The position numbers were made by a program, and so were the translations under genes. 64,000 nt of DNA, taken from the sequence record PP434429. One strand, written 5' to 3'. This DNA comes from Escherichia phage LH01. The notes under the pieces are model-generated. The model made no database searches. It had not been told where the DNA came from and saw nothing but the letters and a program-made list of their open reading frames with translations. Below are positions 1 through 64,000 of the stretch, one piece after another; positions within the stretch are counted from its first letter, which is position 1, and the number at the start of each line of letters is the position of its first letter.

Positions 1-1438
1 TAAAGACTTTAGTGATTTCGGTTGGAACTACACCATCACGGTCTTTATAATACATCATGCCGTTAGGAGAACAACTGTACACATCTGAAGGACGTTCAGC
101 GATTGCGTTAATATAATCATGCAGTGGAGCTACTTTAAACGTTCCTGCTATTGTTTCCGGGCTAATATTCACTTGGCGAATAATACTTGGATACAGGGAT
201 GTAAGGTCGAAACTCATTACATATTTGTATCGATTTGGAATAGGTTCCTTAACAAAAGCACCGGGATAAGGTTGAACCGGGTGAGAACGACCTTGTGGAA
301 TCACCTTGCTCTGCTCTTTAAGGCTATTAAAAATAATAGCATCCCATGTTTTAATTGGGCTAAACACAGATTGAATCTGTATCTTAGCATAATAACCCAT
401 GTCCAAACTCAAGTTGATGAACTGACGCTTAGCATCAATTTGCAATACACGATACACGTCGATAATGTTATAAGAAATATACCGTTGGTGATTGCTTTCA
501 CGAAGCTTAGAAATAGGGCCGTCATATTTCAGTTTACCAACGTTCAATTCAAATTCTGAAATGTAATCCAGAGAATACGACGGTTGATTGGTAAAAGAGA
601 ATTTTTTGTAAAGGTCGATATAATCAAGAACAGAGATACCGAACAATGTAATGATTTCACGAGAACCATACATGTTTTCGATAACTTTAACACGAGTTTT
701 ACGATGTGGTGATAAACGTTTCGCAGTAGATTCGCCAAAAATATTCTTGATTCGGTTATACACATATGGAATATCAAATGACTCAACGTTCCATCCAGTC
801 AAAATGACAGGAGTTTTCTGTTGCCAGAAGTTGAGATATTCCATCAACAATTCTTTTTCGTTATCGAACGGCATATAAATGATTTTATCGATAATTTCGG
901 ATGGAACTTCATCACCACCTTGTTCTTGAAGCTTAGCCGCAATTTCGATAGACCATTCTTCTACATTACCGTATGGAGAATTCAAAAGGTCAAATACATA
1001 AAACCTGTCATCAATTGAGTCATAATGGGTGATAGCATCAATCGGATGTTTTGCTTGTGACGGCTCAGGGAACCCGTCCGGAGATGTTACTTCGATGTCG
1101 AAGTTAGCCACACGAATTTTTGTATGGTCGTATTTGATTTCATAGTTATAAGTGTCAGACAAATACGCCAATTTGAAATCGTCCATGCCAAGTGCTTCAA
1201 GTCCGATATCTTCCATGCGTTTAATCCATTGGGAGGCATCACGCATATTAGCGAACAACTTACGAGTGCACGGCTTACCGTAGATATCGAAATATTTCGT
1301 AGCCTGACTTTCTGGACAATGAGCAAACAGTGATGGTTTATATTCTACTTCACGAGTACGTTCACGGCCATTAGAATCGATGTAACGTTCAAAAATTGAA
1401 TCACCAATCTGTTCAACCGTTAGGTAAAATTCTTTCAT
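1..1438 (-). CDS. 43: DNA polymerase gp43, N-terminal part; gene continues beyond window start
   Basis: Minus-strand translation from ATG at ~1438 gives MKEFYLTVEQIGDSIFERYIDSNGRERTREVEYKPSLF..., matching T4-family polymerase and, from memory, RB69 gp43 almost exactly; exonuclease motif FDIEV present. Not in ORF track because it runs off the window. Confidence 0.9.
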   Translation of the reverse strand, partial: MKEFYLTVEQIGDSIFERYIDSNGRERTREVEYKPSLFAHCPESQATKYFDIYGKPCTRKLFANMRDASQWIKRMEDIGLEALGMDDFKLAYLSDTYNYEIKYDHTKIRVANFDIEVTSPDGFPEPSQAKHPIDAITHYDSIDDRFYVFDLLNSPYGNVEEWSIEIAAKLQEQGGDEVPSEIIDKIIYMPFDNEKELLMEYLNFWQQKTPVILTGWNVESFDIPYVYNRIKNIFGESTAKRLSPHRKTRVKVIENMYGSREIITLFGISVLDYIDLYKKFSFTNQPSYSLDYISEFELNVGKLKYDGPISKLRESNHQRYISYNIIDVYRVLQIDAKRQFINLSLDMGYYAKIQIQSVFSPIKTWDAIIFNSLKEQSKVIPQGRSHPVQPYPGAFVKEPIPNRYKYVMSFDLTSLYPSIIRQVNISPETIAGTFKVAPLHDYINAIAERPSDVYSCSPNGMMYYKDRDGVVPTEITKVF

Positions 1439-1450
1439 TTAATTTCCTTT

Positions 1451-1466
1451 AGACGAGTTATTGTCT
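1451..1466 (-). promoter_or_regulatory. Putative gp43 translational operator hairpin (AGAC-AAUAACUC-GUCU) next to the gene 43 Shine-Dalgarno
   Basis: Minus strand reads AGACAAUAACUCGUCUAAAGGAAAUUAUG; 4-bp stem with 8-nt loop just 5' of the SD, as in the known T4/RB69 gp43 autoregulatory operator. Coordinates approximate. Confidence 0.5.
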
Positions 1467-1497
1467 TTTGTTTGTTTATGAACTTATTATACTCCAA

Positions 1498-1515
1498 ATG
1501 GGACCGAAGTCCCAT
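1498..1515 (-). terminator. Stable hairpin (AUGGGAC-UUCG-GUCCCAU) 5 nt downstream of regA stop
   Basis: Perfect 7-bp inverted repeat with tetraloop; no clear U-tract, so it may be an RNA-stability or processing element rather than a terminator. Confidence 0.35.
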
Positions 1516-1519
1516 TGCT

Positions 1520-1897
1520 TTAATTACCAATTGTATATTTTGCTTTCAAAGTCCAGTCATCTTTCTGTTTAAAAGAGATAACACGGAAGTTATTAGTCAG
1601 GCTAAATAGATCTTCACGAGCAGAGTCTTCAATAATAATTAACCCCCAGTCTTCAAGCAACTGAGCAATCGAATCACGTCGCTGATAGTCTTCACCGTCG
1701 ATATCAACCTGACGTCCGTCCATACGCAGCATTTCTTTAAAGTGGACGATGTAATATTTACCTTGCTTTTGGAGGATATGACAAGACTGGTAAAGGACTT
1801 TATCCTTGTTATTAGCGATGCCCATACGGGTCAAAGTCTCTTTGACTTTCAGAAAATCTTCAGGGTTCTTCAATTTAATTTCAATCATTTTTACCAT
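1520..1897 (-). CDS. regA: Translational repressor RegA
   Basis: 125 aa; [41 protein letters not shown]... closely matches T4 RegA; expected position after gene 43. Confidence 0.9.
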
Positions 1898-2454
1898 TCC
1901 AATGCTAATTTTTTAAATTGTTTTTGTTCTTTTACGTTTTTAGTAACTTCTTTGAGAAACTCATCAGTGACCATGGCCTTCAGTTCTTTAAGGACTATTG
2001 GCAACTTGTTATTTTTTTCAAGGAGCCGCTTATACTCGGTAGCATCATTCATGTTGATTGTGTAATGTTTCATCAACAGTTTGATAACTAGTAACTCTGA
2101 AGTGTCTTCGACTAGTTTAGCCCATTTAGAGAATCGACGACCACGCGGAATTGCCGCCATCATATAGTTGAAGTGCGCTTCATCACTTAATTCAGAACCG
2201 ACTAAGTTCATCATGTAAACAGCTGGCATACATTCTGGGAACTGGGATAATGAGTTCTCAACCATAAATTTTGAGTAGTCGACCTGAGCAATTGACATAG
2301 GTTTCTTTTCATTAATAGCATTAATGATTTTAAAGAATTCGTTCTCAGGTTTTTCTTTAAACATATCAGCACATTTTTGAATCGCATCAGCGTCATTAGA
2401 CTTCCATGCAATTTGGTGCTCGTTAAGCTGGACGTCATCATCGAATAAGTTCAT
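1891..2454 (-). CDS. 62: Clamp loader small subunit gp62
   Basis: 187 aa, same length as T4 gp62; conserved [18 protein letters not shown] and KLALEW segments; synteny. Confidence 0.9.
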
Positions 2455-2455
2455 A

Positions 2456-3418
2456 TTATTTCCAAGTCAGTTCGCAGGTCAGTTGAAGAAGCATATACAT
2501 AACATGTAATTCAATATTACTTGCTAGTCCATGAAACTTATTGTTTTCGCCTGCAATTTCGTAAAGCGAAATAATACTTTTACCAGGTGCAACTTGGTCA
2601 TAACATTCTGAAACTAATTTATCGATGAACCATGAATAATCTGCAGCATATTTTGGAGCTAATGCACGAAGCTGTTTAATATCTTTGTTCTTCATTGCTT
2701 CGATAACATCAGAGACTGTGCCACGGTCATTAGTTACGATAGACAAAATACCTGCATCAAGAACACCTTTAGACGAGTATTGGTCTAATTGTCCAATTGT
2801 ACGACGAAAGTCCGGGAAGTTCTTTTTAACCAGAGCTGCAACAACTTTCATATCAGCGATTTCGATATTTTCGTTCTTACAGATTTCAACCATACGATGA
2901 ATCATTTTCTTCATCATCGAGATTTTATCTTCTTCGGTTGGACGTCCGAATTCGATAACTCGACAACGGCTACGTAATGGTTCAATAATTCCATCAATAT
3001 TGTTAGCAGTGATAATAATAGAGCAGTTACTAGAGAATTCTTCCATGAATGTACGAAGGTGACGTTGTGATTCGGCGAGGCCACTACGGTCAAATTCATC
3101 AATAACAATAACTTTAGGCTTGCCTTCCATTGAGACTGAACGAGCGAATGCAGTTAACGGACCACGCACAAAATCAATCTTACAATCAGAACCGTTGACG
3201 AACATCATTTCGGCATTGATATCATTACATAATGCTTTTGCCACGGTTGTTTTACCTGTACCAGGAGAAGGAGAGTGCAAAATAATATGAGGAAGTTTTC
3301 CTTTAGATACTAAAGACTTGAACGTTTCATGGTCATACGCAGGCAGAATACATTCGTCAATGGAAGAAGGACGATATTTCTGTTCTAGAATGTGTTCTTT
3401 GGAATTGATAGTAATCAT
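2456..3418 (-). CDS. 44: Clamp loader large subunit gp44 (AAA+ ATPase)
   Basis: 320 aa; Walker [15 protein letters not shown], Walker B VIVIDEFD; synteny 62-44-45. Confidence 0.9.
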
Positions 3419-3493
3419 GTAATTTTCCTCATTATCATTAATCTGGAGGATTTCTCCTCCATAATCATACTACATTAAACGTAAAGCTTTGTC

Positions 3494-4180
3494 TTAGAAG
3501 TCGTGAGTAGAATCGGCTTCCATTGCAATAACATAACTTACTTGAGAGCTTTCAAACTTGGCTGCAACTTTATCACCAGCTCCCCACAACATTACTTTAT
3601 AGTTACCTGGCTGGATTTTCATATTAGCCATATTGATTACGAAGTTAAAGTTGTTAGAACCGTCATAATCGGTAAGAGTCAAAGAATACTTAGGACGAGT
3701 TAGTCCAGAATCTTCAACTTTATTGTAACCATTGATAACAATTTTACCATCTTTATTTGTAATAGCAATTGTATCAATCTGGAGACCACGTGAAACTCGA
3801 AGCAATTGTTGAAGGTCTTCAGCTTTAATTTCAGTAATCACAGAAGCCACTGGGAATTGAATTGGCTTATTAGGAAAAACAATGGTGCTCTTGTCGGCAG
3901 CAGGCCAATAAACTGTGGAACGTGTATCTGCAATTTTAATATTGCCATCAGTGTGCATTGAAATTTCAGCATCATCAGACACTAGACTCAAAATGCTTAA
4001 GAAGCTATTCAAATCATAAAGTGCTACGTCAAAATCAATTTCATCAGAGATATTTGCTTCCGCATAAGTGGTGCCATTAACTGCACGGGTCATAATAAAT
4101 TTACCTTGACTCAGCAGAATACCGGAGTTAATAGAGGCAAAGTTTTTCAGAATAGCGATAGTATCTTTAGACAGTTTCAT
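3494..4180 (-). CDS. 45: Sliding clamp gp45
   Basis: Start moved to the internal ATG (MKLSKDTIAILKNFASINSGI...) by homology to T4 gp45 and an AGGAAA SD; the ORF-track start at 4195 is 5 codons upstream. Confidence 0.9.
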   Translation of the reverse strand: MKLSKDTIAILKNFASINSGILLSQGKFIMTRAVNGTTYAEANISDEIDFDVALYDLNSFLSILSLVSDDAEISMHTDGNIKIADTRSTVYWPAADKSTIVFPNKPIQFPVASVITEIKAEDLQQLLRVSRGLQIDTIAITNKDGKIVINGYNKVEDSGLTRPKYSLTLTDYDGSNNFNFVINMANMKIQPGNYKVMLWGAGDKVAAKFESSQVSYVIAMEADSTHDF

Positions 4181-4222
4181 TTTATTTCCTTTCAAGACAA
4201 TTCAAAGTTTATAACAAATTTA

Positions 4223-4639
4223 TTACGCAGCAACCATCTGCTTTTTAATAGCTTCAGGTAGTGATTCAATATATTCTGGAATTTTAGAAGCAACAATTTC
4301 GCCGGCTGCAATTAATTGTTCGTCGGCATCAACACAGTAGAAATCTTCCAGACGCTCAGAACCATCTTTATCAAGAACGATTTTTCCACCGGCTTCAATA
4401 GAATCTTTATAGTGCTTACGCATCAGATGAATCCACATATCAGATACATCGTTGTCGATAAAACCATAAATCATAAAACGAGTTTCTTGTGGCAAAGATT
4501 GAAGCTTTTTAGCACTCGCGTCATCACAATGCAGGACCCATGCTTTACGAACACGATTATGGTTATGCGGGTTAGCGTCAGTACGGATAGAAGTAACTTT
4601 CAGATCAGCAGCAGTGAAACCTTTAGCAGTAGTAAACAT
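4223..4639 (-). CDS. rpbA: RNA polymerase-binding protein RpbA
   Basis: 138 aa; TTAKGFTAADLKVTSIRTDANPHNHN... matches T4 RpbA; position between 45 and 46. Confidence 0.8.
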   Translation of the reverse strand: MFTTAKGFTAADLKVTSIRTDANPHNHNRVRKAWVLHCDDASAKKLQSLPQETRFMIYGFIDNDVSDMWIHLMRKHYKDSIEAGGKIVLDKDGSERLEDFYCVDADEQLIAAGEIVASKIPEYIESLPEAIKKQMVAA

Positions 4640-4651
4640 ATTATTTCTCTC

Positions 4652-4852
4652 TTATTCGTAGAAGTCAGTAACTGTCCATGCGGAATTGCGATTAGACATT
4701 ATTTTATTATACTCATCTTTAAAAGCAGATTTGAGCATTTGTTCAGTAACAATATGTTCTTCACCTGAAAACGTATTGGTCAAAACATATTTTTTAATTT
4801 CAGGGACAACGAGAAGATGTTGTCCGGTTGAATACTCCATGTTGTTCTCCAT
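4652..4852 (-). CDS. Small hypothetical protein (position of T4 45.2)
   Basis: 66-aa ORF in the 45-46 interval, same orientation and tightly packed. Confidence 0.55.
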   Translation of the reverse strand: MENNMEYSTGQHLLVVPEIKKYVLTNTFSGEEHIVTEQMLKSAFKDEYNKIMSNRNSAWTVTDFYE

Positions 4853-4894
4853 TTAATTTGATGTGGTCATTATAACCACATCGTGTTAAAGCGT

Positions 4895-6583
4895 TTATGA
4901 AACAGTCATCACAGTAAATCGTCCAACTTTGCTCATTTGAAGATGTTGTCCATAAGCTTGTGGGTCATGGTCTCTGTGACTAATTATAAACACGTTTGCA
5001 TCGGTTAGAGAGTTAAGAATTGTTGAAATAGCTTTAATACCTTCAGAATCAGTCGCGGAATCCATGACTTCGTCCATAATTAATGTATTGATTCTAACAC
5101 CAGAGACCTTTTCAGCAATATCTCGCCATGTAAACAACAATGCGATATCGATACGTGCCTTTTCACCTTGACTAAATGAAGCATAACTGAACTCTTCACG
5201 GCCACGTGATTTTATAGATTCATTGAATTCTTCATCAATAGAAAACACGTAATCAGCTTCCATGATTTTAAGGTAATGGTTAATCTGCTTGTTGAACAGA
5301 GGCACATATTTTTTAATGATAGCACCTTTAATACCAGAATCTTTTAACATATCTGTTATAATACCACGATGGTATTTTTCAAGAACGATATCCGATTTTG
5401 TTTTAATGATTTTATCAAGTTCTTTTTGAAGCAAAGCTATCTCATCGGCATGGTCGATAAATTCCGCCGAGGCTTGTTCTATTGCAGCTTTAACTTTCTT
5501 AGCTTTATCAATAGTGGCAATCATTGCTTGTTTCTTGGTACGAATATCAGATGCAAGGTCCTGTTTAGTCTTAACATTAGCTCTATATTCGTCCACTAGG
5601 ACACTCAGATTATCTCTGTGACAGGTAAGTTGCTCGAATGAGTGATTACATTCATGAAGCTTATCGGTAATCTTAGAGACAATAGGGTCACCCTGGTGCA
5701 ACTGTGATGCGCAAGTAGGACATGTACCGCCATCATGATACATCTTAATAACTTTGTTATATGAGTCGATTTTAGATTTAATCAAGAATGCTTCTTGTCC
5801 GATCTTGTTGAATGCCTCAGTAGGGTCTTCGTCAAGAACGATATTAAGTAGACGCTCATTAGCTTCTTCAATTTCTGCTTTTAATGAACGAGCTTCTTTG
5901 GCTAGGTCGTCATACATATTCTGTAGACGTGCTACATTATCGCCAGATAATTTCTTTTGGCGTTCGATATTCTCGTTATAAATCTTAATTTGTTGGATAA
6001 TACCATCTTTCTTGGCATCGAGAACTTGCCCCTGGGAATTAAGTTCTCGAACTTGAGACTTATTGATTTTATCCATTTCAGCGAGTGTGCCGACTTCTAA
6101 AAGGTCTTCGACAAGTTTTCTACGAGCAGGGGTGCTAAGAGCCATGAAAGGGGTATACCCTGCCGTCCCAAGCACAACGATCTGTTTAAAAGACGCGTAT
6201 GACATTCCGATGCTACGTTCAAATTCTTCTTGGAAGTCACGACTGCTGGCAGATTCATCAAGACGAACACCGTCAACGGAGATTTCGAAAATATTGGGCT
6301 TTTGGCCACGTTTAATGAAGTATTTTTTATCATCGAATTCCATCCAAAGCTCAACTAAGAGCTCTTTCTTGTTCGTGCTATTAATGATTTGTCCTTTCTT
6401 AACATCACGAAATGGTTTACCGAAAAGTCCGAAAGTAATGGCTTCTAACATCGTAGATTTACCACCACCATTTTTACCAGTGATTAATGTCTTTTGGACT
6501 TTATCTAATTGGATATCAATAGGATTCCCACCTACCGACATGATGTTTTGATAACGAACACGATTTAATTTAAATGATTTCAT
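4895..6583 (-). CDS. 46: Recombination endonuclease subunit gp46 (Rad50/SbcC-like ATPase)
   Basis: 562 aa; Walker A GKNGGGKST near N-terminus, long central coiled coil, C-terminal ABC signature region; T4 gp46 is ~560 aa. Confidence 0.9.
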   Translation of the reverse strand: MKSFKLNRVRYQNIMSVGGNPIDIQLDKVQKTLITGKNGGGKSTMLEAITFGLFGKPFRDVKKGQIINSTNKKELLVELWMEFDDKKYFIKRGQKPNIFEISVDGVRLDESASSRDFQEEFERSIGMSYASFKQIVVLGTAGYTPFMALSTPARRKLVEDLLEVGTLAEMDKINKSQVRELNSQGQVLDAKKDGIIQQIKIYNENIERQKKLSGDNVARLQNMYDDLAKEARSLKAEIEEANERLLNIVLDEDPTEAFNKIGQEAFLIKSKIDSYNKVIKMYHDGGTCPTCASQLHQGDPIVSKITDKLHECNHSFEQLTCHRDNLSVLVDEYRANVKTKQDLASDIRTKKQAMIATIDKAKKVKAAIEQASAEFIDHADEIALLQKELDKIIKTKSDIVLEKYHRGIITDMLKDSGIKGAIIKKYVPLFNKQINHYLKIMEADYVFSIDEEFNESIKSRGREEFSYASFSQGEKARIDIALLFTWRDIAEKVSGVRINTLIMDEVMDSATDSEGIKAISTILNSLTDANVFIISHRDHDPQAYGQHLQMSKVGRFTVMTVS

Positions 6584-6828
6584 ATGTATTCTCTTCGAAT
6601 GAAGTCCTCTACATATTTTAACATGTCATCCCTATCAGCAAAATATTCATCTAGTTCTGCATACATAACAACACCCGGTGCGTACTCACAGGTAACATAC
6701 ATTGTTCCAAAGAAACGAGGAGTTGTCTCCTCGTAATTCTCAGTCCATTCAACGATACCAATATAACCGTCACCAATACTAAATTCATGACGATGGATTT
6801 CATAATCAGTCTTCGTCATTATACGCAT
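6580..6828 (-). CDS. Hypothetical protein (position of T4 46.1)
   Basis: 82-aa ORF; overlaps the gene 46 start by 4 nt, typical operon packing. Confidence 0.55.
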   Translation of the reverse strand: MRIMTKTDYEIHRHEFSIGDGYIGIVEWTENYEETTPRFFGTMYVTCEYAPGVVMYAELDEYFADRDDMLKYVEDFIRREYI

Positions 6829-7063
6829 CCTTGATACATGCTTCAGCCATTTTAAGAATAGAGCCAGGAGTATCGTTGTCCATTATATTAAAGCTAAATT
6901 CAATAGCCCAGTCGGTGTAGACATGAACTGCTTTAACTTCATTGCCTTCAACGCGTAATGGCTCAATCCAATACTTGATAGTGTTCTCGAATCCATCATC
7001 ATCTTTAACGTCCATTTCAACTTCAAGCCCGAGCCCAGCATTATTAAATTCATCTAAAGTCAT
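6806..7063 (-). CDS. Hypothetical protein (position of T4 46.2)
   Basis: 85-aa acidic ORF between 47 and 46; 4-nt overlap with gene 47 stop. Confidence 0.55.
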   Translation of the reverse strand: MTLDEFNNAGLGLEVEMDVKDDDGFENTIKYWIEPLRVEGNEVKAVHVYTDWAIEFSFNIMDNDTPGSILKMAEACIKDAYNDED

Positions 7064-8079
7064 TGTGTTGCCTCAATATAAAGTTCGTTGGAATATTTGA
7101 CCAGCGCTTCTCTGTCTTCGTCTGAGATATCTGGAATCGCGTCAATATATTCTTTAATGATATCTTGAAGTGATTTAATCTCGATTTCCTGGTCGTCATC
7201 AGATTCAACACTGTTATCAACTTTAGAAACCATACGAAGAGAGTGAACTACTTTTTCAAGTTCAGATTCAAACTTAGTCAACTCTGAATCAATTTCTGAT
7301 ACTATAACACGTACGGCTAGATTGGTATAATCAGAATAATTGATTTTGCCTTTAAACGGATAAGTGATTCGTCGATGCCATGTTGTTTCATTAGGAATAA
7401 ATTCCATACGTTCAACATCAGTGTCAAATACCCAGAACCCGCGCGGGTCGTTCTCATCACCTGCAGTAAGGGTCCATGGTGTCCCAATATATTTGACGTT
7501 AGCAGCTTCAGAGATTGTGTGGAAGTGGCCAGACCAGACTTGTTTATAAGTCTTTAAGAAATCAGGTTCAAGCCCATGAGACTTCATCCCTTTATAGAAA
7601 TAAAAGCCGTTCAGTTCCCAGTGCCCAACACAATACGCAGCAGAAGAAGTCTTGATGTGCTCTAAGATTTCACCTGTATTTTCTTCACACATCCATGGAA
7701 CGATATCAATCAGACATCCGTCAAAATCTACAGTAGTTGGATGTTCGTAAATAGTAAAGTTTTCAAATTGAGTTAACAATTCAGAAACAGTGTTAGGTGT
7801 TATTGTATTCTTAAACGCCATGTCATGGTTTCCTATCGTGACATGAACGTGAATGCCTGCTTTAGAAATCATATCAACTATTTCACGATTGAATTCCATT
7901 GTACGATGTGTTATTGCTTTACGGACGTCGAACCAATCACCGTACTGAATCCAAGTTTTAATCCCGTGTTTCTTAGAGTATTCAATTGCTTGACGAATAC
8001 CATCGCGTTGAATATCTTGAACCCATGGGTCGTCTTGTTTGACTCCGATATGGAAGTCGCCTAAGTGCAAAATTTTCAT
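7060..8079 (-). CDS. 47: Recombination endonuclease subunit gp47 (Mre11/SbcD-like phosphoesterase)
   Basis: 339 aa as in T4; MKILHLGDFHIG phosphoesterase motif I and GNHD motif; synteny. Confidence 0.9.
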   Translation of the reverse strand: MKILHLGDFHIGVKQDDPWVQDIQRDGIRQAIEYSKKHGIKTWIQYGDWFDVRKAITHRTMEFNREIVDMISKAGIHVHVTIGNHDMAFKNTITPNTVSELLTQFENFTIYEHPTTVDFDGCLIDIVPWMCEENTGEILEHIKTSSAAYCVGHWELNGFYFYKGMKSHGLEPDFLKTYKQVWSGHFHTISEAANVKYIGTPWTLTAGDENDPRGFWVFDTDVERMEFIPNETTWHRRITYPFKGKINYSDYTNLAVRVIVSEIDSELTKFESELEKVVHSLRMVSKVDNSVESDDDQEIEIKSLQDIIKEYIDAIPDISDEDREALVKYSNELYIEATQ

Positions 8080-8126
8080 ATTATTTCCTCATTAGTTAAT
8101 TCATTCTATCATCCGTTTATAAAGCA

Positions 8127-8152
8127 AAAAAGGAACTCCGAAGAGTTCCTAT
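8127..8152 (-). terminator. Intrinsic terminator (AGGAACUC-UUCG-GAGUUCCU followed by UUUUUU) upstream of gene 47
   Basis: Perfect 8-bp inverted repeat with UUCG loop; minus-strand sense has a 6-U tract after the stem. Coordinates approximate. Confidence 0.55.
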
Positions 8153-8322
8153 CCACATAGTACACCGTACAGAGGCTCATTTGAACTTTTAAATCGAATG
8201 GGCTTGTACGTAATAGTTCCTTCGGCTTTAGCTTTATCATAAGACTCTTTAAAACGTCTCATTCTTTCTGCTTTGCCTTTACGGATTTTATCGAAATTTT
8301 CAGAAGTCGGGATGTTCGTCAT
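8148..8322 (-). CDS. Small hypothetical protein (~57 aa), not in ORF track
   Basis: Hand translation MTNIPTSENFDKIRKGKAERMRRFKESYDKAKAEGTITYKPIRFKSSNEPLYGVLCG; ends at the terminator hairpin. Below the 60-aa track cutoff. Confidence 0.35.
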
Positions 8323-8361
8323 GCATAAGCACCTCTCAGAAAATGCCTAAATCGATTTCTC

Positions 8362-8583
8362 TCATCGTTTCCACCATTTCTTAACTTGAAATGAATCAAC
8401 CCACACGAGTTGTTTTGGGTCTGCCTTTACAATAGGCGGACAAATTTCTGTAATAGAACCGTCGTGATATTCCTTTTCAGAAATTTTAACACAAAGAGGA
8501 CCACCCAATTTAATGGTGAACCCTGCGTTCAGCTTCAGACGTTTAAACTTTGTTTGAACTAGCGCCATTAATGATGTCCTCAA
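8362..8583 (-). CDS. Hypothetical protein
   Basis: 73-aa ORF, co-oriented, in the 47-55 interval. Confidence 0.45.
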   Translation of the reverse strand: MRTSLMALVQTKFKRLKLNAGFTIKLGGPLCVKISEKEYHDGSITEICPPIVKADPKQLVWVDSFQVKKWWKR

Positions 8584-8866
8584 TAGCCTGACGAGTAGTA
8601 ATCCACTGGATTTTAATTAACTTGTCATTATATGGTTGTCGTAGAATATCCCGAGATTTCTTAATAGCATATTCGTAAGCTTCGAAGTTGTTTTGAATTG
8701 CTGCTTCTTGAGCATGAGCATAAAGTCGATTTAGTTCGAAACGATTCTTTTTAAGAATCTTTTCAGATTTTTTACGTGCTTCTGCTTCATTTTTCTTTTG
8801 TATTTCTTGTAGCATTTTAGCTACTGCATCTTCTGCTTCTTTATTTTCAATAATCTCGGTAGTCAT
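8543..8866 (-). CDS. Hypothetical protein (Lys/Glu-rich, probably helical)
   Basis: 107-aa ORF; charged repetitive composition. Confidence 0.5.
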   Translation of the reverse strand: MTTEIIENKEAEDAVAKMLQEIQKKNEAEARKKSEKILKKNRFELNRLYAHAQEAAIQNNFEAYEYAIKKSRDILRQPYNDKLIKIQWITTRQAIEDIINGASSNKV

Positions 8867-8867
8867 A

Positions 8868-9083
8868 TTATCTCATTAAATTAAAATAAAAACGTCCGTC
8901 CTCTTCAATGCAGAACTCGTACTCAACTGGAGTCCCATTTATCGAAAATGACACGTCATGTGGGTTCAAAGGGTCGATGTCAAAATTAATTTTAAATTCT
9001 CGACCCAACAGTTTTACCAAATAAGGGATTGCTTCGTCAAAAGGTTCTTCTAAGTAGTTAGAGATATCAATTGTCATCCTCAT
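8868..9083 (-). CDS. Hypothetical small protein
   Basis: ORF-track ORF 8868..9161 overlaps the gene 55 3' end; start moved to an internal Met just after gene 55 stop. Confidence 0.4.
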
Positions 9084-9624
9084 ATAAAAAATCCAAACTA
9101 GGCGAATCGCTAACAACTTCCTTCTTTTCAGCCCCAGGAGCTTTATAAGCGGATTCTTCATAATGCGTCATTTTATCGTAGATGTCTTGAATAAACGTTT
9201 CATCTACCAACGCTACCATATCATCGTCATGACTGTCGTAGACATTATGAACGAAGTAACTATATTTCTTTGCAACTTCCTTACGTTCTTTTTTGATACG
9301 TTGGACAAAAGCATTAAAACAAGCTCGAGTTATGTATGCATGTGGGTTATTGTACTTAGTTTCGTCGAAATTATGAAGTCCCTTAATAGAGGCTTCAATC
9401 CCATCTGCAATCATCTCCTGCTTCCAAGACTGGGTATATCCTGAAAAGTTGAAACGTTTGGACAGGCCTTCGGCGATAAGCATAATTGCTAAACCGATGG
9501 TATCATTCTGACGAATAATTTTGTTTGGGTCTTTATTATTTAAGAGCTCCTTTTTCCACTCGATTATAGCGGCGAGAAGCTCTTTATTATTCACATAGTT
9601 ATTTTTAGGTTTTTGTTCAGTCAT
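9067..9624 (-). CDS. 55: Late-transcription sigma factor gp55
   Basis: Start at [17 protein letters not shown] with AAGAGG SD; near-identical to T4 gp55 ([48 protein letters not shown]...). Confidence 0.9.
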
Positions 9625-9696
9625 AAGTACCTCTTGGCTCAATTCATAGGTCTATTATATCATAATATTTAGAGACCTATCTTAAAGCACGAGATA

Positions 9697-9966
9697 CTAT
9701 CGGAGCAAACAATAAGCCTGAAACACTTTTTCCATTAAACGTTTGAACTCATGGATATCGATATAAAGCTCAGTAAGACCGGCGTTATAAAGAAAATCTA
9801 AAAAGTTCTCATGTGTTTCGTTATAGTCGCCTTCGTTTAATTGAGATACATGAGTTTCCCAAAAACCGACACCTTTAACAAATGGAAAATACGTAACTTT
9901 CATAAAGTTGTCGACGTAAAATTCGCCCAGCTTTTCTTCAGTTATACTGATTCGAGTTAATTTCAT
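9697..9966 (-). CDS. Hypothetical protein
   Basis: 89-aa ORF upstream of gene 55; co-oriented. Confidence 0.5.
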   Translation of the reverse strand: MKLTRISITEEKLGEFYVDNFMKVTYFPFVKGVGFWETHVSQLNEGDYNETHENFLDFLYNAGLTELYIDIHEFKRLMEKVFQAYCLLR

Positions 9967-10190
9967 TCTAGTTCCTTTGCTGCAAATAAGGCAGCATCCA
10001 ATGAATCAAATTGGTCAACGAAATCAATATTCAACGCATCGTCAACCGTAGCATATAACCACCATTGTTTGAATTCGTATTCTAGAATAAATCCAGGACC
10101 TTCAATCTGAGGAAGACCTAGGCTATTTGTACCAACTTCGTAACCAGCTAGACGCAGGTCATTAATCAAAGTTTCTGTTAATACGCTCAT
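9963..10190 (-). CDS. Hypothetical protein
   Basis: 75-aa ORF; 4-nt overlap with downstream gene. Confidence 0.5.
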   Translation of the reverse strand: MSVLTETLINDLRLAGYEVGTNSLGLPQIEGPGFILEYEFKQWWLYATVDDALNIDFVDQFDSLDAALFAAKELE

Positions 10191-10519
10191 TTTACCGCCT
10201 TAACAATTTTCAGGTCAACGAATTTTTTCTTACGTTGGTTTTTCATACGACGGATAGTCTTTTCAGAGATTTCATGTTTCTGATAAGCTTTAGATTCAAC
10301 ACCAAATGCAGCAACGTCAAATTCAGAAAGAATATATTGCACTAGAATTTCACGAATAGAATTACGTCCAATTTTCTGGTTGTGTTTTTGCATGATTTCA
10401 TAAAGACGGAATTCCCACGCGTCAAGAACTTGAGGAGTAACAATATTGCCGGATTCCAGAAGAGCAACAACTTTATCGAAAGCGAAAGAATTAACTACGT
10501 TTTTGATTTTAGTAGACAT
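10187..10519 (-). CDS. Hypothetical protein
   Basis: Start moved to MSTKIKN (GAGGAAA SD); ORF-track start at 10567 lacks an RBS. Confidence 0.5.
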   Translation of the reverse strand: MSTKIKNVVNSFAFDKVVALLESGNIVTPQVLDAWEFRLYEIMQKHNQKIGRNSIREILVQYILSEFDVAAFGVESKAYQKHEISEKTIRRMKNQRKKKFVDLKIVKAVK

Positions 10520-10585
10520 ATTATTTTCCTCGGTTATTTTATTATCCAACGAGAGAATTATACTCATCTCTCAAGAGTTTGTATA

Positions 10586-10825
10586 TTATTTTTTAAGCAT
10601 GAAAAGTAAGTAATTTGTATCACGTGGAGTAATATCAACACCCATATCAAAGATGCCTTTATAGATTGGGTATTTGTTTTCGGTTGTATCGAAGCTGAAA
10701 CTATTTCCATCACAACTAACAGTAATAGCATCTGTTAAAATGTCATACTCAATCCTAACAATTGAATTCCCAATTTTAACGTCGAGGTGTTTTTTGAATT
10801 TGATAAAATCTAATTCTTGGGCCAT
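10586..10825 (-). CDS. Hypothetical protein
   Basis: 79-aa ORF preceded by a promoter-like palindromic cassette at ~10845-10880. Confidence 0.5.
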   Translation of the reverse strand: MAQELDFIKFKKHLDVKIGNSIVRIEYDILTDAITVSCDGNSFSFDTTENKYPIYKGIFDMGVDITPRDTNYLLFMLKK

Positions 10826-10888
10826 GATATTTTCCTCATTTTAAGACGATAGGAAGATAATAACATGTCTTCCTATCGTTGTACATTA

Positions 10889-11101
10889 TTAACCGAACTT
10901 TTTAGCGCCTTTCCAGCCTTCGTACATAGCTGCACAAGTCAATAGTACAGCGTGCTGGCATTCTTTGTATTTGTAAATCCAGAACCAGCGTAAAAAGTCT
11001 TCATCCTCAACACCATTGAGTTTCATGTTGGCAAAGAATTCGGCACGTTCTTCACGAAGTTGCCATGACACAATATTTTCAGGATTCATTTTGTGTTCCA
11101 C
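10889..11101 (-). CDS. Hypothetical protein
   Basis: 70-aa ORF, co-oriented. Confidence 0.5.
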   Translation of the reverse strand: MEHKMNPENIVSWQLREERAEFFANMKLNGVEDEDFLRWFWIYKYKECQHAVLLTCAAMYEGWKGAKKFG

Positions 11102-11220
11102 GCCCCATTTTCATCGATGAACTTAATCCAGTCATTTACAGACCATTTAGTTGTATCACCCTTTGGATTAACATTTAAAGTATATAATCCCTGCTTAAAA
11201 AGCATTCGTTTGATATTCAT
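11086..11220 (-). CDS. Hypothetical small protein (~44 aa)
   Basis: Internal Met of ORF-track ORF 11086..11313 chosen because it has a GAGGAAA SD and avoids overlap with the upstream gene. Confidence 0.3.
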   Translation of the reverse strand: MNIKRMLFKQGLYTLNVNPKGDTTKWSVNDWIKFIDENGAWNTK

Positions 11221-11227
11221 AATTTCC

Positions 11228-11521
11228 TCAACTGTAACGATAACATTCGTTAGCTTTACGTTTGGCTTCAGTATGAGAAGTATTATAATCATACTCTTCT
11301 TTACTGTAAACATCTTTTTTCAACTTACGAACTTCTTTGCGGAGTTGTCGATTCATTTCATTCTTGACTTCAGAATCAACTCCTTTCATACGTTTCCATT
11401 TATCTGAGCGGAAAATGTTTTCAACCATGTCTTTGTGGCTAACACCGTCAGGAGCTTTACGCTTACCAAAATAGTCATAATCGCGAACTTTCAAATCTTT
11501 ACGACGATATGTTTTACCCAT
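11228..11521 (-). CDS. Hypothetical basic protein (Lys/Arg-rich)
   Basis: Start moved to MGKTYRRKDLK; strongly basic composition suggests nucleic-acid binding. Confidence 0.5.
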   Translation of the reverse strand: MGKTYRRKDLKVRDYDYFGKRKAPDGVSHKDMVENIFRSDKWKRMKGVDSEVKNEMNRQLRKEVRKLKKDVYSKEEYDYNTSHTEAKRKANECYRYS

Positions 11522-11528
11522 AAGTACC

Positions 11529-11777
11529 TCAGAGGTTGATTGATACAATGCGTTTGATAAAATTCACTTCACTTACTGAAAGGTCTTTAAGACCGATTGA
11601 TTCTAAACGCTGAGTAAGCGTCAACATCGGGATATAATCCCAATGAGTTTTATTTGCTTGATAAGTACGAACGCCATTAGCAATTTCAACATGCAAATCT
11701 GAAATGGTAACGAATACCAGACGCTCATCATTAACTTTAAGGGTTAGAACAACTTTCTTTGAATCTAAACTAATCAT
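11529..11777 (-). CDS. Hypothetical protein
   Basis: 82-aa ORF, co-oriented. Confidence 0.5.
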   Translation of the reverse strand: MISLDSKKVVLTLKVNDERLVFVTISDLHVEIANGVRTYQANKTHWDYIPMLTLTQRLESIGLKDLSVSEVNFIKRIVSINL

Positions 11778-11956
11778 AGTTTAATTTCCTTCGCGATTGA
11801 ACAGAAGATACCACGGTCACAAAGCATTTCACCAATTTCTGGATATTTGATTGAACGATACCAAACATCCAGGCTTGAAATTCTGGTTATCCGTACTGCA
11901 TTACCATTGACAGAATAATACTGGTCAACCTTAATTTCTTTATCTTCAATTTTCAT
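11774..11956 (-). CDS. Hypothetical small protein
   Basis: Start moved to MKIEDKEIK (GAGGAAA SD). Confidence 0.45.
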   Translation of the reverse strand: MKIEDKEIKVDQYYSVNGNAVRITRISSLDVWYRSIKYPEIGEMLCDRGIFCSIAKEIKL

Positions 11957-12118
11957 TTTGTTTTCCTCTATAGCAGATGGTTTAATCTTAACACATCTAT
12001 TGAGGATGTAAACTGTTTTATGAAAATATTTTCGATTTGAGAGGGGCACAAGGAGATAGTGAAGTGAAGATTCTAATGGATTATATTAGAAATAGGATAA
12101 AGAAGACCAGGCACCTGG

Positions 12119-12442
12119 TCAATCTTCTATGATATCAGAGTCGTATCCTAATGAAATCAAGGACTTTTTAAACTCTGCAATATTCTTTTGTTTCTTATCA
12201 TTTAAAAATATGACAGGATAACGAATATTAAGTGAAGTGAATCCTGCACGTTTAGCAAGAGATACGATTAAAGGACGATCATATTCAATCTTACCATTAT
12301 TAGTGAGGACTTTATAAAATGTATAAGGAGCATTGAGCTCCTTTAAAAGTTTTGTAACAGTATAACATCCTGGACAACGTCCAACTTCTTCAGGGATGCC
12401 ATAAATTTCAATCTTGTTCTTTAAGTTCGAGTTTTGTTCCAC
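12119..12442 (-). CDS. nrdH: Glutaredoxin/NrdH-like redoxin (proposed GTG start)
   Basis: Contains a CPGC thiol motif in a glutaredoxin-like context (KIEIYGIPEEVGRCPGCYTVTKLL); the only RBS-backed start is a GTG after AAGGAA. Position before nrdG matches T4 nrdH. Confidence 0.5.
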   Translation of the reverse strand: MEQNSNLKNKIEIYGIPEEVGRCPGCYTVTKLLKELNAPYTFYKVLTNNGKIEYDRPLIVSLAKRAGFTSLNIRYPVIFLNDKKQKNIAEFKKSLISLGYDSDIIED

Positions 12443-12725
12443 GAGAAATAATTCCTTGATAAGCCCAATAAGGAGGATTAACAGAATCCTCACCAGAGTT
12501 TTCTTCAGGAAAATAAACCTGGATAACAAATCCGGATGCATCAAATGTAAAATAAACTGTAGGCAGTTCACCTAACAATTCGGCACGAGCATTAATTTCT
12601 TCGAGATCTCGTTCACGTCCAGCCCAAAAACTAGGATTTAGATTACATTCGTAAAAATAATAGTCATTACCGAACATATCAAACCCCTTCCAACTCTCTA
12701 CCACATACCGCTCAAAACTAATCAT
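12408..12725 (-). CDS. Hypothetical protein
   Basis: 105-aa ORF, co-oriented. Confidence 0.5.
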   Translation of the reverse strand: MISFERYVVESWKGFDMFGNDYYFYECNLNPSFWAGRERDLEEINARAELLGELPTVYFTFDASGFVIQVYFPEENSGEDSVNPPYWAYQGIISRGTKLELKEQD

Positions 12726-12727
12726 AA

Positions 12728-12943
12728 TTAAGCCTTTTTATCAAGAACAGAATTCAGTTTGTTAGTAATTTTATCCAGACGCTCATTGAACTCATTAGAA
12801 GATAAGCCCTTTTCTGGAGAAATTAAACTAATCACGAAAAATACACCAGTAAAAGGAATAAGAAAAATAGCTCCAACTGCCATAAACAGAAAGAATGTTA
12901 CAGTTGTAAGAAAATCAGCTAAACCTTTACGAAATTTATACAT
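12728..12943 (-). CDS. Small membrane protein (one transmembrane helix)
   Basis: 71 aa; hydrophobic segment TVTFFLFMAVGAIFLIPFTGVFFVISLI. Confidence 0.5.
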   Translation of the reverse strand: MYKFRKGLADFLTTVTFFLFMAVGAIFLIPFTGVFFVISLISPEKGLSSNEFNERLDKITNKLNSVLDKKA

Positions 12944-13050
12944 ATTTACCCTTAATTAACCAAGCGTTGATAAGCAAACCATATTGCGAATAAAATTCTG
13001 GACCAAAATGAAAAATCATATCATTTATAGTATCCATAATGTAATTCAAT

Positions 13051-13521
13051 TTAATCATGTTTCCACACCCCATCGGTATTTGACCAAAGTCGCTGATTAT
13101 CTGATCCTCGCCACAACTTTTTGGTCGGAAGATTTTTCTCATACTTCCCATCAATAATAACATCAACATATTTAAGCATTTCTAGCTGTTTAATATCTTC
13201 AAACTTATATCCTGTCCACAACCAAATGCTTTTATTGGGATAAAGATTTTTAATAGTTTGAACTACAGAGCGAATAACATCTCGGTTATCAGGATAGAGA
13301 GGGTCTCCTCCGGTTATAGTTAATCCTTCTATATAATCATTATTCAAGCATTCAATTAATTGTTCTAGTGTCTCTCCAGTGAATGGAATACCATTTCTAG
13401 CGTTCCATGTTGATTTATTATAACACCCTTCACATTTATGCAAACAACCTGTAACGAAAAGAACGACCCTGCAACCAGGGCCATTCACAAAATCGCAAGG
13501 ATAAAATCTATCATAATTCAT
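13051..13521 (-). CDS. nrdG: Anaerobic ribonucleotide reductase activating protein NrdG (radical SAM)
   Basis: 156 aa; Cys-rich N-terminus (GCLHKCEGCYNKSTWN) and strong similarity to T4 NrdG; 4-nt overlap with nrdD. Confidence 0.9.
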   Translation of the reverse strand: MNYDRFYPCDFVNGPGCRVVLFVTGCLHKCEGCYNKSTWNARNGIPFTGETLEQLIECLNNDYIEGLTITGGDPLYPDNRDVIRSVVQTIKNLYPNKSIWLWTGYKFEDIKQLEMLKYVDVIIDGKYEKNLPTKKLWRGSDNQRLWSNTDGVWKHD

Positions 13522-15335
13522 TGGTGTTTAACTCTATGCATGATTTCTTTATTTTTACCGAGATTAAATCCGCGTTCGTTCGGATTTCCCAAATAACCGC
13601 ATGTTCTTCTTATGGTGTTCATCTTTTTAGGATCAGTTTCTCCGCAAACTGAACAAACAAATCCGTTTTCAGTAGGAGTCATTTCATGAGTACTTCCACA
13701 TGTAAAACATTTATCTACTGGCATATTAACACCAAAATAATCTAAATGTTGTGCAGCATAATCCCAGACAGCCTCAAGTCCCTTTAAATTGTTTTTCATA
13801 TCTGGAAGTTCAACATAAGAAATGTGACCACCTGTCGCAATGAAATGATATGGCGCTTCACGAGAAATCTTTTCAAACGGAGTAATATTTTCTTCTACTG
13901 AAACGTGGAAACTATTAGTGTACCAGCCTTTATCGGTAACATCTTTTACGCTTCCATATTTTTCTGTATCAAGTTTACAGAAACGATAACACAAGTTTTC
14001 AGCAGGAGTAGAATATAAACTAAAAGCAAATCCAGTTCTTTCGGTCCACTGTTTAAGATGAGCATTCATTTTAGTTAAAATTTCTTGCCCAATATCACGA
14101 CCGACAAGAATATTCAATTCGTGAATACCAATGTATCCCAAAGACACTGAACTTCTACCGTTTTTAAATAACTCAATTATGTCGTCATCAGGTTTAAGAC
14201 GGGCCCCGAATGCACCTTCTTGGTAAAGAATAGGAGCAACAGTCGCTTTAACTCCTTTTAAGGAACTAATTCTACACATCAAAGCTTCAAAACACAGGTC
14301 CATTCGTTCGTTAAATAGCTCAACAAATTTCTGTTCATTGAACTGTGTTCCAATATAAGAATCTAACGCAATACGAGGAAGATTCAGTGTTACAACACCA
14401 AGATTATTACGTCCATCAAGAATTTCATTACCAGTCGAATCTTTCCATACGCTCAAGAAACTACGGCAACCCATCGGAGAAACAGGAACTGAAGAACCGG
14501 TAATAGCTTTATTATTCTTAACCGAAATAATGTCAGGATACATTCTTTTGCTTGCACATTCTAACGCAAGTTGTTTAATATCATAGTTTGGATCATCTTT
14601 ATAAAGATTAACACCTTCTTCAACAAACATAACAAGTTTAGGAAAAATAGGAGTTATCCCATCACGTCCAAGACCTTTAATACGATTTTTCAGAATTGCT
14701 TTCTGAATCATTCGTTCAGTCCAGTCAGTTCCCGTACCAAATGTAATTGTTACAAAAGGCGTTTGCCCGTTTGAACTAAAGAGAGTATTTACTTCATATT
14801 CGTAAGCTTGGAATGCGTCATAGACATCTTTTTCTGTTTTAGATTGAGCATAATTCAACGCATCAGTGATTTGCCATTTTTCTGCATCCTCAATATGTTT
14901 TGCATAGGTGCGTTTAACATAAGGAGAAAGTACTTTATCTACATTAGCAAAAGTCGTTCCGCCGTATTGATGGGAAGCAACTTGTGCAGTAATTTGTGCC
15001 ATAATTGCAGTAGCAACACCAATCGATTTAGGCGTTTCAATTTGAGCATTGCCTAATTTAAATCCGTTCTCAAGCATCCCCTTTAAATCGACTAAACAGC
15101 AATTAGTAAATGGAAGAGCAGGGGAATAATCAATATCGTGGAAATGGATAATTCCGCTTTCATGTGCTTTCATAATAAAAGACGGGACCATATTTTTGGC
15201 AATGTGTTTAGACACAATACCGGCCATAAGGTCCCGTTGAGTTGGAAAAACACGAGAATCTTTATTAGCATTCTCGTTTAAAAGGTCTTTATTAGTTTTA
15301 TGAATCAATCCTTCAATTTCTTTTTCAATTGTCAT
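13518..15335 (-). CDS. nrdD: Anaerobic ribonucleoside-triphosphate reductase NrdD (uninterrupted, no intron)
   Basis: 605 aa, same length as T4 NrdD; C-terminal Zn-ribbon cysteines (CFTCG...CSVCG) and glycyl-radical motif TCGYLGN; single continuous ORF. Confidence 0.95.
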   Translation of the reverse strand: MTIEKEIEGLIHKTNKDLLNENANKDSRVFPTQRDLMAGIVSKHIAKNMVPSFIMKAHESGIIHFHDIDYSPALPFTNCCLVDLKGMLENGFKLGNAQIETPKSIGVATAIMAQITAQVASHQYGGTTFANVDKVLSPYVKRTYAKHIEDAEKWQITDALNYAQSKTEKDVYDAFQAYEYEVNTLFSSNGQTPFVTITFGTGTDWTERMIQKAILKNRIKGLGRDGITPIFPKLVMFVEEGVNLYKDDPNYDIKQLALECASKRMYPDIISVKNNKAITGSSVPVSPMGCRSFLSVWKDSTGNEILDGRNNLGVVTLNLPRIALDSYIGTQFNEQKFVELFNERMDLCFEALMCRISSLKGVKATVAPILYQEGAFGARLKPDDDIIELFKNGRSSVSLGYIGIHELNILVGRDIGQEILTKMNAHLKQWTERTGFAFSLYSTPAENLCYRFCKLDTEKYGSVKDVTDKGWYTNSFHVSVEENITPFEKISREAPYHFIATGGHISYVELPDMKNNLKGLEAVWDYAAQHLDYFGVNMPVDKCFTCGSTHEMTPTENGFVCSVCGETDPKKMNTIRRTCGYLGNPNERGFNLGKNKEIMHRVKHQ

Positions 15336-15805
15336 TTTAAACTCTTTTTAAGCTGCTTTTTGAATGAAGCTATTAATTGTGTTTTAGTATCAGATTTATT
15401 ATATTCAAATCCTCTTTGAAGCATCTCAGCCATCATTTCCTCTTTACCTAGTCTTGAGAACTCTTTAGTTTTGTCTGGAACAAAATTAGGATGGATATTA
15501 TTATCAGAATAATCTTGTTTCAAATAAGCAAGAAGAGCTTCAAGCCATTCGAGGTAATCAACGTTTTGACCTTTAAGACCAGAACGGTTGAACTTATGCT
15601 TCATTTGACCTTCTGCTGCATTGCACAGATTACAGAGTAATCCACGAACTCTACCGGCTTTTGGCCCGTTTAATTCATGGTCGTGGTCAAGATGGTTACC
15701 TTGAACATCAGGGTCTAATTCACGGTGGCAAATAGGACACTTACCGTTCTGTGCATCATAAAATTTTTGTTTTTCTTCTTTGTATTTTGCGCCTGATAAT
15801 AACAT
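15332..15805 (-). CDS. 49: Endonuclease VII gp49 (Holliday junction resolvase)
   Basis: 157 aa; near-identical to T4 endo VII (KYKEEKQKFYDAQNGKC.IC.REL.PDVQ.NHLDHDHELNGPKAG.VRGLLCNLCNAAEGQMKHKFNRSGLKGQ). Confidence 0.9.
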   Translation of the reverse strand: MLLSGAKYKEEKQKFYDAQNGKCPICHRELDPDVQGNHLDHDHELNGPKAGRVRGLLCNLCNAAEGQMKHKFNRSGLKGQNVDYLEWLEALLAYLKQDYSDNNIHPNFVPDKTKEFSRLGKEEMMAEMLQRGFEYNKSDTKTQLIASFKKQLKKSLK

Positions 15806-15847
15806 GATAAACCCTTACCTTAAATAGATAAGGGTATTTATAATTTA

Positions 15848-16024
15848 GTAAACGTTATAAAAGTCTCGATGGAAACGCTTATACTGACGAATCATTCTTT
15901 TAGTAGGACGAGTTTCTGAAATAATTGAAGTCCTCATATTTGGATTGTTTGGGGCCCCAATCATAATAAATTTCCAAGATTTTTGACCGTTTGTTCTTTC
16001 GCCAAAAAATAATGCAGTTTTCAT
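15848..16024 (-). CDS. Small hypothetical protein (~59 aa), not in ORF track
   Basis: Hand translation MKTALFFGERTNGQKSWKFIMIGAPNNPNMRTSIISETRPTKRMIRQYKRFHRDFYNVY; fills the gap after gene 49. Confidence 0.3.
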
Positions 16025-16033
16025 AATAAGCCC

Positions 16034-16447
16034 TTAACTTAAACGTCTTTCTAAATATTCAATGTATTCCGCTGCGGCTTGCATCAGATTACCTTCATAA
16101 CCGTCATTATTTTCTTGACCGGCTAATTTAGCTAAAGCATAAGAAATACGTTCACCTTCGAATTCGCCAAGTCCACCATCACAAACTACCTGGTCAATTT
16201 CTTCGAGTTCATCTATTGAATGGGATTCCCAGAAGCACCAAAGAGAAGTATCACGGTCATAGATGCAAAGTTTCTCACCTGTGTTCAACATCACTTCGAT
16301 AATGCCATGGTCGCCATAACCATCTTCGGTAGTAGTACCAATTACCTTGATGATTGTTCCTTTCTTTAATTCAGGAAACTTGACTTGTAGTTCTTCATCT
16401 TCTTTAACAATCTTGAACCATTTACCGCGAGTTTCAGAAATATTCAT
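16034..16447 (-). CDS. Hypothetical acidic protein
   Basis: Start moved to MNISETRGKWFKIVKEDEELQ (internal Met of ORF 16034..16585); the upstream part of the track ORF is a hydrophobic read-through of the neighbouring gene. Confidence 0.45.
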   Translation of the reverse strand: MNISETRGKWFKIVKEDEELQVKFPELKKGTIIKVIGTTTEDGYGDHGIIEVMLNTGEKLCIYDRDTSLWCFWESHSIDELEEIDQVVCDGGLGEFEGERISYALAKLAGQENNDGYEGNLMQAAAEYIEYLERRLS

Positions 16448-16448
16448 A

Positions 16449-16619
16449 TCAATATTCTCTATAAAAGTTACGATGAGAACGTTTAGCTTTGCGAAGCTGA
16501 CGTTTAGTAGGACGAACTGTAAATGGTTGTCCAGAGAAAAAATTAGGATCGGTTTTAATAAGCAAATACCAATCATGCTTGTCATTTTTTAATAAACGGT
16601 ACAATAATTTAACTTGCAT
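16449..16619 (-). CDS. Small basic hypothetical protein
   Basis: ORF-track start is a TTG; a downstream ATG (MQVKLLYRLLKND...) with a purine-rich SD is more plausible. Confidence 0.4.
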   Translation of the reverse strand: MQVKLLYRLLKNDKHDWYLLIKTDPNFFSGQPFTVRPTKRQLRKAKRSHRNFYREY

Positions 16620-16920
16620 AATAATCTCTTCCCATTTCCATATCAATTAATTCATTTATTGAAGGTTCATCATAACACGTTTCTTCGTCGTTGTAAACTG
16701 TTTCAACGTCTGGCTCGACAGTCTCCCATCGAGCGACATACCATGGCTTAACCGCGGAGCTTATTGAGCTCTTCATAATCAACCCAGGATTCTAGCCCAG
16801 ATGGCAAATCAGATTCAATTTCCCAAAGAAGCTCTTCAATTTTCTGAAGACGATCTAATTCTTCAACAGGAATAGTAACCATTGATGGAGCTCTTGCTGC
16901 ACTAATATCGTAAATCATAT

Positions 16921-17136
16921 TTACCCCAGTTTAACCATGCAATCGCCGTATTTCCATTTAGAAATAGACTTTTCGCCATTAGAATAATAAACTTCGAGTT
17001 TAGCACGATTATTTTTAATTTGAATAACCTTGGATGTCATCAAAGTTCCATACCCATAGTAAACTGCAACTTCATCACCTACATATACCGCGTTTCCACG
17101 GTAGTCGTGGATATAATCAGTTCCTTCAAGCATCAT
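16921..17136 (-). CDS. Hypothetical protein
   Basis: 71-aa ORF; 4-nt overlap with nrdC start region. Confidence 0.5.
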   Translation of the reverse strand: MMLEGTDYIHDYRGNAVYVGDEVAVYYGYGTLMTSKVIQIKNNRAKLEVYYSNGEKSISKWKYGDCMVKLG

Positions 17137-17396
17137 TTAAAATATTCTCGCAGTTGATCAAATCCACCAATGTGACTTCCGTCAGGAGCAAACACTTGAG
17201 GCATAGTCAATCCAACTTGTGATTCGCGTCCAAGCTTAACAAGAAGCTCAGTAATTTTCTCATCGTCGAACACACCTTTTTCTGGCATAACATTAATGAA
17301 TTCGAATGGCTGTTTCTTAACAGTCAGCAATCGTTTCGCATTATCACAATAAATGCATTTATGAATAGTAGAGTCATACCCGTACACTTTAAACAT
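17133..17396 (-). CDS. nrdC: Thioredoxin/glutaredoxin NrdC
   Basis: Start at MFKVYGYDSTIHKCIYCDNAKRLLTVKKQPFEFINVMPEKGVFDDEKI... with AAGGAA SD; near-identical to T4 NrdC including the CxxC active site. Confidence 0.85.
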   Translation of the reverse strand: MFKVYGYDSTIHKCIYCDNAKRLLTVKKQPFEFINVMPEKGVFDDEKITELLVKLGRESQVGLTMPQVFAPDGSHIGGFDQLREYFK

Positions 17397-17802
17397 TATT
17401 TTTCCTTTCATCGATTAAATATGCAACGCCAAATACAATACATGTAATAAAACCTGTGATACAGATAGAAACCAACAACACTGTACCAAAGAACCAAATC
17501 AGGTTATCTTTAGTAGTTTGTTTTATATCCATCTCACGAATTTCTATAGCTATAGTATCACCTTTATTCAGAAGCGTATAAAACGACGGTGATACATGCC
17601 TGTCAAAAACTCGTCCTTGCTCATCTTTATAGATGGCAATAAATTCTAATTTAGAATATTTTCCTGTAGATTGACCTGAGATTAATTCCACTACCTCCAC
17701 AGGAATTACTTTAGTTTCCATGTAAGTATTTTGACTGTTCCAAATGAATGGAATAATAGCAAAAACTAAAGCTGCGATAAAACAACGAAGGCTATATCTC
17801 AT
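17389..17802 (-). CDS. Membrane protein (N-terminal and C-terminal transmembrane segments)
   Basis: 137 aa; hydrophobic stretches CFIAALVFAIIPFIW and LIWFFGTVLLVSICITGFITCIVFGVAYLI. Confidence 0.55.
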   Translation of the reverse strand: MRYSLRCFIAALVFAIIPFIWNSQNTYMETKVIPVEVVELISGQSTGKYSKLEFIAIYKDEQGRVFDRHVSPSFYTLLNKGDTIAIEIREMDIKQTTKDNLIWFFGTVLLVSICITGFITCIVFGVAYLIDERKNNV

Positions 17803-18107
17803 TATAATGTTCTCTCAAATTTGTGGAAGCATTTACGGCATTTCAATTTCAAGTTATCACTGGTCCAGTTAACCAGTTGGACTTGGATAGTTCCACATTC
17901 CGGACATGGATGTTTTGCTGCCGATTTGGCAGCATTTTCACGTCGTTCAACCATTTTCATTATTTCGTTCCATGCTGGAGGAACGAACTCTTCTTCACCA
18001 TGAATTTTATCTCGCTGAACAAATTCAATCTTTGAACTATCATCAATAAACTTAACCAAGCCATGATTAGTGCTCATATCAATATCCTCTAGAAGACGTA
18101 GGTTCAT
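17802..18107 (-). CDS. Hypothetical protein with C-terminal Zn-ribbon-like CPEC...CRKC
   Basis: 101 aa; paired CxxC motifs about 20 residues apart. Confidence 0.5.
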   Translation of the reverse strand: MNLRLLEDIDMSTNHGLVKFIDDSSKIEFVQRDKIHGEEEFVPPAWNEIMKMVERRENAAKSAAKHPCPECGTIQVQLVNWTSDNLKLKCRKCFHKFERTL

Positions 18108-19057
18108 TATAACACCTCAATGGCATTTCGTAAACCGTCCGCTTTCGCATTCAGAGCTTTTAACGATTTAGTTTGTTCTGCAATCTGGGCTTCGACTTCT
18201 TTCAGACGAGATTTGAGGTACTCACGTTCTTCAGCCATGATATCAACCTTTTCTGCTTTAGGTTCTTTAATAAGCTTAGGTTTATACGTATTAGGGTTCT
18301 TCAGCTTAATTCGGGTACGAGAACTGTATAACATTGAACCGTTATCTTCGGATTCGTCGAACGTTTCAACAACATCCATAGTCTCTAACAATGTAATAAG
18401 TTTATAAGACAATGAACGAACGGTTTTGTTGTGCTTATTAATTTCTTCGGCTTTCATAGTACCGAGATTACGTGAGTAGTAATAAGGAACCTGGATATCA
18501 ATTGATAATGATGCGTTACCATTACCTGTTGGTTTGAATACTGCAGTAACCCAATCTTTAACATGAACTTTATTTGTACGACCATCACCGCCAGTGAATA
18601 ATTTACGAGAATGTTTAAAAAGCATATTCACTTGGTTATTGAATTCACAAGCAAATTTATCAGCAAATTTAGTTTCAGGAATGGTAGATAACCAATCAGC
18701 CAAATGAGCCTTTTTAACATCATTAACAATAGTGAATTCAACCAAATCGGTTTTAGATGTCACAGATTTAATAAAGCTCGGCTTCATAAAGTTTTTAATA
18801 TTATCGCGAGCTACAGTAGAAGATAATAAACGAGAACGTTTGAACCATTGAAGCAGTGTCCCTAATGAATGAGAATACGCATTCTGAGTATCTTTACAGA
18901 TATGATTTTCTTGGCCTGTGTATGTACCAAAATCGCGAAGAATACCACTTACTACATCTCGGTGTGGAACATCAAATCCTAGTGCACCAGAAGCACGTTG
19001 GGCATGAACGTTAGCGATAAGACCTGCAAAGTATTCAATGTAATGTGAACGTGTCAT
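18107..19057 (-). CDS. Hypothetical 316-aa protein with C-terminal coiled coil
   Basis: Long ORF, no recognised catalytic motif; the C-terminal ~60 aa are heptad-like (EEREYLKSRLKEVEAQIAEQTKSLKALNAKADGLRNAIEVL). Confidence 0.6.
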   Translation of the reverse strand: MTRSHYIEYFAGLIANVHAQRASGALGFDVPHRDVVSGILRDFGTYTGQENHICKDTQNAYSHSLGTLLQWFKRSRLLSSTVARDNIKNFMKPSFIKSVTSKTDLVEFTIVNDVKKAHLADWLSTIPETKFADKFACEFNNQVNMLFKHSRKLFTGGDGRTNKVHVKDWVTAVFKPTGNGNASLSIDIQVPYYYSRNLGTMKAEEINKHNKTVRSLSYKLITLLETMDVVETFDESEDNGSMLYSSRTRIKLKNPNTYKPKLIKEPKAEKVDIMAEEREYLKSRLKEVEAQIAEQTKSLKALNAKADGLRNAIEVL

Positions 19058-19119
19058 AATATTTTCCTCTCGTTAAGATAGATTCATTATACTCCAACCA
19101 TCCTTGGTTGTAAACTATT

Positions 19120-20079
19120 TTATGATTTTAATGCATTCATTGCGTTAAAAAGTTTAGAATACTGCAACTGGAGATTCGTTACAACACTTTGAGCATCACG
19201 AAGCTTAGCTTGTGCTTTGTCAAGTTCAACAGACAGTTGGTCCATAGTGGCCTTGATTTGATTGTAATGGTAATCTTCGGCAGGAAGAAGGTCATTAGAA
19301 ACATTTAGTTTTACTGCCGACAGTTTGCACACATTTGGCAAACCTTTAAACATTGATTTACCCGAAGTAGAATATGCACCTAGAACTTCAGCATTGCCAA
19401 TTGGGGTTGCAGTAATTGACGCTTCGAACGTTGCATTTTCCTTTTTAAGATTTTGATAGTATTCAGAGTCTTTGTGCCACCATGGCGCAGGAACCTTTTT
19501 ACCAATAGATACACGAGCCTGGATAGCGATATGGCCCTTATTCTTGATAGGGTCGATAATATTAAGCTCACGAGAATAAATTGCTTTAATCTGGTGGATA
19601 TTATCACCTAAAACTTCCAACGCTTGGTGGAATACACGAGCAACGTTATCATTCTTAGGTTTATACGTAAGAGTGAACTCGTTCTCACTGATAACCATGA
19701 TTTCTAACTTATCGTAAGTATATTTCAAATGTTTCATGTTAATTGCTTGAGGACGAATACGAGAAGCAATGGCCATCAGATTGTTAAGGTTATTCCGGAA
19801 CTGCTTAGCGAAATATTGACCTTCACCGCCAATACAAAAATTACGAAGTTTCTGTTTGGCCAATAAACGGCTGAACTCACCATTTTTAATGAACTCTTTA
19901 ACGGGTGTGTTAGTAACGCATTCAAATTGGGTAAACATACGAGAAGTAATCCCATAATACGAACAGACTTCCTCAATCTCTTCAGGAGTCTTTACAGGCA
20001 TACGGATAGGATTAGGTCCTGGAGTATATGCGTTCGAGGTAAATTCTTTGATAAGTTCTCTACGTGTAATAAAAGCCAT
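19120..20079 (-). CDS. Hypothetical 319-aa protein with C-terminal coiled coil
   Basis: Long ORF preceded by a promoter-like cassette (~19085-19115); C-terminal coiled-coil-like segment. Confidence 0.6.
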   Translation of the reverse strand: MAFITRRELIKEFTSNAYTPGPNPIRMPVKTPEEIEEVCSYYGITSRMFTQFECVTNTPVKEFIKNGEFSRLLAKQKLRNFCIGGEGQYFAKQFRNNLNNLMAIASRIRPQAINMKHLKYTYDKLEIMVISENEFTLTYKPKNDNVARVFHQALEVLGDNIHQIKAIYSRELNIIDPIKNKGHIAIQARVSIGKKVPAPWWHKDSEYYQNLKKENATFEASITATPIGNAEVLGAYSTSGKSMFKGLPNVCKLSAVKLNVSNDLLPAEDYHYNQIKATMDQLSVELDKAQAKLRDAQSVVTNLQLQYSKLFNAMNALKS

Positions 20080-20134
20080 TTTATATTCCTCATGTTGAAA
20101 AATTTATTATACTCCAACCATCCTTGGTTGTACA

Positions 20135-21130
20135 TCATTCCTTAAGAAGTTTTACTACTTGAATAAGATTAGCTCGTTCTGTTTTATTTTTACCGTTTAA
20201 GCCTGCTAATCGTGAGATTTCATCGTCAGTCTGTTGAATAGTTACATTAAGTTCGTTAATCAAAGCTTCAAAGTATTTAATTTGCTCAGCATGTTTTGAT
20301 TCAAATTTCTGAACCGGAATAACGTCTTGGTTCAGTTCATCAATAAGGTCTTTAAGAGCATCTTCTTGGTTGATATCATATTCAACTTCTTTTATTTCTT
20401 CAACGAGCTCGTCTTTATATCTAACGTCTTTTAGTCCTGGTGCTGGTCCTGAAATCTCTTCTTTAAGAGTACAAACATACCCAATACGGTATCCAATGCC
20501 GTCTCGCTTGATATCAACTTCGTCGATAAATCCGCAATGTTTAAGACCAGAGCCAATTAGGTCAAAATATCCTTGACGTCGTCCTTCAAACGTTACACGA
20601 ACTACTAAGAAAGTTTTGCCTGCAACCTTTTGAAGCTCACATTTATAAAAGTCTGTTGAACCTGAATAACGTGGATGAGTTTTAAAGTTCATCTGACGAT
20701 CTAGGCCCATTTGTAAACGTGCTGTTACGGCCATAAAACGTGTTTGGTTCTCGTTAAGATGAGCAACAATCCATTTCAAAGGCATTTTACACTGTTCACG
20801 ACCGAACAAATCAGTACGTCCTAGATTACGCAGGATGTTGTTAGAGTTAATCATCGACAGAACGTTAAGTTTATTCAGCGCGCTGAAGATTCCGTCAGCC
20901 ATTGATTTTCCATAACCTTTACACGCTTTAATAAGTGCTCGCGGCAGATTAGTATAGATTTCAGACGGCATATGAAAATCAAATTTACTAGTCAGTAATT
21001 GATGAACTTGGATAGCAATTTGCTCATAATTAAGTGCTCTGCGATCGTTATGGTCTTTAAACCACACTTTAATCTGTGAAGCACATAAACCGTTAATTTC
21101 ATGTTTTACCGCATCAGATGTAATGCTCAT
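20135..21130 (-). CDS. Hypothetical 331-aa protein with C-terminal coiled coil
   Basis: Long ORF preceded by a promoter-like cassette (~20105-20135); C-terminal coiled-coil-like segment. Confidence 0.6.
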   Translation of the reverse strand: MSITSDAVKHEINGLCASQIKVWFKDHNDRRALNYEQIAIQVHQLLTSKFDFHMPSEIYTNLPRALIKACKGYGKSMADGIFSALNKLNVLSMINSNNILRNLGRTDLFGREQCKMPLKWIVAHLNENQTRFMAVTARLQMGLDRQMNFKTHPRYSGSTDFYKCELQKVAGKTFLVVRVTFEGRRQGYFDLIGSGLKHCGFIDEVDIKRDGIGYRIGYVCTLKEEISGPAPGLKDVRYKDELVEEIKEVEYDINQEDALKDLIDELNQDVIPVQKFESKHAEQIKYFEALINELNVTIQQTDDEISRLAGLNGKNKTERANLIQVVKLLKE

Positions 21131-21192
21131 AACTATTTCCTCAGATTGAATTGGAACTCAAAACCATTATAACCCGTCCTTGGGTAAAGCGT

Positions 21193-21720
21193 TTATGCGT
21201 GAACCGTCTTTAAACGTTCTTCAAATTTCCGAAGAGTACTAATACGTTCTGCTTTCTGTTTTGTATAGTTTGCAATACGTTCTGAAGTGAGAGCGTATCG
21301 TTCGTTTACTGTTTCTTTCATGAAGTCAGGGATTTCACGAGAAGCTTTAATTTCATCAAACTTATCGAGTACTGCCTGGTCTTCAGCGATTAAATTTTCG
21401 TACATCTCGATATCTTTCTTAATGAAGTCGATATCTTCCTGGGTTACTTTGGATAAACGAGATGCTTTATCCTTTTTGTACTGCTCGTTAGTTTCACGAG
21501 ACCAGAATAATGTACGTTTTTTGTTAGTGTTTTTGTAGACTTCCACAATTCCAACTGAATCGATGATAACAATCCAATTCCAGCGAGATTTGAAAATCTG
21601 ACCTCCATCTACGGTAATCTCGTTACCATAAGCAACGTCATTAAAGAACTTGCTCTGTGCTTCAGATTTAAATTTACCGTCGTTATAATTTACCAGGTTG
21701 AAAATATCTTTAGCGTTCAT
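21193..21720 (-). CDS. Hypothetical 175-aa protein
   Basis: ORF preceded by promoter cassette at ~21737-21778; C-terminal half is charged and helical. Confidence 0.55.
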   Translation of the reverse strand: MNAKDIFNLVNYNDGKFKSEAQSKFFNDVAYGNEITVDGGQIFKSRWNWIVIIDSVGIVEVYKNTNKKRTLFWSRETNEQYKKDKASRLSKVTQEDIDFIKKDIEMYENLIAEDQAVLDKFDEIKASREIPDFMKETVNERYALTSERIANYTKQKAERISTLRKFEERLKTVHA

Positions 21721-21778
21721 GTTTTACCTCCAGTAGTTGATAGGTCTATAATAACATAACCATAGACCTTGTAAACAA

Positions 21779-22066
21779 CTAAAAGAAACTTTTTTCGGTA
21801 TTTTTTCCACTGAACCAAACAGACTTCGGGATTTTTTGTAATTTTTCAGATTTAAGTTTCTCTTCCTGTTCTTTCTTATATACACTCTTGTCGTACTGGA
21901 GCATCTCTATGGCATTCTTTTGCAAATGATCTAAGGTAATTAAGGCTTTAGTTTTTCCTTTCAAGGAAGAGTCCTGGCGAACTTCCTCGCTATATTGCAT
22001 CGTAGAACTAACCATACGATGTGCATAGAGTTCGACTGCGGCTTTAATTTTTTGCATAAAATCCAT
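21779..22066 (-). CDS. Hypothetical protein
   Basis: 95-aa ORF; an overlapping 68-aa ORF (21961..22167) exists in another frame, so this boundary is uncertain. Confidence 0.4.
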   Translation of the reverse strand: MDFMQKIKAAVELYAHRMVSSTMQYSEEVRQDSSLKGKTKALITLDHLQKNAIEMLQYDKSVYKKEQEEKLKSEKLQKIPKSVWFSGKNTEKSFF

Positions 22067-22204
22067 AACATATCCTCTTTGATTTGTACATCATTATTTT
22101 TAAATATTTCTATGCCCTCAGTAGGTTCCTGGTGTCCTTCTTTGAGGTAAGCCATATGATTATTCATCTTTATGGCTTTTGTTACCTCAGAACTTCCTAT
22201 AAGC

Positions 22205-23206
22205 TTATTTCAGTAAAGTAACTTCCGAGATTTCTTCCCAACCATCTTTATCAGTTGAAATAAAATCTGCTACATAAAGAGCCGTACGTAATGATACATT
22301 GCGAAGACGAGATACGTTAGCCTTCATCCAGGACAATGCTTTATACGTTTCTGCATCCGTCAAGCCACGTTTCTGCATCATGTCAGTAGATAATATTACA
22401 TCTTCAACTCGAACCATAATCTCTTCATTAGAGTGTACTCCAAGGTCGAGATACACTGAACGAGATACTAAAGCTTGAAGGTGTGGAGCAAGTTTCGAAC
22501 CCCGTTCTAACTCTTTATCGATATCAACGTTTGTAATGAAAACGATAGTACCTTCAAACTCAAATTCTTTATCAATACCCTTATCCTCGAGATAAGATGA
22601 CGCAGTGCTCCAACAAACTTTGCGTTTATCTCCGGTATCTAATGCTGCTTTAAGAAGGTTCAGGATGTCCATATCTGAGAATACGTCAACGTCATCGATT
22701 AAGAGAACGCTGTCTGCATCACGGTTGAGCCAAAGTTGTTCGTAAAGGCCAATACCAGAGATTTTACCATTAATGCTTTTGTATTTGATGAAACCATTAT
22801 CATTAGCATTACTAAGTGCTTTATCCAGAGAATACGTCTTACCAATACCAGCTGCACCTGAAATAATGAGTGAACGAATTTTGCCATCGATAATGCCATT
22901 CGTCATCATGTTCATTACTTTAAAGCGTTTGTTGATACGAGTTTTCATATCTTCAGTGCTTTCAACAACTGCAACTGGTGACGTCTCAACTCCTTCCATT
23001 ACGATGTCTGATTTGAAGACCCATACTCCACGTTCAGAACCATCAATCATAACGAAAATTTTACCATCACCTAAGTGGGAACATTCAGGATTAAGCTTTG
23101 CCGGGAACCATGTCTTTGTGGCAACATAAGAACCAGAGATTTCGTTATTACGATAGATACCTTTTTTGATTTGAACGTTGAACATTTTATTCTCCAATTT
23201 ACTCAT
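22205..23206 (-). CDS. P-loop NTPase (AAA-like ATPase) of unknown function
   Basis: 333 aa; Walker A LIISGAAGIGKTYSLDKAL and Walker B-like SVLLIDDVDVF seen directly in the translation. Confidence 0.6.
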   Translation of the reverse strand: MSKLENKMFNVQIKKGIYRNNEISGSYVATKTWFPAKLNPECSHLGDGKIFVMIDGSERGVWVFKSDIVMEGVETSPVAVVESTEDMKTRINKRFKVMNMMTNGIIDGKIRSLIISGAAGIGKTYSLDKALSNANDNGFIKYKSINGKISGIGLYEQLWLNRDADSVLLIDDVDVFSDMDILNLLKAALDTGDKRKVCWSTASSYLEDKGIDKEFEFEGTIVFITNVDIDKELERGSKLAPHLQALVSRSVYLDLGVHSNEEIMVRVEDVILSTDMMQKRGLTDAETYKALSWMKANVSRLRNVSLRTALYVADFISTDKDGWEEISEVTLLK

Positions 23207-23281
23207 TTCGTTTCGATAGGTCTATAGTATCATATCCTAAAAGCATGTACACTACTTTTTAAAAATATTTTGACCCCCTAA

Positions 23282-23297
23282 AGGGACCCGAAGGTCC
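23282..23297 (-). terminator. Hairpin GGGACC-UUCG-GGUCCC downstream of the 23304..23564 gene
   Basis: Perfect 6-bp stem with tetraloop 7 nt after the stop codon; flanked by a GACCCCCTAA motif that also accompanies the 41219-41240 hairpin. Confidence 0.4.
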
Positions 23298-23303
23298 CCA
23301 CAT

Positions 23304-23564
23304 TTACTTATCGCACTTAGCAACATAATTAGGCATATCACAGAATACGGAGCGTGTAACTACTCGACCCTTTGACCATGCTTCAGTTGCTTGTCCGGCA
23401 GTGCTATTAATATAGCTCGATTTGATATTCTCAATACCCTGAGAATGTGATGCATTTACCGAACCGTTGGAAGGCCCAGAAGACTGGTTACCACCAGCTC
23501 CTGTGGTAGCACCAACAGAGAATGCCATCATTACTGCGAATAAACCAATTGCTAATTTTTTCAT
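23304..23564 (-). CDS. Small secreted protein (signal peptide, C-terminal Cys pair)
   Basis: 86 aa; N-terminus MKKLAIGLFAVMMAFSVGA is signal-peptide-like; Gly/Ser/Asn-rich middle; two cysteines near the C-terminus. Confidence 0.5.
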   Translation of the reverse strand: MKKLAIGLFAVMMAFSVGATTGAGGNQSSGPSNGSVNASHSQGIENIKSSYINSTAGQATEAWSKGRVVTRSVFCDMPNYVAKCDK

Positions 23565-23595
23565 ATTTACCTCAAGTTAAGGGTTATTTATCTAC

Positions 23596-24585
23596 TTATT
23601 TATAGTAAGAATTATGATTTTCGAGATAGACTTGCTCAAGGAAATCATCCCAGAAACTCATATCTACTTTTTGTTGCATACCATTCTTGGCAGCTTGTTC
23701 TGACGCATGTTCAACTTGGTCAACGATATCTTCTAGGAATTCTTGTACAGTTTTAAACGTATGTTTACCAAGCTTAACATCGAGAATAAATGGAGCATCC
23801 TGAAGTGGGTAAACCAGGTCGCCGGTTTTGTAAATTTCCAATAATTGAAGTCCACCACGACATGCATGACTCAATGCTTTCCAGTCAATACCTTCGTTAG
23901 CTTCTGCTTTACGAGCACGTTCACCATAGTTCTCTTCCAGTTTAACCAGGATAGCATTGAACTCTTTATTGGTTAACGTGTCTTGGAATTTACGGTCTAA
24001 CAGACTATAGAATGTTTGCTTACCTGTTTTCTCGTTTTCGGTTTCAACCCACGAAGCAAATTCACCTACAGGCAGAACATTCTTCATATGTGATAAACGA
24101 ATTACTGCACCATTATCAAAGTATTGTCCCCATTCATTAGAACGTTTAAGGGCTTGACGAAGAACAGCCAGTCGAGAACCCTTGACACCGTATTTAGAAG
24201 CTTGCTTACGGACATACCCTAAATAAGATTTCATGTTAGTGGTATAGAAACGAGACCTGTTATCTTGAATATACTTCCATACATCAGGCAAATCAGATTT
24301 AACTATTAGACTTGGTGGAGTGTGAAGCATATCTAATGCGACAGTTTCACCATCTGCAGCTAGTTTAAAGAAATATTTGAGACTATATAACTCATGGTCC
24401 ACATCGTCTTTTGTGTTCTTAGAAGATGTGTTATTCGTGTTCTTGCTCATATGTTCTTTAACGTTACCGGTCAAAATATCACGAGCATGAGGGACATAAA
24501 TTTCTTTAAAATCGACGTCAGATTCAGGAGTAGACGTTCCATAAAGGTGGCTACCAAAGTAGCTTTTCATAATTGTTTTCATCAT
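23596..24585 (-). CDS. Nucleotidyltransferase-fold protein (pol-beta superfamily signature GS...D.D)
   Basis: 329 aa; N-terminal YFGSHLYGTSTPESDVDFKEIYV fits the minimal nucleotidyltransferase motif hG[GS]x9-13Dh[DE]h; a candidate third acidic residue lies in ETVALDMLH. Confidence 0.5.
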   Translation of the reverse strand: MMKTIMKSYFGSHLYGTSTPESDVDFKEIYVPHARDILTGNVKEHMSKNTNNTSSKNTKDDVDHELYSLKYFFKLAADGETVALDMLHTPPSLIVKSDLPDVWKYIQDNRSRFYTTNMKSYLGYVRKQASKYGVKGSRLAVLRQALKRSNEWGQYFDNGAVIRLSHMKNVLPVGEFASWVETENEKTGKQTFYSLLDRKFQDTLTNKEFNAILVKLEENYGERARKAEANEGIDWKALSHACRGGLQLLEIYKTGDLVYPLQDAPFILDVKLGKHTFKTVQEFLEDIVDQVEHASEQAAKNGMQQKVDMSFWDDFLEQVYLENHNSYYK

Positions 24586-25055
24586 TTAGCCTTATATTCA
24601 AGAGTAGGACAGACTTTTTCTTTACGAGCTTTAAGGTATTCACCTATTAATGATTTCTTACGTTCAATAGGCTCAAGTCCATTTTTAATTCGTTCTTGGT
24701 TTTGCGCAATGAGCTCAATTTCTTTATAATATTTTCTGTCGTTATATTTGTCTAACAACCAAGACGGACCAATTACTAACCCGGTAGCAATAAAAGCCAT
24801 GACTGCTACAATTAAAATGCCTACACCAATTGAGGCTGGAACTAATGTCCATAGACTGCTAAAAACAAAGAATTTAGTTAAAATTTCGTGGCCAAAGATT
24901 GTGACTGCTGCTAAAATCGCAAATCCAATAATTGAAACAGCCAATACCGGGATTAACGTTTTCCAAAAATAAGCACACAACGTTTTCGGACGATTCCATG
25001 TACTATTGAACGCGGCATAAATTTTAAAGTGCCAAGAGTTTTCATTGATAATCAT
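24582..25055 (-). CDS. Membrane protein (2-3 transmembrane helices)
   Basis: 157 aa; hydrophobic segments LIPVLAVSIIGFAILAAVTIFG and LWTLVPASIGVGILIVAVMAFIATGLVIG. Confidence 0.5.
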   Translation of the reverse strand: MIINENSWHFKIYAAFNSTWNRPKTLCAYFWKTLIPVLAVSIIGFAILAAVTIFGHEILTKFFVFSSLWTLVPASIGVGILIVAVMAFIATGLVIGPSWLLDKYNDRKYYKEIELIAQNQERIKNGLEPIERKKSLIGEYLKARKEKVCPTLEYKAK

Positions 25056-25064
25056 AATAATTCC

Positions 25065-25607
25065 TTATTTCAAAGTTGGGATAATAGAATCGAGATAAGC
25101 TTTAAGAGCAACTGCTTCATCTTTGTCTAATGTAACGATATGTTGACGAAGGTCATCAATTTGACGAATAACTACAACATCGCCATCTTCATAAGAAGGA
25201 TTAACGCCTAGGACTGTTGTATAGTCAGGGCGGTCCTGATTTGTAATAAAAGCATTACGGCATTTAGCCCATTGAAGTTTGGCCTTTTTGGCTATTTCAG
25301 ATTCCATTAATTCTTTCACCTTAGTGACGAATGTTTTCCAATTATTGATAGAAAGGCATTCATCTTCTGTTTCGATATTAACCCCACTATAAAGACCGTG
25401 ATAAAAACGAACTTGAAGGTCTTCATCGATGTTAATTACAGATGCATGGCCTGGCGGATTGAGTTTCAAAATCTTGTCCAGTTCCATAGGAAGAATAGTA
25501 ACAGAATCATCTTCTTGTGTCAGAACGTAAGCATAACCACGTTTTTCGATACATAAATCACCAAACAACTCGGTTGTTTCAATTACAATTTTCATATTAT
25601 TCACCAA
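25065..25607 (-). CDS. Hypothetical 180-aa protein
   Basis: ORF, co-oriented, 9-nt gap to the downstream gene. Confidence 0.5.
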   Translation of the reverse strand: MVNNMKIVIETTELFGDLCIEKRGYAYVLTQEDDSVTILPMELDKILKLNPPGHASVINIDEDLQVRFYHGLYSGVNIETEDECLSINNWKTFVTKVKELMESEIAKKAKLQWAKCRNAFITNQDRPDYTTVLGVNPSYEDGDVVVIRQIDDLRQHIVTLDKDEAVALKAYLDSIIPTLK

Positions 25608-25776
25608 TTAAAGTTTCAACAAAATTCACCAAAGCATTCTGGCACGCATCAACCTGATTTTCATAAAAGTCTCCGTTATCATTTACCGCGTGATAAGCTA
25701 CATCATTCAAATCTGAATCGGCTTCACGTAGGTCACGGATAAGGTCCATCAATTTATTAGCTTGTTCACGGGTCAT
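25597..25776 (-). CDS. Small hypothetical protein (~59 aa), not in ORF track
   Basis: Hand translation MTREQANKLMDLIRDLREADSDLNDVAYHAVNDNGDFYENQVDACQNALVNFVETLIGE; weakly resembles the small ORF at 26161..26334. Confidence 0.3.
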   Translation of the reverse strand: MTREQANKLMDLIRDLREADSDLNDVAYHAVNDNGDFYENQVDACQNALVNFVETLIGE

Positions 25777-25902
25777 TTTACCATACTCGTTTCAATAAGA
25801 TTCACTATGCCGTTTACCATGTTATAAGTAAACATCGGATAATTGTATTGTACTACAACATAAGCGATAAGCAAAAGTTTCATTTTGTTCTCCGTTTGTT
25901 TT

Positions 25903-25943
25903 GGTAGGACTACTATAACATAGTCCTACCAAGATGTAAACTA
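25903..25943 (-). promoter_or_regulatory. Early-promoter-like cassette (GTTTAC-N17-TATAGT on minus strand) embedded in palindrome GGTAGGACTA...TAGTCCTACC
   Basis: Minus strand reads GTTTACATCTTGGTAGGACTATGTTATAGTAGTCCTACC; member of a recurring intergenic family. Coordinates approximate. Confidence 0.4.
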
Positions 25944-26174
25944 CCGATTGTGTTTTAAATGTTGATAAAGTTCTTCAACTTGTTTTGGGTCTAAAACAAT
26001 TAGGTCATTTTCTTGACGAAGATAAATCCATCCCTTATCCCCAGGACCATTTTTACAAAACATTGCCACCATATCATCATCTTCAGCGCTTTCAGGTAAA
26101 AGTTCAACCACACCGTCTTCAGATTTTCCGGTATAATCGTAAAGCATAATATCCTCACATAATCTCGTTAACAT
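25941..26174 (-). CDS. Hypothetical protein
   Basis: 77-aa acidic ORF. Confidence 0.45.
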   Translation of the reverse strand: MLTRLCEDIMLYDYTGKSEDGVVELLPESAEDDDMVAMFCKNGPGDKGWIYLRQENDLIVLDPKQVEELYQHLKHNR

Positions 26175-26334
26175 ACATTTGCAATTCAGTGTGGGCGTCG
26201 GCCATCTTTTTCATAGCTCTGTTAATGTCGATGTCTCCATCTTCGCACCCGTGAGCATTTTCCCAATCAGATACCGCATTAGCATACTCTTCAATCAAAA
26301 ACATCAACTTAGAAATCTTTTCTTTACGTGTCAT
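26161..26334 (-). CDS. Small hypothetical protein (~58 aa), not in ORF track
   Basis: Hand translation MTRKEKISKLMFLIEEYANAVSDWENAHGCEDGDIDINRAMKKMADAHTELQMYVNEIM with GGAGAA SD. Confidence 0.3.
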
Positions 26335-26402
26335 AGCGTTCTCCTATAGTAAGTAAGGACTACTATAACACAACCTGAGGAGAAGTAAACTGATAGATGC
26401 CA

Positions 26403-26429
26403 AAAAGCCCCAACCATAAGGAAGGGGCT
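26403..26429 (-). terminator. Intrinsic terminator (AGCCCCUUCC...GGUUGGGGCU then U-tract) after the 26436..26738 gene
   Basis: Minus strand AGCCCCUUCCUUAUGGUUGGGGCUUUUUG directly after the stop codon; nearly identical in architecture to the terminator at 41908-41936. Confidence 0.55.
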
Positions 26430-26435
26430 AGTAAA

Positions 26436-26738
26436 TTAGATAGATGTAGGCTCTAATTTTATTTTCATGAACTCAGCAAATTGTCTGGCAGTTTTTATGC
26501 CTTGTTCATGACATTCAAATGCATCATCACAGGGGCTATTTTTGTAATGCTTTGCCATATACTTATAGAATTTTTCAGAATTCTCGACATTTTGAATTTC
26601 AAACAAAGTATATACGTTTTTAATCCCTGATTCCATAAAGTTATCAAAATATGGGTCAATATGTGCAGTACCAACGATAGGAGTTGTTGCTGCAAAAAAC
26701 CCCAGCATCGCCATGACAGCTATCGCTCTTAAGGCCAT
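26436..26738 (-). CDS. Small secreted protein (signal peptide, Cys-containing)
   Basis: 100 aa; N-terminus MALRAIAVMAMLGFFAATTPIVGTA is signal-peptide-like; cysteines in ...SPCDDAFECHEQG.... Confidence 0.5.
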   Translation of the reverse strand: MALRAIAVMAMLGFFAATTPIVGTAHIDPYFDNFMESGIKNVYTLFEIQNVENSEKFYKYMAKHYKNSPCDDAFECHEQGIKTARQFAEFMKIKLEPTSI

Positions 26739-26750
26739 ATAGGCCTCCTG

Positions 26751-26963
26751 TTAATTTTGGCCAGTATTTATTTTTCGCCTTTGGACGGCCTTAACATCTG
26801 CGAGGTATTTTTCCAGCTTGCGCTTGCGTGTATAATCAGCTTTAGAACCAGTTTGACGGATATCCTCGTTTAAATGAGAAATAGAATGTCCTAATTCTCT
26901 TCGGATTTCATCCAATTGGGTTACAGTAAGATTACGAAGTTGTCTTTCGTTTAATTGCTGCAT
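26751..26963 (-). CDS. Hypothetical basic protein
   Basis: 70-aa ORF immediately downstream of tk. Confidence 0.45.
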
Positions 26964-26990
26964 ATATACCTCTTGGTTAGATATTAGTAT

Positions 26991-27572
26991 TTATAACAAC
27001 CCTGTCAAATCATTCCAATGCTTCCGGCATAATGACACATATCTATCGGTATCACCAATTTCAATTTGACTGCCATCTGTAATTGGAAGTCCGTCTTCCG
27101 TGACTCTAGCTACCATTGTGGCCTTTTTACCGCAATGACAGACACCTTTAAGTTCAACAAGCTTATCGGCAATAGCCATTAATGCTTGAGAACCTTCAAA
27201 TAGATTACCTTTAAAATCTGTTCGTAGTCCATATGCCATTACCGGCACATTGTATACGTCAACAATACGACTAAGTTGATACACCTTTTCAGTAGTTAAG
27301 AACTGAGCTTCGTCAACAAATACACAGTGAATATCCTTTTGTGCTGCAGCCCATTTATAGAATTCAAAGATATCCATGTCTTTTGTAATTATATTGGCAT
27401 CCTGACGAATACCAATACGAGAGACTATTTCACCTTTTGAATCACGAGTATCAATAGCCGGTTTAAGAACTAATACACCCATGCCACGTTCTTTATAGTT
27501 ATGTGCGGCAGTAAGTAATGAAGCAGACTTACCAGCGTTCATAGCGGCATATGTAAAAATTAAACTAGCCAT
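26991..27572 (-). CDS. tk: Thymidine kinase
   Basis: 193 aa as in T4 Tk; P-loop MNAGKSASLL and C-terminal Zn-binding cysteines CHCGKKA...CRKH. Confidence 0.9.
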   Translation of the reverse strand: MASLIFTYAAMNAGKSASLLTAAHNYKERGMGVLVLKPAIDTRDSKGEIVSRIGIRQDANIITKDMDIFEFYKWAAAQKDIHCVFVDEAQFLTTEKVYQLSRIVDVYNVPVMAYGLRTDFKGNLFEGSQALMAIADKLVELKGVCHCGKKATMVARVTEDGLPITDGSQIEIGDTDRYVSLCRKHWNDLTGLL

Positions 27573-27581
27573 AAGAGTCCC

Positions 27582-27764
27582 TTATAGTGAATTCACGTAG
27601 TCAATGAGTTCTTGTTCTTTCCTGTCAAATGATTCCAACAATGCTTGATATTCTTCATCTGTTAAAGGAGCATATTCATCGTACGCATTGGTGGCTGCTT
27701 GCTCATCCAATAGGTCATGGATAAGTTCGAACAGTTTAGTTTTCTCTTCTTTAGTCAATTTCAT
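27582..27764 (-). CDS. Small acidic hypothetical protein
   Basis: 60-aa ORF. Confidence 0.45.
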   Translation of the reverse strand: MKLTKEEKTKLFELIHDLLDEQAATNAYDEYAPLTDEEYQALLESFDRKEQELIDYVNSL

Positions 27765-27988
27765 TTAGGTTCACCTTCTTTAACGAAATCTGGGTAAGGG
27801 TAAAATCCTGAGTAAAACCCTTCACCTTTATGATTGCTACAACCTTTGTTCGAACAGTAACACCAATAATCAAAATCACAGGCCATTTCGTCATTGCATA
27901 GAGCAAAAACTACAGGCCATTCGCATTTTTCGCATTTAGCACCTGTAAGAATTTTTGTTTGACTCATAACCACGTCACCTGCATGCAA
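27761..27988 (-). CDS. Cysteine-rich small protein (possible metal-binding)
   Basis: 75 aa with 9 cysteines, including CEKCEW and CDFDYWCYCSNKGCSNHKG. Confidence 0.45.
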   Translation of the reverse strand: MHAGDVVMSQTKILTGAKCEKCEWPVVFALCNDEMACDFDYWCYCSNKGCSNHKGEGFYSGFYPYPDFVKEGEPK

Positions 27989-28176
27989 TATTCTTCGACA
28001 TGCTTTTTACGACCTTTCTTATCGATAAAGGTGTATTCCATAAAGCGTCCATGATAACGACGTTCAACATCGTGAGGGGTGTTAATAGGACACTTAGTCT
28101 GACGAATTTCTTCCCATTCACGAATAATAACTGCTTTATTCTTTGGGTCATATGGGTGCGGATAGTGTACATTCAT
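27964..28176 (-). CDS. Hypothetical protein
   Basis: Start moved to MNVHYPHPYD (internal Met of track ORF 27964..28191). Confidence 0.45.
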   Translation of the reverse strand: MNVHYPHPYDPKNKAVIIREWEEIRQTKCPINTPHDVERRYHGRFMEYTFIDKKGRKKHVEEYCMQVTWL

Positions 28177-28670
28177 AACAATGGTTCCCAATCAACAATC
28201 ACAATTTCTAGTTTAGTGGAATACGTATCCAGAATCTCTTCGATAATATCCCAGTTTCCACCGCCTATACCTGCACCAATTCTTGGCATGTAAATCACAG
28301 GCTTTGTTATCTTATTCTTTCCGAATTCATTTAATTCTATTATACAATTCATTAAAGCAGAGTACTCAAAATTAGGTCCCGGCTCAAACTGCGTATAAAG
28401 ATTAAAGCAATAAGCTTTATGGGTCTTAAAATATTTTTCATAAACCGAATAAGTCCCGAGTTTAGACTCGTCTCCGAATTCGGTTTGAAGTTTATCGGCT
28501 TCCAGAATTTTTGGATAAGCCTTTGCTAATTGTCCTGCCACACCGGCGCCCATTGTATGAAAACAATTACACCCATGAGCAATATTATTACCTTTAGAAA
28601 ACAGGGCGACAATATCGCCCTTGATATAGTTTTTAATCACTTGCTGCAAGTCCTCTAGTATAAGAGTCAA
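28173..28670 (-). CDS. Macro-domain-like protein (putative ADP-ribose binding/processing)
   Basis: 165 aa; GNNIAHGCNCFHTMGAGVAGQLAKA resembles the macro-domain N-terminal Gly-rich motif and PRIGAGIGGGNW the C-terminal diphosphate-binding loop. Assigned from motifs only. Confidence 0.5.
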   Translation of the reverse strand: MTLILEDLQQVIKNYIKGDIVALFSKGNNIAHGCNCFHTMGAGVAGQLAKAYPKILEADKLQTEFGDESKLGTYSVYEKYFKTHKAYCFNLYTQFEPGPNFEYSALMNCIIELNEFGKNKITKPVIYMPRIGAGIGGGNWDIIEEILDTYSTKLEIVIVDWEPLL

Positions 28671-28980
28671 CTAGGCGGTCCACCATAGAATTGCATGCTG
28701 CCTTATCTTTAGGTTCCGCCACCGAGCATTCTAATATTTGCCATTTTTTATAGTATCTTTTAATTAAGGTAGACGCCTTGAACCTACTAGACGCCCCATC
28801 TTTTTCTCCGTCTTTATACGCATATAACAATTTTTGTGAAAAATCTACTTTACACTCTTGACTTTTACCACAATAATCAGACGCCGTTCTGTTTGTATAC
28901 TCCGTTACATCAGTATATGTAGTATTAGCAAGAGCGTTAAATGAAACCAAGCCAACTATTAAAGCTAACATTTTGGTCAT
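28633..28980 (-). CDS. Secreted Cys-containing protein (signal peptide)
   Basis: 115 aa; N-terminus MTKMLALIVGLVSFNALA; four cysteines; directly downstream of the secreted transglycosylase gene. Confidence 0.5.
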   Translation of the reverse strand: MTKMLALIVGLVSFNALANTTYTDVTEYTNRTASDYCGKSQECKVDFSQKLLYAYKDGEKDGASSRFKASTLIKRYYKKWQILECSVAEPKDKAACNSMVDRLVDSYTRGLAASD

Positions 28981-29519
28981 TCTTTTATTTCCAGTAGTTT
29001 ATTTGATTTAAGGTAATTAGCCTTTTCTAGGACTTCAGAAGCATATTTACTTCCAGCACCTGTCTTCCATCCCGCATTATATGAGGATACAGCTTTTCTT
29101 ATATCCCCGTTATGTATATTTAACCAATAAGAAAATTCGATATAAGCCCATCTGGCTGAATTAGACCGCTTAGATAGCATTTTCTTAATTTGGGCATCAG
29201 TCATATTATAACCAAGCTGGTTAATTCTTGCCCTCATTGTCGGTAGATAATTTTGGAACATTCCATACGCATGGTGACCTTTCTTATCTTTAAGATTAAT
29301 ACCGGCAGATGATTCCTGCCATAGTATTGCGGCCATTATGTATCCAAGTCCTTTCTTATGCATATTTTCATGCGTTTTAAATTTTCCATCCTTAGAAAAC
29401 TGTTCCCCAAACTGATAAGCATAATTCAAGTTATCGAGTTGGACATTACTAAAAGTATGCTCGGAGCTATGTGCTGATAACGAAAGAGCAAATAGACCAG
29501 CGAGTAGTGCTTTTCTCAT
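28977..29519 (-). CDS. Secreted lytic transglycosylase (SLT-domain) protein
   Basis: 180 aa; signal peptide MRKALLAGLFALSLSAHS; SLT motifs WQESSAG (catalytic Glu-Ser), YGMFQ and YNAGW present. Confidence 0.6.
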   Translation of the reverse strand: MRKALLAGLFALSLSAHSSEHTFSNVQLDNLNYAYQFGEQFSKDGKFKTHENMHKKGLGYIMAAILWQESSAGINLKDKKGHHAYGMFQNYLPTMRARINQLGYNMTDAQIKKMLSKRSNSARWAYIEFSYWLNIHNGDIRKAVSSYNAGWKTGAGSKYASEVLEKANYLKSNKLLEIKE

Positions 29520-29527
29520 GTTTACCT

Positions 29528-29986
29528 CTAGATTTTAATCACTGCTTTAGAAGCTTTTCCTGGTAGCCGTTTACTGTTAATAATAGCCATTCTGCATTGA
29601 AGAGTCTTCATTTTGAATGCTGGATTTTCGCGACAAACTGTAAGTCCTAACCAAAGATTTCCATCAGTTATTTCTAAACGGCCTGGGCGATATTCGACAC
29701 CTTCGACAAAATCTTCATCAACATCTGGACGTGCCGGCATTGATAAAAATTCTGCAACTTCTTTAACATGATTTTTTACTTTATGAAATAATTCAAAAAC
29801 GTAATTCTCATCTATTTCTCTCTGGATGGCACGATCTAAGAGATGTTGAGAATACTTGATATGAAAGCCTGGTAGTCCAAGAGACTTTGCAGCATCTTTT
29901 ATACCGGCATTTATTTTGCGGAACTCCGTTTCAAAGATTCGACGGAGTTTATTACGGCGGATAAAAACTTCCGAATTGATAGTCAT
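29528..29986 (-). CDS. regB: Endoribonuclease RegB
   Basis: Start at MTINSEVFIRRNKLRR; near-identical to T4 RegB through ...GRLEITDGNLWLG.TVC...LQCRMAIINS.RLPGKASKAVIK. Confidence 0.85.
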   Translation of the reverse strand: MTINSEVFIRRNKLRRIFETEFRKINAGIKDAAKSLGLPGFHIKYSQHLLDRAIQREIDENYVFELFHKVKNHVKEVAEFLSMPARPDVDEDFVEGVEYRPGRLEITDGNLWLGLTVCRENPAFKMKTLQCRMAIINSKRLPGKASKAVIKI

Positions 29987-30002
29987 TTTGATTTCTCCTC
30001 TA

Positions 30003-30045
30003 GTTGACAAGTCTATAGTAACACAACTAGAGGAGAAGTAAACTA
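30003..30045 (-). promoter_or_regulatory. Early-promoter-like cassette (GTTTAC...TATAG) upstream of regB
   Basis: Plus strand tagttgacaagtctatagtaacacaactagaggagaagtaaac; minus strand carries GTTTAC and a TATAG-type -10. Coordinates approximate. Confidence 0.4.
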
Positions 30046-30342
30046 CTCTTTGAAAGGAATTAACTTTTTAACTGCTTTAGATACTTCGTCACGAACCTGA
30101 TGGAAGTTCTTGAGCTGTTCAAGGCGTTGTTCGTAATACGCAATCTCATCTTCTTCAAGACAATCGTCAGCGTCTTCTTTCAGATATGCCTTGTACTCAT
30201 TAAAGAGGACCCATAGGCGGTTCTCAAAGTCATCAAGGCTTTGAATTTTCTTGTGCTTCGGAACAAGGCCAAAAGGATTGCTTTCAGTTATGCGTCTAGA
30301 CGCTTCATAATGAGTTCCAAAGCCTGATAGGATTTGAGCCAT
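30043..30342 (-). CDS. Hypothetical protein
   Basis: Start moved to [13 protein letters not shown] (internal Met of track ORF 30043..30384). Confidence 0.45.
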
Positions 30343-30587
30343 TAGTATTTTTCCTCTGGTTGAAATACCGCACGACAAGCCCACATACTAGCTTCCTTTA
30401 GGCGTTCTTTAGCACAGTTCAATTGGGACAAAGCTGTCAAAGCTTCAGGAGTATTCGCAGACAACGCTTCTTCCGCCAAGGCATCGAAAATAAGCCCTAA
30501 TCGAACTTCTGCATCTTTAATAGCGTTCACTTTACCGATTTTATCATCGGTATGCGGCTTGTAGCCTTTGATGTCTTCAATCGACAT
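30342..30587 (-). CDS. Hypothetical protein
   Basis: Start moved to [15 protein letters not shown] to avoid a long overlap with the upstream gene. Confidence 0.4.
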
Positions 30588-30801
30588 AAGGAATTTCCTC
30601 ATCGGTGGCAAGGTCATATTCGACCAATTGGATAGGCTCATTAATACCATATCCACGTACAGTGATATCAGTTGCCGGATAGTTTCCAGTAATATCACCC
30701 ATTCTAAATGCTTCAATGAATGATTGCTCGCCTGAGCAACTAAACCAGGCGGCAAAACATTTTAAAACATCTTCAGACCCTTCTATAATCAATTTAGCCA
30801 T
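30577..30801 (-). CDS. Hypothetical acidic protein
   Basis: 74-aa ORF. Confidence 0.45.
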   Translation of the reverse strand: MAKLIIEGSEDVLKCFAAWFSCSGEQSFIEAFRMGDITGNYPATDITVRGYGINEPIQLVEYDLATDEEIPYVD

Positions 30802-31163
30802 TATAGACTCTCAGTAAAGGTACGAGCGATAACGTCACGCTGCTGTTCCGGAGTCAGAGAGTTAAAGCGAACTGCATAACCGGATACACGGATGGTCAAC
30901 TGCGGATATTTTTCTGGATGCTTAACTGCATCTTCCAGAGTTTCACGACGCAGAACATTAACGTTCAGGTGTTGACCACCTTCAATTTTAACTTTAGGTT
31001 GATGTTCAATTTCAATTTCACGGGCATTCAAACCGTAGAAAATTTCCGGGTCTACAATAGCGTCTTCTTTAAAAGTCTTAGAGACAATAATCCGGGCTTG
31101 AGTACCGTCTTCAAAATAAATAGTGCCTTTATGTGCACCTTCAAGAATTTGATATGCTTTCAT
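30801..31163 (-). CDS. Autonomous glycyl-radical cofactor (GrcA/YfiD-like)
   Basis: 120 aa; C-terminal glycyl-radical fingerprint [26 protein letters not shown], as in pyruvate formate-lyase C-terminus and GrcA. Confidence 0.8.
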
Positions 31164-31169
31164 ATAACC

Positions 31170-31526
31170 TCAATTAGAAAATAAATTTATCCAAGTTTTT
31201 TCTTTAATCAAAAATGGGTCGGAATTAAACGCCATTAAACTTTGAGTGATTAATCCCTTAAATGGTCCATCAATAAATTCCATTTTGAAATGCGGAATAC
31301 TAGTCATCAACCGTGCATTAGGAGCAGTACAAAGAACCTGCTGCCCCGCGAACGGACCTTTAGTCAAACGGTATCGTTTAGGTTTAAAATGGTAAATCTC
31401 GTAATTTTCTACAAGAGCCCTTTTATTGCATACTGGGCTGTTATAACAATATTCAAAAACTTCAATAGTGGTCATCATTGCATTCCAATCACAAAAAATT
31501 GAGGACGAGCATTGCCGCCGATGCAA
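31170..31526 (-). CDS. Hypothetical protein
   Basis: 118-aa ORF. Confidence 0.5.
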   Translation of the reverse strand: MHRRQCSSSIFCDWNAMMTTIEVFEYCYNSPVCNKRALVENYEIYHFKPKRYRLTKGPFAGQQVLCTAPNARLMTSIPHFKMEFIDGPFKGLITQSLMAFNSDPFLIKEKTWINLFSN

Positions 31527-32014
31527 TATTTGCTTTTGCAGCAGTACTGTACTGTTTTAATATGGACATTGTAAATCTTATCCATATCAGGAGCTTTAAT
31601 AGGCTCGTCAATTATATACAGAATACGAGAAAGCGTTAATCCACGGAATTTAGAACCTTCATTGCCAATAAAACTACGAACAGAATCAGTAAATAAACGG
31701 AATCGAATATCGTCGCTAGAATAACGAGAAAATTCTTTTTCAATATTGTCAGCAGAAATTTTAGCATAAGCTGAAGTATTGGAAAGAACAATAATTGTTC
31801 CACCATCATACAGCCAATTAGCAGCAAAGTTAGTCACAGCAATTGATTTACCTGATTGTCGGCCGCCGTCTAAACGAAGTGTACAGTACTGCTTGAGTAC
31901 GTCTTCAAACGGTGGGATATAACCGTTCTTACAAATTTCTTCTACTCTAGCATCAGAATGGTGTGTAAAAGCATTCATCAGGGATAGATAAGGTCCAGTT
32001 AAAAATGTTCTCAT
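31475..32014 (-). CDS. Hypothetical protein with P-loop-like GGRQSGKS
   Basis: 179 aa; LRLDGGRQSGKSIAVTNF resembles a Walker A motif; preceded by a ~170-nt GC-rich leader. Confidence 0.5.
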   Translation of the reverse strand: MRTFLTGPYLSLMNAFTHHSDARVEEICKNGYIPPFEDVLKQYCTLRLDGGRQSGKSIAVTNFAANWLYDGGTIIVLSNTSAYAKISADNIEKEFSRYSSDDIRFRLFTDSVRSFIGNEGSKFRGLTLSRILYIIDEPIKAPDMDKIYNVHIKTVQYCCKSKYCIGGNARPQFFVIGMQ

Positions 32015-32186
32015 TTAGTTTCTCTTAAGGTTGGGGCCATTCCATGGCACATGTTAGGTCCTTCGACTCGCTATGTAAACCCATTACCGCATTGCGCTCG
32101 ACCTTATTACAGGTTGGAAAAGGTACATCACTCAGAGGACTCGACGTTCATAAGGAGAGGTTGCATTTCCCTTTATTAGGCAAGAA
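32015..32186 (-). other. GC-rich, probably structured leader or small RNA with three GTCGAG-type repeats
   Basis: About 170 nt without an ORF, visibly more GC-rich than its surroundings; a TATAAT on the minus strand overlaps the stop codon of the upstream gene. Confidence 0.3.
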
Positions 32187-32516
32187 TTATACTCTAGGCT
32201 TTTGAGCTTGTTTGGTATTGGATTCCCATGTGGCTTTGGTAATTTTGTTAGCGGCATAACCAAAGGCATTAGATAGAACACCTTTAGAGTTGAATACATC
32301 CAATCCAATAAGTACACCGGCTGTGTTAAATTTAGGAGCAAAGTACGCATTAGTTTTAGAAAGAGCTTTTTTCAATTCAGGGTCTTGAACCAAGCCATCA
32401 AAAACGCCTTTACTATTTACTTTATATGTTACTTTGGGATTTTTACCTTCTTCGATAGCAGCTTTCTGTTCCGCAGATAATGTAACTTCAGTGATAAACT
32501 CCTGATATGTTTTCAT
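32187..32516 (-). CDS. Internal-protein-like (capsid-targeting N-terminus MKTYQEFITE)
   Basis: 109 aa; the first 10 residues match the T4 capsid targeting sequence shared by IPI/IPII/IPIII/Alt (MKTYQEFIAE); Lys-rich. Confidence 0.6.
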   Translation of the reverse strand: MKTYQEFITEVTLSAEQKAAIEEGKNPKVTYKVNSKGVFDGLVQDPELKKALSKTNAYFAPKFNTAGVLIGLDVFNSKGVLSNAFGYAANKITKATWESNTKQAQKPRV

Positions 32517-32524
32517 TTTGTTCC

Positions 32525-32938
32525 TTAGTAAATTGATTTACCATAGTATTTGTACCAAGTCGGACGTTGAGCAATTTTTTCATCTAAGCGTGCTTGACTT
32601 ATCGCAATGGACGCTTCGGACGGGACATAATTATTACGAAATTCGGCAGGGATGTCGGAAATATCCTGGACTGTCGTGTCCTTGATTTTGAAACCACGTT
32701 TCAAACATTCAGCGATTAGCTCGATTTGACGTAAACGTAAAAATTCGAGTTTGTCGTAAAAGAATGTTACGTGACCTGTGCCTAAGATAAATGTTGGAGA
32801 GATTTTAAAATCCTTTACACGTTTACCGTTTTGAACATGTTTACGGACTGCACCAAATACGCGTGGTAATTCACGATACTCAGCCATAAGATGTTGGTCG
32901 GACAGTTCAGAAACAAGTGTTAAATTGATACGAGTCAT
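32525..32938 (-). CDS. denV: Endonuclease V (pyrimidine-dimer DNA glycosylase)
   Basis: Start at [12 protein letters not shown]; near-identical to T4 endo V ([45 protein letters not shown]...). Confidence 0.9.
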
Positions 32939-32952
32939 AATTTCCTCCAAGT

Positions 32953-32996
32953 AGTTGATGAATGTATAGTATCAAAACCCTTGGAGGAAGTAAACA
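32953..32996 (-). promoter_or_regulatory. Early-promoter-like cassette upstream of denV
   Basis: Plus strand gttgatgaatgtatagtatcaaaacccttggaggaagtaaacac; minus strand GTTTAC...TATAC-type. Coordinates approximate. Confidence 0.35.
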
Positions 32997-33293
32997 CTAT
33001 TTTTCTGAAGCGCCTGAAATATATTTTTCAAGACGTTGTTTCATCAGCGAGCCGTTCTTAGCGATTTCTTCTGGTTTATCGCACATACGCAACAAGGCTT
33101 CAAGCTTAGCGATATCGCTGGTACGTTCAAATTTGCGAGTATCTATCTTACTAGCAAGTTCAGAAATACGTGCTAATAGACTTTCAGCTTCAACCAAAGC
33201 TGCACCTAGCTTAGTTGCAAATGTGTCAGTAGCTTCGTTAAGAATAGATTCTGATAAAAATTCACTATATGTTTTCATATATACGCTTTCCAA
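32997..33293 (-). CDS. Internal-protein-like (N-terminus [10 protein letters not shown])
   Basis: 98 aa; capsid-targeting-sequence-like N-terminus; helical charged body. Confidence 0.55.
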
Positions 33294-33763
33294 GTTCCTG
33301 TTTTAAATGTTGAGATTACGCGTTTCGCGCGATTAGGTGTCTGACGATACCATTTAGATTGAGCTAGATTTACTGCCGCTTCATCCCAACGTTTCTGTTT
33401 AAGCATACGAAGAGAATTAGTAAAACCGGCGACTCCTGCTACACCCATTTGGAAGACCATATTGACCAATGCACACCGACGAACTGCATCTAAAGAATCA
33501 TATACCGGTTTAAGTTTAGCATTACCCAAGATTCCGCGGACAGCTTTATCAACGTCTTCATTAAATAGCTTTTCAGCCTCATCAAGGGTAATTGTACCGT
33601 TGCATTTACGACCGATCATTCTGTCAAGTTCAGCTTTAGCTACGGCTAAAGACGGGTTCTTTGTTACTAAATGGCCTATGCCAATCGTCCAAAAGCCTTC
33701 AGTGTCTTTGTATAAAGTCAGTCTAAGACCTTCGTCATTACGAAGCATTTCAAATATATTCAT
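33275..33763 (-). CDS. e: Endolysin (T4 lysozyme, gene e)
   Basis: Start at [33 protein letters not shown]; near-identical to T4 lysozyme, including catalytic Glu11/Asp20/Thr26 positions. Confidence 0.9.
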
Positions 33764-33797
33764 AATACCTCCCACGTTTATAGGAGGTATTTATTAC

Positions 33798-34256
33798 TTA
33801 TAGGAGGGTAGTGAGCACCTTATATAATGATTTGCCCATTACATATTCCCATTGAGAAGGTTTAATTAAAGCGAATGCATCAAATTCAGGAATCTGTCGT
33901 CCGTCTGGGAATGTATGATAGGAATTGCAAACACTGTTTCTGAATTGCTCGTGCTCTACAGGGATGGTATATAGGAACAGATGAATATTCTTATTGTCTG
34001 AGTAATTATGTTCACCTAGGTCTTTCAGGAAGGCAGGGTCATATTGTGTAAACCCAGTTTCTTCTTCGCATTCACGAATAGCGGCTTCAATAGGAGATTC
34101 ACCAGGTTCGACACGGCCTTTAGGAATATCCCACCGATGAGCTAATGCACCTTTAGGACGAGAACCAGTTACACGACCCATGAATAATTCTTTATCTTTT
34201 GTCATGAAGATAATACCGGCTGATAGTTCTTTCACTTTATTTTTCTTACTCATCAT
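33798..34256 (-). CDS. nudE: Nudix hydrolase (NudE-like)
   Basis: 152 aa; Nudix box GRVEPGESPIEAAIRECEEETG; adjacent to e as in T4. Confidence 0.8.
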   Translation of the reverse strand: MMSKKNKVKELSAGIIFMTKDKELFMGRVTGSRPKGALAHRWDIPKGRVEPGESPIEAAIRECEEETGFTQYDPAFLKDLGEHNYSDNKNIHLFLYTIPVEHEQFRNSVCNSYHTFPDGRQIPEFDAFALIKPSQWEYVMGKSLYKVLTTLL

Positions 34257-34497
34257 CTCGGTCCCATGATTTGGCCATTAATTCGGACATAAATTCTTCA
34301 ATACGCGTTTCTTTAGATGGACTTTCACTATTAGAGACCGCAAGTTTGTAATCTGCAATAGGACTGAACAAATCAAGGTCCATATTAAGATCGTCTTTGA
34401 TTTTTTCTTCTGACACATCTTTATCATATGTGTACAGATAACTATCACATGATTCTGATTTAATGTAAATTGCTATACTCATCTCAAATTCCTGCAT
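34246..34497 (-). CDS. Hypothetical acidic protein
   Basis: 83-aa ORF; the true start may be the second Met (MSIAIY...). Confidence 0.45.
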   Translation of the reverse strand: MQEFEMSIAIYIKSESCDSYLYTYDKDVSEEKIKDDLNMDLDLFSPIADYKLAVSNSESPSKETRIEEFMSELMAKSWDRDDE

Positions 34498-34970
34498 TCG
34501 GTAATAAAACGTTCAACTTCATTATTCTTGGCCTTTATCTTGTCTTTACGTTCCTGTAAACTACTTTTAACAAGATTAATAATGATGCCTATAGTACCTC
34601 CACCAATAATACCACCAATAATACTTACGATAGTAGATGCTAATAAGATAGCGATAATATCTGGTATGGCAAAGGCACTTACTTTAGTACTAAAAAACCA
34701 TACCGACGGTACAAATATAATCCATCCTGTTATCCATTGGCACTTATTGAAAAACTTTTCAAGCTCAGCTTGAGTTGTTCGTATTACTTCATCGATAGGT
34801 TGATATCCATTAATGTATCTGTTCACGATAATACCTGCTGGCTGGTCGATTTTAAATTCTTGGCAAATACGTTTCACTAAGTAGGATGGACATCCTGTCC
34901 AATCCACTGAATAGTACGAAATACCTTCATTGCCGTCGTCAATATTAGACCAATATGTTTTGTTAATCAT
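34479..34970 (-). CDS. Membrane protein, C-terminal ERFITECR motif
   Basis: 163 aa; transmembrane segments ITGWIIFVPSVWFF and IIAILLASTIVSIIGGIIGGGTIGIIINL; shares a C-terminal F-I-x-E-C-R motif with four other genes. Confidence 0.5.
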   Translation of the reverse strand: MINKTYWSNIDDGNEGISYYSVDWTGCPSYLVKRICQEFKIDQPAGIIVNRYINGYQPIDEVIRTTQAELEKFFNKCQWITGWIIFVPSVWFFSTKVSAFAIPDIIAILLASTIVSIIGGIIGGGTIGIIINLVKSSLQERKDKIKAKNNEVERFITECRNLR

Positions 34971-35656
34971 TACCAGCCTTCCATAGGGAATTCCAGATAA
35001 ACTTGAGCATTGACACGAATTTCATTGGTAATCTTTTTAACTCGGTCTGTATTACGAGATACACGTCCGAACCAACGCCATCCATTACTAATTGCACGAG
35101 AACCAGTGTGCCATGTTTGCCAATCAAACTGAAGAAGAGTACGATCTGGAGCTTCCCATTTCTCTAGTTCACCTTTTTCAATTTTTTCGAGGACTTCTTT
35201 GTGCCACTGGCGATAGATAAGTTCGCCATCAGGAATCTGACTGAACTCTGCAGTTCCTGTTGCAAAATGAGTAGGACACACATCAGCGTTAACAAGACCA
35301 AGAATATGTTCAGACAAATAGCGAGGATTGTCATAGTCAGGTTGTCCTGCAGTAATAAAATGTTGACCAACCGGAATATCCGGGCGTGGTACGTCATCAT
35401 GGTGATAACCAGGAATAGCAGGATACCAACCAGGCATCAGCATATGGACACGTGAATCAAATACTACATCCGAGTCTTTCCAATCGTCAGGGAGATTTTG
35501 GATAAAGCTACGAGTAATTGGACCGCCGTTATCAAAAGCAAAATTCAAATCGCAATTAAAGAACATAGGCTCGTTTTTAATCTGGTCATTTTTAATCGCA
35601 TGAGCAAAACCACCTACTGCACGAGCTTGACTATTAAACACTTTAGAACTATTCAT
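34970..35656 (-). CDS. Hypothetical 228-aa protein (Trp/His-rich)
   Basis: ORF with good RBS (GAGGAAAA); no recognised motif. Confidence 0.55.
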   Translation of the reverse strand: MNSSKVFNSQARAVGGFAHAIKNDQIKNEPMFFNCDLNFAFDNGGPITRSFIQNLPDDWKDSDVVFDSRVHMLMPGWYPAIPGYHHDDVPRPDIPVGQHFITAGQPDYDNPRYLSEHILGLVNADVCPTHFATGTAEFSQIPDGELIYRQWHKEVLEKIEKGELEKWEAPDRTLLQFDWQTWHTGSRAISNGWRWFGRVSRNTDRVKKITNEIRVNAQVYLEFPMEGW

Positions 35657-35657
35657 A

Positions 35658-35963
35658 TTATTTTCCTCGACATTCTTTAATGAAATTTTCTAGATTGGTA
35701 GATTCAATAGCTTTTTTACGAGCTTCTGCGTGTTCTTCTTCAGACAATTTACATTTATAATTGACCCAGACGTTATGGTCGAAACTAGTCGTGGCATATA
35801 ATAACAATGCTCCAACGAATAGCAAAAACGGCGATAAGAATACAAAACCAGGAACACCATCCATGCTGTAAGCCTTTTGTAATACTGCAACAGAAAGAGC
35901 TGCGTAAAAAAGTGATACAAATATTGTTAAAAGACCAATTCGGTTGGTTTCGCCTAATTTCAT
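35658..35963 (-). CDS. Small membrane protein, C-terminal ENFIKECR motif
   Basis: 101 aa; two hydrophobic helices; C-terminus ...LENFIKECRGK. Confidence 0.5.
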   Translation of the reverse strand: MKLGETNRIGLLTIFVSLFYAALSVAVLQKAYSMDGVPGFVFLSPFLLFVGALLLYATTSFDHNVWVNYKCKLSEEEHAEARKKAIESTNLENFIKECRGK

Positions 35964-35984
35964 AATATTCTCCTCATGTTTTAA

Positions 35985-36025
35985 TAGGACTACTATAACA
36001 TAGTCCTATCAGTTTGTACACTTAT
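35985..36025 (-). promoter_or_regulatory. Early-promoter-like palindromic cassette (ATAGGACTA...TAGTCCTAT around TATAGT)
   Basis: Plus strand taggactactataacatagtcctatcagtttgtacac; same family as 25903, 37548, 44222 and 44548. Coordinates approximate. Confidence 0.4.
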
Positions 36026-36240
36026 TTTGACATTTCTTCGATGTCACGACGATACCCATCACGAACTTCACGAAGAGCTTCAAGGCCACACATAGGCTCG
36101 ATACCAGTAATGTGAACTTGATTAATCTGATACTCTACATCTTCTAACTGAGCGAAAACATAACGACGTTCTGCTGCACAACCAGGTTTAGCTTTACCGA
36201 AACGTTTATTCAAAGTAGTCATTTTTATATCTCCATTCAC
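36022..36240 (-). CDS. Hypothetical protein
   Basis: 72-aa ORF. Confidence 0.45.
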   Translation of the reverse strand: MNGDIKMTTLNKRFGKAKPGCAAERRYVFAQLEDVEYQINQVHITGIEPMCGLEALREVRDGYRRDIEEMSK

Positions 36241-36250
36241 TCATTTGTTT

Positions 36251-36292
36251 TGATAGGTCTATAGTATCAACAACTACAGACCTTGTAAACTG
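36251..36292 (-). promoter_or_regulatory. Early-promoter-like palindromic cassette
   Basis: Plus strand tgataggtctatagtatcaacaactacagaccttgtaaac; minus strand GTTTAC...TATAGA. Coordinates approximate. Confidence 0.4.
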
Positions 36293-36302
36293 TTTTGTGA
36301 AA

Positions 36303-37259
36303 TTATTTGAAAGGTTTTACCATATGAAAGTTTTGTTTGAAACGCTTGACGTAATCGTCGTGTCCTAAGCTTTGGTACATACTTACTACTTTGCTATAAT
36401 TTTCCCAAGCGAACTCACGGAACCATCCTGATGTGATTGATGTACAGACCTTTTCAAGGGCCATCATAAAACTATCACGTGGATGGATTTCAAAGTTATT
36501 AGGAATCTGAGAACGTTCTAACGCTAGTACACATGATTCTTCGTATACGCCGGCCAATTTGACCATTTCTGGTAATGATTCGAACTTCTCGCGTGAGGTC
36601 ATGACTTCAGAACCATCTTTCATATAAAATGTATACGCTGGACGGTCTGTTAGTGCAATGGCTTCATGAATAGTATCATGGTCATATGTATAGATGTCAT
36701 CTTTAAAGAACGCACTTTTAGAAGTGTCAAGAACTGGGTGAGCATAATTCAAGGTTTCTTTCTGGCGTTTCAGCATAATTTCAGTAAGTTCATCGTTCAG
36801 TGTAACACCTTTACCACGAAGATACTGAATATGGTTCATAGTCTTTAAAAAGAATGGATTATTTTTCTTGAAACGATGAGACATCTTAATTGCAAGACAT
36901 ATCTCAGGAGTTGCCCAGTAAAACCCGTTCAAACGGTCTTTAGTCAAATTTTTCTTGGCGTATTTTAAAAGGTCATAAGAAGACGTGAAATCTTCAGGAG
37001 TGAGTTCACCGACTAGTTCGCGAACGTTAGTGATAGCCGGAACGATGTATGCTTCAAAATGAGTTTCGCGTCCATTATGGAAGCATTTGAAAACTTGGAC
37101 ATTAGGGTTATCTTGGTGAACATATACACCCATCATTTGATTTTTGAATGCATTCCAAGAACCTTGGTCCGCAATAAAGTCCCAATCACTATTTTTAATA
37201 GCGCTAGAATCAATAAGACCGTGATAGTGAAGTGCACGAGAACCAATAACTAACATCAT
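36303..37259 (-). CDS. Hypothetical 318-aa protein
   Basis: Long ORF with its own promoter cassette; no motif recognised by eye. Confidence 0.55.
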   Translation of the reverse strand: MMLVIGSRALHYHGLIDSSAIKNSDWDFIADQGSWNAFKNQMMGVYVHQDNPNVQVFKCFHNGRETHFEAYIVPAITNVRELVGELTPEDFTSSYDLLKYAKKNLTKDRLNGFYWATPEICLAIKMSHRFKKNNPFFLKTMNHIQYLRGKGVTLNDELTEIMLKRQKETLNYAHPVLDTSKSAFFKDDIYTYDHDTIHEAIALTDRPAYTFYMKDGSEVMTSREKFESLPEMVKLAGVYEESCVLALERSQIPNNFEIHPRDSFMMALEKVCTSITSGWFREFAWENYSKVVSMYQSLGHDDYVKRFKQNFHMVKPFK

Positions 37260-37287
37260 AATATTTTCCTCTGATTAATTCATTAAC

Positions 37288-37539
37288 TTAAATTTCACGA
37301 CATGCGATATTATATTCATCCCAGAGGTCATCATGTGAAGCCTCTACCAAAGGAACGATTGTACCGTTTATGTCTTCGTTATAAGGGCAAATTGTACAGT
37401 GCGCATCTTCGAATCGGATGCCTTTGTGTTCAGATTTTTTATAACGCATATCGAATATCTTTGCAAACTTTTCACGAGTAATGGTTTTACCAACCACTTT
37501 GGTTCCGATACTTTCGTAATAAATCATTGTGGACTCCAT
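37288..37539 (-). CDS. Hypothetical protein (possible Zn-binding; CTIC)
   Basis: 83-aa ORF; the likely start is the second Met (MIYYES...) with a GGAG SD. Confidence 0.45.
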   Translation of the reverse strand: MESTMIYYESIGTKVVGKTITREKFAKIFDMRYKKSEHKGIRFEDAHCTICPYNEDINGTIVPLVEASHDDLWDEYNIACREI

Positions 37540-37547
37540 TTGTTTTG

Positions 37548-37586
37548 ATAGGACTACTATAACATAGCCCTATCTTGTTGTAAACT
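37548..37586 (-). promoter_or_regulatory. Early-promoter-like palindromic cassette
   Basis: Plus strand gataggactactataacatagccctatcttgttgtaaac. Coordinates approximate. Confidence 0.4.
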
Positions 37587-37589
37587 GTT

Positions 37590-37787
37590 TTAGCAAGAAT
37601 AACTAGATGATACCCAGCCTTGAACAGTGATACTATTGTGGGATAATGAGATCGCGTCCTGGAGATTCAGACCTGCGTTATCTTCAATCCATAATGTAAC
37701 TTCTTCGCGTTCTTCTGTTGCAATTTGGAACAGGTTTTCCAGAGCAGCTACTGCCGTACGTACAGCACAATCTAATTCACGAGACAT
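37590..37787 (-). CDS. Small protein, member 1 of C-terminal W-x-S-S-S-x-x-C family
   Basis: 65 aa ending ...QGWVSSSYSC; shares the terminal motif with the next two genes. Confidence 0.5.
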   Translation of the reverse strand: MSRELDCAVRTAVAALENLFQIATEEREEVTLWIEDNAGLNLQDAISLSHNSITVQGWVSSSYSC

Positions 37788-37796
37788 AATATTTCC

Positions 37797-38024
37797 TTAG
37801 CAAGACATAGAGGAAGAGAACCAGAAACCTTTGCCTTCCGGAATTCCATAATCGTTACGGATCCAGCCATATTCATCATATTCTGAACTGGTCGCCGGAA
37901 TATATCGGTTAAGTCCTTCAGCATACACATGAAAATACTCGCCGGTTTTATCAGCTAATTGTTGGCCTTCACAGATTAGTGCTCGAATTTGGTCTTCAAT
38001 TTCTTTAACGGTTTTAGTGGTCAT
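37797..38024 (-). CDS. Small protein, member 2 of C-terminal W-x-S-S-S-x-x-C family
   Basis: 75 aa ending ...GKGFWFSSSMSC. Confidence 0.5.
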   Translation of the reverse strand: MTTKTVKEIEDQIRALICEGQQLADKTGEYFHVYAEGLNRYIPATSSEYDEYGWIRNDYGIPEGKGFWFSSSMSC

Positions 38025-38033
38025 TTTATTTCC

Positions 38034-38327
38034 TTAACACATTTGAGAAGAGGAGATCCATACACCGGAAGTAACGATACCATTTTCGTCAACTTCACCG
38101 CCATAGTTTTCAATTTCATCGCGCATCCAGCGACTACATTCATAACCAACAGGATAGTAAGTACGACCTGAACCATATTCACCTACATCAAATGAAACAC
38201 CATACTTATCTGCGATAATAGTAGCTTCATTCTCGATATGGTCTTGAGCACGAAGAAGTTTGCTGATTGCTTCTTCTGCAGATTTAGCGTCATTGTATTC
38301 AGGGATTACGATTTCAATTTTACTCAT
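38034..38327 (-). CDS. Small protein, member 3 of C-terminal W-x-S-S-S-x-x-C family
   Basis: 97 aa ending ...SGVWISSSQMC. Confidence 0.5.
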   Translation of the reverse strand: MSKIEIVIPEYNDAKSAEEAISKLLRAQDHIENEATIIADKYGVSFDVGEYGSGRTYYPVGYECSRWMRDEIENYGGEVDENGIVTSGVWISSSQMC

Positions 38328-38683
38328 TTTCTACATTCCTTAATAAAGTTTTCGATTGTTTCATTTTCACGTTTAACTAGAAGTTCATTATAACTAATCA
38401 TTTGAGAAGCGTAAACCTTTTTATTTTTCTTGTTATGGTAAATAAAGTCATAGTAAAAATAGACTACTGTACAAAAGGATGCAATGGATGCAAAGGCTTG
38501 GGTATACCGTAAGTCCTGCCATTGGTCGGTGAATCCACCAGCGTTCCCTATAAATCCTAATACAACACCGTCAATAAGAAATCCAACTAATCCAAAGGCA
38601 AATCCCATGCCAATACTCATAATAAAAATTAGAATGTTCTCACCAAGAGACGGCCATACGGTTAAGAGTTGAGGCTTTTGCAT
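38324..38683 (-). CDS. Small membrane protein, C-terminal ENFIKECRK motif
   Basis: 119 aa; Gly-rich transmembrane segments; C-terminus ...ETIENFIKECRK overlaps the RBS and start of the next gene. Confidence 0.5.
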   Translation of the reverse strand: MQKPQLLTVWPSLGENILIFIMSIGMGFAFGLVGFLIDGVVLGFIGNAGGFTDQWQDLRYTQAFASIASFCTVVYFYYDFIYHNKKNKKVYASQMISYNELLVKRENETIENFIKECRK

Positions 38684-39087
38684 CTTATTTCCTTAACGAA
38701 TTCCATAGCTTCTTCATATTCATACTTTTTAACAGCTTCATCATACTGAGCTTGGGCTTTTGCGCACTGAACTTTCCATTCTCTTAATCGGGCTCTGTGA
38801 TGACGGCCTTGATGCCAATATCCTACCCAATTAATAGGCATTAATAAAAACGGTACAATAAATGGTGCGACGAACATTAATGAAAACGCTGCATCAGACG
38901 ATATAACTTCACTAGAATCTAAAATAGCTCCTATAATCATAAAGATTAAAAATGCTAAAGCTAAAATAGGACCAAATAATACTTCATACGGGATTAATTT
39001 ACGTTTGTATTCGTAGGCCCAAGGCTTACTTGGCATGTATAGGGTTGGCTTTGACATATTCTCTACATTCCATAATAAATTGCTCAA
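38662..39087 (-). CDS. Membrane protein, C-terminal EFVKEIRCK motif
   Basis: 141 aa; two transmembrane helices; C-terminus ...EEAMEFVKEIRCKSLNS. Confidence 0.5.
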   Translation of the reverse strand: MSNLLWNVENMSKPTLYMPSKPWAYEYKRKLIPYEVLFGPILALAFLIFMIIGAILDSSEVISSDAAFSLMFVAPFIVPFLLMPINWVGYWHQGRHHRARLREWKVQCAKAQAQYDEAVKKYEYEEAMEFVKEIRCKSLNS

Positions 39088-39628
39088 GGATTAAATTGTT
39101 AGTGAAATTAGGACTAACAACCATAGTTTCATAAAGCGCATCAATAGCACTTAAAGCATCAACTCTCTTAAGCAAAGGCTTGCCTTCATACATAGTTTCA
39201 GAATCGATGATTAACGTAAAGTAATATTTTTTATTATCGACTAGAACTTCTGTATCGATATAAAACATATTAGACCTCAGAAGCTTATCTCTAAAACCAT
39301 AATAATCTTCAGAGCGTTCGCTGATATATTCCCATTCAGTGTTTAAACAACAAACAGACCACGTAGGAGCAACGAAATCAGTGAATCTAATATCATGGTC
39401 TGCAACTAGTTTAGCAATAGCTCCGATATCATGAATCATAATACCTGGGGCTAATAAAGATTTTCTGCTATGGCTAGCCGTTTTCTCAGTGGTTTCATAA
39501 GAAGACGACCAGTACCATTTACGTCCGGTTGCAACATATCGTAATGAATCAACTAAAGACGTAGGTGGATTTACCTTATCTCGGAACTCTTCGAACATTG
39601 AGTCAATATCATTATTTTGGTTTCGCAT
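39026..39628 (-). CDS. Hypothetical protein with EQFIMECR near C-terminus
   Basis: Start moved to MRNQNNDIDSMFEEF (AAAGGAG SD); soluble; carries the same F-I-x-E-C-R motif. Confidence 0.5.
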   Translation of the reverse strand: MRNQNNDIDSMFEEFRDKVNPPTSLVDSLRYVATGRKWYWSSSYETTEKTASHSRKSLLAPGIMIHDIGAIAKLVADHDIRFTDFVAPTWSVCCLNTEWEYISERSEDYYGFRDKLLRSNMFYIDTEVLVDNKKYYFTLIIDSETMYEGKPLLKRVDALSAIDALYETMVVSPNFTNNLILEQFIMECREYVKANPIHAK

Positions 39629-39677
39629 GTTAACTCCTTTATTATCCAAAAGGAGGACCGGAGTCCTCCGTATTATT

Positions 39678-40271
39678 TTATTTCAAAGAGTTAATATATT
39701 CTTGTACATCAGCAGAAGTGGTTTCGACACCGGCTGGAGTGCCATTGAACGTTTCAACACGAGTCAGAGTGTCTTCGATATCAACCTTAGTCAGTGCAGC
39801 GATTTCAATCACATCATCAGCCGTAGAGATACCAAGGGCATTGGCTGCTCGAGTTTCACGAATGTATTCGAGTTTGATTGCCAGGTTCTGACGAGCATCG
39901 TCAAGTTCAACCACCTTACGAGCAATTTCAATTCGCATAGCGGCGTACCCGTCAGCTTTTGTATTAAGTTGTTCGGCCGTTCGACGATACAGAAGACCAA
40001 GCTTAGCATGCATGGTAACATCTTGTCCTTCAGCCAGGAGCTTACGAATTTCGCGTTCCTTAGAAGCGGCTTGCTTGTTCTTTTCATTAACAAGTTCGCG
40101 AATACGTTTTTCTTCATTAATAGATTTAACAGAAGCCGTTTTTAGTTCTTTGATTTGGGTAATCAACTTATCTGCAGCTGCGTTATACTGTTCTTCGACA
40201 GTCAGATTTTTAGCCATGGCAGTACCCAGTTTAGTGCGAATGAATTCAACAAGTTTCTTCAGAGTGTTCAT
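39678..40271 (-). CDS. Coiled-coil protein (197 aa), function unknown
   Basis: Almost entirely helical, charged heptad-like sequence; preceded by a promoter cassette at ~40295-40340. Confidence 0.55.
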
Positions 40272-40342
40272 ATTATTACCTTTTCAATTAGTGGGTTTAT
40301 TATCCATGAGAGCATTATACTCTGCTCTCAAGAGTTTGTAAA

Positions 40343-40570
40343 TTATTTTTTAATCAAATTGACATAAAACTTGGCGTCTTCGGGGTGCATGCCTTCGCAG
40401 TATTCTTCAACCATGAACTTCTTAACAGCTTCATAAGGACCACTCAGATTAAGCTCAGTTGTCCAGAACTTGGAATCTTGTACTGAATCAATACGAACTT
40501 CAGGGTGACGGTTGCGAATAACTTCTTCTGTGTATTCATAATCAACGACATCAATACTAACTTTAGCCAT
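40343..40570 (-). CDS. Hypothetical protein
   Basis: 75-aa ORF. Confidence 0.45.
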   Translation of the reverse strand: MAKVSIDVVDYEYTEEVIRNRHPEVRIDSVQDSKFWTTELNLSGPYEAVKKFMVEEYCEGMHPEDAKFYVNLIKK

Positions 40571-40628
40571 TTTGATTTCCTCATGTTGTTGATAAGTCTA
40601 TACTAACACCATCCTTGGCGTTTGTACA

Positions 40629-41132
40629 TCATTTATTTTTAATTTTACAAATTTTTCCAGCTTCGATACACGCGGCATAGATGATGCTCTGGGCAATTTT
40701 ATTGCTAGTAGACCTTGCAATCACACTAAGAACAATTTCTTTTTCTTCACCACCCCATCCCCAGCTATTTTGTCCATAGGTACCTTTAACTACGGCCGAA
40801 ACTTCAACAGAACGTCCACCATCAGAAGTTTTAACATCTACAACCCAATCGCCATCTTTCTCTTCAACTCGTGGTTTATCCCAAGAAATACTAATATATG
40901 ATTCACTGCCGATAGAAGTTGCCGGGTTTTTCTCTATCGTAAGCCCTTCACTTTCCAGCCATTCAATAGTATTTGCACATAAATCCGAAGAACACCTCAT
41001 CGGAAAGCGGCAAGATTTTTCACCTTTAGAGGCGGCTTCATACGTCTTTTCTAAAATACGCTTTTGCACGTTTTTAAAAATAGTTTCAGCAGATTCTTCA
41101 GATTTTTTATTCAGTTCAGTATAAAGACTCAT
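40629..41132 (-). CDS. Hypothetical 167-aa protein
   Basis: ORF with upstream promoter cassette (~41148-41192). Confidence 0.5.
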   Translation of the reverse strand: MSLYTELNKKSEESAETIFKNVQKRILEKTYEAASKGEKSCRFPMRCSSDLCANTIEWLESEGLTIEKNPATSIGSESYISISWDKPRVEEKDGDWVVDVKTSDGGRSVEVSAVVKGTYGQNSWGWGGEEKEIVLSVIARSTSNKIAQSIIYAACIEAGKICKIKNK

Positions 41133-41218
41133 AACATTTTCCTTTGTGGTTGATATGTCTTATAGTATCATGTCCTTAGAAGAAGTAAACAACTTTTTCA
41201 GTAAGTTGTAGACCCCCT

Positions 41219-41240
41219 AATGGGGACTTCGGTCCCCATT
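41219..41240 (-). terminator. Hairpin AAUGGGGAC-CGAA-GUCCCCAUU after the 41243..41863 gene
   Basis: 9-bp perfect stem immediately after the stop; followed on the minus strand by UUAGGGGGUC, the same tail that follows the 23282 hairpin. Confidence 0.4.
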
Positions 41241-41242
41241 CT

Positions 41243-41863
41243 TTACTTACGAGTTTTTGCATACTGAGCAGCGTCAGCAGCCAAACGACCTGCTTGTCGA
41301 AGTTTTTCTTTAATCTCATCATGAAGTGGTTGAGTATACTTCAAACCTTCGATAGTCAAATAAAGACGATAAAGGTCTGGGGTATCAAGGTTGTTGATAT
41401 GTTGGCCATTACGAAGACTATTGAATTCACGAACGAGTGAAGATGTATCAGATTCAATATCACGAACAAGCGAAGATAGTTGTTTATATTTTTTTTCCAG
41501 GCTAGAAGTATCAAACTTAAGAGCAGGAGCTTTAGGAGTTGCTTTTACTTCAGGCTTAGGCTCAGGTTTTGCTTTAGGGGTAGCAGGTTTAGGAATGGTA
41601 GGAGCAGGTTTTACTTTAGGCGAACCAGATTTAGCAGAAACACCACCACTAACAATATCTTTGAATGCTTTAGAAGCTCTGTAATATTCTTTTTGGCTGG
41701 AAGTGTCGATACCGTACATGGCTTGAACGTTTTTGAAAAACTCTGTACTAGTTTTTGTACCAGAAATAGCATCGTAAGCAGCTTGCCATTTCTCTTTTGT
41801 CATACGTACACCGGCTTCGGTGATTACTTCCGTTTCGGCTAAAAATTCATTAAAAGTATACAT
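41243..41863 (-). CDS. Internal-protein-like (IPIII-like size; N-terminus MYTFNEFLAETEV; Pro/Lys-rich linker)
   Basis: 206 aa; capsid-targeting-sequence-like N-terminus; central PKVKPAPTIPKPATPKAKPEPKPEVKATPKAP low-complexity segment. Confidence 0.55.
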   Translation of the reverse strand: MYTFNEFLAETEVITEAGVRMTKEKWQAAYDAISGTKTSTEFFKNVQAMYGIDTSSQKEYYRASKAFKDIVSGGVSAKSGSPKVKPAPTIPKPATPKAKPEPKPEVKATPKAPALKFDTSSLEKKYKQLSSLVRDIESDTSSLVREFNSLRNGQHINNLDTPDLYRLYLTIEGLKYTQPLHDEIKEKLRQAGRLAADAAQYAKTRK

Positions 41864-41907
41864 TGATGGTCCTTAGAAAGTAGGTTTATTGTTTACTATA
41901 TTTATAC

Positions 41908-41936
41908 AAAAAAGCCCCAACCTTTCGGAAGGGGCT
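41908..41936 (-). terminator. Intrinsic terminator closing the tRNA/small-RNA transcription unit
   Basis: Minus strand AGCCCCUUCCGAAAGGUUGGGGCU followed by UUUUUUG. Coordinates approximate. Confidence 0.55.
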
Positions 41937-41939
41937 ATA

Positions 41940-42238
41940 TACCTTGTCGGGGTTTCCACCTACTAGGTAAGTGTTTGTACGAAACGCCGGGATTCGAACC
42001 CGGTTATTAAGCAGTTGACGCTACTCAATATTTTTAAAAGGCCATATCTCTACCATATCCGAACGTCCCGTCAAAAACGCTACTCGGCTTATGGCAAAGA
42101 TATTTCCTCGAATCGATAATTCTGTGCGCCGTTTCTGCTGTGATGTAAGGGGATATTAACGAATCATAAAGATTTATTAAGACCAGTCCTTACTCAGGGA
42201 ACATCAGTCCGACGACTTGCCGGTAGCGACCCGGCTTC
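41940..42238 (-). ncRNA. Candidate stable RNA region with a tRNA-like T-arm (possible equivalent of T4 stable RNAs C/D, or a degenerate tRNA)
   Basis: No ORF of 60 aa or more; contains a canonical T-arm CCGGG-UUCGAAU-CCCGG with a 7-bp acceptor-like pairing (CGGGACG/CGUUUCG) about 91 nt apart, but no clean cloverleaf could be drawn by hand. Confidence 0.3.
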
Positions 42239-42583
42239 TTATTTTGGCATATCATCAATTTGCTCTCGACGCCTACGCCATAGATTAATCGCTTCATAAA
42301 CACATTCAGCATTTGGTATATGGCGACAATAGTATAGTGATTCGCGTTTCTGGAACCGATGTTGCAATGGGATTTCGTTTAAAAGGTCTTTACGGTCAAA
42401 GTATTCAAAACTAGTTAACCCGGAACGGTTTTTAAGAAACTTCCAATGGCCAAATTCATTTTGGAAATAAACGTAATCAGCGTGTTGATATAATGAATTA
42501 ATCAACCGGTCGGAAATAACTGTATCCTGTTCGTTAAAATAAAACGTTAAATCATGAACTACCAGATAAATATTACCTTTCAT
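42239..42583 (-). CDS. Hypothetical protein between the small-RNA region and the tRNAs
   Basis: Start moved to MKGNIYLVVHDL (GAGGAAAA SD); the ORF-track start at 42631 would overlap tRNA-Arg. Confidence 0.45.
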   Translation of the reverse strand: MKGNIYLVVHDLTFYFNEQDTVISDRLINSLYQHADYVYFQNEFGHWKFLKNRSGLTSFEYFDRKDLLNEIPLQHRFQKRESLYYCRHIPNAECVYEAINLWRRRREQIDDMPK

Positions 42584-42601
42584 ATTTTCCTCACTTGAAG
42601 T

Positions 42602-42678
<77 letters not shown>

Positions 42679-42681
42679 AAT

Positions 42682-42756
42682 TGGTGACCCTGGCTGGTTT
42701 CGATCCAGCTACCTATCAGTTATGAGCTGACAGCTCTCCCATTGAGCTACAGGGCC
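42682..42756 (-). tRNA. tRNA with CAU anticodon (Met, or Ile if the wobble C is modified)
   Basis: Minus strand GGCCCUG/CAGGGUC acceptor stem, D-arm UAGCUCAAUGGGAGAGC, anticodon loop CUCAUAA, T-loop AUCGAAA, encoded CCA; 3 nt from tRNA-Arg. Confidence 0.7.
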
Positions 42757-42835
42757 TTAATAACTTTCTATTATGAAAGGCACTTTAGAGCACCTTTGGT
42801 AATAGAGGGTATGAATTAATAATAACACATAATTC

Positions 42836-43351
42836 TTAAAGCAAATCAATCATTTTAACAGTTGGCAAAACAATTTCTTCTTCAATATAAGCAAATTCGA
42901 CACGTTCAACTACACGCAAGAAATCGTAATCATAGTATTCAGAAGCATAGCCAAGAATATCAATAAGTCCTTGAGATATCTCATCGCCTTTCACAAAGAA
43001 CAGGTCGAATACGCGGGCTTCGTCTTCTTCAGATTTATCACCAAGGTCTACTTCGATGCCAAAGACCTTTTTAATAAATTCTGGTTGGAGTTGGTCTGAG
43101 AACAGCCCTTCAACCAGATATTCGTAGATAATAAGCGAGCAGTCACTGAATGGTGTATTACCACAGTAACGTTCAGCTTTAGTGCTGGAATGACGACTCT
43201 TAAATTTCTTCAAGAGATATTTAAACTGTTGGAGCTCATGCTCTTCCACTTCAAACAATGTTTTGGTTTTATAGTTGTCCCCGTCATTTTCATAGGTAGT
43301 GACATCAATTACATAACCTTTAGGAATTGTACTGCCTAAACAAATATTCAT
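42836..43351 (-). CDS. Hypothetical 171-aa acidic protein
   Basis: ORF upstream (in transcription) of the tRNAs. Confidence 0.5.
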   Translation of the reverse strand: MNICLGSTIPKGYVIDVTTYENDGDNYKTKTLFEVEEHELQQFKYLLKKFKSRHSSTKAERYCGNTPFSDCSLIIYEYLVEGLFSDQLQPEFIKKVFGIEVDLGDKSEEDEARVFDLFFVKGDEISQGLIDILGYASEYYDYDFLRVVERVEFAYIEEEIVLPTVKMIDLL

Positions 43352-43355
43352 TTAC

Positions 43356-43646
43356 TCACCGTACCATATTAATGTAATTATACTCAATACATTCAAGATT
43401 TAAAGGATTCTTGAAAATATCATATTCAAGAGGACCTTTTTCTGTTTCAATAAAGAAATCAAAGTTCACACTATTAAATTTGCGGTCTTCCCAAAGTAAT
43501 TTAACCTGTGAAGATGAACGGTCGACGTAAACCTTTTCAACTTCAAAGTGGGTCAAAATACCATAGTAATCGACTAGTGCTTTAGCTGCACGTTGATCGC
43601 TTTCATATCCATTCTCAACGGATTTTACCTTAGCATAAAGAATCAT
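43356..43646 (-). CDS. Hypothetical protein
   Basis: 96-aa ORF. Confidence 0.5.
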   Translation of the reverse strand: MILYAKVKSVENGYESDQRAAKALVDYYGILTHFEVEKVYVDRSSSQVKLLWEDRKFNSVNFDFFIETEKGPLEYDIFKNPLNLECIEYNYINMVR

Positions 43647-44023
43647 GAATGTTCCACCACTTCAAAGGTATGAGCATCAACAATATGATACCAGTCAAAA
43701 TTTTCTTCTGCGTTTTTATAAATTTCGCGAAGAGCTTCAACAGTTTTTCCTGTAGCAACAAGGTCGTCAATACCACCAAGAGGATAACAGTCATAACCAG
43801 CAAACAGAAGGAAATTAATAGTTTCTGTAGGTTCTGGATGCAAAACACCATTATCATCTACCACTTCAAAGAAAGTGTAAGAAGGAGTACAAGTTTTAAT
43901 CCAGGCCCATGCTTGAGCTGCTGAATCAAACGGATTACGGAATAAACGACAATCCGGGTCTTTAGAAGGATTTGCTTCAAAATCCGCATATACGTGATAT
44001 TTCATTTTACTCACCTTTTGCAA
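43643..44023 (-). CDS. Hypothetical protein
   Basis: 126-aa ORF; 4-nt overlap with the downstream gene. Confidence 0.5.
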   Translation of the reverse strand: MQKVSKMKYHVYADFEANPSKDPDCRLFRNPFDSAAQAWAWIKTCTPSYTFFEVVDDNGVLHPEPTETINFLLFAGYDCYPLGGIDDLVATGKTVEALREIYKNAEENFDWYHIVDAHTFEVVEHS

Positions 44024-44192
44024 TTTTATCCATAACGATAGCGATTAAGCCGATTAGAAATGCTACTACCAATGAGATAGAGTTTTCAGTTGTTGTCAGT
44101 AGTCCACAAATGAATCCTACAAACATCGAAAAACTAAAAGCCATTGAAGCAATTACTACAGCAACATTACGAATCAGTTCAGCGCGTTTCAT
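44007..44192 (-). CDS. Small membrane protein
   Basis: Start moved to MKRAELIRNVAVVIASMAFSF (GGAGAA SD); two hydrophobic helices. Confidence 0.45.
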   Translation of the reverse strand: MKRAELIRNVAVVIASMAFSFSMFVGFICGLLTTTENSISLVVAFLIGLIAIVMDKIAKGE

Positions 44193-44221
44193 TTTATTCT
44201 CCATTTACTCATTTGATTTGA

Positions 44222-44262
44222 TAGGACTACTATAACATAGTCCTATCAGCATGTAAACTATT
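44222..44262 (-). promoter_or_regulatory. Early-promoter-like palindromic cassette (GTTTAC-N18-TATAGT)
   Basis: Plus strand gataggactactataacatagtcctatcagcatgtaaac; identical core to the cassette at 44548. Confidence 0.45.
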
Positions 44263-44524
44263 AAATACCAGCTTCGCGTTTAACATAATCGACGTAAGCT
44301 TGGATAGCTTTCTTGCTGGTAATTTTTACCTGGCCGCGTCCATTGCCTTCTTTAGAGTTTTTCTTAACAACTACGTTACCATCTTTAACACCCCATACAT
44401 GGACGTAAGTACCGATGTTTCGGTCGTAAAACATTGCATGGTCGTTGTTGTAAGAGAATGATTCATAGTTCTCTGACAGAGTAGAAGATTGAGATTCAGC
44501 GATAAATTCTTTATAGGTTTTCAT
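44261..44524 (-). CDS. Internal-protein-like (N-terminus MKTYKEFIAE; IPI-like size)
   Basis: 87 aa; N-terminus matches the T4 capsid targeting sequence at 9 of 10 positions. Confidence 0.55.
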   Translation of the reverse strand: MKTYKEFIAESQSSTLSENYESFSYNNDHAMFYDRNIGTYVHVWGVKDGNVVVKKNSKEGNGRGQVKITSKKAIQAYVDYVKREAGI

Positions 44525-44547
44525 TTGTTTTTCCGTTTGGTTGTTGA

Positions 44548-44590
44548 TTTGATAGGACTACTATAACATAGTCCTATCAGCATGTAAACT
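44548..44590 (-). promoter_or_regulatory. Early-promoter-like palindromic cassette (GTTTAC-N18-TATAGT)
   Basis: Plus strand tgataggactactataacatagtcctatcagcatgtaaac. Confidence 0.45.
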
Positions 44591-44592
44591 AC

Positions 44593-44880
44593 TTACAGAA
44601 GAGTTTTTGCAATAATTTTAAGCTGAGCTACAGAAATATGCTTAGCTTTAAACAGTGCAGTCTCTTCGGCCGGAGAGATAACAACAGTAGCGCCATCTTT
44701 CTTAGCAGACCATCCGTCCCCTAAGTAAACAGTACCTTTTACTTCTTCACCGTCAACCAGACTAATCATCGGTTTACCCTCACGTCCTTTATTTGCTTTA
44801 ATAACTTCGGAAGTAAGGGTCGCTTCGGTCAGAGTAGAAACGTTAGCATCAGGTGATATAAATTCTTTATAGGTTTTCAT
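44593..44880 (-). CDS. Internal-protein-like (N-terminus MKTYKEFISP)
   Basis: 95 aa; capsid-targeting-sequence-like N-terminus; tandem with 44261..44524. Confidence 0.55.
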   Translation of the reverse strand: MKTYKEFISPDANVSTLTEATLTSEVIKANKGREGKPMISLVDGEEVKGTVYLGDGWSAKKDGATVVISPAEETALFKAKHISVAQLKIIAKTLL

Positions 44881-44887
44881 TTTATTT

Positions 44888-44935
44888 CCTTGAGGTCGTT
44901 TATTTGATAGGATGATAGTAACACGCCATCATCCT
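44888..44935 (-). promoter_or_regulatory. Early-promoter-like palindromic cassette (variant arms GATAGGATGATAG...)
   Basis: Plus strand tgataggatgatagtaacacgccatcatccttatgtaaac. Confidence 0.4.
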
Positions 44936-44955
44936 TATGTAAACTGTTTTGTAAA

Positions 44956-45642
<687 letters not shown>

Positions 45643-45646
45643 TTTA

Positions 45647-46381
45647 TTACCTTAAGATTGTTTCAATTTTAGAATAAAGCTCTTCTAAAGAGCCGTCGTT
45701 TGTAATAACTAAATCGCCTTCTTCAATAGGCAACCCAGCTTCTGTAATATGTTTATCGGTGGATTCCGTACTAGAGCGAACCACATGAATAACTGTAGCA
45801 CCCATCGCTCTAGCGGTTTCCATTTCATGGACTTGGCGTGTATCGGTTACAACATAGTAATCGAAATCACTTCCAATATAATCCATATAATTTAATGCAA
45901 AAAGTTTAACCCAATACATACGGTCAAATAAATTAACGACAACATCCGTACCGAGGGCTTGCATAAGACGGCGGATTGACCATGTGTCGTTGATATTATT
46001 TATAGCTTCACGCAGGGCTTCATATGGTTTAATATCTAGATATGAATATCCACCTTCTAACGATGATAATACTTTAACATTATTAATTGGTAAATATCGA
46101 CTTTGTAAATAAATTAGCGCTTCTTCCATTAATTCAATAACATCCAACTTATTGAGATTTAATGGTGTTTCACGGTCATATCCAACACCTTCAAAGTATT
46201 CATATTTCAACTCGGTGAATACATCAGGGTTTTCGGCATGTTTACGACCCCAGGCTATTGCTAGAGCGTCTTTAATTGGATATGCTAATTGGTATTTTAC
46301 GGATTTAAAGTTTGAATTGATGTAATCAGCAGTAGTGTCTTTACCGCTACGTTTGATGCCACTTAAAAAGATTAGCTCCAT
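45647..46381 (-). CDS. 1: Deoxynucleoside monophosphate kinase gp1
   Basis: 244 aa; MELIFLSGIKRSGKDTTADYI P-loop N-terminus matches T4 gp1. Confidence 0.9.
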   Translation of the reverse strand: MELIFLSGIKRSGKDTTADYINSNFKSVKYQLAYPIKDALAIAWGRKHAENPDVFTELKYEYFEGVGYDRETPLNLNKLDVIELMEEALIYLQSRYLPINNVKVLSSLEGGYSYLDIKPYEALREAINNINDTWSIRRLMQALGTDVVVNLFDRMYWVKLFALNYMDYIGSDFDYYVVTDTRQVHEMETARAMGATVIHVVRSSTESTDKHITEAGLPIEEGDLVITNDGSLEELYSKIETILR

Positions 46382-46435
46382 AGGTTTTTCCTCATATAAT
46401 TTATGAGTGATTATAACATACGGAGCTAGAAGCGA

Positions 46436-47026
46436 TTAACGCAAGGAAGGGTGTCTAGAAATGGATTTAGATTCAACCGCTTGACGCGGTTGTTGAGATA
46501 CAATGACTTCACCATCTTTTTCTATCGTCATATACGCATAGTGAATAGTTGCTACGCACGTAACGGCAGGGTCAGAATCTTCAGTGTAACTAAATTCAAT
46601 TTCGCTCAAATCAGAAATCCATGGTTTATAGAAATTTGCCGTCAAAACTACTTCAGTCTTATTGTTGTTTAAAATGTGCAAAGTAACAAACTCAGGACCA
46701 TCGGAGTGGGCCGTATTATGTCCGGTTATATAGTTATTAGTGCTGAGCATCCATTTATACATGTTCATCCAGGACGTCATGTCTTCGTCAACTATAAATC
46801 GTACAATAAAAGGGTCGTATTCAAATGTGGTGCCTGCACGCATTGCACGTCCTAACCCCATTGTGCCTGTCACAGTTTCAACAACAGGAATTCTCACACC
46901 TGGCAATGGAGCCGTTTGGGCATTGAGCACAAAACCTGAAGTTCGTGTACTATCTGGGATATCCACAACAAAGTTTGTTATATTTGTTTGGTTAAAAATC
47001 TGTCTCGTTGGACGAGTCATAAGCAC
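46436..47026 (-). CDS. 3: Tail completion / sheath stabiliser gp3
   Basis: 196-aa ORF at the gene 3 position between gene 2 and gene 1. Confidence 0.8.
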   Translation of the reverse strand: MLMTRPTRQIFNQTNITNFVVDIPDSTRTSGFVLNAQTAPLPGVRIPVVETVTGTMGLGRAMRAGTTFEYDPFIVRFIVDEDMTSWMNMYKWMLSTNNYITGHNTAHSDGPEFVTLHILNNNKTEVVLTANFYKPWISDLSEIEFSYTEDSDPAVTCVATIHYAYMTIEKDGEVIVSQQPRQAVESKSISRHPSLR

Positions 47027-47122
47027 CTCAAAAACGCTTTAATAAAAATGCAGTATAATGGTTTTAGGTCTCTTCCATTAATCCGGTTCAACAGAATATC
47101 AGAAGAACGGAAGAGAATAGAA

Positions 47123-47944
47123 TTAAGATTTCCAAACAGTATTCGCAGAGAAACGTTTTCCTTTTGACATAAACTGCTGAGTAGGTAACATGATTATGTT
47201 AGCCCAGTCTTTAGGAGCTATTTCTGTTATTGTTCCTCTAATGTGGCCTGGCAGGTATGCTTTAATCATTTTGTCAGCACCTTGAAATCCTTTCACCTTG
47301 CTCCAGTCTATCTTCAACTTTGTGTTATTAGTAATAGTAGTTGTGCTAGCGTATTGCTTCAGCAATTCTTCAAGAAACTGTTGACGTGCTTTAGGTGGGA
47401 TATAGTGCAAGTTTAACCCGTACATCAAATTATGTTTACCTAATCCTAAATAAATAATCAAAGGATATCTGTCCCAATACGGCAGAGTATCTTTATGTTT
47501 AGCATCATACACGTAAGTATAAATTTTGCCTGGCGTAGGCTTGACTACTTTATGACCTTTTACACTTTTCTTAATTGTTTCAACAAACCACTTAGATGAT
47601 TTGTTGTTTACTGCTGCGCCTTCATTTCTAATCTTTTCTCGTATTGAACTGCGAAACGAGTTTATCATCAGAAGTTGACGTTCTTGCTTATTGAGTTTAT
47701 TTTTAGGTTTAGATTCAAGCGTTTCAATTTTCTGTGCAGTCTTAATAGATGATGCATATCTAGACATTGCAGATGTAAACGACGAGTATTTTATTCCTTT
47801 TGATTCTGCAAATGCTTTTGCAGTGATTCCTTTCTCTTTAGCTTTCTTGTATTCTAATCCTATCTCAATCCATTTTCTTTCATTCATAGACTGAGCAATC
47901 TTAGGGGCTTGTACGCCTTCAGATATAATTTGGAATATGCTCAT
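47123..47944 (-). CDS. 2: DNA end protector gp2
   Basis: 273 aa (T4 gp2 is ~274 aa); basic protein at the expected position between gene 4 and gene 3. Confidence 0.8.
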
Positions 47945-47946
47945 AA

Positions 47947-48396
47947 TTACCCCTTGTATCCGAGTTTTCTAAGACCATCTTCGGTTAGAACTCGAAATTT
48001 TATATTTCTCTTTTCAGCAACAGCAGAAGCAGCTTTCCATTTGTCACAGTTCACAGACCACGTGTAGATTTCATTCATATAACGTTTCTTAGCCGCAGTT
48101 GTAAGATTCACCGGTTTAATAGGTGGTTGAGTTTCTTTCTTTGGTTTTATTTCTACAAAGAACTCTTGACCTGATGCATCTTTCATCCATATGTCCATAT
48201 AGTATCGACGTTTCTTACCTTCAGCATTACAAAAATATGGAATTACTGCTGTTTCACTACCCCATGCAATAATTTCTGGATTTTTATCCAACCATTCGAA
48301 AAAGAATTTTTCCCAGTTTGAACGATACGTTATTTTGGTATGGTCTCCACGGTATTTTTTTAAATTTTTTGGGACCCATTTACCAGAGTAGGCCAT
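47947..48396 (-). CDS. 4: Head completion protein gp4
   Basis: 149 aa (T4 gp4 is 150 aa); divergent from gene 53 across a late-promoter region. Confidence 0.8.
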
Positions 48397-48407
48397 GTTG
48401 TCCTCCT

Positions 48408-48415
48408 TATAAATA
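48408..48415 (+). promoter_or_regulatory. Late promoter TATAAATA for the gene 53-5-6-7-8 baseplate operon
   Basis: Exact T4 late-promoter octamer about 43 nt upstream of the gene 53 start. Confidence 0.5.
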
Positions 48416-48422
48416 GTATTAT

Positions 48423-48430
48423 TATTTATA
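48423..48430 (-). promoter_or_regulatory. Late promoter TATAAATA (minus strand) for genes 4, 2 and 3
   Basis: Plus-strand tatttata is TATAAATA on the minus strand, ~25 nt upstream of the gene 4 start; divergent with the plus-strand promoter. Confidence 0.45.
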
Positions 48431-48457
48431 CCAATTTCATATTGGAAGGAGACTATC

Positions 48458-49033
48458 TTGTTATTTACATTCTTCGACCCAATAGGATATAGTGCTAAAA
48501 CAGTTAATAAGAATGCACCTACTATTCCTATGACAGATATATTTCGTAACTATAAAGAGTACTTTAAGCGTGTGGCTGCCAATTATAGATTACGTTCTTA
48601 TTATATTAAAGGCTCTCCACGTCCTGAAGAATTAGCAAACATAATTTATGGAAACCCACAATTATACTGGGTTCTTTTGATGTGCAACGATAACTATGAC
48701 CCGTATTATGGTTGGATTACATCTCAGGAAGCAGCTTATCAAGCTTCTATTCAGAAATATGCTAATGCTGGCGGCGACCAAATTCTTTATCATATTAACG
48801 AGAACCGTGAGAAATTTTACAATTTAATTTCATATCCAGACGAGCCTTTAGTGTGGTACGATAAAGGTGATGAAGCTCGTAAGTATCCGCAATATAAAGG
48901 ACCTTTAGCTGCAGTAGATATTTATGAAGCGGCTGTATTAGATAACGAAAAACTTCGTAAAATAAAAATTGTTGCAAAAGAAGATATAAACTCGTTTATT
49001 ACTGATTTGATTCGTGAGATGGAGATTGCATAA
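48458..49033 (+). CDS. 53: Baseplate wedge protein gp53 (TTG start)
   Basis: 191 aa; MLFTFFDPIGYSAKTVNKNAPTIPMTDIFRNYKEYFKR matches T4 gp53; the only in-frame start is TTG, 6 nt after AAGGAG. Confidence 0.85.
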   Translation: MLFTFFDPIGYSAKTVNKNAPTIPMTDIFRNYKEYFKRVAANYRLRSYYIKGSPRPEELANIIYGNPQLYWVLLMCNDNYDPYYGWITSQEAAYQASIQKYANAGGDQILYHINENREKFYNLISYPDEPLVWYDKGDEARKYPQYKGPLAAVDIYEAAVLDNEKLRKIKIVAKEDINSFITDLIREMEIA

Positions 49034-50766
49034 TGGAAATGATTAGTAGTAGCCTTAATTGGTTCGTTGGTGTTGTTGAAGACAGAATGGACCCATTAAA
49101 ACAAGGGCGAGTTCGAGTTCGAGTCGTTGGTCTTCATCCGGCACAGAGAGCACAAGGTGATGTACAAGGTATTCCTACAGAAAAACTTCCATGGATGACT
49201 GTTATTCAACCTATTACGTCTGCATCAATGTCAGGTATTGGCGGTTCTGTTACAGGTCCTGTTGAAGGAACTCGAGTATATGGTCATTTCTTAGACAAAT
49301 GGAAAACAAACGGGATTGTACTTGGTACATATGGCGGAATTGTACGTGAAAAGCCTAATAGACTTGAAGGTTTTTCAGACCCGACAGGTCAGTATCCGCG
49401 ACGTTTAGGTAATGATACGAACGTATTAAACCAAGGTGGTGAAGCTGGTTATTATTCGAACTCTAACGTAATTCAAGATAACAACTTGGATTATGGTATA
49501 AACCCAGATGATACAGATTTAGCAAATATTCCAGAAGATGATGACCCTAATTTTACAATAACGGAAATGTTACGTCGTGACGAAGGACTTCGTGATAAAG
49601 TGTATTGGGACCATCTCGGGTATCCTACAGTAGGTATTGGACACCTTATCGTAATGGAAAAGACCCGAGATATGTCTCGAATTAATAAATTGTTATCTGA
49701 TCAAGTAGGGCGTGAAGTAACAGGAAATCCGGGAACTATTACATTAGAAGAAGCAACAGCGTTATTTGAGAAGGACCTTGCTAAGATGCAGAAAGATATT
49801 CGTTCTAATTCTAAAGTAGGTCCTGTTTATGCTAAAATGAACAGATCTCGTCAAATGGCATTAGAAAACATGTGCTTCCAAATGGGTGTTGGTGGTGTAG
49901 CAAAATTCAATACTATGCTTAAAGCAATGGCCACAGGCGATTGGAAAACTGCATACAAATCTGGACGCGATTCATTATGGTTCCAACAGACTAAAGGACG
50001 CGCTTCACGTGTAACAACAATTATTTTAACCGGTAACATGGAATCATATGGTGTTCCTGTTAAAACGCCGCCTTCACCAGGAGTTGGTGCCGATTTAGTT
50101 ACTAGAAATACCGATCCAGAAGACCCGGCTGGTCCTCCTGTTCCATTAGATTCACGTATCCTTTTTAAAGAACCGGAATCAAGTTATCGTGGTGAGTATC
50201 CATACGTTCATGCTATGGAAACAGAAAGTGGTCATATCCAAGAGTTTGACGATACTCCAGGTAATGAACGTTATCGCTTAGTTCATCCAACAGGGTCATA
50301 TGAGGAAGTTTCTCCATCCGGTCGTCGTACTCGTAAAACTGTAGAAGACCTTTTTGACATCACTAATGGTGATGGGAACTTCTTGATTTCTGGTGATAAG
50401 CTTGTTAACGTTGGTGCTAATGAAATATATTATAACATGGCAGACCGCCTCCATCAAATAGATGGCAATGACACAATCTTTATTCGTGGTAACCAAACTA
50501 AAACTGTTGAAGGCGATGGAACTCTTTACGTTAAGGGTAATATCAAAATAGTTGTTGACGGAAATGCAGATATTCTTGTTAAAGGTGATGCTAAAACTCA
50601 GGTTGAAGGGAATCATGATTACACCGTCAACGGAAACGTTAAATGGACTGTTAATGGTAATGTTGATATGACTGTTGCTGGGGAATGGGCAGAAACAATG
50701 TCCACAATGAGCTCAGTAGCTTCAGGACAATACACTGTTGACGGATCTCGTATTGATATTGGGTAA
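49033..50766 (+). CDS. 5: Baseplate hub and tail lysozyme gp5
   Basis: 577 aa; central T4-lysozyme-like domain (DEGLRDKVYWDHLGYPTVGIGHL) and C-terminal VxGxxxxx beta-helix repeats. Confidence 0.9.
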   Translation: MEMISSSLNWFVGVVEDRMDPLKQGRVRVRVVGLHPAQRAQGDVQGIPTEKLPWMTVIQPITSASMSGIGGSVTGPVEGTRVYGHFLDKWKTNGIVLGTYGGIVREKPNRLEGFSDPTGQYPRRLGNDTNVLNQGGEAGYYSNSNVIQDNNLDYGINPDDTDLANIPEDDDPNFTITEMLRRDEGLRDKVYWDHLGYPTVGIGHLIVMEKTRDMSRINKLLSDQVGREVTGNPGTITLEEATALFEKDLAKMQKDIRSNSKVGPVYAKMNRSRQMALENMCFQMGVGGVAKFNTMLKAMATGDWKTAYKSGRDSLWFQQTKGRASRVTTIILTGNMESYGVPVKTPPSPGVGADLVTRNTDPEDPAGPPVPLDSRILFKEPESSYRGEYPYVHAMETESGHIQEFDDTPGNERYRLVHPTGSYEEVSPSGRRTRKTVEDLFDITNGDGNFLISGDKLVNVGANEIYYNMADRLHQIDGNDTIFIRGNQTKTVEGDGTLYVKGNIKIVVDGNADILVKGDAKTQVEGNHDYTVNGNVKWTVNGNVDMTVAGEWAETMSTMSSVASGQYTVDGSRIDIG

Positions 50767-50769
50767 TAT

Positions 50770-51285
50770 ATGGCACAAATACTTCCTTTAAATACCGACT
50801 TAGGAGAAGACATGGAAGGGGCGTCTATTGACGTCCTTTTTACTCCACAGTTAGAAACGTCCGAAACTTTAGTGTCAATAAATATAATAGATTATGAACC
50901 AACACAAGGCATTACGGTAGATGGTAATCGTTTATATGGGACATATGAAAGTGTGTTTAGCTTTTCTTCGGATGCATTGAAATATCGATTAAATGATGAT
51001 TTTAAAACTGCATCTTCATGGGATGATTTACCAAAAGATGAATCAACACAGTTATATTTGTGGAGAGCTCCTCAGAATCTTCGTAAAGTGTTTAGTTATA
51101 CGGTTGAAATGATTTATAACTACCAAGAAGAAAGTTCATCAGGCGGCACAAGAAGTGACTCTGGTACAGAACCTCCACCGGCTCCAGTACAAAAAACTCT
51201 TACTAAGGTTTATACAAAAACTATAGTAGGAAATTGGAGCAAATGGGCACAACAATTACGAAACTATGTTTATATGAGGCCATAA
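50770..51285 (+). CDS. Hypothetical protein (position of T4 5.1)
   Basis: 171-aa ORF between gene 5 and the PAAR gene. Confidence 0.65.
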
Positions 51286-51287
51286 AA

Positions 51288-51581
51288 ATGTCTGGCTTAA
51301 GTTACGACAAGTGTGTTACAACAGGTCATGAAGCGTGGCCTCCTACGGTAATTAACGCTTCTCAATCTAAAGTATTCACCGGCGGTATTCCTGTTCTTGT
51401 GGCAGGAGACCAAATAACACCTCATACAGAAATTAAAAAACCATACGAGACTCATGGAGGTGTTACTGAACCTCGTACATCTAAAGTATACGTCACCGGT
51501 AAAAAGGCCGTTCAAATGGCTGACCCAATTTCATGCGGGGATACTGTTTCTCAGGCCTCGTCAAAAGTCTTTATAAAATAG
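51288..51581 (+). CDS. 5.4: PAAR-repeat spike-tip protein gp5.4
   Basis: Start at [21 protein letters not shown]; 97 aa, near-identical to T4 gp5.4. Confidence 0.8.
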
Positions 51582-51589
51582 GAATTAAA

Positions 51590-53563
51590 ATGGCAAACAC
51601 TCCTGTAAATTATCAATTAACCCGAACAGCGAATGCTATTCCCGAGATTTTTATCGGGGGCACATTTGCCGAAATCAAACAAAACATTATCGAATGGCTC
51701 CATGGACAGAATGAATTTCTTGATTATGATTTTGAAGGTTCACGCTTAAACGTATTGTGCGACCTTTTAGCATATAACACTCTTTACATCCAACAGTTCA
51801 GTAATAGCGCAGTGTATGAAAGTTTTATGCGCACTGCAAACTTGCGTAGCTCTGTTGTACAAGCGGCTCAAGATAACGGATATCTGCCTTCATCTAAATC
51901 AGCAGCACAAACAGAAATTATGCTCACATGTACGGATGCGTTAAATAGAAACTATATCACCATTCCACGTGGCACTCGTTTCTTAGCATATGCTAAAGAT
52001 ACTTCTGTTAACCCATATAACTTTGTTTCTACTGAAGATGTCATTGTAGTTAAAGACAAAAATAACCAATATTTTCCACGTCTTCGATTAGCTCAAGGAC
52101 GTATTGTTCGCACTGAATTAACATTTGATAAATTAAAACCTATCATTATTCGTGATAAGAACATTGACCGTAATTTGGTTAAGTTGTATGTTGACGGAGC
52201 AGAATGGATTAACTGGACTCGTAAGTCGATGGTTCACGCTGGTTCTACGTCAACAATCTATTATATGCGTGAAACTGTTGATGGGAACACCGAATTTTAT
52301 TTTGGTGAAGGCGAAATCTCTATTAACACATCAGAAGGCGCGTTAACATCCAACTATATTGGTGGCCTTAAACCTGTTCAGGGTTCTAAAATCGTAATTG
52401 AGTATATTTCTACTAATGGCGCAGATGCTAACGGTGCTGTAGGATTTTCTTATGCTGATACATTAGCTAATATCACTGTAATCGGTATTAATGAGAACCC
52501 TAGCAATAACCCAGACTTTGTCGGGGCTGATGGTGGCGGTGACCCTGAAGATATTGAACGTATTCGAGAATTAGGCACAATTAAACGCGAAACTCAACAA
52601 CGTTGTGTAACCGCTTCCGACTATGACACATTCGTCTCTGAGCGGTTTGGTTCTATTATTCAAGCGGTTCAAACATTCACAGATTCATCTAAACCAGGGT
52701 ACGCATATATTGCTGCTAAGCCTAAATCTGGATTGTATTTGACTTCTGTCCAACGTGATGATATCAAAAACTATTTGAACGATTATAACTTAGGGACTAT
52801 TACACCTGTTGTTATTTCGCCTGATTATTTGTTTATCAAAATGAATATCAAAGTTACATATGCTTTGAATAAGCTTCAAGAATCAGAGCAATACCTTGAA
52901 GGGCAAATTATTAATAAAATTGACCGTTATTATATTGAAGATGTAGAAATTTTTAACTCGTCGTTTGCAAAATCTAAAATGCTAACTTATGTCGATGATG
53001 CAGATATTTCTATTATTGGTTCTTCAGCTACCATTCAAATGGTTCGCGAAGTACAAAACTTCTATAAAACGCCTGAGGCCGGTATTAAATACAATAATCA
53101 GATTAAAGATAGATCGATGGAATCTAATATATTCTCGTTTGATTCACACAGACCTAATCCAGAAAATGCAAACGAAACTATTAAATATGGTGTTCGCATA
53201 GTATCTTCTGACCGTAATGACCGTGGCATAGGTCAAGTTATTATTGGTCCATTTGCAGACGGTGATGTTGTTGAAAACGAAAATATACAACCTTATACAG
53301 GTAATGATTTTAATAAACTTACTGTTACTGACGGACGAAACAAATACTATTCAATTGGCGAAGTGAATTATCCTGCCGATTCGATTTATTGGAACATTGC
53401 TAAAATTGACCTCACTTCAGACCGTTTTGAAGTTCAAACAATTGAACTTTATTCTGACCCTGCAGATGATATTATTTTTACAAAGGATGGTTCTTTAATC
53501 GTATTCGAAAATGACTTACGTCCTCAGTACTTAACTATAGATTTGGAGCCTATTTCACAATGA
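51590..53563 (+). CDS. 6: Baseplate wedge protein gp6
   Basis: Start at MANTPVNYQLTRTANAIPEIF (matches the T4 gp6 N-terminus; the ORF-track start is 19 codons upstream). Confidence 0.9.
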   Translation: MANTPVNYQLTRTANAIPEIFIGGTFAEIKQNIIEWLHGQNEFLDYDFEGSRLNVLCDLLAYNTLYIQQFSNSAVYESFMRTANLRSSVVQAAQDNGYLPSSKSAAQTEIMLTCTDALNRNYITIPRGTRFLAYAKDTSVNPYNFVSTEDVIVVKDKNNQYFPRLRLAQGRIVRTELTFDKLKPIIIRDKNIDRNLVKLYVDGAEWINWTRKSMVHAGSTSTIYYMRETVDGNTEFYFGEGEISINTSEGALTSNYIGGLKPVQGSKIVIEYISTNGADANGAVGFSYADTLANITVIGINENPSNNPDFVGADGGGDPEDIERIRELGTIKRETQQRCVTASDYDTFVSERFGSIIQAVQTFTDSSKPGYAYIAAKPKSGLYLTSVQRDDIKNYLNDYNLGTITPVVISPDYLFIKMNIKVTYALNKLQESEQYLEGQIINKIDRYYIEDVEIFNSSFAKSKMLTYVDDADISIIGSSATIQMVREVQNFYKTPEAGIKYNNQIKDRSMESNIFSFDSHRPNPENANETIKYGVRIVSSDRNDRGIGQVIIGPFADGDVVENENIQPYTGNDFNKLTVTDGRNKYYSIGEVNYPADSIYWNIAKIDLTSDRFEVQTIELYSDPADDIIFTKDGSLIVFENDLRPQYLTIDLEPISQ

Positions 53564-56500
53564 CAGTAAAAGCGCCAGCAGTCACAAGTCTCAGAATATC
53601 CAAGTTGTCCGCTAACCAAGTTCAAATACGCTGGGATGACGTTGGTGCTAATTTCTACTATTTCGTAGAAATCGCTGAGACTAAAACGGCAGACGGGGAA
53701 ATAATTCCACCCGCCAGCTACAGATGGATAAATTTAGGATATACTCCTAATAGCAACTGGTTCGAAAGTAGTTTAGACCCATTAACTTCTTATATTATTC
53801 GTGTATCAACTGCCGCCGAAGGCTTCGAGAGATCTGATTGGGTATATACCGAAATATTTGAATCATTTCAGACTAACGCGTATACATTTCAACATATGAT
53901 TGAAATGCAATTGGCTAACACTTTTATTAGAGAAAAATTTACAAATAACAACATGGCTTATGTCGATTTTAATAACGACACTATAATGGCAGCTCTAATG
54001 AATGAATCGTTCCAATTTAGCCCTGCTTATGCAGATATTTCATCTATTAAAAATTTCATTATTGGCGAAAATGAGTATCATGAAATTCAAGGTTCGATTC
54101 AACAAGTGTGTCATGATATAAACCGTGTTTATTTGATGGAATCTGAAGGAATTCTTTATTTGTTTGAACGGTATCAGCCTGTGGTTAAAGTCTCTAATGA
54201 TAAGGGACAAACCTGGAAATCGGTTAAATTGTTTAATGACCGTGTAGGGTACCCTGTATCAAGAACAGTGTATTACCAGACAGGTTATACCACGTATGTT
54301 CTTGGGTATGATAAATTATTTTACGGCCGTAAATCAACTGACGTTCGTTGGTCTGCTGATGATGTGAGATTTAGTTCTCAAGATATAACATTTGCTAAAA
54401 TTGGCGACCAGTTAAATTTAGGATTTGATGTAGAAATATTTGGTAACTATGCATCATTACCTGCTAACGTATCACGTATTGCAGAAGCTATCGTTTGCAA
54501 TGACGATTATGTATATGTTGCTGCTCGAGATAAAGTTCGTTTTATTAAAACTAGTAATGCCCCTATTGATTCAGACCCGTTATCTCCGACATATTCCGAA
54601 CGTTTGTTTGAACAAGAAACATTTAACATCACAGGTAACCCTAAGGCAGTTTGCTATAAAATGGATTCTGTTGGCGGTAAAATATTTGCACTGATTATCG
54701 GCGAAGTTGTTAATCTTAATGACGACCCGAGGACCACTCCTATTGTTGATTCTGCTGATAAGGGCGTTTACGTTCTAGACCATGATGCTGGCACATTTAA
54801 ACGTGTGTTTGGTAATACTGAAGAAGAACGCCGTCGTATTGAACCTGGGTACACCAGTATGTCTACTGATGGTGTTGAGTTATCTATTTCATCTAGTAAT
54901 TTTAAATTTCTAGAATCGGATATTGTTGATGACCCAAAAACACAAATCAAGTACGGTTTAATCGGTGCTGTTAAATATGAGTATCCTCGCGAATGGTTGG
55001 CTGATAAACATTATCATATGATGGCATTTATTTCAACTGAAGACTCTCAATGGGAATCGTTCACTCCTCAACCGATGGAATACTATGCTGAGCCATTCTT
55101 TAGTTATTCTAGAAAGTCTGGTACTCGTTGTTGGATTAATAACTCAGACAAGGCCGTTGTAATTTATTCTGATTTACTTTACACTAAGGTTATTGAGAAT
55201 CATCCACTTAGTTCTTCAGACCGTGAAGTTCATGAATATTGGAAGGACGGTGACTGTACAATAGTGATGCCTAACGTGGATTTCACCGGATTTAAAAAAT
55301 ATGCATCCGGCATGATTTTCTATAAATCATCAGGTGAGATTATTTCTTATTATGATTTTAGTTATCGTGTTAGAGATAATGTTTCTATAATTTGGAAGCC
55401 TACTAATATATTCTTAACAGCATCGTTACAAAACCAAGAAAAAGATACCACATGGACTCCTGTAGAAGAGAACGGCATTGCGGACCCAGATTTACGACCA
55501 TTGCTCACTACAATGATGCCGGAGTCTTATCTTTTAGATAATACAAACTTTGAAGCATTCTGCGAGGCTTATATTCAGTATCTTTCTGACGGTTATGGGA
55601 CCCATTATAACAACCTTTTGAATCTTATTAAAAATCAATATCCGCGAGAAGAACATGCGTGGGAATATTTATGGTCTGAGATTTATAAACGAAACATTTA
55701 CTTAAACGCCGAAAAACGCGATTTAGTGTCTCGTTTCTTTGAATCAAGAAGTTATGACTTCTATTCAACTAAAGGAACTGAAGCGTCATATAAATTCTTG
55801 TTTAAAGTGCTTTATAACGAAGATGTTGAAATTGAAATTGAATCTAGTTCCGGGACCGAATATGATATCATCATTGAATCTGATTCGTTGACAGAAGATT
55901 TGGTCGGACAAACCATATACACCGCTACAGGACGTTGTAATGTGACGTATATCGAGAGAAGTTACTCTAAAGGTAAATTACAATGGACTGTAACAATTCA
56001 CAACCTCTTAGGTCGTTTAATCCAAGGACAGGAAGTTAAAGCTGAAAGACTCCCGGGTTTTGAAGGTGAAATTGTTCGTGGTATTAAAGGTAAAGAGCTT
56101 TCTCAGAACAACATCGATTACATAAATCGTGGTAGAGCATACTACGTAATGAAGATTAAATCTAAACTTCCATCATCTCGTTGGAAATCAGACGTATTAC
56201 GTTTTGTTCATCCGGTTGGATTTGGATTTATCGCAATTACCCTTCTCACAATGTTTATTAACACCGGATTAACACTTAAACATGTTGAAACCATTATTAA
56301 TAAATACAAAAACTATAAGTGGGATTCTGGATTACCGACTAAATATGCAGACCGAGTGGCTAAATTAGACCCACAAGGAAATGTTGAGTTTGACCCTATT
56401 ACAGGTAAAGCGATATATGAAATAGGCCCTATGGCTGGTCAAGATTATCCATTGCCTGAAGATTATAACGCTGAAAACAATAACTCCATATTTCAAGGTC

Positions 56501-56658
56501 AACTTCCATCGGAACGACGTAAACTGATGAGCCCATTATTTGATGCGTCCGGAACAACATTCTCTAGATTTAGAGATTTGGTTGAACAACGGTTAATCGA
56601 TAATGTAGGAAATCCAAGAGACCCCGTGAATCCACCACAGGTTAAATTAGATGAATGA
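53560..56658 (+). CDS. 7: Baseplate wedge protein gp7
   Basis: 1032 aa, same length as T4 gp7; synteny 6-7-8. Confidence 0.9.
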   Translation: MTVKAPAVTSLRISKLSANQVQIRWDDVGANFYYFVEIAETKTADGEIIPPASYRWINLGYTPNSNWFESSLDPLTSYIIRVSTAAEGFERSDWVYTEIFESFQTNAYTFQHMIEMQLANTFIREKFTNNNMAYVDFNNDTIMAALMNESFQFSPAYADISSIKNFIIGENEYHEIQGSIQQVCHDINRVYLMESEGILYLFERYQPVVKVSNDKGQTWKSVKLFNDRVGYPVSRTVYYQTGYTTYVLGYDKLFYGRKSTDVRWSADDVRFSSQDITFAKIGDQLNLGFDVEIFGNYASLPANVSRIAEAIVCNDDYVYVAARDKVRFIKTSNAPIDSDPLSPTYSERLFEQETFNITGNPKAVCYKMDSVGGKIFALIIGEVVNLNDDPRTTPIVDSADKGVYVLDHDAGTFKRVFGNTEEERRRIEPGYTSMSTDGVELSISSSNFKFLESDIVDDPKTQIKYGLIGAVKYEYPREWLADKHYHMMAFISTEDSQWESFTPQPMEYYAEPFFSYSRKSGTRCWINNSDKAVVIYSDLLYTKVIENHPLSSSDREVHEYWKDGDCTIVMPNVDFTGFKKYASGMIFYKSSGEIISYYDFSYRVRDNVSIIWKPTNIFLTASLQNQEKDTTWTPVEENGIADPDLRPLLTTMMPESYLLDNTNFEAFCEAYIQYLSDGYGTHYNNLLNLIKNQYPREEHAWEYLWSEIYKRNIYLNAEKRDLVSRFFESRSYDFYSTKGTEASYKFLFKVLYNEDVEIEIESSSGTEYDIIIESDSLTEDLVGQTIYTATGRCNVTYIERSYSKGKLQWTVTIHNLLGRLIQGQEVKAERLPGFEGEIVRGIKGKELSQNNIDYINRGRAYYVMKIKSKLPSSRWKSDVLRFVHPVGFGFIAITLLTMFINTGLTLKHVETIINKYKNYKWDSGLPTKYADRVAKLDPQGNVEFDPITGKAIYEIGPMAGQDYPLPEDYNAENNNSIFQGQLPSERRKLMSPLFDASGTTFSRFRDLVEQRLIDNVGNPRDPVNPPQVKLDE

Positions 56659-57655
56659 TTCAAGTGTTATCTATCGTGCAATAGTTACATCAAAATTTAG
56701 AACAGAGAAAATGCTGAATTTTTATAATTCAGTTGGGGATGGAGATGATAAGAACTCCATTTATATTACGTTTGGACGTTCAGAGCCTTGGGCGTCAAAT
56801 GAAAATGAGGTGGGCTTCGCCCCACCTTATCCTACAGATTCTGTTCTTGGTGTTACTGATATGTGGACCCATATGATGGGTACCGTTAAAGTTTTACCTT
56901 CAATGTTAGATTCTGTTATTCCTAGACGTGATTGGGGAGATGTGCGATATCCAGACCCTTACACGTTTAGAATTAACGATATAGTCGCATGTAATACTGC
57001 TCCGTACAACGCGACAGAAGTTGGAGCCGGTTGGTTAATTTACCGTTGTTTAGATGTCCCTGACGTAGGGCTCTGTTCAATAGAATCTTTAGATAATAAA
57101 GATGAATGTCTTAAATTGGGTGGTAAATGGACCCCGTCTGTTCGTTCTATGTCTCCTCCTGAAGGTAGAGGCGATGCTAATGGGGTTATCGAAACCGGTG
57201 ATGGATATATTTGGGAATATCTTTATGAGATTCCTGCCGATGTGTCAATTAACCGTTGCACTAATGAATATCTTGTAGTTCCATGGCCGGAAGAAATTAA
57301 AGAAGACCCCACCCGTTGGGGATATGAAAATAACTTAACTTGGCAACAAGATGACTACGGTTTGATTTATCGTGTTAAAGCCAATACGATGCGGTTTAAA
57401 GCATATTTTGATTCTGTTTATTTCCCTGAGGCAGCTTTGCCTGGTAACAAGGGTTTTAGACAGATATCAATTATCGCAAACCCATTAGAAGCTAAGAAAA
57501 ATCCAAATGACCCTAATGTTAAAGCAGAAAAGGATTATTACGACCCTAGAGACCTGCAACGTCATTCTGGTGAAATGATTTATATGGAAAACCGACCACC
57601 TGTTATTATGGCAATGGACCAAACAGAAGAAATTAACATTTTGTTTATGTTTTAA
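56651..57655 (+). CDS. 8: Baseplate wedge protein gp8
   Basis: 334 aa, same length as T4 gp8; synteny. Confidence 0.9.
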   Translation: MNDSSVIYRAIVTSKFRTEKMLNFYNSVGDGDDKNSIYITFGRSEPWASNENEVGFAPPYPTDSVLGVTDMWTHMMGTVKVLPSMLDSVIPRRDWGDVRYPDPYTFRINDIVACNTAPYNATEVGAGWLIYRCLDVPDVGLCSIESLDNKDECLKLGGKWTPSVRSMSPPEGRGDANGVIETGDGYIWEYLYEIPADVSINRCTNEYLVVPWPEEIKEDPTRWGYENNLTWQQDDYGLIYRVKANTMRFKAYFDSVYFPEAALPGNKGFRQISIIANPLEAKKNPNDPNVKAEKDYYDPRDLQRHSGEMIYMENRPPVIMAMDQTEEINILFMF

Positions 57656-57658
57656 TTA

Positions 57659-57683
57659 GGGAGCCTTCGGGCTCCCATTTTTG
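57659..57683 (+). terminator. Intrinsic terminator after gene 8 (GGGAGCC-UUCG-GGCUCCC then AUUUUUG)
   Basis: Perfect 7-bp GC-rich stem with UUCG loop followed by a T-tract, 4 nt after the gp8 stop. Confidence 0.6.
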
Positions 57684-57687
57684 TATC

Positions 57688-57695
57688 TATAAATA
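57688..57695 (+). promoter_or_regulatory. Late promoter TATAAATA for gene 9
   Basis: Exact octamer ~33 nt upstream of the gene 9 start, just after the terminator. Confidence 0.55.
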
Positions 57696-57727
57696 GAATA
57701 TAATATTGGACAACAAAAGGCAGAATT

Positions 57728-58600
57728 ATGGCATTTTTTAAGCAAACTCCTAAACAATTAATCGATACCGGCGAAATTGGTAATGCCTCAACAGGTGATA
57801 TCTTATTCGACGGTGGTAATAAAATAAATGACGATATCAACGCTATTTACAATGCATTTGGCGATCAACGTAAAATGGCTGTAGCAGATGGAACCGGACC
57901 TACAGGTCAAACTATTCATGCCACAGGTTATTATCAAAAAGGAAAGGCGGCTGATTATCAAACTCCTATTAAACCAGGCACTATGCATGATATTGATGCT
58001 TCTGATGGCGGTGTGATTGTTATTATTGACCGTCCTGAATTAGGTGACTCTGTAGAATTCATAAACTCTAATGGGTCTATTTCTGTTAACAATCCTTTAA
58101 GTATCCAAGTAACCGATGGTTCGATTAAAGGTGTTCTTAATAATCTTGTTATTTCCACCCCTTATACCCATGTTGTTCTTCGTTGTGTTGAACTTAATGG
58201 GCCAACTTCAGTATGGAATTATTCTACTGATAGCATGTTTGGACAGAAAGAATCTCCTGTTGATGGGACTTGGAGTCTTACAGGAAACACAGTTTCTATT
58301 CCTCTGTTTTATCGCACGGATTATAACATGGCTAAATTGCTTGTTACATGCCAATCCGCCGACGGTAGAAAAATAAAAACATGCGAAATAAATATTCTAA
58401 TAGATACAATTAACTCAGAAGTTCTTTCTACCGAATTTGCAGTAATGCGAGTTGGTAATGTAGATGAAACCGACGAGATTGCTAATATTAGCTTTAGTAT
58501 TATTAACAACTTTGCTACTATGACGATTACATCCGATATTATTGGATTACGTTCAGCAGTTAAAATTATCTCAACTCAAAAAATTGGGGTCGCTCAATAA
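57728..58600 (+). CDS. 9: Baseplate protein gp9 (long tail fibre attachment)
   Basis: 290 aa (T4 gp9 is 288 aa); N-terminus MAFFKQTPKQLIDTGEIGNASTGDILFDGGNKINDDINAIYNAFGD. Confidence 0.85.
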   Translation: MAFFKQTPKQLIDTGEIGNASTGDILFDGGNKINDDINAIYNAFGDQRKMAVADGTGPTGQTIHATGYYQKGKAADYQTPIKPGTMHDIDASDGGVIVIIDRPELGDSVEFINSNGSISVNNPLSIQVTDGSIKGVLNNLVISTPYTHVVLRCVELNGPTSVWNYSTDSMFGQKESPVDGTWSLTGNTVSIPLFYRTDYNMAKLLVTCQSADGRKIKTCEINILIDTINSEVLSTEFAVMRVGNVDETDEIANISFSIINNFATMTITSDIIGLRSAVKIISTQKIGVAQ

Positions 58601-60405
58601 TGAAACAAAATATTAAAATTGGTAACGTCGTTGATGACGGACAAGGCGATTACCTTCGTCGAGGTGGTGAAAAGATAAATGAGAACTTTGACGAAATCTA
58701 TTATGAATTAGGTGACGGTGAAGTTCCTTATGCCGCTGGTGCATGGAAGACCTATGATGCGGCAGATGGTCTTAATCTTAAGGCTGCTTGGGGTAAATCT
58801 TATGCAATTAACACTACTTCTGGGCGAGTTTCGGTAAATCTTCCTAAAGGGACAATTGCAGACTATAATAAAGTTATTCGTGCTCGTGACGTATTTGCAA
58901 CTTGGAACATCAACCCTGTTACTTTAATTCCGGCAAACGGAGATACGATTAAAGGTTCTTCATCTCCGGTAGAAATTAACGTTCAGTTCTCTGATTTAGA
59001 ATTAGTTTATTGTGCTCCTGGACGTTGGGAATACATCAAGAACAAACAAATTGACAAAATAGTTAGCTCTGACATTAGTAACGTTGCTCGTAGAGAATAT
59101 CTGGTTGAAACCCAAGGCCAGACTGATTTCATGGATGTTTTTAATGGAACCTCTTATAACGTTAACAATATTCGCGTAAAACATCGTGGCAACGAATTGT
59201 ATTATGGTGATGTATTCAGTGATAATAGTGATTTTGGTTCCCCAGGCGCTAATCCTGGTGAACTGGTTGCACTTGACGGATTTAATATTAGATTACGCCA
59301 ACCATGTAATGTTGGGGACACTGTACAAATTGAGACATTCCTAGATGGTGTTTCTCAGTGGCGTAGTTCATATACTCGTCGCCAAGTTCGCATTTTAGAT
59401 AGTAAATTGACTGCTAAAAAGTCTATTGACGGAAGTATTTACGTCACCGATTTGAGTACGTTCCGGTCTATTCCATTTACAGCATTTGGTATTAATCCTA
59501 CAGAACCGCCTAACCCGAATTCATTAGAAGTTCGCTTCAACGGTATTCTCCAAGAATTAGCTGGTACTGTTGGAACTCCTATTTTCCGTTGTGAAGGTGT
59601 GGATGCTGATTCTGAAGAGTCATGCGCTAATCTCGGTGGGACATGGACTCAATCATATACAGATTATGCGATTGAATATACTGATAATATCCCTAGCGCA
59701 ATTCTGTTTGACCGTCAATTTGAAGACCAAGACATTATTACCATCACATGGTTTAATAACGATTTAGGAACTCTTCTCGAAATGGAAGAAATCCTTGATG
59801 TCGCTGATGAGAAATATGTTTCTCAAGGGTCTAACATTGAAATTACTGGTGACGTTGCATTAACCGATTTCGATAAAATTGGATGGCCTAATGTAGAACC
59901 TGTTCCTAAGTATGAACGTGAATTCTCGACTATCTCAGCAATATTTGATACAATTTATCCTGTCGGGACTATTTACGAAAATGCGGTTAACCCTAATAAT
60001 CCGGCCACTTATTTAGGTTTTGGTTCGTGGAAAATTTGGGGACAAGGCAAAGTATTAGCAGGTTGGAATGATGACGCGTCGGATCCTAATTTTGCATTAA
60101 ATAATAATGACCTTGACATCAATGGTAACCCTACTCATACCGCAGGTGGTACTGTTGGTGTAACAACCATCACATTAGAAAATGCTGATTTACCAGCTAC
60201 ACAAACCGATGAAAAGGTTCTTATTTCTGATGATAATGGTACAGTAATTATAGGCGGTTGTCAATATGACCCAGATGCAGAAGGTCCTATTTACACTAAA
60301 TATCGTGAAGACCATGCAAAGACTAATGGATCTCATGTTCCAGCACGTTCTATAACTAATATTCAGCCATCTATAACTGTATACCGTTGGGTAAGGATTG
60401 CATAA
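58600..60405 (+). CDS. 10: Baseplate wedge protein gp10
   Basis: 601 aa (T4 gp10 is 602 aa); synteny 9-10-11. Confidence 0.9.
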
Positions 60406-61064
60406 TGACTGTACTTAATACAAAGGCGGGAGTTATTTCCCGTCATGCTGATTTTTTGAATTACAGAAAAAATCCAGCTCAAATCGATGTTTTAAACAAC
60501 CAAGCTGTAGGTTCCGTGACTATTTCTCAGTTAGCTCGCGGTTTTTATGATGCTAACGTAGAATCTGCAATAAATGATGTCCATAATATGGCACGAGCTG
60601 ATATTGGTACTGTTGTCACAAACACTTCAGGCGTATCGCCTGAAGGTGCAGCACAAGTTGATTATTGGACTTTTTCCGGTGATGTTCTCGACGATACTTT
60701 GGACACTGGAACGCCAGTCGTTATTAACGTATTTGGACTTGCCGTTAAAGCAACAATCGGTATGACTGATAACGAATTAACGGCACAAGTTCGTATAGCT
60801 TTACAAGAGGCCATTGCTAATCAAATCGCTATTTCTTCTTATAAAGACCATCCAACTGAAGGTAATAAACTTCAGGTGACATATTTAGATAACCAACGTC
60901 ATGTGTTGCCAACATATGCTTCGTTTGGTGTAACAATTTCGCAAGAAATTTTGTCTGAAGCAAAATCCGGATACGGAACATGGAATTTATTGGGTGCCCA
61001 AACGGTTACTCTTGATAACCATGATACTCCTACCGTTTTCTACCACTTTGTGAGAGCCTCATGA
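60405..61064 (+). CDS. 11: Baseplate wedge protein gp11 (short tail fibre interface)
   Basis: Start at [18 protein letters not shown]; ATG overlaps the gp10 stop; matches T4 gp11. Confidence 0.85.
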
Positions 61065-62644
61065 GTAATAACAATACATACCAACACGTTTCAAACGAAT
61101 CCATTTACGTTGAATTCGACCCTACGGGGTCGAATTTTCCAGATACAGTCACTAATGTCCAAGCCGCATTAGCTGCTATTTCTCCTTCAGGTGTTAATGG
61201 TGTACCGGAAGCAACAACTACTACACCAGGAATTATTCAAATAGCTACTCCACAAGAAGTTATTGATGGATTAGATAATAATAAAGCTGTTACTCCGGCA
61301 TCACTGAATGCTCGTCTACAATATCCTAATGCAACCGAAACTCAATATGGCTTAACTCGTTATGCTACTGAAGATGAAGCAGTAACCGGAACTATTGACG
61401 ATGCATCAATTACTCCGCTTAAATTGAATCAAAAAATAGACAATGTATTTCAGACAAAAGTGTCAACAGAAGCAACAAATGGTGTAATTAAAATTTCAAC
61501 TTCTGCTGCGGCATTAGCTGGTTCTGACGATACAACAGCAATGACTCCGTTAAAAACGCAACAATTAGCAATTAAACTTATTTCACAAATTGCTCCAAAT
61601 AATAGCGACGCCACCGAATCTATTACCGGTGTTGTTCGTTTGGCTACAGTTGCTCAAGCACAACAAGGCACCCTGCGTGAAGGCTATGCAATTTCACCTT
61701 ATACCTTTATGAATTCAGTAGCATCAGAAACTAATAAAGGTGTCGTTAAACTAGGGACACAGACTGAAGTAAATAGTAACAACTCTTCAGCTGTAGTGAC
61801 CGGCGCAACATTAAACGGGCGTGGGGCTACAACTTCTTTACGTGGAGTTGTTCGTTTAACTACACAAGCGGGTAGCCAATCAGGCGGTGATGGTTCTTCT
61901 GCCCTTGCTTGGAATGCTGATGTTATCCACCAACGAGGCGGACAAACTATTAATGGCACGCTTCGCATTAATAATACGTTGACGGTTGGTTCTGGTGGCG
62001 CTAATATAACCGGTAATGTCAATATGACCGGTGGTTATATTCAAGGCAATCGTATTGTGACTCAAAATGAATTAGACCGAATTCTTCCAGTTGGCGCTAT
62101 TACAATGTGGGCTGCAGATAGTTTACCGAGTTCTGACTGGCGTTTCTGCCACGGTGGGACCGTTTCTGCTTCAGAATGTCCAGTATATGCTTCCAGAATT
62201 GGGACACGATATGGTGGTAGTTCTTCTAACCCAGGCTTGCCTGATATGCGTGGATTATTTGTTCGCGGCTCAGGCCGTGGTAACCATTTAACTAACCCTA
62301 ATGTTAATGGTAATGACCAATTCGGTAAGCCTAGATTAGGTGTAGGTTGTACTGGTGGATATGTTGGTGAAGTACAGAAACAACAGATGTCATATCATAA
62401 GCATGCTGGCGGTTTTGGTGAGCATGATGATTCTGGAGCATTCGGTAATACCCGTAGATCAAATTTTGTTGGTACACGTAAAGGACTTGACTGGGATAAC
62501 CGTTCATACTTCACCAATGACGGATATGAAATTGACCCGGCATCACAACGAAATTCCAAATATACATTAAATCGTCCTGAATTAATTGGAAATGAAACAC
62601 GTCCATGGAACATTTCTTTAAACTATATCATTAAGGTAAAATAA
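61061..62644 (+). CDS. 12: Short tail fibre protein gp12
   Basis: 527 aa, same length as T4 gp12; N-terminus [21 protein letters not shown] and C-terminal receptor-binding region. Confidence 0.9.
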
Positions 62645-64000
62645 TGGCTGATATAACTCTGGTAGATTTACCATATGTTGACGGCCCGCCAGACGCGGGT
62701 CAGAGTCGTATTGAATGGATTAAAAACGATGAAGAAATAACAGGTGCTGACACAAAATACGGTTCTGAAGGTGTAATGAACCGTCCTATTGTTGAAGTTC
62801 AACGTAACGTAGAAGCGTTAGATGTTAATATTAAAACTATAGCATCTTCTTTGAATACGGCCAATGAAGATATCAAAGTTATTCAAGGTATTTTAGATGT
62901 TTCTGGGGATGTTGATGCTCTTGCACAGATAGGCCAGAACACCCAAGATATTGATGTCATTAAAGTCACAGTTCAAACCCATGCTAGTGAATTGAATGAT
63001 TTGAATGAACATATTGATGCGAATACTGATGATATTGGTGTTTATAATCAGGAAAAAGATTCAGTTTATAGAACGGTTCGTAACGACCTGCTTTGGATTA
63101 AAAATGAATTAGGACAATATACTGGTCAAGATATTAATGGGGTTCCTACTCCAGGAAATGATAGCACTGGTATGAAACGCCGTATTATGACTAATAGCTC
63201 CGTAATTGTTGACCATGGTGTTCGATTAACTGATCTAGAAACTAAATTTGCTGATTCTGACGTCGGCTCTTTAACTACTGAAGTCGAACACTTGCGCGAA
63301 GAAATGGGACCTCGCACTTCTTTCACTACTCCAGTGTTTAGTCGTCTTTCCGATATTGATTTAACTTTGTCGCGTCAAAATGCTGACTTGGATGGCATTA
63401 AACAGTCTATTGGGTATCCTAATACGACTTCTATTATTACTACAACTAATGCGAATAGTTCAGCAATAAACGACATTAATCTTGAGCTCAATCAATCAGG
63501 TGGTATTAAACCTCGTTTGACTACAGTAGAAACTGCCATTGGCGCTGATGATTTGCCTACTACAATCCAAGGACGTATTAAACTCAATACTGATGCTATC
63601 GGAGCATTGAACACTGTTGTCGGCTCTGATTCTTCGTCAGGACTGCGTTTTAATGTGTCATGGTTAAATAACGTAGTTGGTGTTGACGCTTCAGGTGGGA
63701 AACCGGAACCAGACGGCTCTCTGCTTTATCGTACTCGAGAGCTTGAAGGAACTATCAGTGGGATGAGTAATGACATTCAGAACATTCAAACTGATGTTGG
63801 GACTAATTCCACAGGAATTAAGGGTTCTGTAAACACATTAAATACTCTTATAAATGGCACCAACCCAAATGGTTCGACTGTTGAAGAACGCGGTATATTG
63901 CCTACAGTTAAAAGCCATGATATGACAATTAATGGTTTAACTTCTAGAATTGCTACTCTTGAAACTGATTTGGCCGCTGCAGAAGCTGAAATCCAAACTC
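62644..64000 (+). CDS. wac: Fibritin (whisker protein), N-terminal part; continues beyond window end
   Basis: Translation [43 protein letters not shown]... matches T4 fibritin; ATG overlaps the gp12 stop. Confidence 0.85.
   Translation, partial: MADITLVDLPYVDGPPDAGQSRIEWIKNDEEITGADTKYGSEGVMNRPIVEVQRNVEALDVNIKTIASSLNTANEDIKVIQGILDVSGDVDALAQIGQNTQDIDVIKVTVQTHASELNDLNEHIDANTDDIGVYNQEKDSVYRTVRNDLLWIKNELGQYTGQDINGVPTPGNDSTGMKRRIMTNSSVIVDHGVRLTDLETKFADSDVGSLTTEVEHLREEMGPRTSFTTPVFSRLSDIDLTLSRQNADLDGIKQSIGYPNTTSIITTTNANSSAINDINLELNQSGGIKPRLTTVETAIGADDLPTTIQGRIKLNTDAIGALNTVVGSDSSSGLRFNVSWLNNVVGVDASGGKPEPDGSLLYRTRELEGTISGMSNDIQNIQTDVGTNSTGIKGSVNTLNTLINGTNPNGSTVEERGILPTVKSHDMTINGLTSRIATLETDLAAAEAEIQT

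Follow-up and report, generated by a model that had tools for sequence, protein, structure and literature searches.

To understand why a run of neighboring genes in a T4-type phage should end in the same short peptide, at the very point where the next gene begins, we analyzed a 64,000-nucleotide stretch of Escherichia phage LH01 (PP434429; hereafter the window), which is of the RB69-like Mosigvirus type. The genes concerned are the counterparts of T4 e.2, e.3, e.4, and e.5, together with a fifth, P2, that is absent from T4; all five ORFs are present, and they lie on the minus strand, as do all of the features located below. The first-pass annotation had described them as mostly small membrane proteins and had offered two readings of their common ending, namely a paralogue family or a junction cassette (motif, ribosome-binding site, and start codon) that has moved between genes.

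P1 (34479..34970, 163 aa; phrog_2203) is a full-length orthologue of T4 e.2, in which a soluble N-terminal domain precedes two TM-like stretches and a K/R-rich tail that ends in VERFITECRNLR (motif codons 34491-34517). P2 (35658..35963, 101 aa; phrog_9798) has a charged tail, closing with LENFIKECRGK (motif codons 35667-35693), after two TM-like stretches, and in the e.3 orthologue P3 (38324..38683, 119 aa) two TM-like stretches lead into a tail whose last residues are IENFIKECRK (motif codons 38330-38356), the C terminus of T4 e.3 itself being MKEFVIDCRKIK. P4, the e.4 orthologue, spans 38662..39057 (131 aa, counted from the ATG at position 39057) or, alternatively, extends to 39087; it too has two TM-like stretches, and it terminates in MEFVKEIRCKSLNS (T4 e.4, IMKFVKESRCKSQS). 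Its copy of the motif, AMEFVKEIRCKSLNS (codons 38683-38709), is degenerate, with an isoleucine in the cysteine position and the cysteine displaced two residues later. P5 (39026..39628, 200 aa), the e.5 orthologue, lies directly downstream of e.6, is soluble by sequence, and ends in LEQFIMECREYVKANPIHAK, with its motif, LEQFIMECR (39062-39088), 11 residues before the stop codon; the AF2 model of e.5 (pLDDT 36) was unusable. The description as mostly membrane proteins thus holds, with two hydrophobic TM-like stretches and a K/R-rich tail in four of the five. The assignments of P1, P3, P4, and P5 to T4 e.2, e.3, e.4, and e.5 are straightforward, and the T4 genes are catalogued as separate families of hypothetical proteins (PHROGs 2203, 2330, 2604, and 2607; precomputed Pfam identifiers PF26896 and PF26876) of unknown function. 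The common motif unites the window orthologues across these families, and the searchable literature yielded no mention of this cross-family motif or of its association with e.6.

The pattern E-x-F-I-x-E-C-R occurs four times in the six frames of the window, whereas 200 dinucleotide shuffles gave a mean of 0.005 and 500 residue shuffles gave no E.FI.ECR at all, which disposes of chance similarity. Indeed, the tripeptide ECR is itself found only four times in the six frames, in every case within E.FI.ECR. All four strict motifs lie at the C termini of genes in the flagged 5 kb, and e.4 supplies the fifth, degenerate copy, so that the proposed set of five holds strictly for four genes and only in weakened form for e.4. 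A looser pattern, applied to the 109 ORF calls of the window, picked out thymidine kinase and, otherwise, only the four genes with the strict motif; a scan of T4 (1-78 kb and 125-169 kb) found the motif solely in e.2, e.3, e.4, and e.5, apart from a thymidine-kinase false positive.

Across T4-type phages, the peptide is present in ∼27 BLAST-level clusters, about half of them two-TM and about half soluble, and it takes the general form hydrophobic-x-x-[F/W/Y/I]-[I/V]-x-x-[C/A]-[R/K]-(basic or Gly). Its conserved residues, at positions i, i+3, i+4, and i+7, make up one face of a short amphipathic helix, and among 40 divergent representatives the Cys and the Arg are invariant, as is Phe or Trp. 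The distance to the stop codon ranges from 1 to 32 residues overall, with 90 of 110 regex matches lying within 12 residues. The peptide therefore has the properties of a short linear motif, being a short pattern at a specific position in unrelated proteins: early proteins that are not otherwise related, both two-TM (e.2, P2, e.3, and e.4) and soluble (e.5), carry it at their cytoplasmic C-terminal end. We infer that it is probably a docking tag common to all of its carriers, possibly for the PspA-like phage protein encoded beside them.

This protein, e.6 (39678..40271, 197 aa), lies outside the coordinates that had been flagged and is a divergent PspA/IM30/Vipp1 (ESCRT-III superfamily) homologue, whose likeness to PspA has already been pointed out (PMC7862958). 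Pfam PF04012 was matched by 5 of 35 members of the e.6 family (best E-value, 8.9e-10), a Pfam search with the window copy alone giving no match, and the family profile matched solved Vipp1 and PspA chains at E-values of 6e-5 to 1.5e-3, colinear from the N terminus (residues 1-146 with 1-147). An AF2 model (pLDDT 76), with helices at residues 2-22, 25-80, 86-145, 166-175, and 186-196, predicts the ESCRT-III-like arrangement of an N-terminal amphipathic helix, a long helical hairpin, and further helices. Its nine best Foldseek matches in the PDB were all Vipp1, PspA, or ESCRT-III (CdvB2) structures, with E-values (6.5e-4 to 5e-2) in the modest range that all-helical folds usually give. A terminator- or attenuator-like element, consisting of a G+C-rich hairpin followed by a T run (39652..39669), separates the stop codon of e.6 from the start of e.5.

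The tag genes form an operon-like block directly downstream of e.6. In all 36 loci with e.6 homologues of 51-99% identity, the gene directly after e.6 bears the tag, its ORF being split by a frameshift in two of them, and in Aeromonas phages e.6 and the e.5-type gene remain adjacent with the pair at another genome position. Loci lacking e.6 also lack motif ORFs (for example, in the related pairs L016 versus L017 and L022 versus L023), with locus L013 as the exception. Eight distant e.6 homologues (17-35% identity) reside in differing gene neighborhoods, and tag variants such as VESILANAR, IQKIVEQAR, IESFIHQCK, TQSFIDECK, and LEEYIMQCR occur near them, being found with the looser pattern in 8 of 46 genes at most three genes from a distant e.6 versus 1 of 58 farther off (Fisher p = 0.0098); at one such locus, L090, no motif was found. 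On the basis of gene proximity and joint occurrence, although a common operon history could yield both without physical contact, we tentatively propose e.6 as the putative direct binding partner of the tag, giving the proposal slightly less than an even chance.

The tag might instead dock on another phage protein or on a component of the host, such as PspA, PspF, or a protease or chaperone of the inner membrane, with e.6 only a functional neighbor. L013 speaks for such a partner: it has kept four motif proteins and has lost e.6 and the e.5-type gene, and none of the e.6 matches in a collection-wide scan came from its contig, which indicates that the tag can persist without a phage e.6. However, the presence of the tag beside e.6 in every one of the 36 loci and near most of the distant homologues, in unrelated contexts, is most simply explained by direct partnership, and we regard docking elsewhere as a serious but unlikely alternative.

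A different origin for the shared ending would be that the carriers are tandem paralogues of great age or arose by domain shuffling, in which case the C-terminal helix is the slowest-evolving ancestral remnant, serving, for example, in packing on the membrane or in self-association. The two TM stretches and charged tail in four of the five proteins and the constant clustering of the carriers are in keeping with this, as are a weak match of P2 to the C-terminal half of phrog_2203 (the e.2 family; E-value, 1.2e-4) and the distant homology among the e.5-position families, two of which (clusters 1 and 5) gave the sole strong profile-profile match (88% probability). The bodies of the proteins tell against it: once the motif had been trimmed, pairwise Smith-Waterman comparisons of P1 to P5 gave z-scores of only -0.4 to 1.5, and hhalign probabilities were ≤5% among the e.2, e.3, and e.4 families, 0.6% for the e.4-e.5 pair, and also low for pairs involving the P2 family; the e.2-e.5 and e.3-e.5 pairs were absent among the best 40 profile-profile comparisons listed. 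With bodies that are alike neither pairwise nor profile against profile, the paralogue family is not supported as it was suggested, and what the window proteins have in common is the C-terminal peptide plus, in four of them, the two-TM architecture. Moreover, soluble proteins (93-290 aa) and membrane proteins both bear the tag, and its invariant Cys-Arg over ∼27 clusters points to a specific contact and not to a generic helix. We consider old paralogy rather improbable, although it may apply to the small membrane proteins.

At the nucleotide level, we found that selection acts on the protein and not on the DNA. Within the motif, the first two codon positions show 84% identity and the third shows 54%, whereas the junction flanks (30-36 nt on each side) align at 33-34% identity, compared with ∼27% for random sequence, so that the five junctions have no flank similarity past the random level. 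Codon choice for Phe, Ile, and Cys matches the genome background in 63 distinct motif copies, and, of the segments in the two families that have diverged furthest, the motif window is the best conserved in one (rank 0 of 314) and among the best conserved in the other (rank 4 of 256). A search of Rfam gave no match. The motif is, with high likelihood, a C-terminal tag shared at the protein level and not a nucleotide cassette.

The codons of the motif do extend into the next gene's ribosome-binding region. At all five window junctions, the next ATG lies -1 to +10 nt from the motif Arg codon, which bears out the close or overlapping starts that had been noted. At the end of P1 (junction 34480..34493), the Shine-Dalgarno sequence AGGA (34490-34493) consists of the Arg codon AGG plus an A, and the ATG (34480-34482) overlaps the P1 stop codon (ATGA). 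Between P2 and a 228-aa gene (35654..35668), GAGGA (35664-35668) derives from the Arg-Gly codons CGA GGA, and the ATG (35654-35656) follows the P2 stop by 1 nt. In the two remaining clear cases, the junction of P3 with its next gene (38325..38341) and that of P4 with P3 (38681..38694), AAGGA (38337-38341 and 38690-38694, respectively) is formed by the Lys-Glu codons; the stop codon of P3 shares bases with the ATG at 38325-38327, and the P3 ATG (38681-38683) overlaps the P4 Arg codon, the P4/P3 gene overlap being 22 nt. The P5-P4 site is weak. The first-pass claim that Lys-Glu codons supply the Shine-Dalgarno sequence in at least three cases is therefore correct for two of them, and P1 and P2 use the Arg codon and the codon after it.

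These tight junctions, together with a skew of the motif Arg codons to AGA/AGG (52% versus 21% in the background) that suggests a second role within the Shine-Dalgarno sequence, speak for a mobile nucleotide module of motif, ribosome-binding site, and start codon, or for one that serves translational coupling. However, such a module is contradicted by the near-random flanks, the free synonymous sites of Phe, Ile, and Cys, the lack of an Rfam match, and a register that varies, with different codons supplying the Shine-Dalgarno sequence. Elsewhere in T4-type genomes, where the first-pass annotation had suggested looking for the same junction, the motif is kept at distances of 1 to 65 nt from the next ATG, and it is conserved where that start is 29-65 nt off or absent: no candidate start lies within 60 nt of the stop for the motif copies in L023 and L024, the L025 copy has only a weak downstream start without a Shine-Dalgarno sequence, and the Aeromonas-phage copies and some others have no abutting downstream start. 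Further, tight same-strand junctions (overlap or ≤10 nt) make up about half of those in the window generally (47 of 93, ∼51%). We therefore attribute the overlap of motif and ribosome-binding site to tight gene packing, as a by-product seen only in the AGA/AGG bias of the Arg codon, and judge a cassette moving between genes to be highly improbable. Least credible of all is an action of the nascent peptide in cis, such as ribosome arrest or modulation of termination near the ORF end, for which the motif lies close to stop codons and has conserved hydrophobics and an Arg that superficially resemble known arrest peptides, but against which stand its varying distance to the stop, its inconsistent relation to downstream starts, and a spacing that, with the Cys-to-Ala and Phe-to-Ile substitutions, fits a helical binding face.

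In the docking model that we prefer, the tag would tie all carriers to one shared partner, for which e.6 is the best candidate. The small membrane proteins would be anchors or adaptors bringing the PspA-like e.6 to the inner membrane, by analogy with LiaI for LiaH and PspB/PspC for PspA; the soluble e.5-type protein may be a further client or regulator; and the module might help to keep the host membrane energized after the shut-off of host gene expression. We hold this model as a whole, with docking tag, e.6 partner, and membrane anchors, to be evenly poised between right and wrong. More speculatively, and on balance doubtfully, T4-type phages might possess their own PspA/ESCRT-III-like membrane-remodeling module, in which the nine-residue C-terminal helix, hydrophobic-x-x-F-I-x-x-C-R, is a universal address tag that plugs changing anchors and soluble clients into an e.6 polymer and that has diversified together with e.6, into CR, CK, and AR forms, over phage lineages far apart.

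Recruitment by a small membrane anchor is an established route for PspA-family proteins, as in LiaI-LiaH (PMC9239133). The phage locus resembles the Psp and Lia systems (Escherichia coli PspA with PspB/PspC; Bacillus subtilis LiaH with LiaI) in that a PspA/IM30-type gene is followed by same-direction genes for small inner-membrane proteins with cytoplasmic, helical, and positively charged C-terminal tails. It differs in being phage encoded, in having several unrelated carriers, some of them soluble, with one short tag, and in that binding to the partner is putative. P1 to P5 matched no Psp or Lia family (PspB, PspC, and LiaI included) in Pfam or NCBIfam at E ≤ 0.1, and a shared short tag among Psp or Lia partners was not found in the literature on those systems, as far as searched. 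In ESCRT-III systems, short C-terminal helical MIM motifs bind MIT domains. The phage tag would be comparable as a short (∼9 residues) amphipathic C-terminal helix and putative portable interaction module in an ESCRT-III-superfamily setting; in contrast, it is carried by the putative partners and not by the ESCRT-III-like protein, its sequence pattern is unrelated, and the phage side has no recognized MIT-like reader. PeSLs, which are mobile regulatory cassettes of T4-type phages, consist of an intergenic promoter and stem-loop conserved at the nucleotide level and are the known case of a conserved junction element tied to gene shuffling (PMC2839356, PMC4122927). They populate the same hyperplastic part of the genome, with three PeSL-like copies between the genes that had been flagged, whereas the FIxxCR element is within coding sequence and is conserved at the amino-acid level, with randomized synonymous sites and flanks.

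The T4 e.2-e.8 block has been "hypothetical" ever since the genome was sequenced, and a portable tag that recurs in ∼27 families and is linked with a PspA homologue of the phage offers an experimentally tractable handle on it; in annotation, the tag can flag fast-evolving small genes as belonging to one functional module. If the model is true, T4-type phages would supply membrane-stress machinery of their own, along with a modular adaptor system, which would bear on the targeting of PspA/ESCRT-III proteins in general, on how infected cells hold their proton-motive force after host shut-off, and on the tolerance of lysis inhibition and superinfection.

By comparison with T4, four of the five genes flagged in the first-pass annotation, all on the minus strand, are e.5 (39026-39628), e.4 (38662-39057), e.3 (38324-38683), and a full-length e.2 (34479-34970); the fifth, P2 (35658-35963), has no T4 counterpart. 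The window belongs to an RB69-like T4-type phage of the genus Mosigvirus, its closest match being Escherichia phage PECP20 (98.6% identity across 34200-39700). The C-termini first reported for these five proteins, namely ERFITECR (e.2), ENFIKECR (P2), ENFIKECRK (e.3), EFVKEIRCK (e.4), and EQFIMECR (e.5), were confirmed in the sequence, and their likeness exceeds chance: the strict form of the motif, E-x-F-I-x-E-C-R, was seen four times against expected counts of 0.005 (dinucleotide shuffles) and 0 (residue shuffles). Moreover, a search of the 64 kb in six frames found just four ECR tripeptides, all of them inside this motif and 1-11 residues ahead of the stop in a real ORF. The copy in e.4 is degenerate (F-V-K-E-I-R-C-K), as is that of T4 e.4 (F-V-K-E-S-R-C-K).

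The conserved positions (i, i+3, i+4, i+7) comprise one face of an amphipathic helix, and residues 179-194 are helical in an AF2 model of e.5 that was built on a shallow alignment and is otherwise unusable (pLDDT 36.5). The description of the five as mostly small membrane proteins held for four of them, which carry two hydrophobic stretches and a K/R-rich tail, whereas e.5 is soluble by sequence. Searches of Pfam, PHROGs, and NCBIfam with the five proteins returned uninformative family labels or no match; a homologue search with e.5 gave three matches, too few for an alignment, and one with the tail alignment matched only fragments of T4-like e.2 and P2. Two further endings in the window were set aside, namely (i) YVSLCRKHW of thymidine kinase (26991-27572), a false positive of the regular expression that presumably reflects that enzyme's own conserved Cys-rich C-terminal region, and (ii) EYNIACREI in an 83-aa gene (37288-37539), since its homologues do not keep this ending. 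A reading of F-I-x-E as the T4 prohead-protease site (I-x-E), which it resembles, was also dropped, since phages beyond this group do not conserve the Glu.

The first-pass annotation had proposed either a mobile junction cassette (motif, ribosome-binding site, and start codon) or a paralogue family. For the cassette, we aligned the five junctions on the motif and found flank identities of 33% (30 nt upstream) and 34% (36 nt downstream), close to the random level of ∼27%; inside the motif, identity reaches 84% for the first two codon positions and 54% for the third. Related phages supplied 63 versions of the motif that differ in nucleotide sequence; in these, synonymous choice followed the genome background (Phe TTT/TTC, 39/21; Cys TGT/TGC, 32/31), the sole skewed codon being Arg, towards AGA/AGG (52% versus 21% background), as would be expected if this codon sometimes doubles as part of the downstream Shine-Dalgarno sequence. 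The K-E codons, put forward as that Shine-Dalgarno sequence, serve at two junctions, whereas two others draw it from the Arg codon and the next codon. Further, the spacing from Arg to the ATG varies from −1 to +10 nt in the window and from 1 to 65 nt in other phages; no candidate start follows the stop within 60 nt in two Aeromonas-phage copies (L023 and L024), and in a third (L025) the downstream start is weak and lacks a Shine-Dalgarno sequence. Tight junctions are the norm here, because at 47 of the window's 93 same-strand junctions, about half, the two genes overlap or are no more than 10 nt apart, and an Rfam search of 33000-41500 gave no match. On these grounds, namely flank identity, codon choice, variable register, missing downstream starts, common tight junctions, and the Rfam result, we reject the cassette; selection on the motif acts at the amino-acid level. 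As to the paralogue family, the five bodies without the motif are dissimilar, both pairwise and profile against profile, and the only strong body-level relationship links two families (probability 88%), which occupy the e.5 position in different phages.

Unrelated proteins carry the motif as a portable C-terminal helix tag, conserved at the protein level. In loci fetched from other T4-type phages, 30 around the gene for a 318-aa DUF7275 protein and 36 around e.6, it generalizes to hydrophobic-x-x-[F/W]-[I/V]-x-x-C-R-(K/R/G/N), and a stop follows within 12 residues for 90 of 110 matches, almost all of which are on the coding strand. Its carriers form ∼27 BLAST-level clusters, roughly half of them two-TM proteins and half soluble (93-290 aa), and in the two families that have diverged most, conservation along the protein is highest, or close to its highest, at the motif. 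A scan of all T4 early regions found the tag in e.2, e.3, e.4, and e.5 only, besides the thymidine-kinase false positive. In the T4 reference (NC_000866, record ∼67484-67960), e.2 is annotated as 102 aa; relative to the intact 162-aa e.2 of a close relative (L040), the T4 gene lacks one nucleotide of an A run and gains one ∼90 nt further on, because of which its C-terminal part, ending NNFITECRKLK and overlapping the nudE start, is unannotated. Either T4 e.2 is a pseudogene, or the two shifts go back to an early sequencing error.

Directly upstream of e.5 lies e.6 (39678-40271, minus strand), whose similarity to PspA is already on record in a genome announcement (PMC7862958). The window protein alone has no Pfam match. 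Its AF2 model (pLDDT 76) shows an N-terminal helix, a long hairpin, and further helices, and its best nine Foldseek matches in the PDB are all Vipp1, PspA, or archaeal ESCRT-III. An exhaustive profile search delineated a compact family (45 proteins at E ≤ 0.001, mostly ∼200 residues); Pfam PspA_IM30 is matched by 5 of 35 members (best E 8.9e-10), and the family profile aligns with Vipp1/PspA chains colinearly from residue 1 (E 6e-5 to 1.5e-3). Between the e.6 stop and the e.5 ribosome-binding site, a G+C-rich hairpin, GGAGGACTCCGGTCCTCC, followed by TTTT (39652-39669, minus strand), could attenuate transcription or stabilize the e.6 message. The gene upstream of e.6 (40343-40570, minus strand) is a clear member of Phage_FRD3 (PF05798, E 1.3e-38), the family of T4 frd.3, which sits in another region of the T4 genome.

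T4 lacks the genes found between e.3 and e.2 in the window, P2 among them. The 318-aa protein (36303-37259, minus strand; DUF7277 and DUF7275 domains), also absent from T4, keeps 41-98% identity from enterobacterial to Aeromonas T4-like phages. Three consecutive small minus-strand genes (38034-38327, 37797-38024, and 37590-37787) share a second C-terminal motif, G-x-W-x-S-S-S-x-x-C, with Cys as the very last residue (GVWISSSQMC, GFWFSSSMSC, and QGWVSSSYSC); on the coding strand of the fetched loci, W-x-[S/T]-S-S-x(0-3)-C falls exactly at an ORF end 175 times, with 20 other occurrences, and a related WYWSSSYE lies near the e.5 N-terminus (residues ∼38-45). Three copies of an intergenic element (35973-36022, 36242-36296, and 37537-37591), each with a GTTTACA box resembling an early promoter and, after it, a stem-loop containing TATAGT, set apart the gene cassettes of this interval and resemble the PeSL promoter-stem-loop cassettes of T4-type phages (PMC2839356, PMC4122927).

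The tag is genomically linked to the PspA-like gene, and the link holds at deep divergence. The ORF next after the e.6 homologue bears the motif in all 36 loci (frameshift-split in two), the pair remains adjacent in Aeromonas phages at a different genome place, and loci without e.6, including two pairs of close relatives, also lack motif ORFs. We further examined eight distant e.6 homologues (17-35% identity) in differing neighbourhoods (uvsX/41 to ligase, nrdD/nrdG, and endonuclease VII/lysozyme). Seven of these loci have a variant of the tag (e.g., LEEYIMQCR, TQSFIDECK, IESFIHQCK, MEKYIHRCK, VESILANAR, VKAIVHRAR, IKTIIARAK, IQKIVEQAR, or IEMIINEAR) at the end of a gene neighbouring e.6, in many cases the one directly after it, and several carriers are small TM proteins. 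A loose tag pattern, which in the window finds only the four strict motif genes and thymidine kinase, matched 8 of the 46 genes that are no more than three genes away from e.6 versus 1 of 58 farther off (p = 0.0098). In three metagenomic T4-like contigs (L085, L087, and L088), the tag reads I-[I/V]-x-x-A-R rather than F-I-x-x-C-R and is borne by small TM proteins encoded three or four in a row beside the PspA-like gene, upstream of it rather than downstream in L087. A role for the Cys as redox or metal ligand was dropped; since Ala replaces it in whole distant lineages, we read it as a small hydrophobic packing residue.

We infer that the tag would dock its carriers onto one common partner, which, judging from gene neighbourhoods, is most plausibly e.6. 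The main rival explanation is that the partner is a host protein, e.g., host PspA. Two cases count against docking on e.6, namely one distant e.6 locus without a tag and locus L013 (on a contig of 165,540 bp), which has lost e.6 and the e.5-type gene and retains four tag proteins. In L013, homology to its relative L015 starts only at ∼9557; unrelated genes (∼4500-9550) replace e.6, the e.5-type gene, and the WxSSSxxC block, with the four tag genes kept downstream, and a further gene (12001-12363) ends in ALNFIQGIRGTR, with Ile at the Cys position.

With e.6 as the partner, the two-TM tag proteins may hold the PspA-like protein at the inner membrane or direct it there, much as in LiaI-LiaH, a precedent for membrane anchoring of a PspA-like protein (PMC9239133), the tag proteins being likened to LiaI as membrane anchor and e.6 to LiaH as effector. 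Individual tag-bearing families are catalogued as function-unknown; a tag shared across families and coupled to e.6 did not turn up in the searchable literature, where e.3, e.4, e.5, e.6, or phage PspA with partner proteins led only to the genome announcement on e.6. The tag and e.6 would be grouped with PspA-family effectors having membrane partners, and the link between them is directly testable.

What the first reader, a model, noticed from the sequence alone, without database searches (positions are those of the whole stretch)
37590..38327. Three tandem small proteins sharing a C-terminal W-x-S-S-S-x-x-Cys motif
Three adjacent genes (65, 75 and 97 aa) have dissimilar bodies but end in ...QGWVSSSYSC, ...GFWFSSSMSC and ...GVWISSSQMC, each immediately before the stop. 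A conserved terminal motif with a terminal Cys after a Ser triplet on otherwise divergent acidic proteins looks like a shared modification, targeting or interaction tag. I do not recognise the motif.
Basis: seen in the sequence. Interest (0 to 1): 0.65.

Follow-up and report, generated by a model that had tools for sequence, protein, structure and literature searches.

The report
Cys-tailed small proteins with partner enzyme
The three small genes are diverged copies of one phage protein family whose invariant C-terminal Trp-x-x-Ser-Ser-x-x-Cys tail almost always sits just upstream of one uncharacterised enzyme gene, which points to an undescribed enzyme-plus-client module found in hundreds of phages.

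Summary
Three minus-strand genes (65, 75 and 97 aa) end in WVSSSYSC, WFSSSMSC and WISSSQMC directly before the stop. About 2e-4 such ORFs are expected by chance in the whole genome.

The bodies are not unrelated. All three are tandem paralogues of one phage-restricted family of small acidic proteins. The family has an N-terminal helix, a small beta-sheet and a tail of W-x-x-S-S-x-x-C-COOH.

The tail is selected at protein level. All six Ser codons, both Cys codons, all three stop codons and varied downstream sequence occur across 146 distinct homologues.

The main new result is a linkage. In 75 of 80 viral loci fetched with the neighbouring 318-aa DUF7277+DUF7275 protein (window 36303-37259), one to six tail-bearing genes lie just upstream on the same strand. 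The loci come from T4-like, Phapecoctavirus, Otagovirus and very long (350-390 kb) contigs. No other gene family travels with the enzyme gene.

The enzyme keeps an invariant G-S...D-x-D signature like that of nucleotidyltransferases, plus a His/Asp/Glu-rich second domain. Its fold could not be verified.

Best reading: the tail is the handle or acceptor site for this enzyme. Covalent modification of the Ser or Cys residues is inferred, not shown. No paper in the searched library (open-access PubMed Central and bioRxiv) and no solved structure describes either partner.

The parts
38034..38327 (-). g3: 97-aa tail-bearing small acidic protein (phrog_899; the RB69ORF139c homologue), ends ...GVWISSSQMC
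37797..38024 (-). g2: 75-aa paralogue (phrog_899), ends ...GFWFSSSMSC
   Evidence: BLASTP against g3 gives E=3e-4. This allele is 100% identical only in phage PECP20 and 81-84% identical in the VR25, VR7 and VR20 phages. Most Mosigvirus relatives carry a different 90-aa paralogue at this position, ending ...GGWVASSHTC.
37590..37787 (-). g1: 65-aa shortened paralogue (phrog_4882; the RB69ORF136c homologue), ends ...QGWVSSSYSC
   Evidence: It lacks the central YGxGxTYxP segment but keeps the helix, the [AED]D..G element and the tail (alignment A2). Tail-blind HMM E=5.7e-9.
38037..38060 (-). Tail of g3: W-I-S-S-S-Q-M-C codons, directly before the stop at 38034-38036
37800..37823 (-). Tail of g2: W-F-S-S-S-M-S-C codons
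37593..37616 (-). Tail of g1: W-V-S-S-S-Y-S-C codons
36303..37259 (-). Partner enzyme: 318-aa DUF7277 (residues 2-101) plus DUF7275 (residues 120-305) protein (the RB69ORF134c homologue, phrog_2141)
   Evidence: Pfam E=5e-28 and 3e-79. Homologues lie immediately downstream of tail genes in four unrelated phage backbones and in 75 of 80 viral loci. Residues invariant in 63 sequences: G6 S7 D25 D27 K125 H128 H194 D195 H198 E240 E241 E248 R249.
37288..37539 (-). Intervening 83-aa ORF (phrog_3723), not part of the conserved module
   Evidence: Among the loci held at that point (L001-L008), found only in the two Mosigvirus-type relatives L001 and L002. Its family is not among the widely shared families in the clustering.
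38387..38415 (-). Promoter-like site inside the upstream membrane-protein gene (e.3 homologue), placed to drive g3-g2-g1
   Evidence: Consensus scan TTTACG-17-TATAAT. The same place is annotated as a T4 middle-type promoter in phage SA35RD. This is a consensus match only.
37556..37584 (-). Early-promoter-like site just downstream of the g1 stop, ahead of the 83-aa ORF and the enzyme gene
   Evidence: Consensus scan TTTACA-17-TATAGT with TG. SA35RD annotates a terminator in this gap. This is a consensus match only.

Best explanation
g1, g2 and g3 are three tandem paralogues of a phage-specific family of small acidic proteins. Each has an N-terminal helix and a small beta-sheet, and ends in an invariant W-x-x-S-S-x-x-Cys-COOH tail.

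The tail is the functional handle that ties these proteins to the enzyme encoded just downstream, the DUF7277+DUF7275 protein at 36303-37259. Together they form a mobile two-part module of one conserved enzyme and one to six fast-diverging clients.

Proposed mechanism. The enzyme has an N-terminal G-S...D-x-D signature like that of pol-beta-type nucleotidyltransferases, and a second domain rich in invariant His, Asp and Glu. It docks the Trp-anchored tail and covalently modifies its nucleophiles, the Ser pair and/or the terminal Cys. Nucleotidylation is the most likely chemistry. This would arm or regulate clients whose variable bodies engage host targets.

Shown: paralogy, protein-level selection on the tail, restriction to phages, and the tight genomic coupling to the enzyme.

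Inferred: physical interaction, the enzyme's chemistry, any covalent modification, expression early or in the middle of infection (from consensus promoter matches only), and the host-directed role.

Sub-claim confidences: paralogous family with a selected tail 0.95; functional module with the enzyme 0.8; enzyme covalently modifies the tail 0.35.
For: Tail conservation:
- Every full-length homologue from three protein searches ends in W-x-[S/N/L]-[S/G]-S plus terminal Cys (one with a single residue between); the two short fragments lack it.
- So do 21 of the 23 genuine distant representatives retrieved from a scan of 1.84 billion proteins; the other two stop short of the Cys.
- A tail-blind HMM on tail-stripped ORFs finds 144 distinct relatives. 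Of these, 105 end in strict W..SS..C, 30 in near variants ending in Cys, and 9 in neither.
- Codon and stop diversity shows selection on the protein.

Coupling to the enzyme:
- phmmer finds the 318-aa protein directly downstream of tail genes in Mosigvirus, Aeromonas phage 31, Phapecoctavirus anhysbys, Otagovirus phiPsa397 and a metagenome contig (E 1e-22 to 1e-81).
- Of 80 viral loci anchored on the enzyme, 75 carry 1-6 same-strand tail genes upstream. With a looser tail pattern, 80 of 83 do.
- In all-against-all clustering, the tail family is the only family shared across backbones: a main cluster in 67 loci plus satellite clusters, against at most 22 loci for any other family.
- In the near-complete genome there are exactly three tail genes and one enzyme gene, and they are adjacent.
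- Four of the five MAG loci from 185,579 genomes also have tail genes upstream.

Enzyme character:
- G6-S7 and D25-x-D27 are invariant even in the distant 250-aa clade.
- The only recurrent foreign Pfam hit is DUF6036, 'nucleotidyltransferase' (2 of 63 sequences, E=0.005).
- Depositors call some members nucleotidyltransferase.

Divergence rates:
- Client bodies diverge to about 20-40% identity while the enzyme stays at about 40-50% with dozens of invariant residues. This fits variable targets combined with a constant enzyme interface.
- The invariant tail residues (Ser, Ser, Cys) are nucleophiles.
Against: - No experiment or structure shows binding or modification.
- The nucleotidyltransferase assignment is weak. 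No significant profile match was found to PDB sequences. hhalign against E. coli Cca and AadA gives probability below 1%. The G-S to D-x-D spacing of 17 residues is longer than the canonical 9-13. AF2 on the single sequence failed (pLDDT 36.6).
- A distant short clade of the enzyme in actinophages and Vibrio phages has no tail-bearing neighbour, so the enzyme can work without such clients.
- The spacing between the Ser residues and the terminal Cys varies in about 20% of relatives.
- A few loci lack tail genes (L023, L028).
- RB69's own ORF139c is recorded as a 71-aa protein, too short to reach the tail.
Confidence: 0.4

Rival explanations
1. Adaptor or regulator model. The tail is a non-covalent docking peptide. 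The small proteins act as interchangeable specificity subunits that bring the enzyme to different host targets, or as activators or inhibitors of the enzyme in the manner of an antitoxin. They are not themselves modified.
For: It rests on the same coupling evidence as the best explanation. A constant tail with variable bodies and one conserved enzyme is what an adaptor set would look like. A terminal Cys offers a thiol plus a carboxylate, a good ligand for an active-site metal (general chemistry, not tested here).
Against: Strict invariance of two Ser and a terminal Cys, all nucleophiles, is more typical of an acceptor site than of a docking motif. Three to six different inhibitors for one enzyme would be hard to explain. 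There is no direct evidence either way.
Confidence: 0.25
2. Enzyme-independent warhead or host-recognised tag. The tail acts directly on a conserved host component. Possible modes are metal or thiol chemistry by the terminal Cys, binding to a host protease or chaperone, or acting as a degron. On this view the enzyme is merely a co-regulated neighbour in the same pathway.
For: The small proteins are acidic and sit behind promoter-like sites of early and middle type, like many T4 host-takeover proteins (the T4 comparison is from general knowledge). The enzyme's distant clade functions without tail proteins.
Against: The pair stays adjacent across unrelated phage backbones infecting Escherichia, Aeromonas, Pseudomonas and Acinetobacter and in uncultured contigs. 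No other gene is retained with it. In the near-complete genome the tail occurs nowhere away from the enzyme gene.
Confidence: 0.15
3. Purely structural conservation. The tail is simply the best-conserved last strand and turn of a small fold shared by paralogues, with no tag function, and gene order is inherited.
For: The three genes are homologous throughout. W90 lies in a predicted beta-strand.
Against: The residues after the Trp have lower model confidence (block mean 76 against 94 for the two preceding blocks). The tail survives deletion of the whole central segment in g1 and large N-terminal additions in proteins of 139-173 aa. A buried structural role does not explain an obligatory Cys as the very last residue in about 94% of relatives. 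Shared ancestry does not explain adjacency to the enzyme in unrelated genomes.
Confidence: 0.1
4. Nucleotide-level artefact. The motif is imposed by an overlapping RBS, terminator or other DNA or RNA element.
For: A terminator-like hairpin and T-run overlaps the g2 tail codons (37821-37841). The Shine-Dalgarno sequence of the next gene begins at the stop codon of g3 and g2.
Against: The hairpin exists only in g2. Ser codons differ between the three genes and include AGY-to-TCN switches across homologues. Downstream sequence varies, being an RBS, a terminator, a promoter or an overlapping start. All three stop codons are used.
Confidence: 0.01

Closest known systems
Protein nucleotidylation by pol-beta-fold nucleotidyltransferases with a dedicated protein partner (MNT-HEPN type VII toxin-antitoxin; GlnE with glutamine synthetase; GlnD with PII). 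Recalled from established literature.
   Same: An enzyme with a G-S...D-x-D signature is encoded next to small proteins that are its likely targets. GlnD and bacterial CCA-adding enzymes also combine a transferase domain with a second His/Asp-rich hydrolase domain.
   Different: No significant sequence or profile similarity to any of these. The partners are not HEPN proteins (no Pfam hit). There are several divergent partners per enzyme. The putative acceptor is a C-terminal Ser-Ser-x-x-Cys tail, not a Tyr. The module is restricted to phages.
AbiEii/MenT (DUF1814) nucleotidyltransferase toxins. Recalled from literature.
   Same: Similar size (about 250-320 aa). An N-terminal 'G-[GS]-x-A-L ... 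D-x-D-F'-like motif is followed by a helical domain with conserved basic and acidic residues.
   Different: No Pfam AbiEii hit in 63 sequences at E of 1 or less and no hit to solved structures. The neighbours are not AbiEi- or MenA-type antitoxins.
RiPP systems with several tandem precursors and C-terminal Ser/Cys chemistry (lanthionine rings; AviCys from S-x-x-C-COOH made by LanD; S-GlcNAc on the C-terminal Cys of glycocin F). Recalled from literature.
   Same: Several small genes sit next to one enzyme. The C-terminus is Ser-rich and ends in Cys, with Ser-to-Cys spacings of 3-5 residues like lanthionine or AviCys rings.
   Different: The logic is reversed. Here the C-terminal piece is invariant and the body is variable, whereas RiPPs keep the leader and vary the core. 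The bodies are predicted to fold (pLDDT 87.7). No LanB, LanM, LanD, radical-SAM or glycosyltransferase domain is detected in the five neighbouring ORFs scanned (36303-37259, 37288-37539 and 38324-39649).
C-terminal tag and ligase systems (ubiquitin-like GG with E1; Pup GGQ with PafA/Dop). Recalled from literature.
   Same: A short invariant C-terminal motif on a small protein, encoded beside the enzyme that would act on it.
   Different: No E1, ThiF or PafA homology. Many divergent paralogues per genome rather than one conserved tag protein. The terminal residue is Cys, not Gly, Gln or Glu.
PHROG families phrog_899 and phrog_4882 (small proteins) and phrog_2141, Pfam DUF7277 and DUF7275 (enzyme)
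   Same: The window's genes are clear members.
   Different: These entries carry no function. Neither the shared tail nor the coupling between the two families is recorded in the family descriptions returned by the tools. No paper mentioning either DUF was found.

Membership tests
phrog_899 / phrog_4882 small phage proteins | Significant match to the family profile | tested here: met
   g2 E=5.8e-15 and g3 E=1.6e-23 to phrog_899. g1 E=7.7e-37 to phrog_4882.
Pfam DUF7277 + DUF7275 (partner enzyme) | Match above the gathering score to both domains | tested here: met
   98 bits and 265.6 bits against cut-offs of 27. All 63 relatives match both domains at E of 1 or less; in four of the five distant short-clade members the DUF7277 match (19-21 bits) is below the 27-bit cut-off.
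Pol-beta superfamily nucleotidyltransferase | hG[GS]-x(9-13)-Dh[DE]h signature on a strand-helix-strand element | tested here: inconclusive
   G6-S7 and D25-x-D27 are invariant in 63 sequences, but the spacing is 17 residues, longer than canonical. The strand-helix-strand context is only read from the sequence.
Pol-beta superfamily nucleotidyltransferase | Significant sequence or profile similarity to a recognised nucleotidyltransferase family | tested here: not met
   Only DUF6036 at E=0.005 in 2 of 63 sequences. No PDB hit with a single sequence or with profiles. hhalign against Cca and AadA gives probability below 1%.
Pol-beta superfamily nucleotidyltransferase | Nucleotidyltransferase fold in a structure or a confident model | not testable with these tools
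   The single-sequence AF2 model has pLDDT 36.6.
HEPN-MNT type VII toxin-antitoxin | Partner protein is a HEPN domain with an R-x(4-6)-H motif | tested here: not met
   No HEPN or other Pfam hit above the gathering score for g1-g3. No PADLOC hit below E=0.05 for the small proteins.
Lanthipeptide / AviCys RiPP cluster | LanB, LanM, LanKC, LanL, LanD or radical-SAM enzyme in the cluster | tested here: not met
   Pfam and NCBIfam scans of the neighbours show only the two DUFs. Clustering finds no other conserved neighbour.
Lanthipeptide / AviCys RiPP cluster | Conserved leader with a hypervariable C-terminal core | tested here: not met
   The reverse is seen: the tail is invariant and the bodies share about 20-40% identity.
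Lanthipeptide / AviCys RiPP cluster | Dehydration, thioether or decarboxylation mass shifts on the peptide | not testable with these tools
   Needs mass spectrometry.
Known anti-phage defence proteins (PADLOC-DB) | Significant match to a model of a known or candidate anti-phage defence protein (PADLOC holds no anti-defence models) | tested here: not met
   Best hits have E of 0.009 or worse and are implausible.

The most novel reading that the evidence does not exclude
The module is a previously unknown post-translational maturation system in phages. The DUF7277/DUF7275 enzyme would activate a tail Ser, by nucleotidylation or phosphorylation in the G-S...D-x-D domain. Its His/Asp/Glu-rich second domain would then eliminate the activated group, and the obligatory terminal Cys would attack the product. 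The result would be a small thioether (lanthionine- or AviCys-like) ring, or another Cys-dependent adduct, at the C-terminus of folded client proteins. This would be RiPP-type chemistry applied as a constant 'cap' to a diversifying set of host-directed effector proteins.
Probability: 0.12. Interest if true: 0.9.

Novelty: new variant of a known kind. Interest (0 to 1): 0.68.

Why it matters
Most early genes of T4-like phages have no known function. This result turns three anonymous ORFs into a defined and testable system: one conserved enzyme, a set of fast-evolving small acidic clients, and an eight-residue tail ending in Cys that links them.

The enzyme occurs in 734 of 50,697 phage records and in 175 confirmed stretches in IMG/VR viral contigs, but in only five MAG contigs among 185,579 bacterial and archaeal genomes. 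It is therefore a widespread function restricted to phages.

If the tail is a modification site, this would be a new protein-modification chemistry or recognition code in phage infection, and possibly a portable tag-and-enzyme pair for biotechnology. If the clients are adaptors, it would be a modular way for phages to retarget one enzyme to many host proteins. Either outcome can be tested with simple co-expression and mass spectrometry.

Tried and rejected
- RBS or terminator imprint on the motif: rejected by codon, stop and downstream diversity.
- Chance occurrence: rejected, with an expectation of 2e-4.
- 'Unrelated bodies': rejected, because the genes are paralogues.
- An internal 'WYWSSSYETT' in the e.5 homologue (39026-39649) looked like a fourth copy. 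It does not fit the motif and is not C-terminal.
- The 'sulfurtransferase' label on the e.4 homologue in phage JK45 gave no lead. Pfam finds nothing in the window's e.4 homologue.
The single-sequence model is unusable. Protein ids obtained through the listing of cluster members did not get round the restriction.
- Building a CCA-enzyme profile from viral contigs gave only two close relatives, so this was dropped.
- Literature searches for the DUF names, the RB69 ORF names, motif strings and concept terms found nothing relevant.
- The 'HNS-dependent expression A' label on two enzyme homologues looks spurious, because no sequence or profile match to any solved structure was found.

Full report
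**Where the window comes from.** The region is 98.6% identical to Escherichia phage PECP20 and about 93% identical to many Mosigvirus (RB69-like, T4-type) phages. In annotated relatives, the three genes lie between the RB69ORF134c homologue and the e.3, e.4 and e.5 membrane-protein genes. This is in the accessory stretch between the lysozyme gene e and the tRNA cluster. All genes here are on the minus strand.

**Checking the observation.**
- ORFs 37590-37787 (g1, 65 aa), 37797-38024 (g2, 75 aa) and 38034-38327 (g3, 97 aa) end in QGWVSSSYSC, GFWFSSSMSC and GVWISSSQMC directly before the stop.
- I joined the window to the remaining parts of the PECP20 genome, giving 1464 six-frame ORFs of at least 30 aa. 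These three are the only ORFs with the motif, or with any loose variant of it.
- About 2e-4 such ORFs are expected from amino-acid composition.
- The proteins are acidic, with pI 4.2-4.6.

**The motif is not a DNA-level element.**
- The three genes spell the Ser triplet differently: TCA-TCT-AGT, TCT-TCC-TCT and TCC-TCT-TCT.
- The Shine-Dalgarno sequence of the following gene begins at the stop codon (TAA-GGAAAT..ATG). Nothing starts behind g1.
- Across 146 distinct tail-bearing homologues, both invariant Ser positions use all six Ser codons. That includes about 40 AGY against about 105 TCN. Cys is TGT or TGC, the stop is TAA, TGA or TAG, and the downstream sequence is unrelated from case to case.
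- A terminator-like hairpin overlaps the tail codons of g2 only.

**The three genes are paralogues.**
- g2 and g3 both match phrog_899 and align over 65 residues (34% identity, E=3e-4).
- g1 (phrog_4882) keeps the N-terminal helix, the [A/E/D]-D-x-x-G element and the tail. It lacks the central segment (alignment A2).
- I built an HMM from the family alignment with the tail columns removed and ran it on ORFs stripped of their last ten residues. It still finds g1 (E=5.7e-9), g2 and g3.
- The family consensus is: helix, I-A-D-x-x-G-x-x-F, Y-G-x-G-x-T-Y-x-P, an acidic variable segment, then G-x-W-x-S-S-S-x-x-C (alignment A3).
The bodies are strongly diverged copies of one small domain.

**The tail is conserved in homologues.**
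- Every full-length homologue from three protein searches carries the tail, in three cases with one substitution or a shorter spacing; the two short fragments (P0036, P0050) lack it.
- A profile scan of 1.84 billion representative proteins gave only 27 hits. One is spurious. Of the 26 genuine ones, all but two that stop before the terminal Cys end in W-x-S-S-S-x-x(-x)-C.
- The tail-blind HMM found 144 distinct relatives in the fetched loci. Of these, 105 end in strict W..SS..C. Another 30 end in near variants that still finish with Cys, for example WYSSSMQNC, GWYSSHC and W.GSSC. Nine have neither.
- Some tail-bearing proteins escape the family HMM (33 ORFs, 31 distinct sequences, 52-155 aa). 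They still show the pattern of helix, 'G-h-x-h' strand and tail, sometimes behind a long N-terminal extension.

**Structure of the small proteins.**
- AF2 on g3 with the 20-sequence alignment gave mean pLDDT 87.7. The model has a long helix (14-42) and a small sheet. W90 sits in the last strand, and the last seven residues are less confident (block mean 76 against 94 for the two preceding blocks).
- Foldseek against viral models returned only uncharacterised members of the same family.

**The key result: a conserved partner gene.**
- When I fetched distant phages carrying homologues of the small proteins, each had a gene of about 300-326 aa immediately downstream.
- phmmer shows that all of these are homologues of the window's 318-aa protein at 36303-37259, which carries Pfam DUF7277 plus DUF7275.
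- They occur in Aeromonas phage 31 (next to nrdD), Phapecoctavirus anhysbys and Otagovirus phiPsa397, with E-values of 1e-70 to 1e-81. A truncated copy in a metagenome contig scores 8.6e-22.
- I then anchored on the enzyme instead. Of 80 IMG/VR viral loci encoding it, 75 have one to six same-strand ORFs just upstream that end in the tail.
- With a looser pattern, 80 of 83 loci do, including L051 and L074, which have 172-173-aa proteins ending NWDSSTC and GWDSSSC.
- The median gap from the last tail gene to the enzyme start is about 300 nt. The window's gap of 330 nt holds an unrelated 83-aa ORF; among loci L001-L008 that ORF occurs only in the two Mosigvirus-type relatives.
- All-against-all clustering of every ORF in these loci shows that the tail family is the only family travelling with the enzyme across backbones. 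Its main cluster covers 67 loci, with satellite clusters in 19 and 10 loci. Every other family is backbone-specific and occurs in at most 22 loci.
- The enzyme occurs in 734 of 50,697 phage records. Among 185,579 bacterial and archaeal genomes it occurs in only five MAG contigs, four of which also have tail genes upstream.

**What the enzyme is.**
- Sixty-three sequences, including a distant clade of about 250 aa, keep these residues invariant: G6, S7, D25, D27, K125, H128, H194, D195, H198, E240, E241, E248 and R249.
- The N-terminal 'h-h-h-G-S-x-A-L ... D-x-D-h' element reads like the pol-beta nucleotidyltransferase signature. This is my reading of the sequence against established knowledge of that superfamily.
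- Three weak supports exist. The only recurrent foreign Pfam hit is DUF6036, 'nucleotidyltransferase' (2 of 63 sequences, E=0.005). A few depositors use the name nucleotidyltransferase. The best local hhalign match to AadA places D-x-D on D-x-D, but at a probability of only 0.25%.
- None of this is significant. There are no PDB sequence or profile hits. The single-sequence AF2 model is unusable (pLDDT 36.6).
- Membership in the nucleotidyltransferase superfamily is therefore unproven.
- The second domain has many invariant His, Asp and Glu residues, which suggests a second catalytic or metal site. That is inference only.

**Interpretation.**
- Four things are shown. The genes form a paralogous family. 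The tail is selected at protein level. The family is restricted to phages. The coupling to one enzyme gene is very tight and independent of the genomic backbone.
- From this I infer a functional module of one enzyme and several clients.
- The enzyme is slow-evolving (40-50% identity between very different phages). The client bodies are fast-evolving (about 20-40%). The tail is invariant. This pattern fits a tail that faces the enzyme and bodies that face variable, probably host, targets.
- The invariant tail residues after the Trp are all nucleophiles (Ser, Ser, Cys), and the Cys must be the very last residue. I therefore favour the tail as an acceptor site that the enzyme covalently modifies, with nucleotidylation as the first guess.
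- My overall confidence in this is 0.4. I put 0.8 on the module itself and about 0.35 on covalent modification.
- The main rival is a non-covalent docking, adaptor or regulator role (0.25). Next are an enzyme-independent action of the tail on the host (0.15) and purely structural conservation (0.1).
- Promoter-like sites suggest two units: g3-g2-g1 driven from a middle-type promoter inside the e.3 homologue, and the 83-aa ORF plus the enzyme driven from an early-type promoter behind g1. These are consensus matches only.

**Comparison with known systems.**
- The nearest functional analogies are protein nucleotidylation by pol-beta-fold enzymes with dedicated partners (MNT-HEPN, GlnE, GlnD) and AbiEii/MenT toxins. 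Others are RiPP clusters with several precursors and C-terminal Ser/Cys chemistry, and C-terminal tag-and-ligase pairs.
- Every membership test I could run failed or was inconclusive (see the table).
- The RiPP logic is reversed here, with a constant tail and a variable body.
- No paper mentions the DUFs, the RB69 ORF names or the motif.
- I rate the finding a new variant of a known kind, namely an enzyme with dedicated protein clients. There is a real chance (about 0.12) that the chemistry is entirely new.

**Limits.**
- There is no experimental evidence, no enzyme structure and no complex prediction.
- T4 itself was not checked for absence of both partners.
- The viral loci share ancestry, so 75 of 80 is not 75 independent events. 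The independent support is the recurrence in several unrelated backbones and the lack of any other co-travelling gene.

Noticed in passing
L089 4094-4393; L090 4100-4390; L092 4114-4422; L093 2860-3156: A distant, shorter clade (about 250-263 aa) of the DUF7275 enzyme occurs in Streptomyces, Gordonia and Vibrio phages. It has no Cys-tailed neighbour. Instead it sits next to a protein of about 100 aa that in three of the four loci carries a 'G-Y-Y/R-D-S-W/Y-x-G ... E-V-x-P'-like motif near its C-terminus. This may be a different client family for the same enzyme.
   Followed up: partly
L008 4268-4486 (Aeromonas phage 31 ORF063c); L066 2932-3177: Some family members carry the tail twice: once internally (DDWLSSSC-YGEG..., HWSDSSC-YGG...) and once at the C-terminus (VWMSSSC, DWDSSSANC). 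This suggests internal duplication or fusion of two units.
   Followed up: no
window 37797-38024 compared with L001/L002 6598-6870: The middle gene is a swapped allele. The window and PECP20 carry a 75-aa paralogue whose next-best matches (81-84% identical) are the VR25, VR7 and VR20 phages. Most Mosigvirus relatives have a different 90-aa paralogue (...GGWVASSHTC) at the same position. This is cassette-like exchange within the array.
   Followed up: partly
P0054 (71 aa) and BFVD entry Q7Y506 (RB69ORF139c, 71 aa): Some g3 homologues, including RB69's own ORF139c, are recorded as 71-aa proteins. P0054 breaks off after the YGSGRTYYP segment and lacks the tail; Q7Y506 is the same length but its sequence was not read. 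These could be natural truncations, frameshifts or sequencing errors.
   Followed up: no
window 37288-37539 (-): An 83-aa ORF (phrog_3723, with an H-C-x-x-C-P motif) sits between the tail genes and the enzyme gene. Among loci L001-L008 it occurs only in the two Mosigvirus-type relatives. It is preceded by a T4 early-promoter-like GTTTAC...TATAGT.
   Followed up: partly
window 37821-37841 (-): A terminator-like hairpin followed by a T-rich run lies inside the g2 coding sequence and overlaps its tail codons. It is absent from g1 and g3.
   Followed up: no
window 39026-39649 (-), e.5 homologue: The protein contains an internal 'KWYWSSSYETT' near its N-terminus. This is a partial look-alike of the tail, but it is not C-terminal and has no Cys. 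It is probably chance.
   Followed up: partly
The 231,743-bp contig has the same length as the Aeromonas phage CC2 record. That phage also carries the tail-protein and DUF7275 module.
   Followed up: no

Follow-up and report, generated by a model that had tools for sequence, protein, structure and literature searches.

Probable rnaD and rnaC orthologs, and their predicted folds, in the T4-like coliphage LH01

We analyzed a window of 64,000 nucleotides from Escherichia phage LH01 (sequence record PP434429), a T4-like coliphage, and found that a short region of its minus strand very probably encodes orthologs of the T4 genes rnaD (42242-42123) and rnaC (42116-41978). The species 1 and species 2 RNAs have been known in phage T4 since the 1970s, and the element described here is this known pair of RNAs in a close relative. 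A first-pass annotation, made from the sequence alone, had singled out positions 41940 to 42238 as an ORF-free region that could be a long-variable-arm or degenerate tRNA or could correspond to the stable RNAs C and D of T4. Its observation was partly confirmed, with the gene order and the choice of acceptor helix being wrong.

Homology to the T4 genes and gene order

A 341-nt query covering the region matched 806 phage records, 679 of them at a coverage of at least 80% and with 84-99% identity; the matches listed at this coverage all belonged to T4-type phages, with the exception of one oddly named record. The record of phage RB68 annotates rnaC and rnaD exactly beneath the match, and most GenBank records of T4-like phages carry both genes either unannotated or under CDSs of "hypothetical proteins." In the T4 reference genome (NC_000866), rnaD (species 2 RNA) occupies positions 71053-71171 and rnaC (species 1 RNA) positions 70908-71046, directly after tRNA-Arg. 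The alignment with these two genes, which the first-pass annotation had proposed as a check, revealed a base-for-base match to rnaC and rnaD, and a three-way alignment of the window, T4, and RB68 was collinear through rnaD and rnaC and on into the terminator. Over 157 nt, in a full-length alignment, the window rnaC was 96.8% identical to that of T4; both are 139 nt long and differ by few substitutions, such as G for A at 42067 and A for G at 42092. The rnaD sequences (120 nt in the window versus 119 nt in T4) were 84.6% identical over 130 nt, had the same motifs at their ends, and had in common the 5' hairpin, the long-range helix, the 3' segment GAAACGGCGCAC, and a 6-nt spacer to rnaC. The end coordinates given for both RNAs were transferred from the T4 annotation. 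The covariance model R1 scored the window rnaC at 156.6 bits (E = 1.9e-41) and T4 rnaC itself at 158.8 bits. The suggestion that the region corresponds to stable RNAs C and D of T4 is thus upheld by homology to T4 and some 680 other T4-type genomes and by the RB68 annotation.

A 951-nt piece around the region shared 99.7% identity with Escherichia phage CEV1 and 95-98% with phages of the JS09/HX01 type. The minus strand is the coding strand for all genes in the neighborhood of rnaD and rnaC, and the order on this strand is tRNA-Met (42756-42682), tRNA-Arg (42678-42602), an ORF of 114 amino acids (42583-42239), rnaD, rnaC, a terminator, and a late promoter. Both tRNA genes were detected with ARAGORN and Rfam, have the same direction as the two RNA genes, and are the only tRNA genes that ARAGORN found in the 64-kb window. 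Because all genes here lie on this strand, transcription passes tRNA-Met and tRNA-Arg first, then the intervening ORF, and only then the region, contrary to the initial statement that it lies just before the tRNA genes in transcription order. The ORF (phrog_3355, of unknown function) is also found upstream of rnaD in RB68 and D5505 but is absent from T4. In T4, rnaD starts 2 nt after tRNA-Arg, whereas in the window it starts at the stop codon of the inserted ORF, the TAA of which (42241-42239) overlaps the first bases of rnaD. Since the annotated rnaD of RB68 has the same ORF upstream, adjacency to tRNA-Arg is a trait of the T4 layout and not of the RNA. The context of the window rnaC therefore differs from that in T4 by this ORF and by the presence of only two tRNA genes.

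The two RNA genes are separated by a 6-nt spacer (42122-42117) that reads GAAUUA in the window and in RB68 and AAAUUA in T4. It resembles the intergenic spacers of tRNA arrays, and in phage PG7 the context at the start of rnaC is the same, with AAUUA and then UCG following the CCA end of tRNA-Trp. As in T4, rnaC is located 6 nt after rnaD, is the last gene of the tRNA-cluster unit, and is followed by a trailer hairpin and the terminator. The conserved trailer hairpin (41973-41957), read directly from the sequence and the alignment, contains one A-U pair that is G-C in T4, and it is retained in JS98 and VR5, which are devoid of rnaC. The strong terminator reported to lie beyond the region was located at 41936-41908 and consists of a GC stem followed by U6; owing to a UU/UU mismatch inside it, the hairpin escaped a simple scanner. 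Next comes TATAAATA (41906-41899), which matches the T4 late-promoter consensus, precedes the ATG of the following gene (41863) by 36 nt, and is part of the context, not of the RNAs. No match to this consensus was present between the RNAs and position 45997, and a sigma-70 promoter scan retrieved sites no more commonly than expected by chance.

Predicted structures of rnaC and rnaD

The minimum free energy (MFE) of the whole region corresponded to a z score of -6.15, and none of 100 shuffled sequences folded as well. For the rnaC part alone, the MFE was -53.6 kcal/mol (z = -5.43; 0 of 200 shuffles as good), and for the rnaD part, z was -2.75 (2 of 200 shuffles as good). To the rnaC covariation set, which comprised 21 distinct sequences from at least 10 genera, contributed T4, RB68, PG7 and VPA32 (Karamvirus), Melville (Gelderlandvirus), LC53 (Winklervirus), F48 and Marfa (Marfavirus), Kosakonia phage 305 (Kanagawavirus), NM4.3 and KM16 (Moonvirus), VR7 (Gaprivervirus), and several IMG/VR contigs. 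The length of rnaC varied little among these homologs, from 138 to 142 nt. RNAalifold returned 41 consensus pairs, 25 of which were changed on both sides, and all 41 form in the window rnaC. Standard pairs accounted for 96.7% of the alignment cells, compared with 38-51% when the partners were slid by 1 to 3 columns; none of 500 shuffles reached the observed values, a result that holds for the 21 distinct sequences. When the loop-loop helix described below was included, 28 of the 46 modeled pairs were changed on both sides. Taken together, this covariation supports a fold in which rnaC would form a tRNA-like four-way junction.

The acceptor-like stem of the predicted junction joins CGAUUCG (42115-42109) to CGUUUCG (41986-41980) through five Watson-Crick pairs and two U·U mismatches. 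Both mismatches were invariant in all 21 sequences, and pair 3 of the stem was A-U in 8 and G-C in 13 of them. The place of the D arm is occupied by a long arm of approximately 70 nt (42108-42039), which is defined by covariation in helices 2 to 5. The sequence of this arm is almost wholly different between the T4 type and the Gelderlandvirus and Marfavirus types (Melville and F48), with the pairing being retained: 16 of the 17 pairs of helices 3 to 5 were changed on both sides, and the three pairs of helix 2 showed no variation. An A-rich linker of 9-11 nt connects the long arm to a second hairpin (42030-42005) with a 10-bp stem, helix 7, in which 9 of 10 pairs were changed on both sides, and a loop of 6 nt. 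The T arm CCGGG-UUCGAAU-CCCGG, which the first-pass annotation had recognized, was located at 42003-41987 on the minus strand, directly before the acceptor 3' strand. Its middle stem pair was G-C in 8, U-A in 11, A-U in 1, and U-G in 1 of the distinct sequences. The T loop is degenerate in the Winklervirus type (UGCAUCC and UGCAUGC); its canonical form is therefore no absolute requirement. In Marfavirus-type copies, the acceptor strand is immediately followed by an encoded U and then CCA, and in all others by U and then ACA; the Marfavirus arrangement would fit a tRNA-like 3' end of rnaC.

The long arm ends in the apical loop UUGACG (42074-42069), which is the exact complement of CGUCAA (42020-42015), the loop of the second hairpin. 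Both are invariant, while the stems beneath them vary, except in the Marfavirus lineage, where both are changed, to UUGGCG and CGCCAA. All six pairs of this loop-loop helix (helix 6) were therefore standard in 21 of 21 sequences, with an A-U pair replaced by G-C in the Marfavirus type. A simple count puts the chance that, of three hairpin loops, two are perfectly complementary over 6 nt at about 0.3%. Since the loop-loop pairing is pseudoknotted relative to five covariation-supported helices, any such contact has to be a kissing interaction, either tertiary or between molecules. With one independent double change, in a single lineage, a kissing contact between these loops appears likely.

The alignment of rnaD contained ten distinct sequences. 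The GC-rich hairpin GCCGG-GUCGCUA-CCGGC that had been pointed out earlier was located at 42235-42219 on the minus strand and forms the 5' hairpin of rnaD, with a 5-bp stem and a 7-nt loop. Its outermost pair covaries, being A-U in eight sequences and G-C in the remaining two, those of the window and its closest relative, and one further covarying pair was detected in rnaD. The long-range helix that joins positions 27-33 to the 3' end was invariant, and covariation therefore speaks neither for nor against it. Among the relatives, the central hairpin takes three forms that are unrelated to one another. The 3' end reads CACCA in T4, CACCG in RB68, and CACAG in the window, where CCA is thus not encoded. 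Two pairings between the RNAs had been noticed by eye and were set aside: that of the rnaD loop GUCGCUA with UAGCG of rnaC, because the segments lie in paired regions, and that of GAAACG in rnaD with CGUUUC in the 3' strand of rnaC, which showed no covariation.

Distribution and alternative readings

The comparison of related phages shows that rnaC and rnaD are separate modules, each of which is present or absent independently. In JS98 and VR5, rnaD is directly followed by the trailer and the terminator, with rnaC being precisely absent, and a search of these two genomes with R1 retrieved no rnaC. Conversely, rnaC is found inside tRNA arrays, between tRNA-Trp and tRNA-Gly in PG7, VPA32, and Melville and between tRNA-Phe and tRNA-Trp in LC53, with spacers of 5-8 nt around it, and the window rnaD had no match in the PG7, Melville, and LC53 loci, to which this comparison was confined. 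By BLAST, rnaD was detected only in phages of the Tequatrovirus, Mosigvirus, and Dhakavirus types. Among viral contigs, a strict 3' pattern retrieved 9 loci. A loose pattern made of the 5' motif and the T loop retrieved 59, of which 55 were new and were submitted to R1, where 4 new loci scored, and a pattern running through both loops matched at least 120 loci, 77 of which were submitted to R1 and 2 of which were real. A match of 16.5 bits to R1 in one contig (L070) was discarded, as the search pattern itself forces most of this score. In bacterial and archaeal genomes, the motif pattern was found at 120 loci or more, and none of the 80 submitted to R1 scored. A BLAST search of 5,426 complete E. 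coli genomes with the region returned no match.

We considered whether the region might contain a real but unusual tRNA gene, with a long variable arm, an intron, or a degenerate structure, that still decodes. The canonical T arm and a 7-bp pairing 91 nt apart are in its favor, as are a weak match to the tRNA-Sec model over 42071-41979 (15.2 bits, E = 7.4) and a "tRNA-Met" of 95 nt that lies inside the rnaC homolog of PG7 in both the ARAGORN output and the GenBank record. However, ARAGORN and the Rfam tRNA models confirmed real tRNAs only in the two genes upstream and detected nothing in the flagged region. Between 41940 and 42242, there was no RF00005 call at 29 bits or more, with the tRNA-Sec match being the best signal of the tRNA clan, and the Rfam scan of the flagged region gave a best score of at most 17.5 bits and no E value better than 0.69. 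The acceptor-like pairing proposed by the first-pass annotation, CGGGACG (42070-42064) with CGUUUCG over a 91-nt span, is present in the window but is not the one that evolution has conserved. Across the 21 sequences, it was 83% paired, below the shuffle mean, and showed no compensatory change; at three positions it was broken in 5 to 12 of the sequences, including the Gelderlandvirus, Kanagawavirus, and Marfavirus types. CGGGACG, at the tip of the long arm, instead pairs inside that arm, in a helix that was 100% paired and covaried at all 5 pairs. Furthermore, the conserved hairpin of rnaC has a loop of 6 nt instead of an anticodon loop of 7 nt, and there is no D arm. The "anticodon" CAU of PG7 stems from a lineage-specific difference, GAGAUAUGG to GAGGCAUGG, and we regard the tRNA-Met call in this phage as an artefact of the same spurious arrangement. 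A decoding tRNA, whether with a long variable arm or degenerate, is accordingly very unlikely.

The position of the region between a stop codon and a terminator, with a late-promoter consensus after it, would also be expected for a structured 3' untranslated or terminator zone of the upstream ORF, or for the leader of a downstream late gene, the hairpins of which act only in cis; the antisense of the rnaD 5' hairpin, moreover, resembles a terminator on the plus strand. Such a reading is hard to reconcile with T4, where the upstream ORF is absent and rnaD directly follows tRNA-Arg, or with the copies of rnaC that reside in pure tRNA arrays with no ORF nearby. The narrow length range of rnaC, together with its 28 doubly changed pairs out of 46, points to constraint far beyond what a terminator zone would require, and northern data from T4 revealed discrete stable RNAs (PMC9697503). 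We thus consider a purely cis-acting role highly improbable. Even less probable, to the point that we give it almost no weight, is that the region encodes one or more small proteins. Many records do list hypothetical proteins under the match, and a frame of 21 codons, read directly from the sequence, is open in the long arm of the Melville type, but the T4 and Melville types do not have the small frames in common, and the substitutions are paired and compensatory instead of codon-like. In agreement with the ORF-free character originally assigned to the region, no ORF of more than 40 amino acids overlaps 41940-42238 on either strand.

Relation to other RNAs and possible function

Orthology with T4 rnaC and rnaD being the preferred reading, we compared rnaC with other RNA families. 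It resembles a canonical tRNA (RF00005) in its four-way junction and in its T arm, which has a 5-bp stem and a 7-nt loop of the UUCRANY type (UUCGAAU) and is followed by the 3' strand of a 7-position acceptor helix. Further similarities are its position in tRNA arrays with tRNA-like spacers and the U followed by CCA in the Marfavirus copies. It differs from a canonical tRNA in that the D arm is replaced by an arm of about 70 nt and the anticodon arm by a 10-bp hairpin whose loop has 6 nt, the linker between these two is A-rich and 9-11 nt long, there is essentially no variable loop, and the acceptor contains two invariant U·U mismatches in place of a full 7-bp stem. On account of its acceptor-plus-T-arm unit and its occupation of tRNA slots in several genera, "tRNA-like" is a fair description of rnaC.

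The reuse of an acceptor/T-arm mimic in non-decoding RNAs is known from tmRNA, the bacterial Y-RNA-like YrlA, and the tRNA-like structures of plant viruses. The same mimic in the non-decoding rnaC is presumably there for tRNA enzymes to act on as well, but unlike tmRNA and YrlA, rnaC has neither a reading frame nor a Ro-binding stem, and it ends at the acceptor. ARAGORN detected no tmRNA in the window, and Rfam scans at gathering and E-value thresholds found no match to tmRNA families; the only YrlA signal (16.2 bits) fell on true tRNAs, outside the rnaD/rnaC region. The region is not a tRNA, a tmRNA, or a Y-RNA-like RNA, and in the same two types of Rfam scan no family matched rnaC or rnaD. 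ROOL and GOLLD are large phage-associated noncoding RNAs that are found near tRNA genes and are reported to multimerize via loop-loop contacts. Like them, rnaC is phage-borne, located beside tRNA genes, of unknown function, and endowed with complementary conserved loops, but at 139 nt it is much smaller and showed no sequence or model match.

Deletions of the T4 tRNA region are reportedly viable on laboratory strains, so any role of the two RNAs would be conditional. In vitro, RNase III cleaves the species 1 RNA, as would fit the long double-stranded arm of rnaC. In T4, both RNAs are excised from the long transcript of the tRNA cluster and build up as stable molecules. This transcript starts at a middle promoter, spans the whole tRNA cluster, ends after the species I gene, and gives rise to the tRNAs as well as to the species I and II RNAs (PMC2330249). 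RNAC and RNAD have also been classed as late RNAs, with validation by northern blotting with an RNAC probe (PMC9697503), and their roles are given as unknown in the literature (PMC3014915). When a T4-like phage adapted to the semi-permissive strain ECOR34, the same single nucleotide polymorphism in rnaD arose in all three lines (PMC12685909). This polymorphism is the only functional hint in the literature, and it concerns rnaD.

The stacked acceptor and T arm may allow the tRNA-processing machinery of the host to release rnaC, through RNase P cleavage at its 5' end and tRNA-like trimming at its 3' end. This one cleavage, with subsequent trimming as far as the long-range helix, could define the 3' end of rnaD. 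As it has no anticodon loop, rnaC cannot decode. By analogy, it is conceivable, albeit on balance doubtful, that rnaC is a non-decoding tRNA mimic, locked in shape by its loop-loop contact, which occupies or titrates a tRNA-binding factor, with rnaD being a separate, host-specific module; a candidate target would be a tRNA-directed nuclease or a processing enzyme of the host. A more specific version, to which we attach a still lower probability, holds that the rnaC loops close a ring-like fold or join copies head to tail in dimers or multimers, and that the RNA, as a decoy or sponge, captures a tRNA-directed factor of the host, for instance a defense nuclease, again with rnaD as a host-specific module. 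That rnaD might be host specific is hinted at by its convergent mutation on ECOR34.

The finding in itself matters little, as it concerns the known species 1 and species 2 RNAs in a close relative. The covariance model R1 built in this analysis, however, could serve to correct rnaC annotations, including the false tRNA-Met of PG7. The tRNA-like junction of rnaC, its invariant tandem U·U mismatches, and the complementarity of its loops provide experimental handles on a long-standing orphan RNA, and the reading of rnaC as a shape-locked decoy, if true, would assign a role to a pair of RNAs that have lacked one for fifty years.

Conserved loops and ends of the rnaC fold

Two hairpin loops of rnaC, the homolog of T4 species 1 RNA, are exactly complementary to each other. 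These are UUGACG, the apical loop of the long arm (window 42074-42069, minus strand), and CGUCAA, the loop of the 10-bp hairpin (42020-42015, minus strand), both of which are invariant outside the Marfavirus lineage. In that lineage the two loops have changed jointly, to UUGGCG and CGCCAA. Because the loops are complementary and changed together, the alignment points to a kissing-loop contact in rnaC, which may be intra- or intermolecular.

The acceptor-like stem contains two adjacent U·U mismatches (42112-42111/41983-41982, minus strand) that show no variation among the 21 distinct sequences aligned, whereas the neighboring pair is A-U in some of them and G-C in others. From this pattern of conservation, the tandem U·U looks like a specific recognition feature. 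Immediately 3' of the acceptor 3' strand, Marfavirus-type copies (relative loci L016, L030, L034, and L210) encode a U followed by CCA, and all other copies have a U followed by ACA. The T loop is altered in the Winklervirus type, represented by Serratia phage LC53 (L017, local coordinates 526-665) and L265 (5960-6099), where it reads UGCAUCC or UGCAUGC instead of UUCGAAU. Despite this alteration, the remaining fold and both candidate kissing loops are preserved.

Occurrence and surroundings of rnaC and rnaD

The two RNA genes occur independently of each other. From the Dhakavirus phages JS98 (L005, 1499-1700) and VR5 (L018, 405-577), rnaC is precisely missing, whereas rnaD, the homolog of species 2 RNA, is retained, as are the terminator and the trailer hairpin, which directly follows rnaD there. 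No rnaD match was found in the PG7, Melville, and LC53 loci analyzed. In Karamvirus, Gelderlandvirus, and Winklervirus phages, rnaC sits within tRNA arrays. A complete rnaD-rnaC stretch with 84.7% identity to the window was also observed in Pseudomonas phage PsgM02F (OR584013.1); it resembles that of T4-type coliphages, and the recorded host, Pseudomonas coronafaciens, is an odd assignment.

Upstream, a 114-amino-acid ORF (phrog_3355; 42583-42239, minus strand) separates tRNA-Arg from rnaD, with the stop codon of the ORF overlapping the initial bases of rnaD. This ORF is present in RB68 and D5505 and absent from T4; T4 and ZCEC15 carry a homing endonuclease gene on the opposite side of tRNA-Arg. 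Downstream, the trailer hairpin is a small conserved element between rnaC and the terminator (41973-41957, minus strand), in which one pair is A-U in the window and G-C in T4, and it is also retained in phages that lack rnaC. One base past the U run of the terminator is TATAAATA (41906-41899, minus strand), which matches the T4 late-promoter consensus; the next gene has its start codon 36 nt downstream of this sequence. The only terminator-like site scored in the terminator scan is on the plus strand (42219-42245), where a T-rich run comes after the antisense copy of the rnaD 5' hairpin; this site could halt antisense transcription or be a coincidence.

Annotation of rnaC and rnaD in database records

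In Enterobacter phage PG7, both ARAGORN and the GenBank record call a 95-nt "tRNA-Met" (L003, 1551-1645) that falls within the rnaC homolog (1506-1644). This call is probably false, since it is built on a nonconserved pairing and a lineage-specific CAU. A "tRNA-Phe" is annotated beneath a similar rnaC-type match in KKP_3262. In the records of T4-like phages, rnaC and rnaD are mostly unannotated or overlaid by "hypothetical protein" coding sequences, as exemplified by L016 (616-753) and L196 (242-415).
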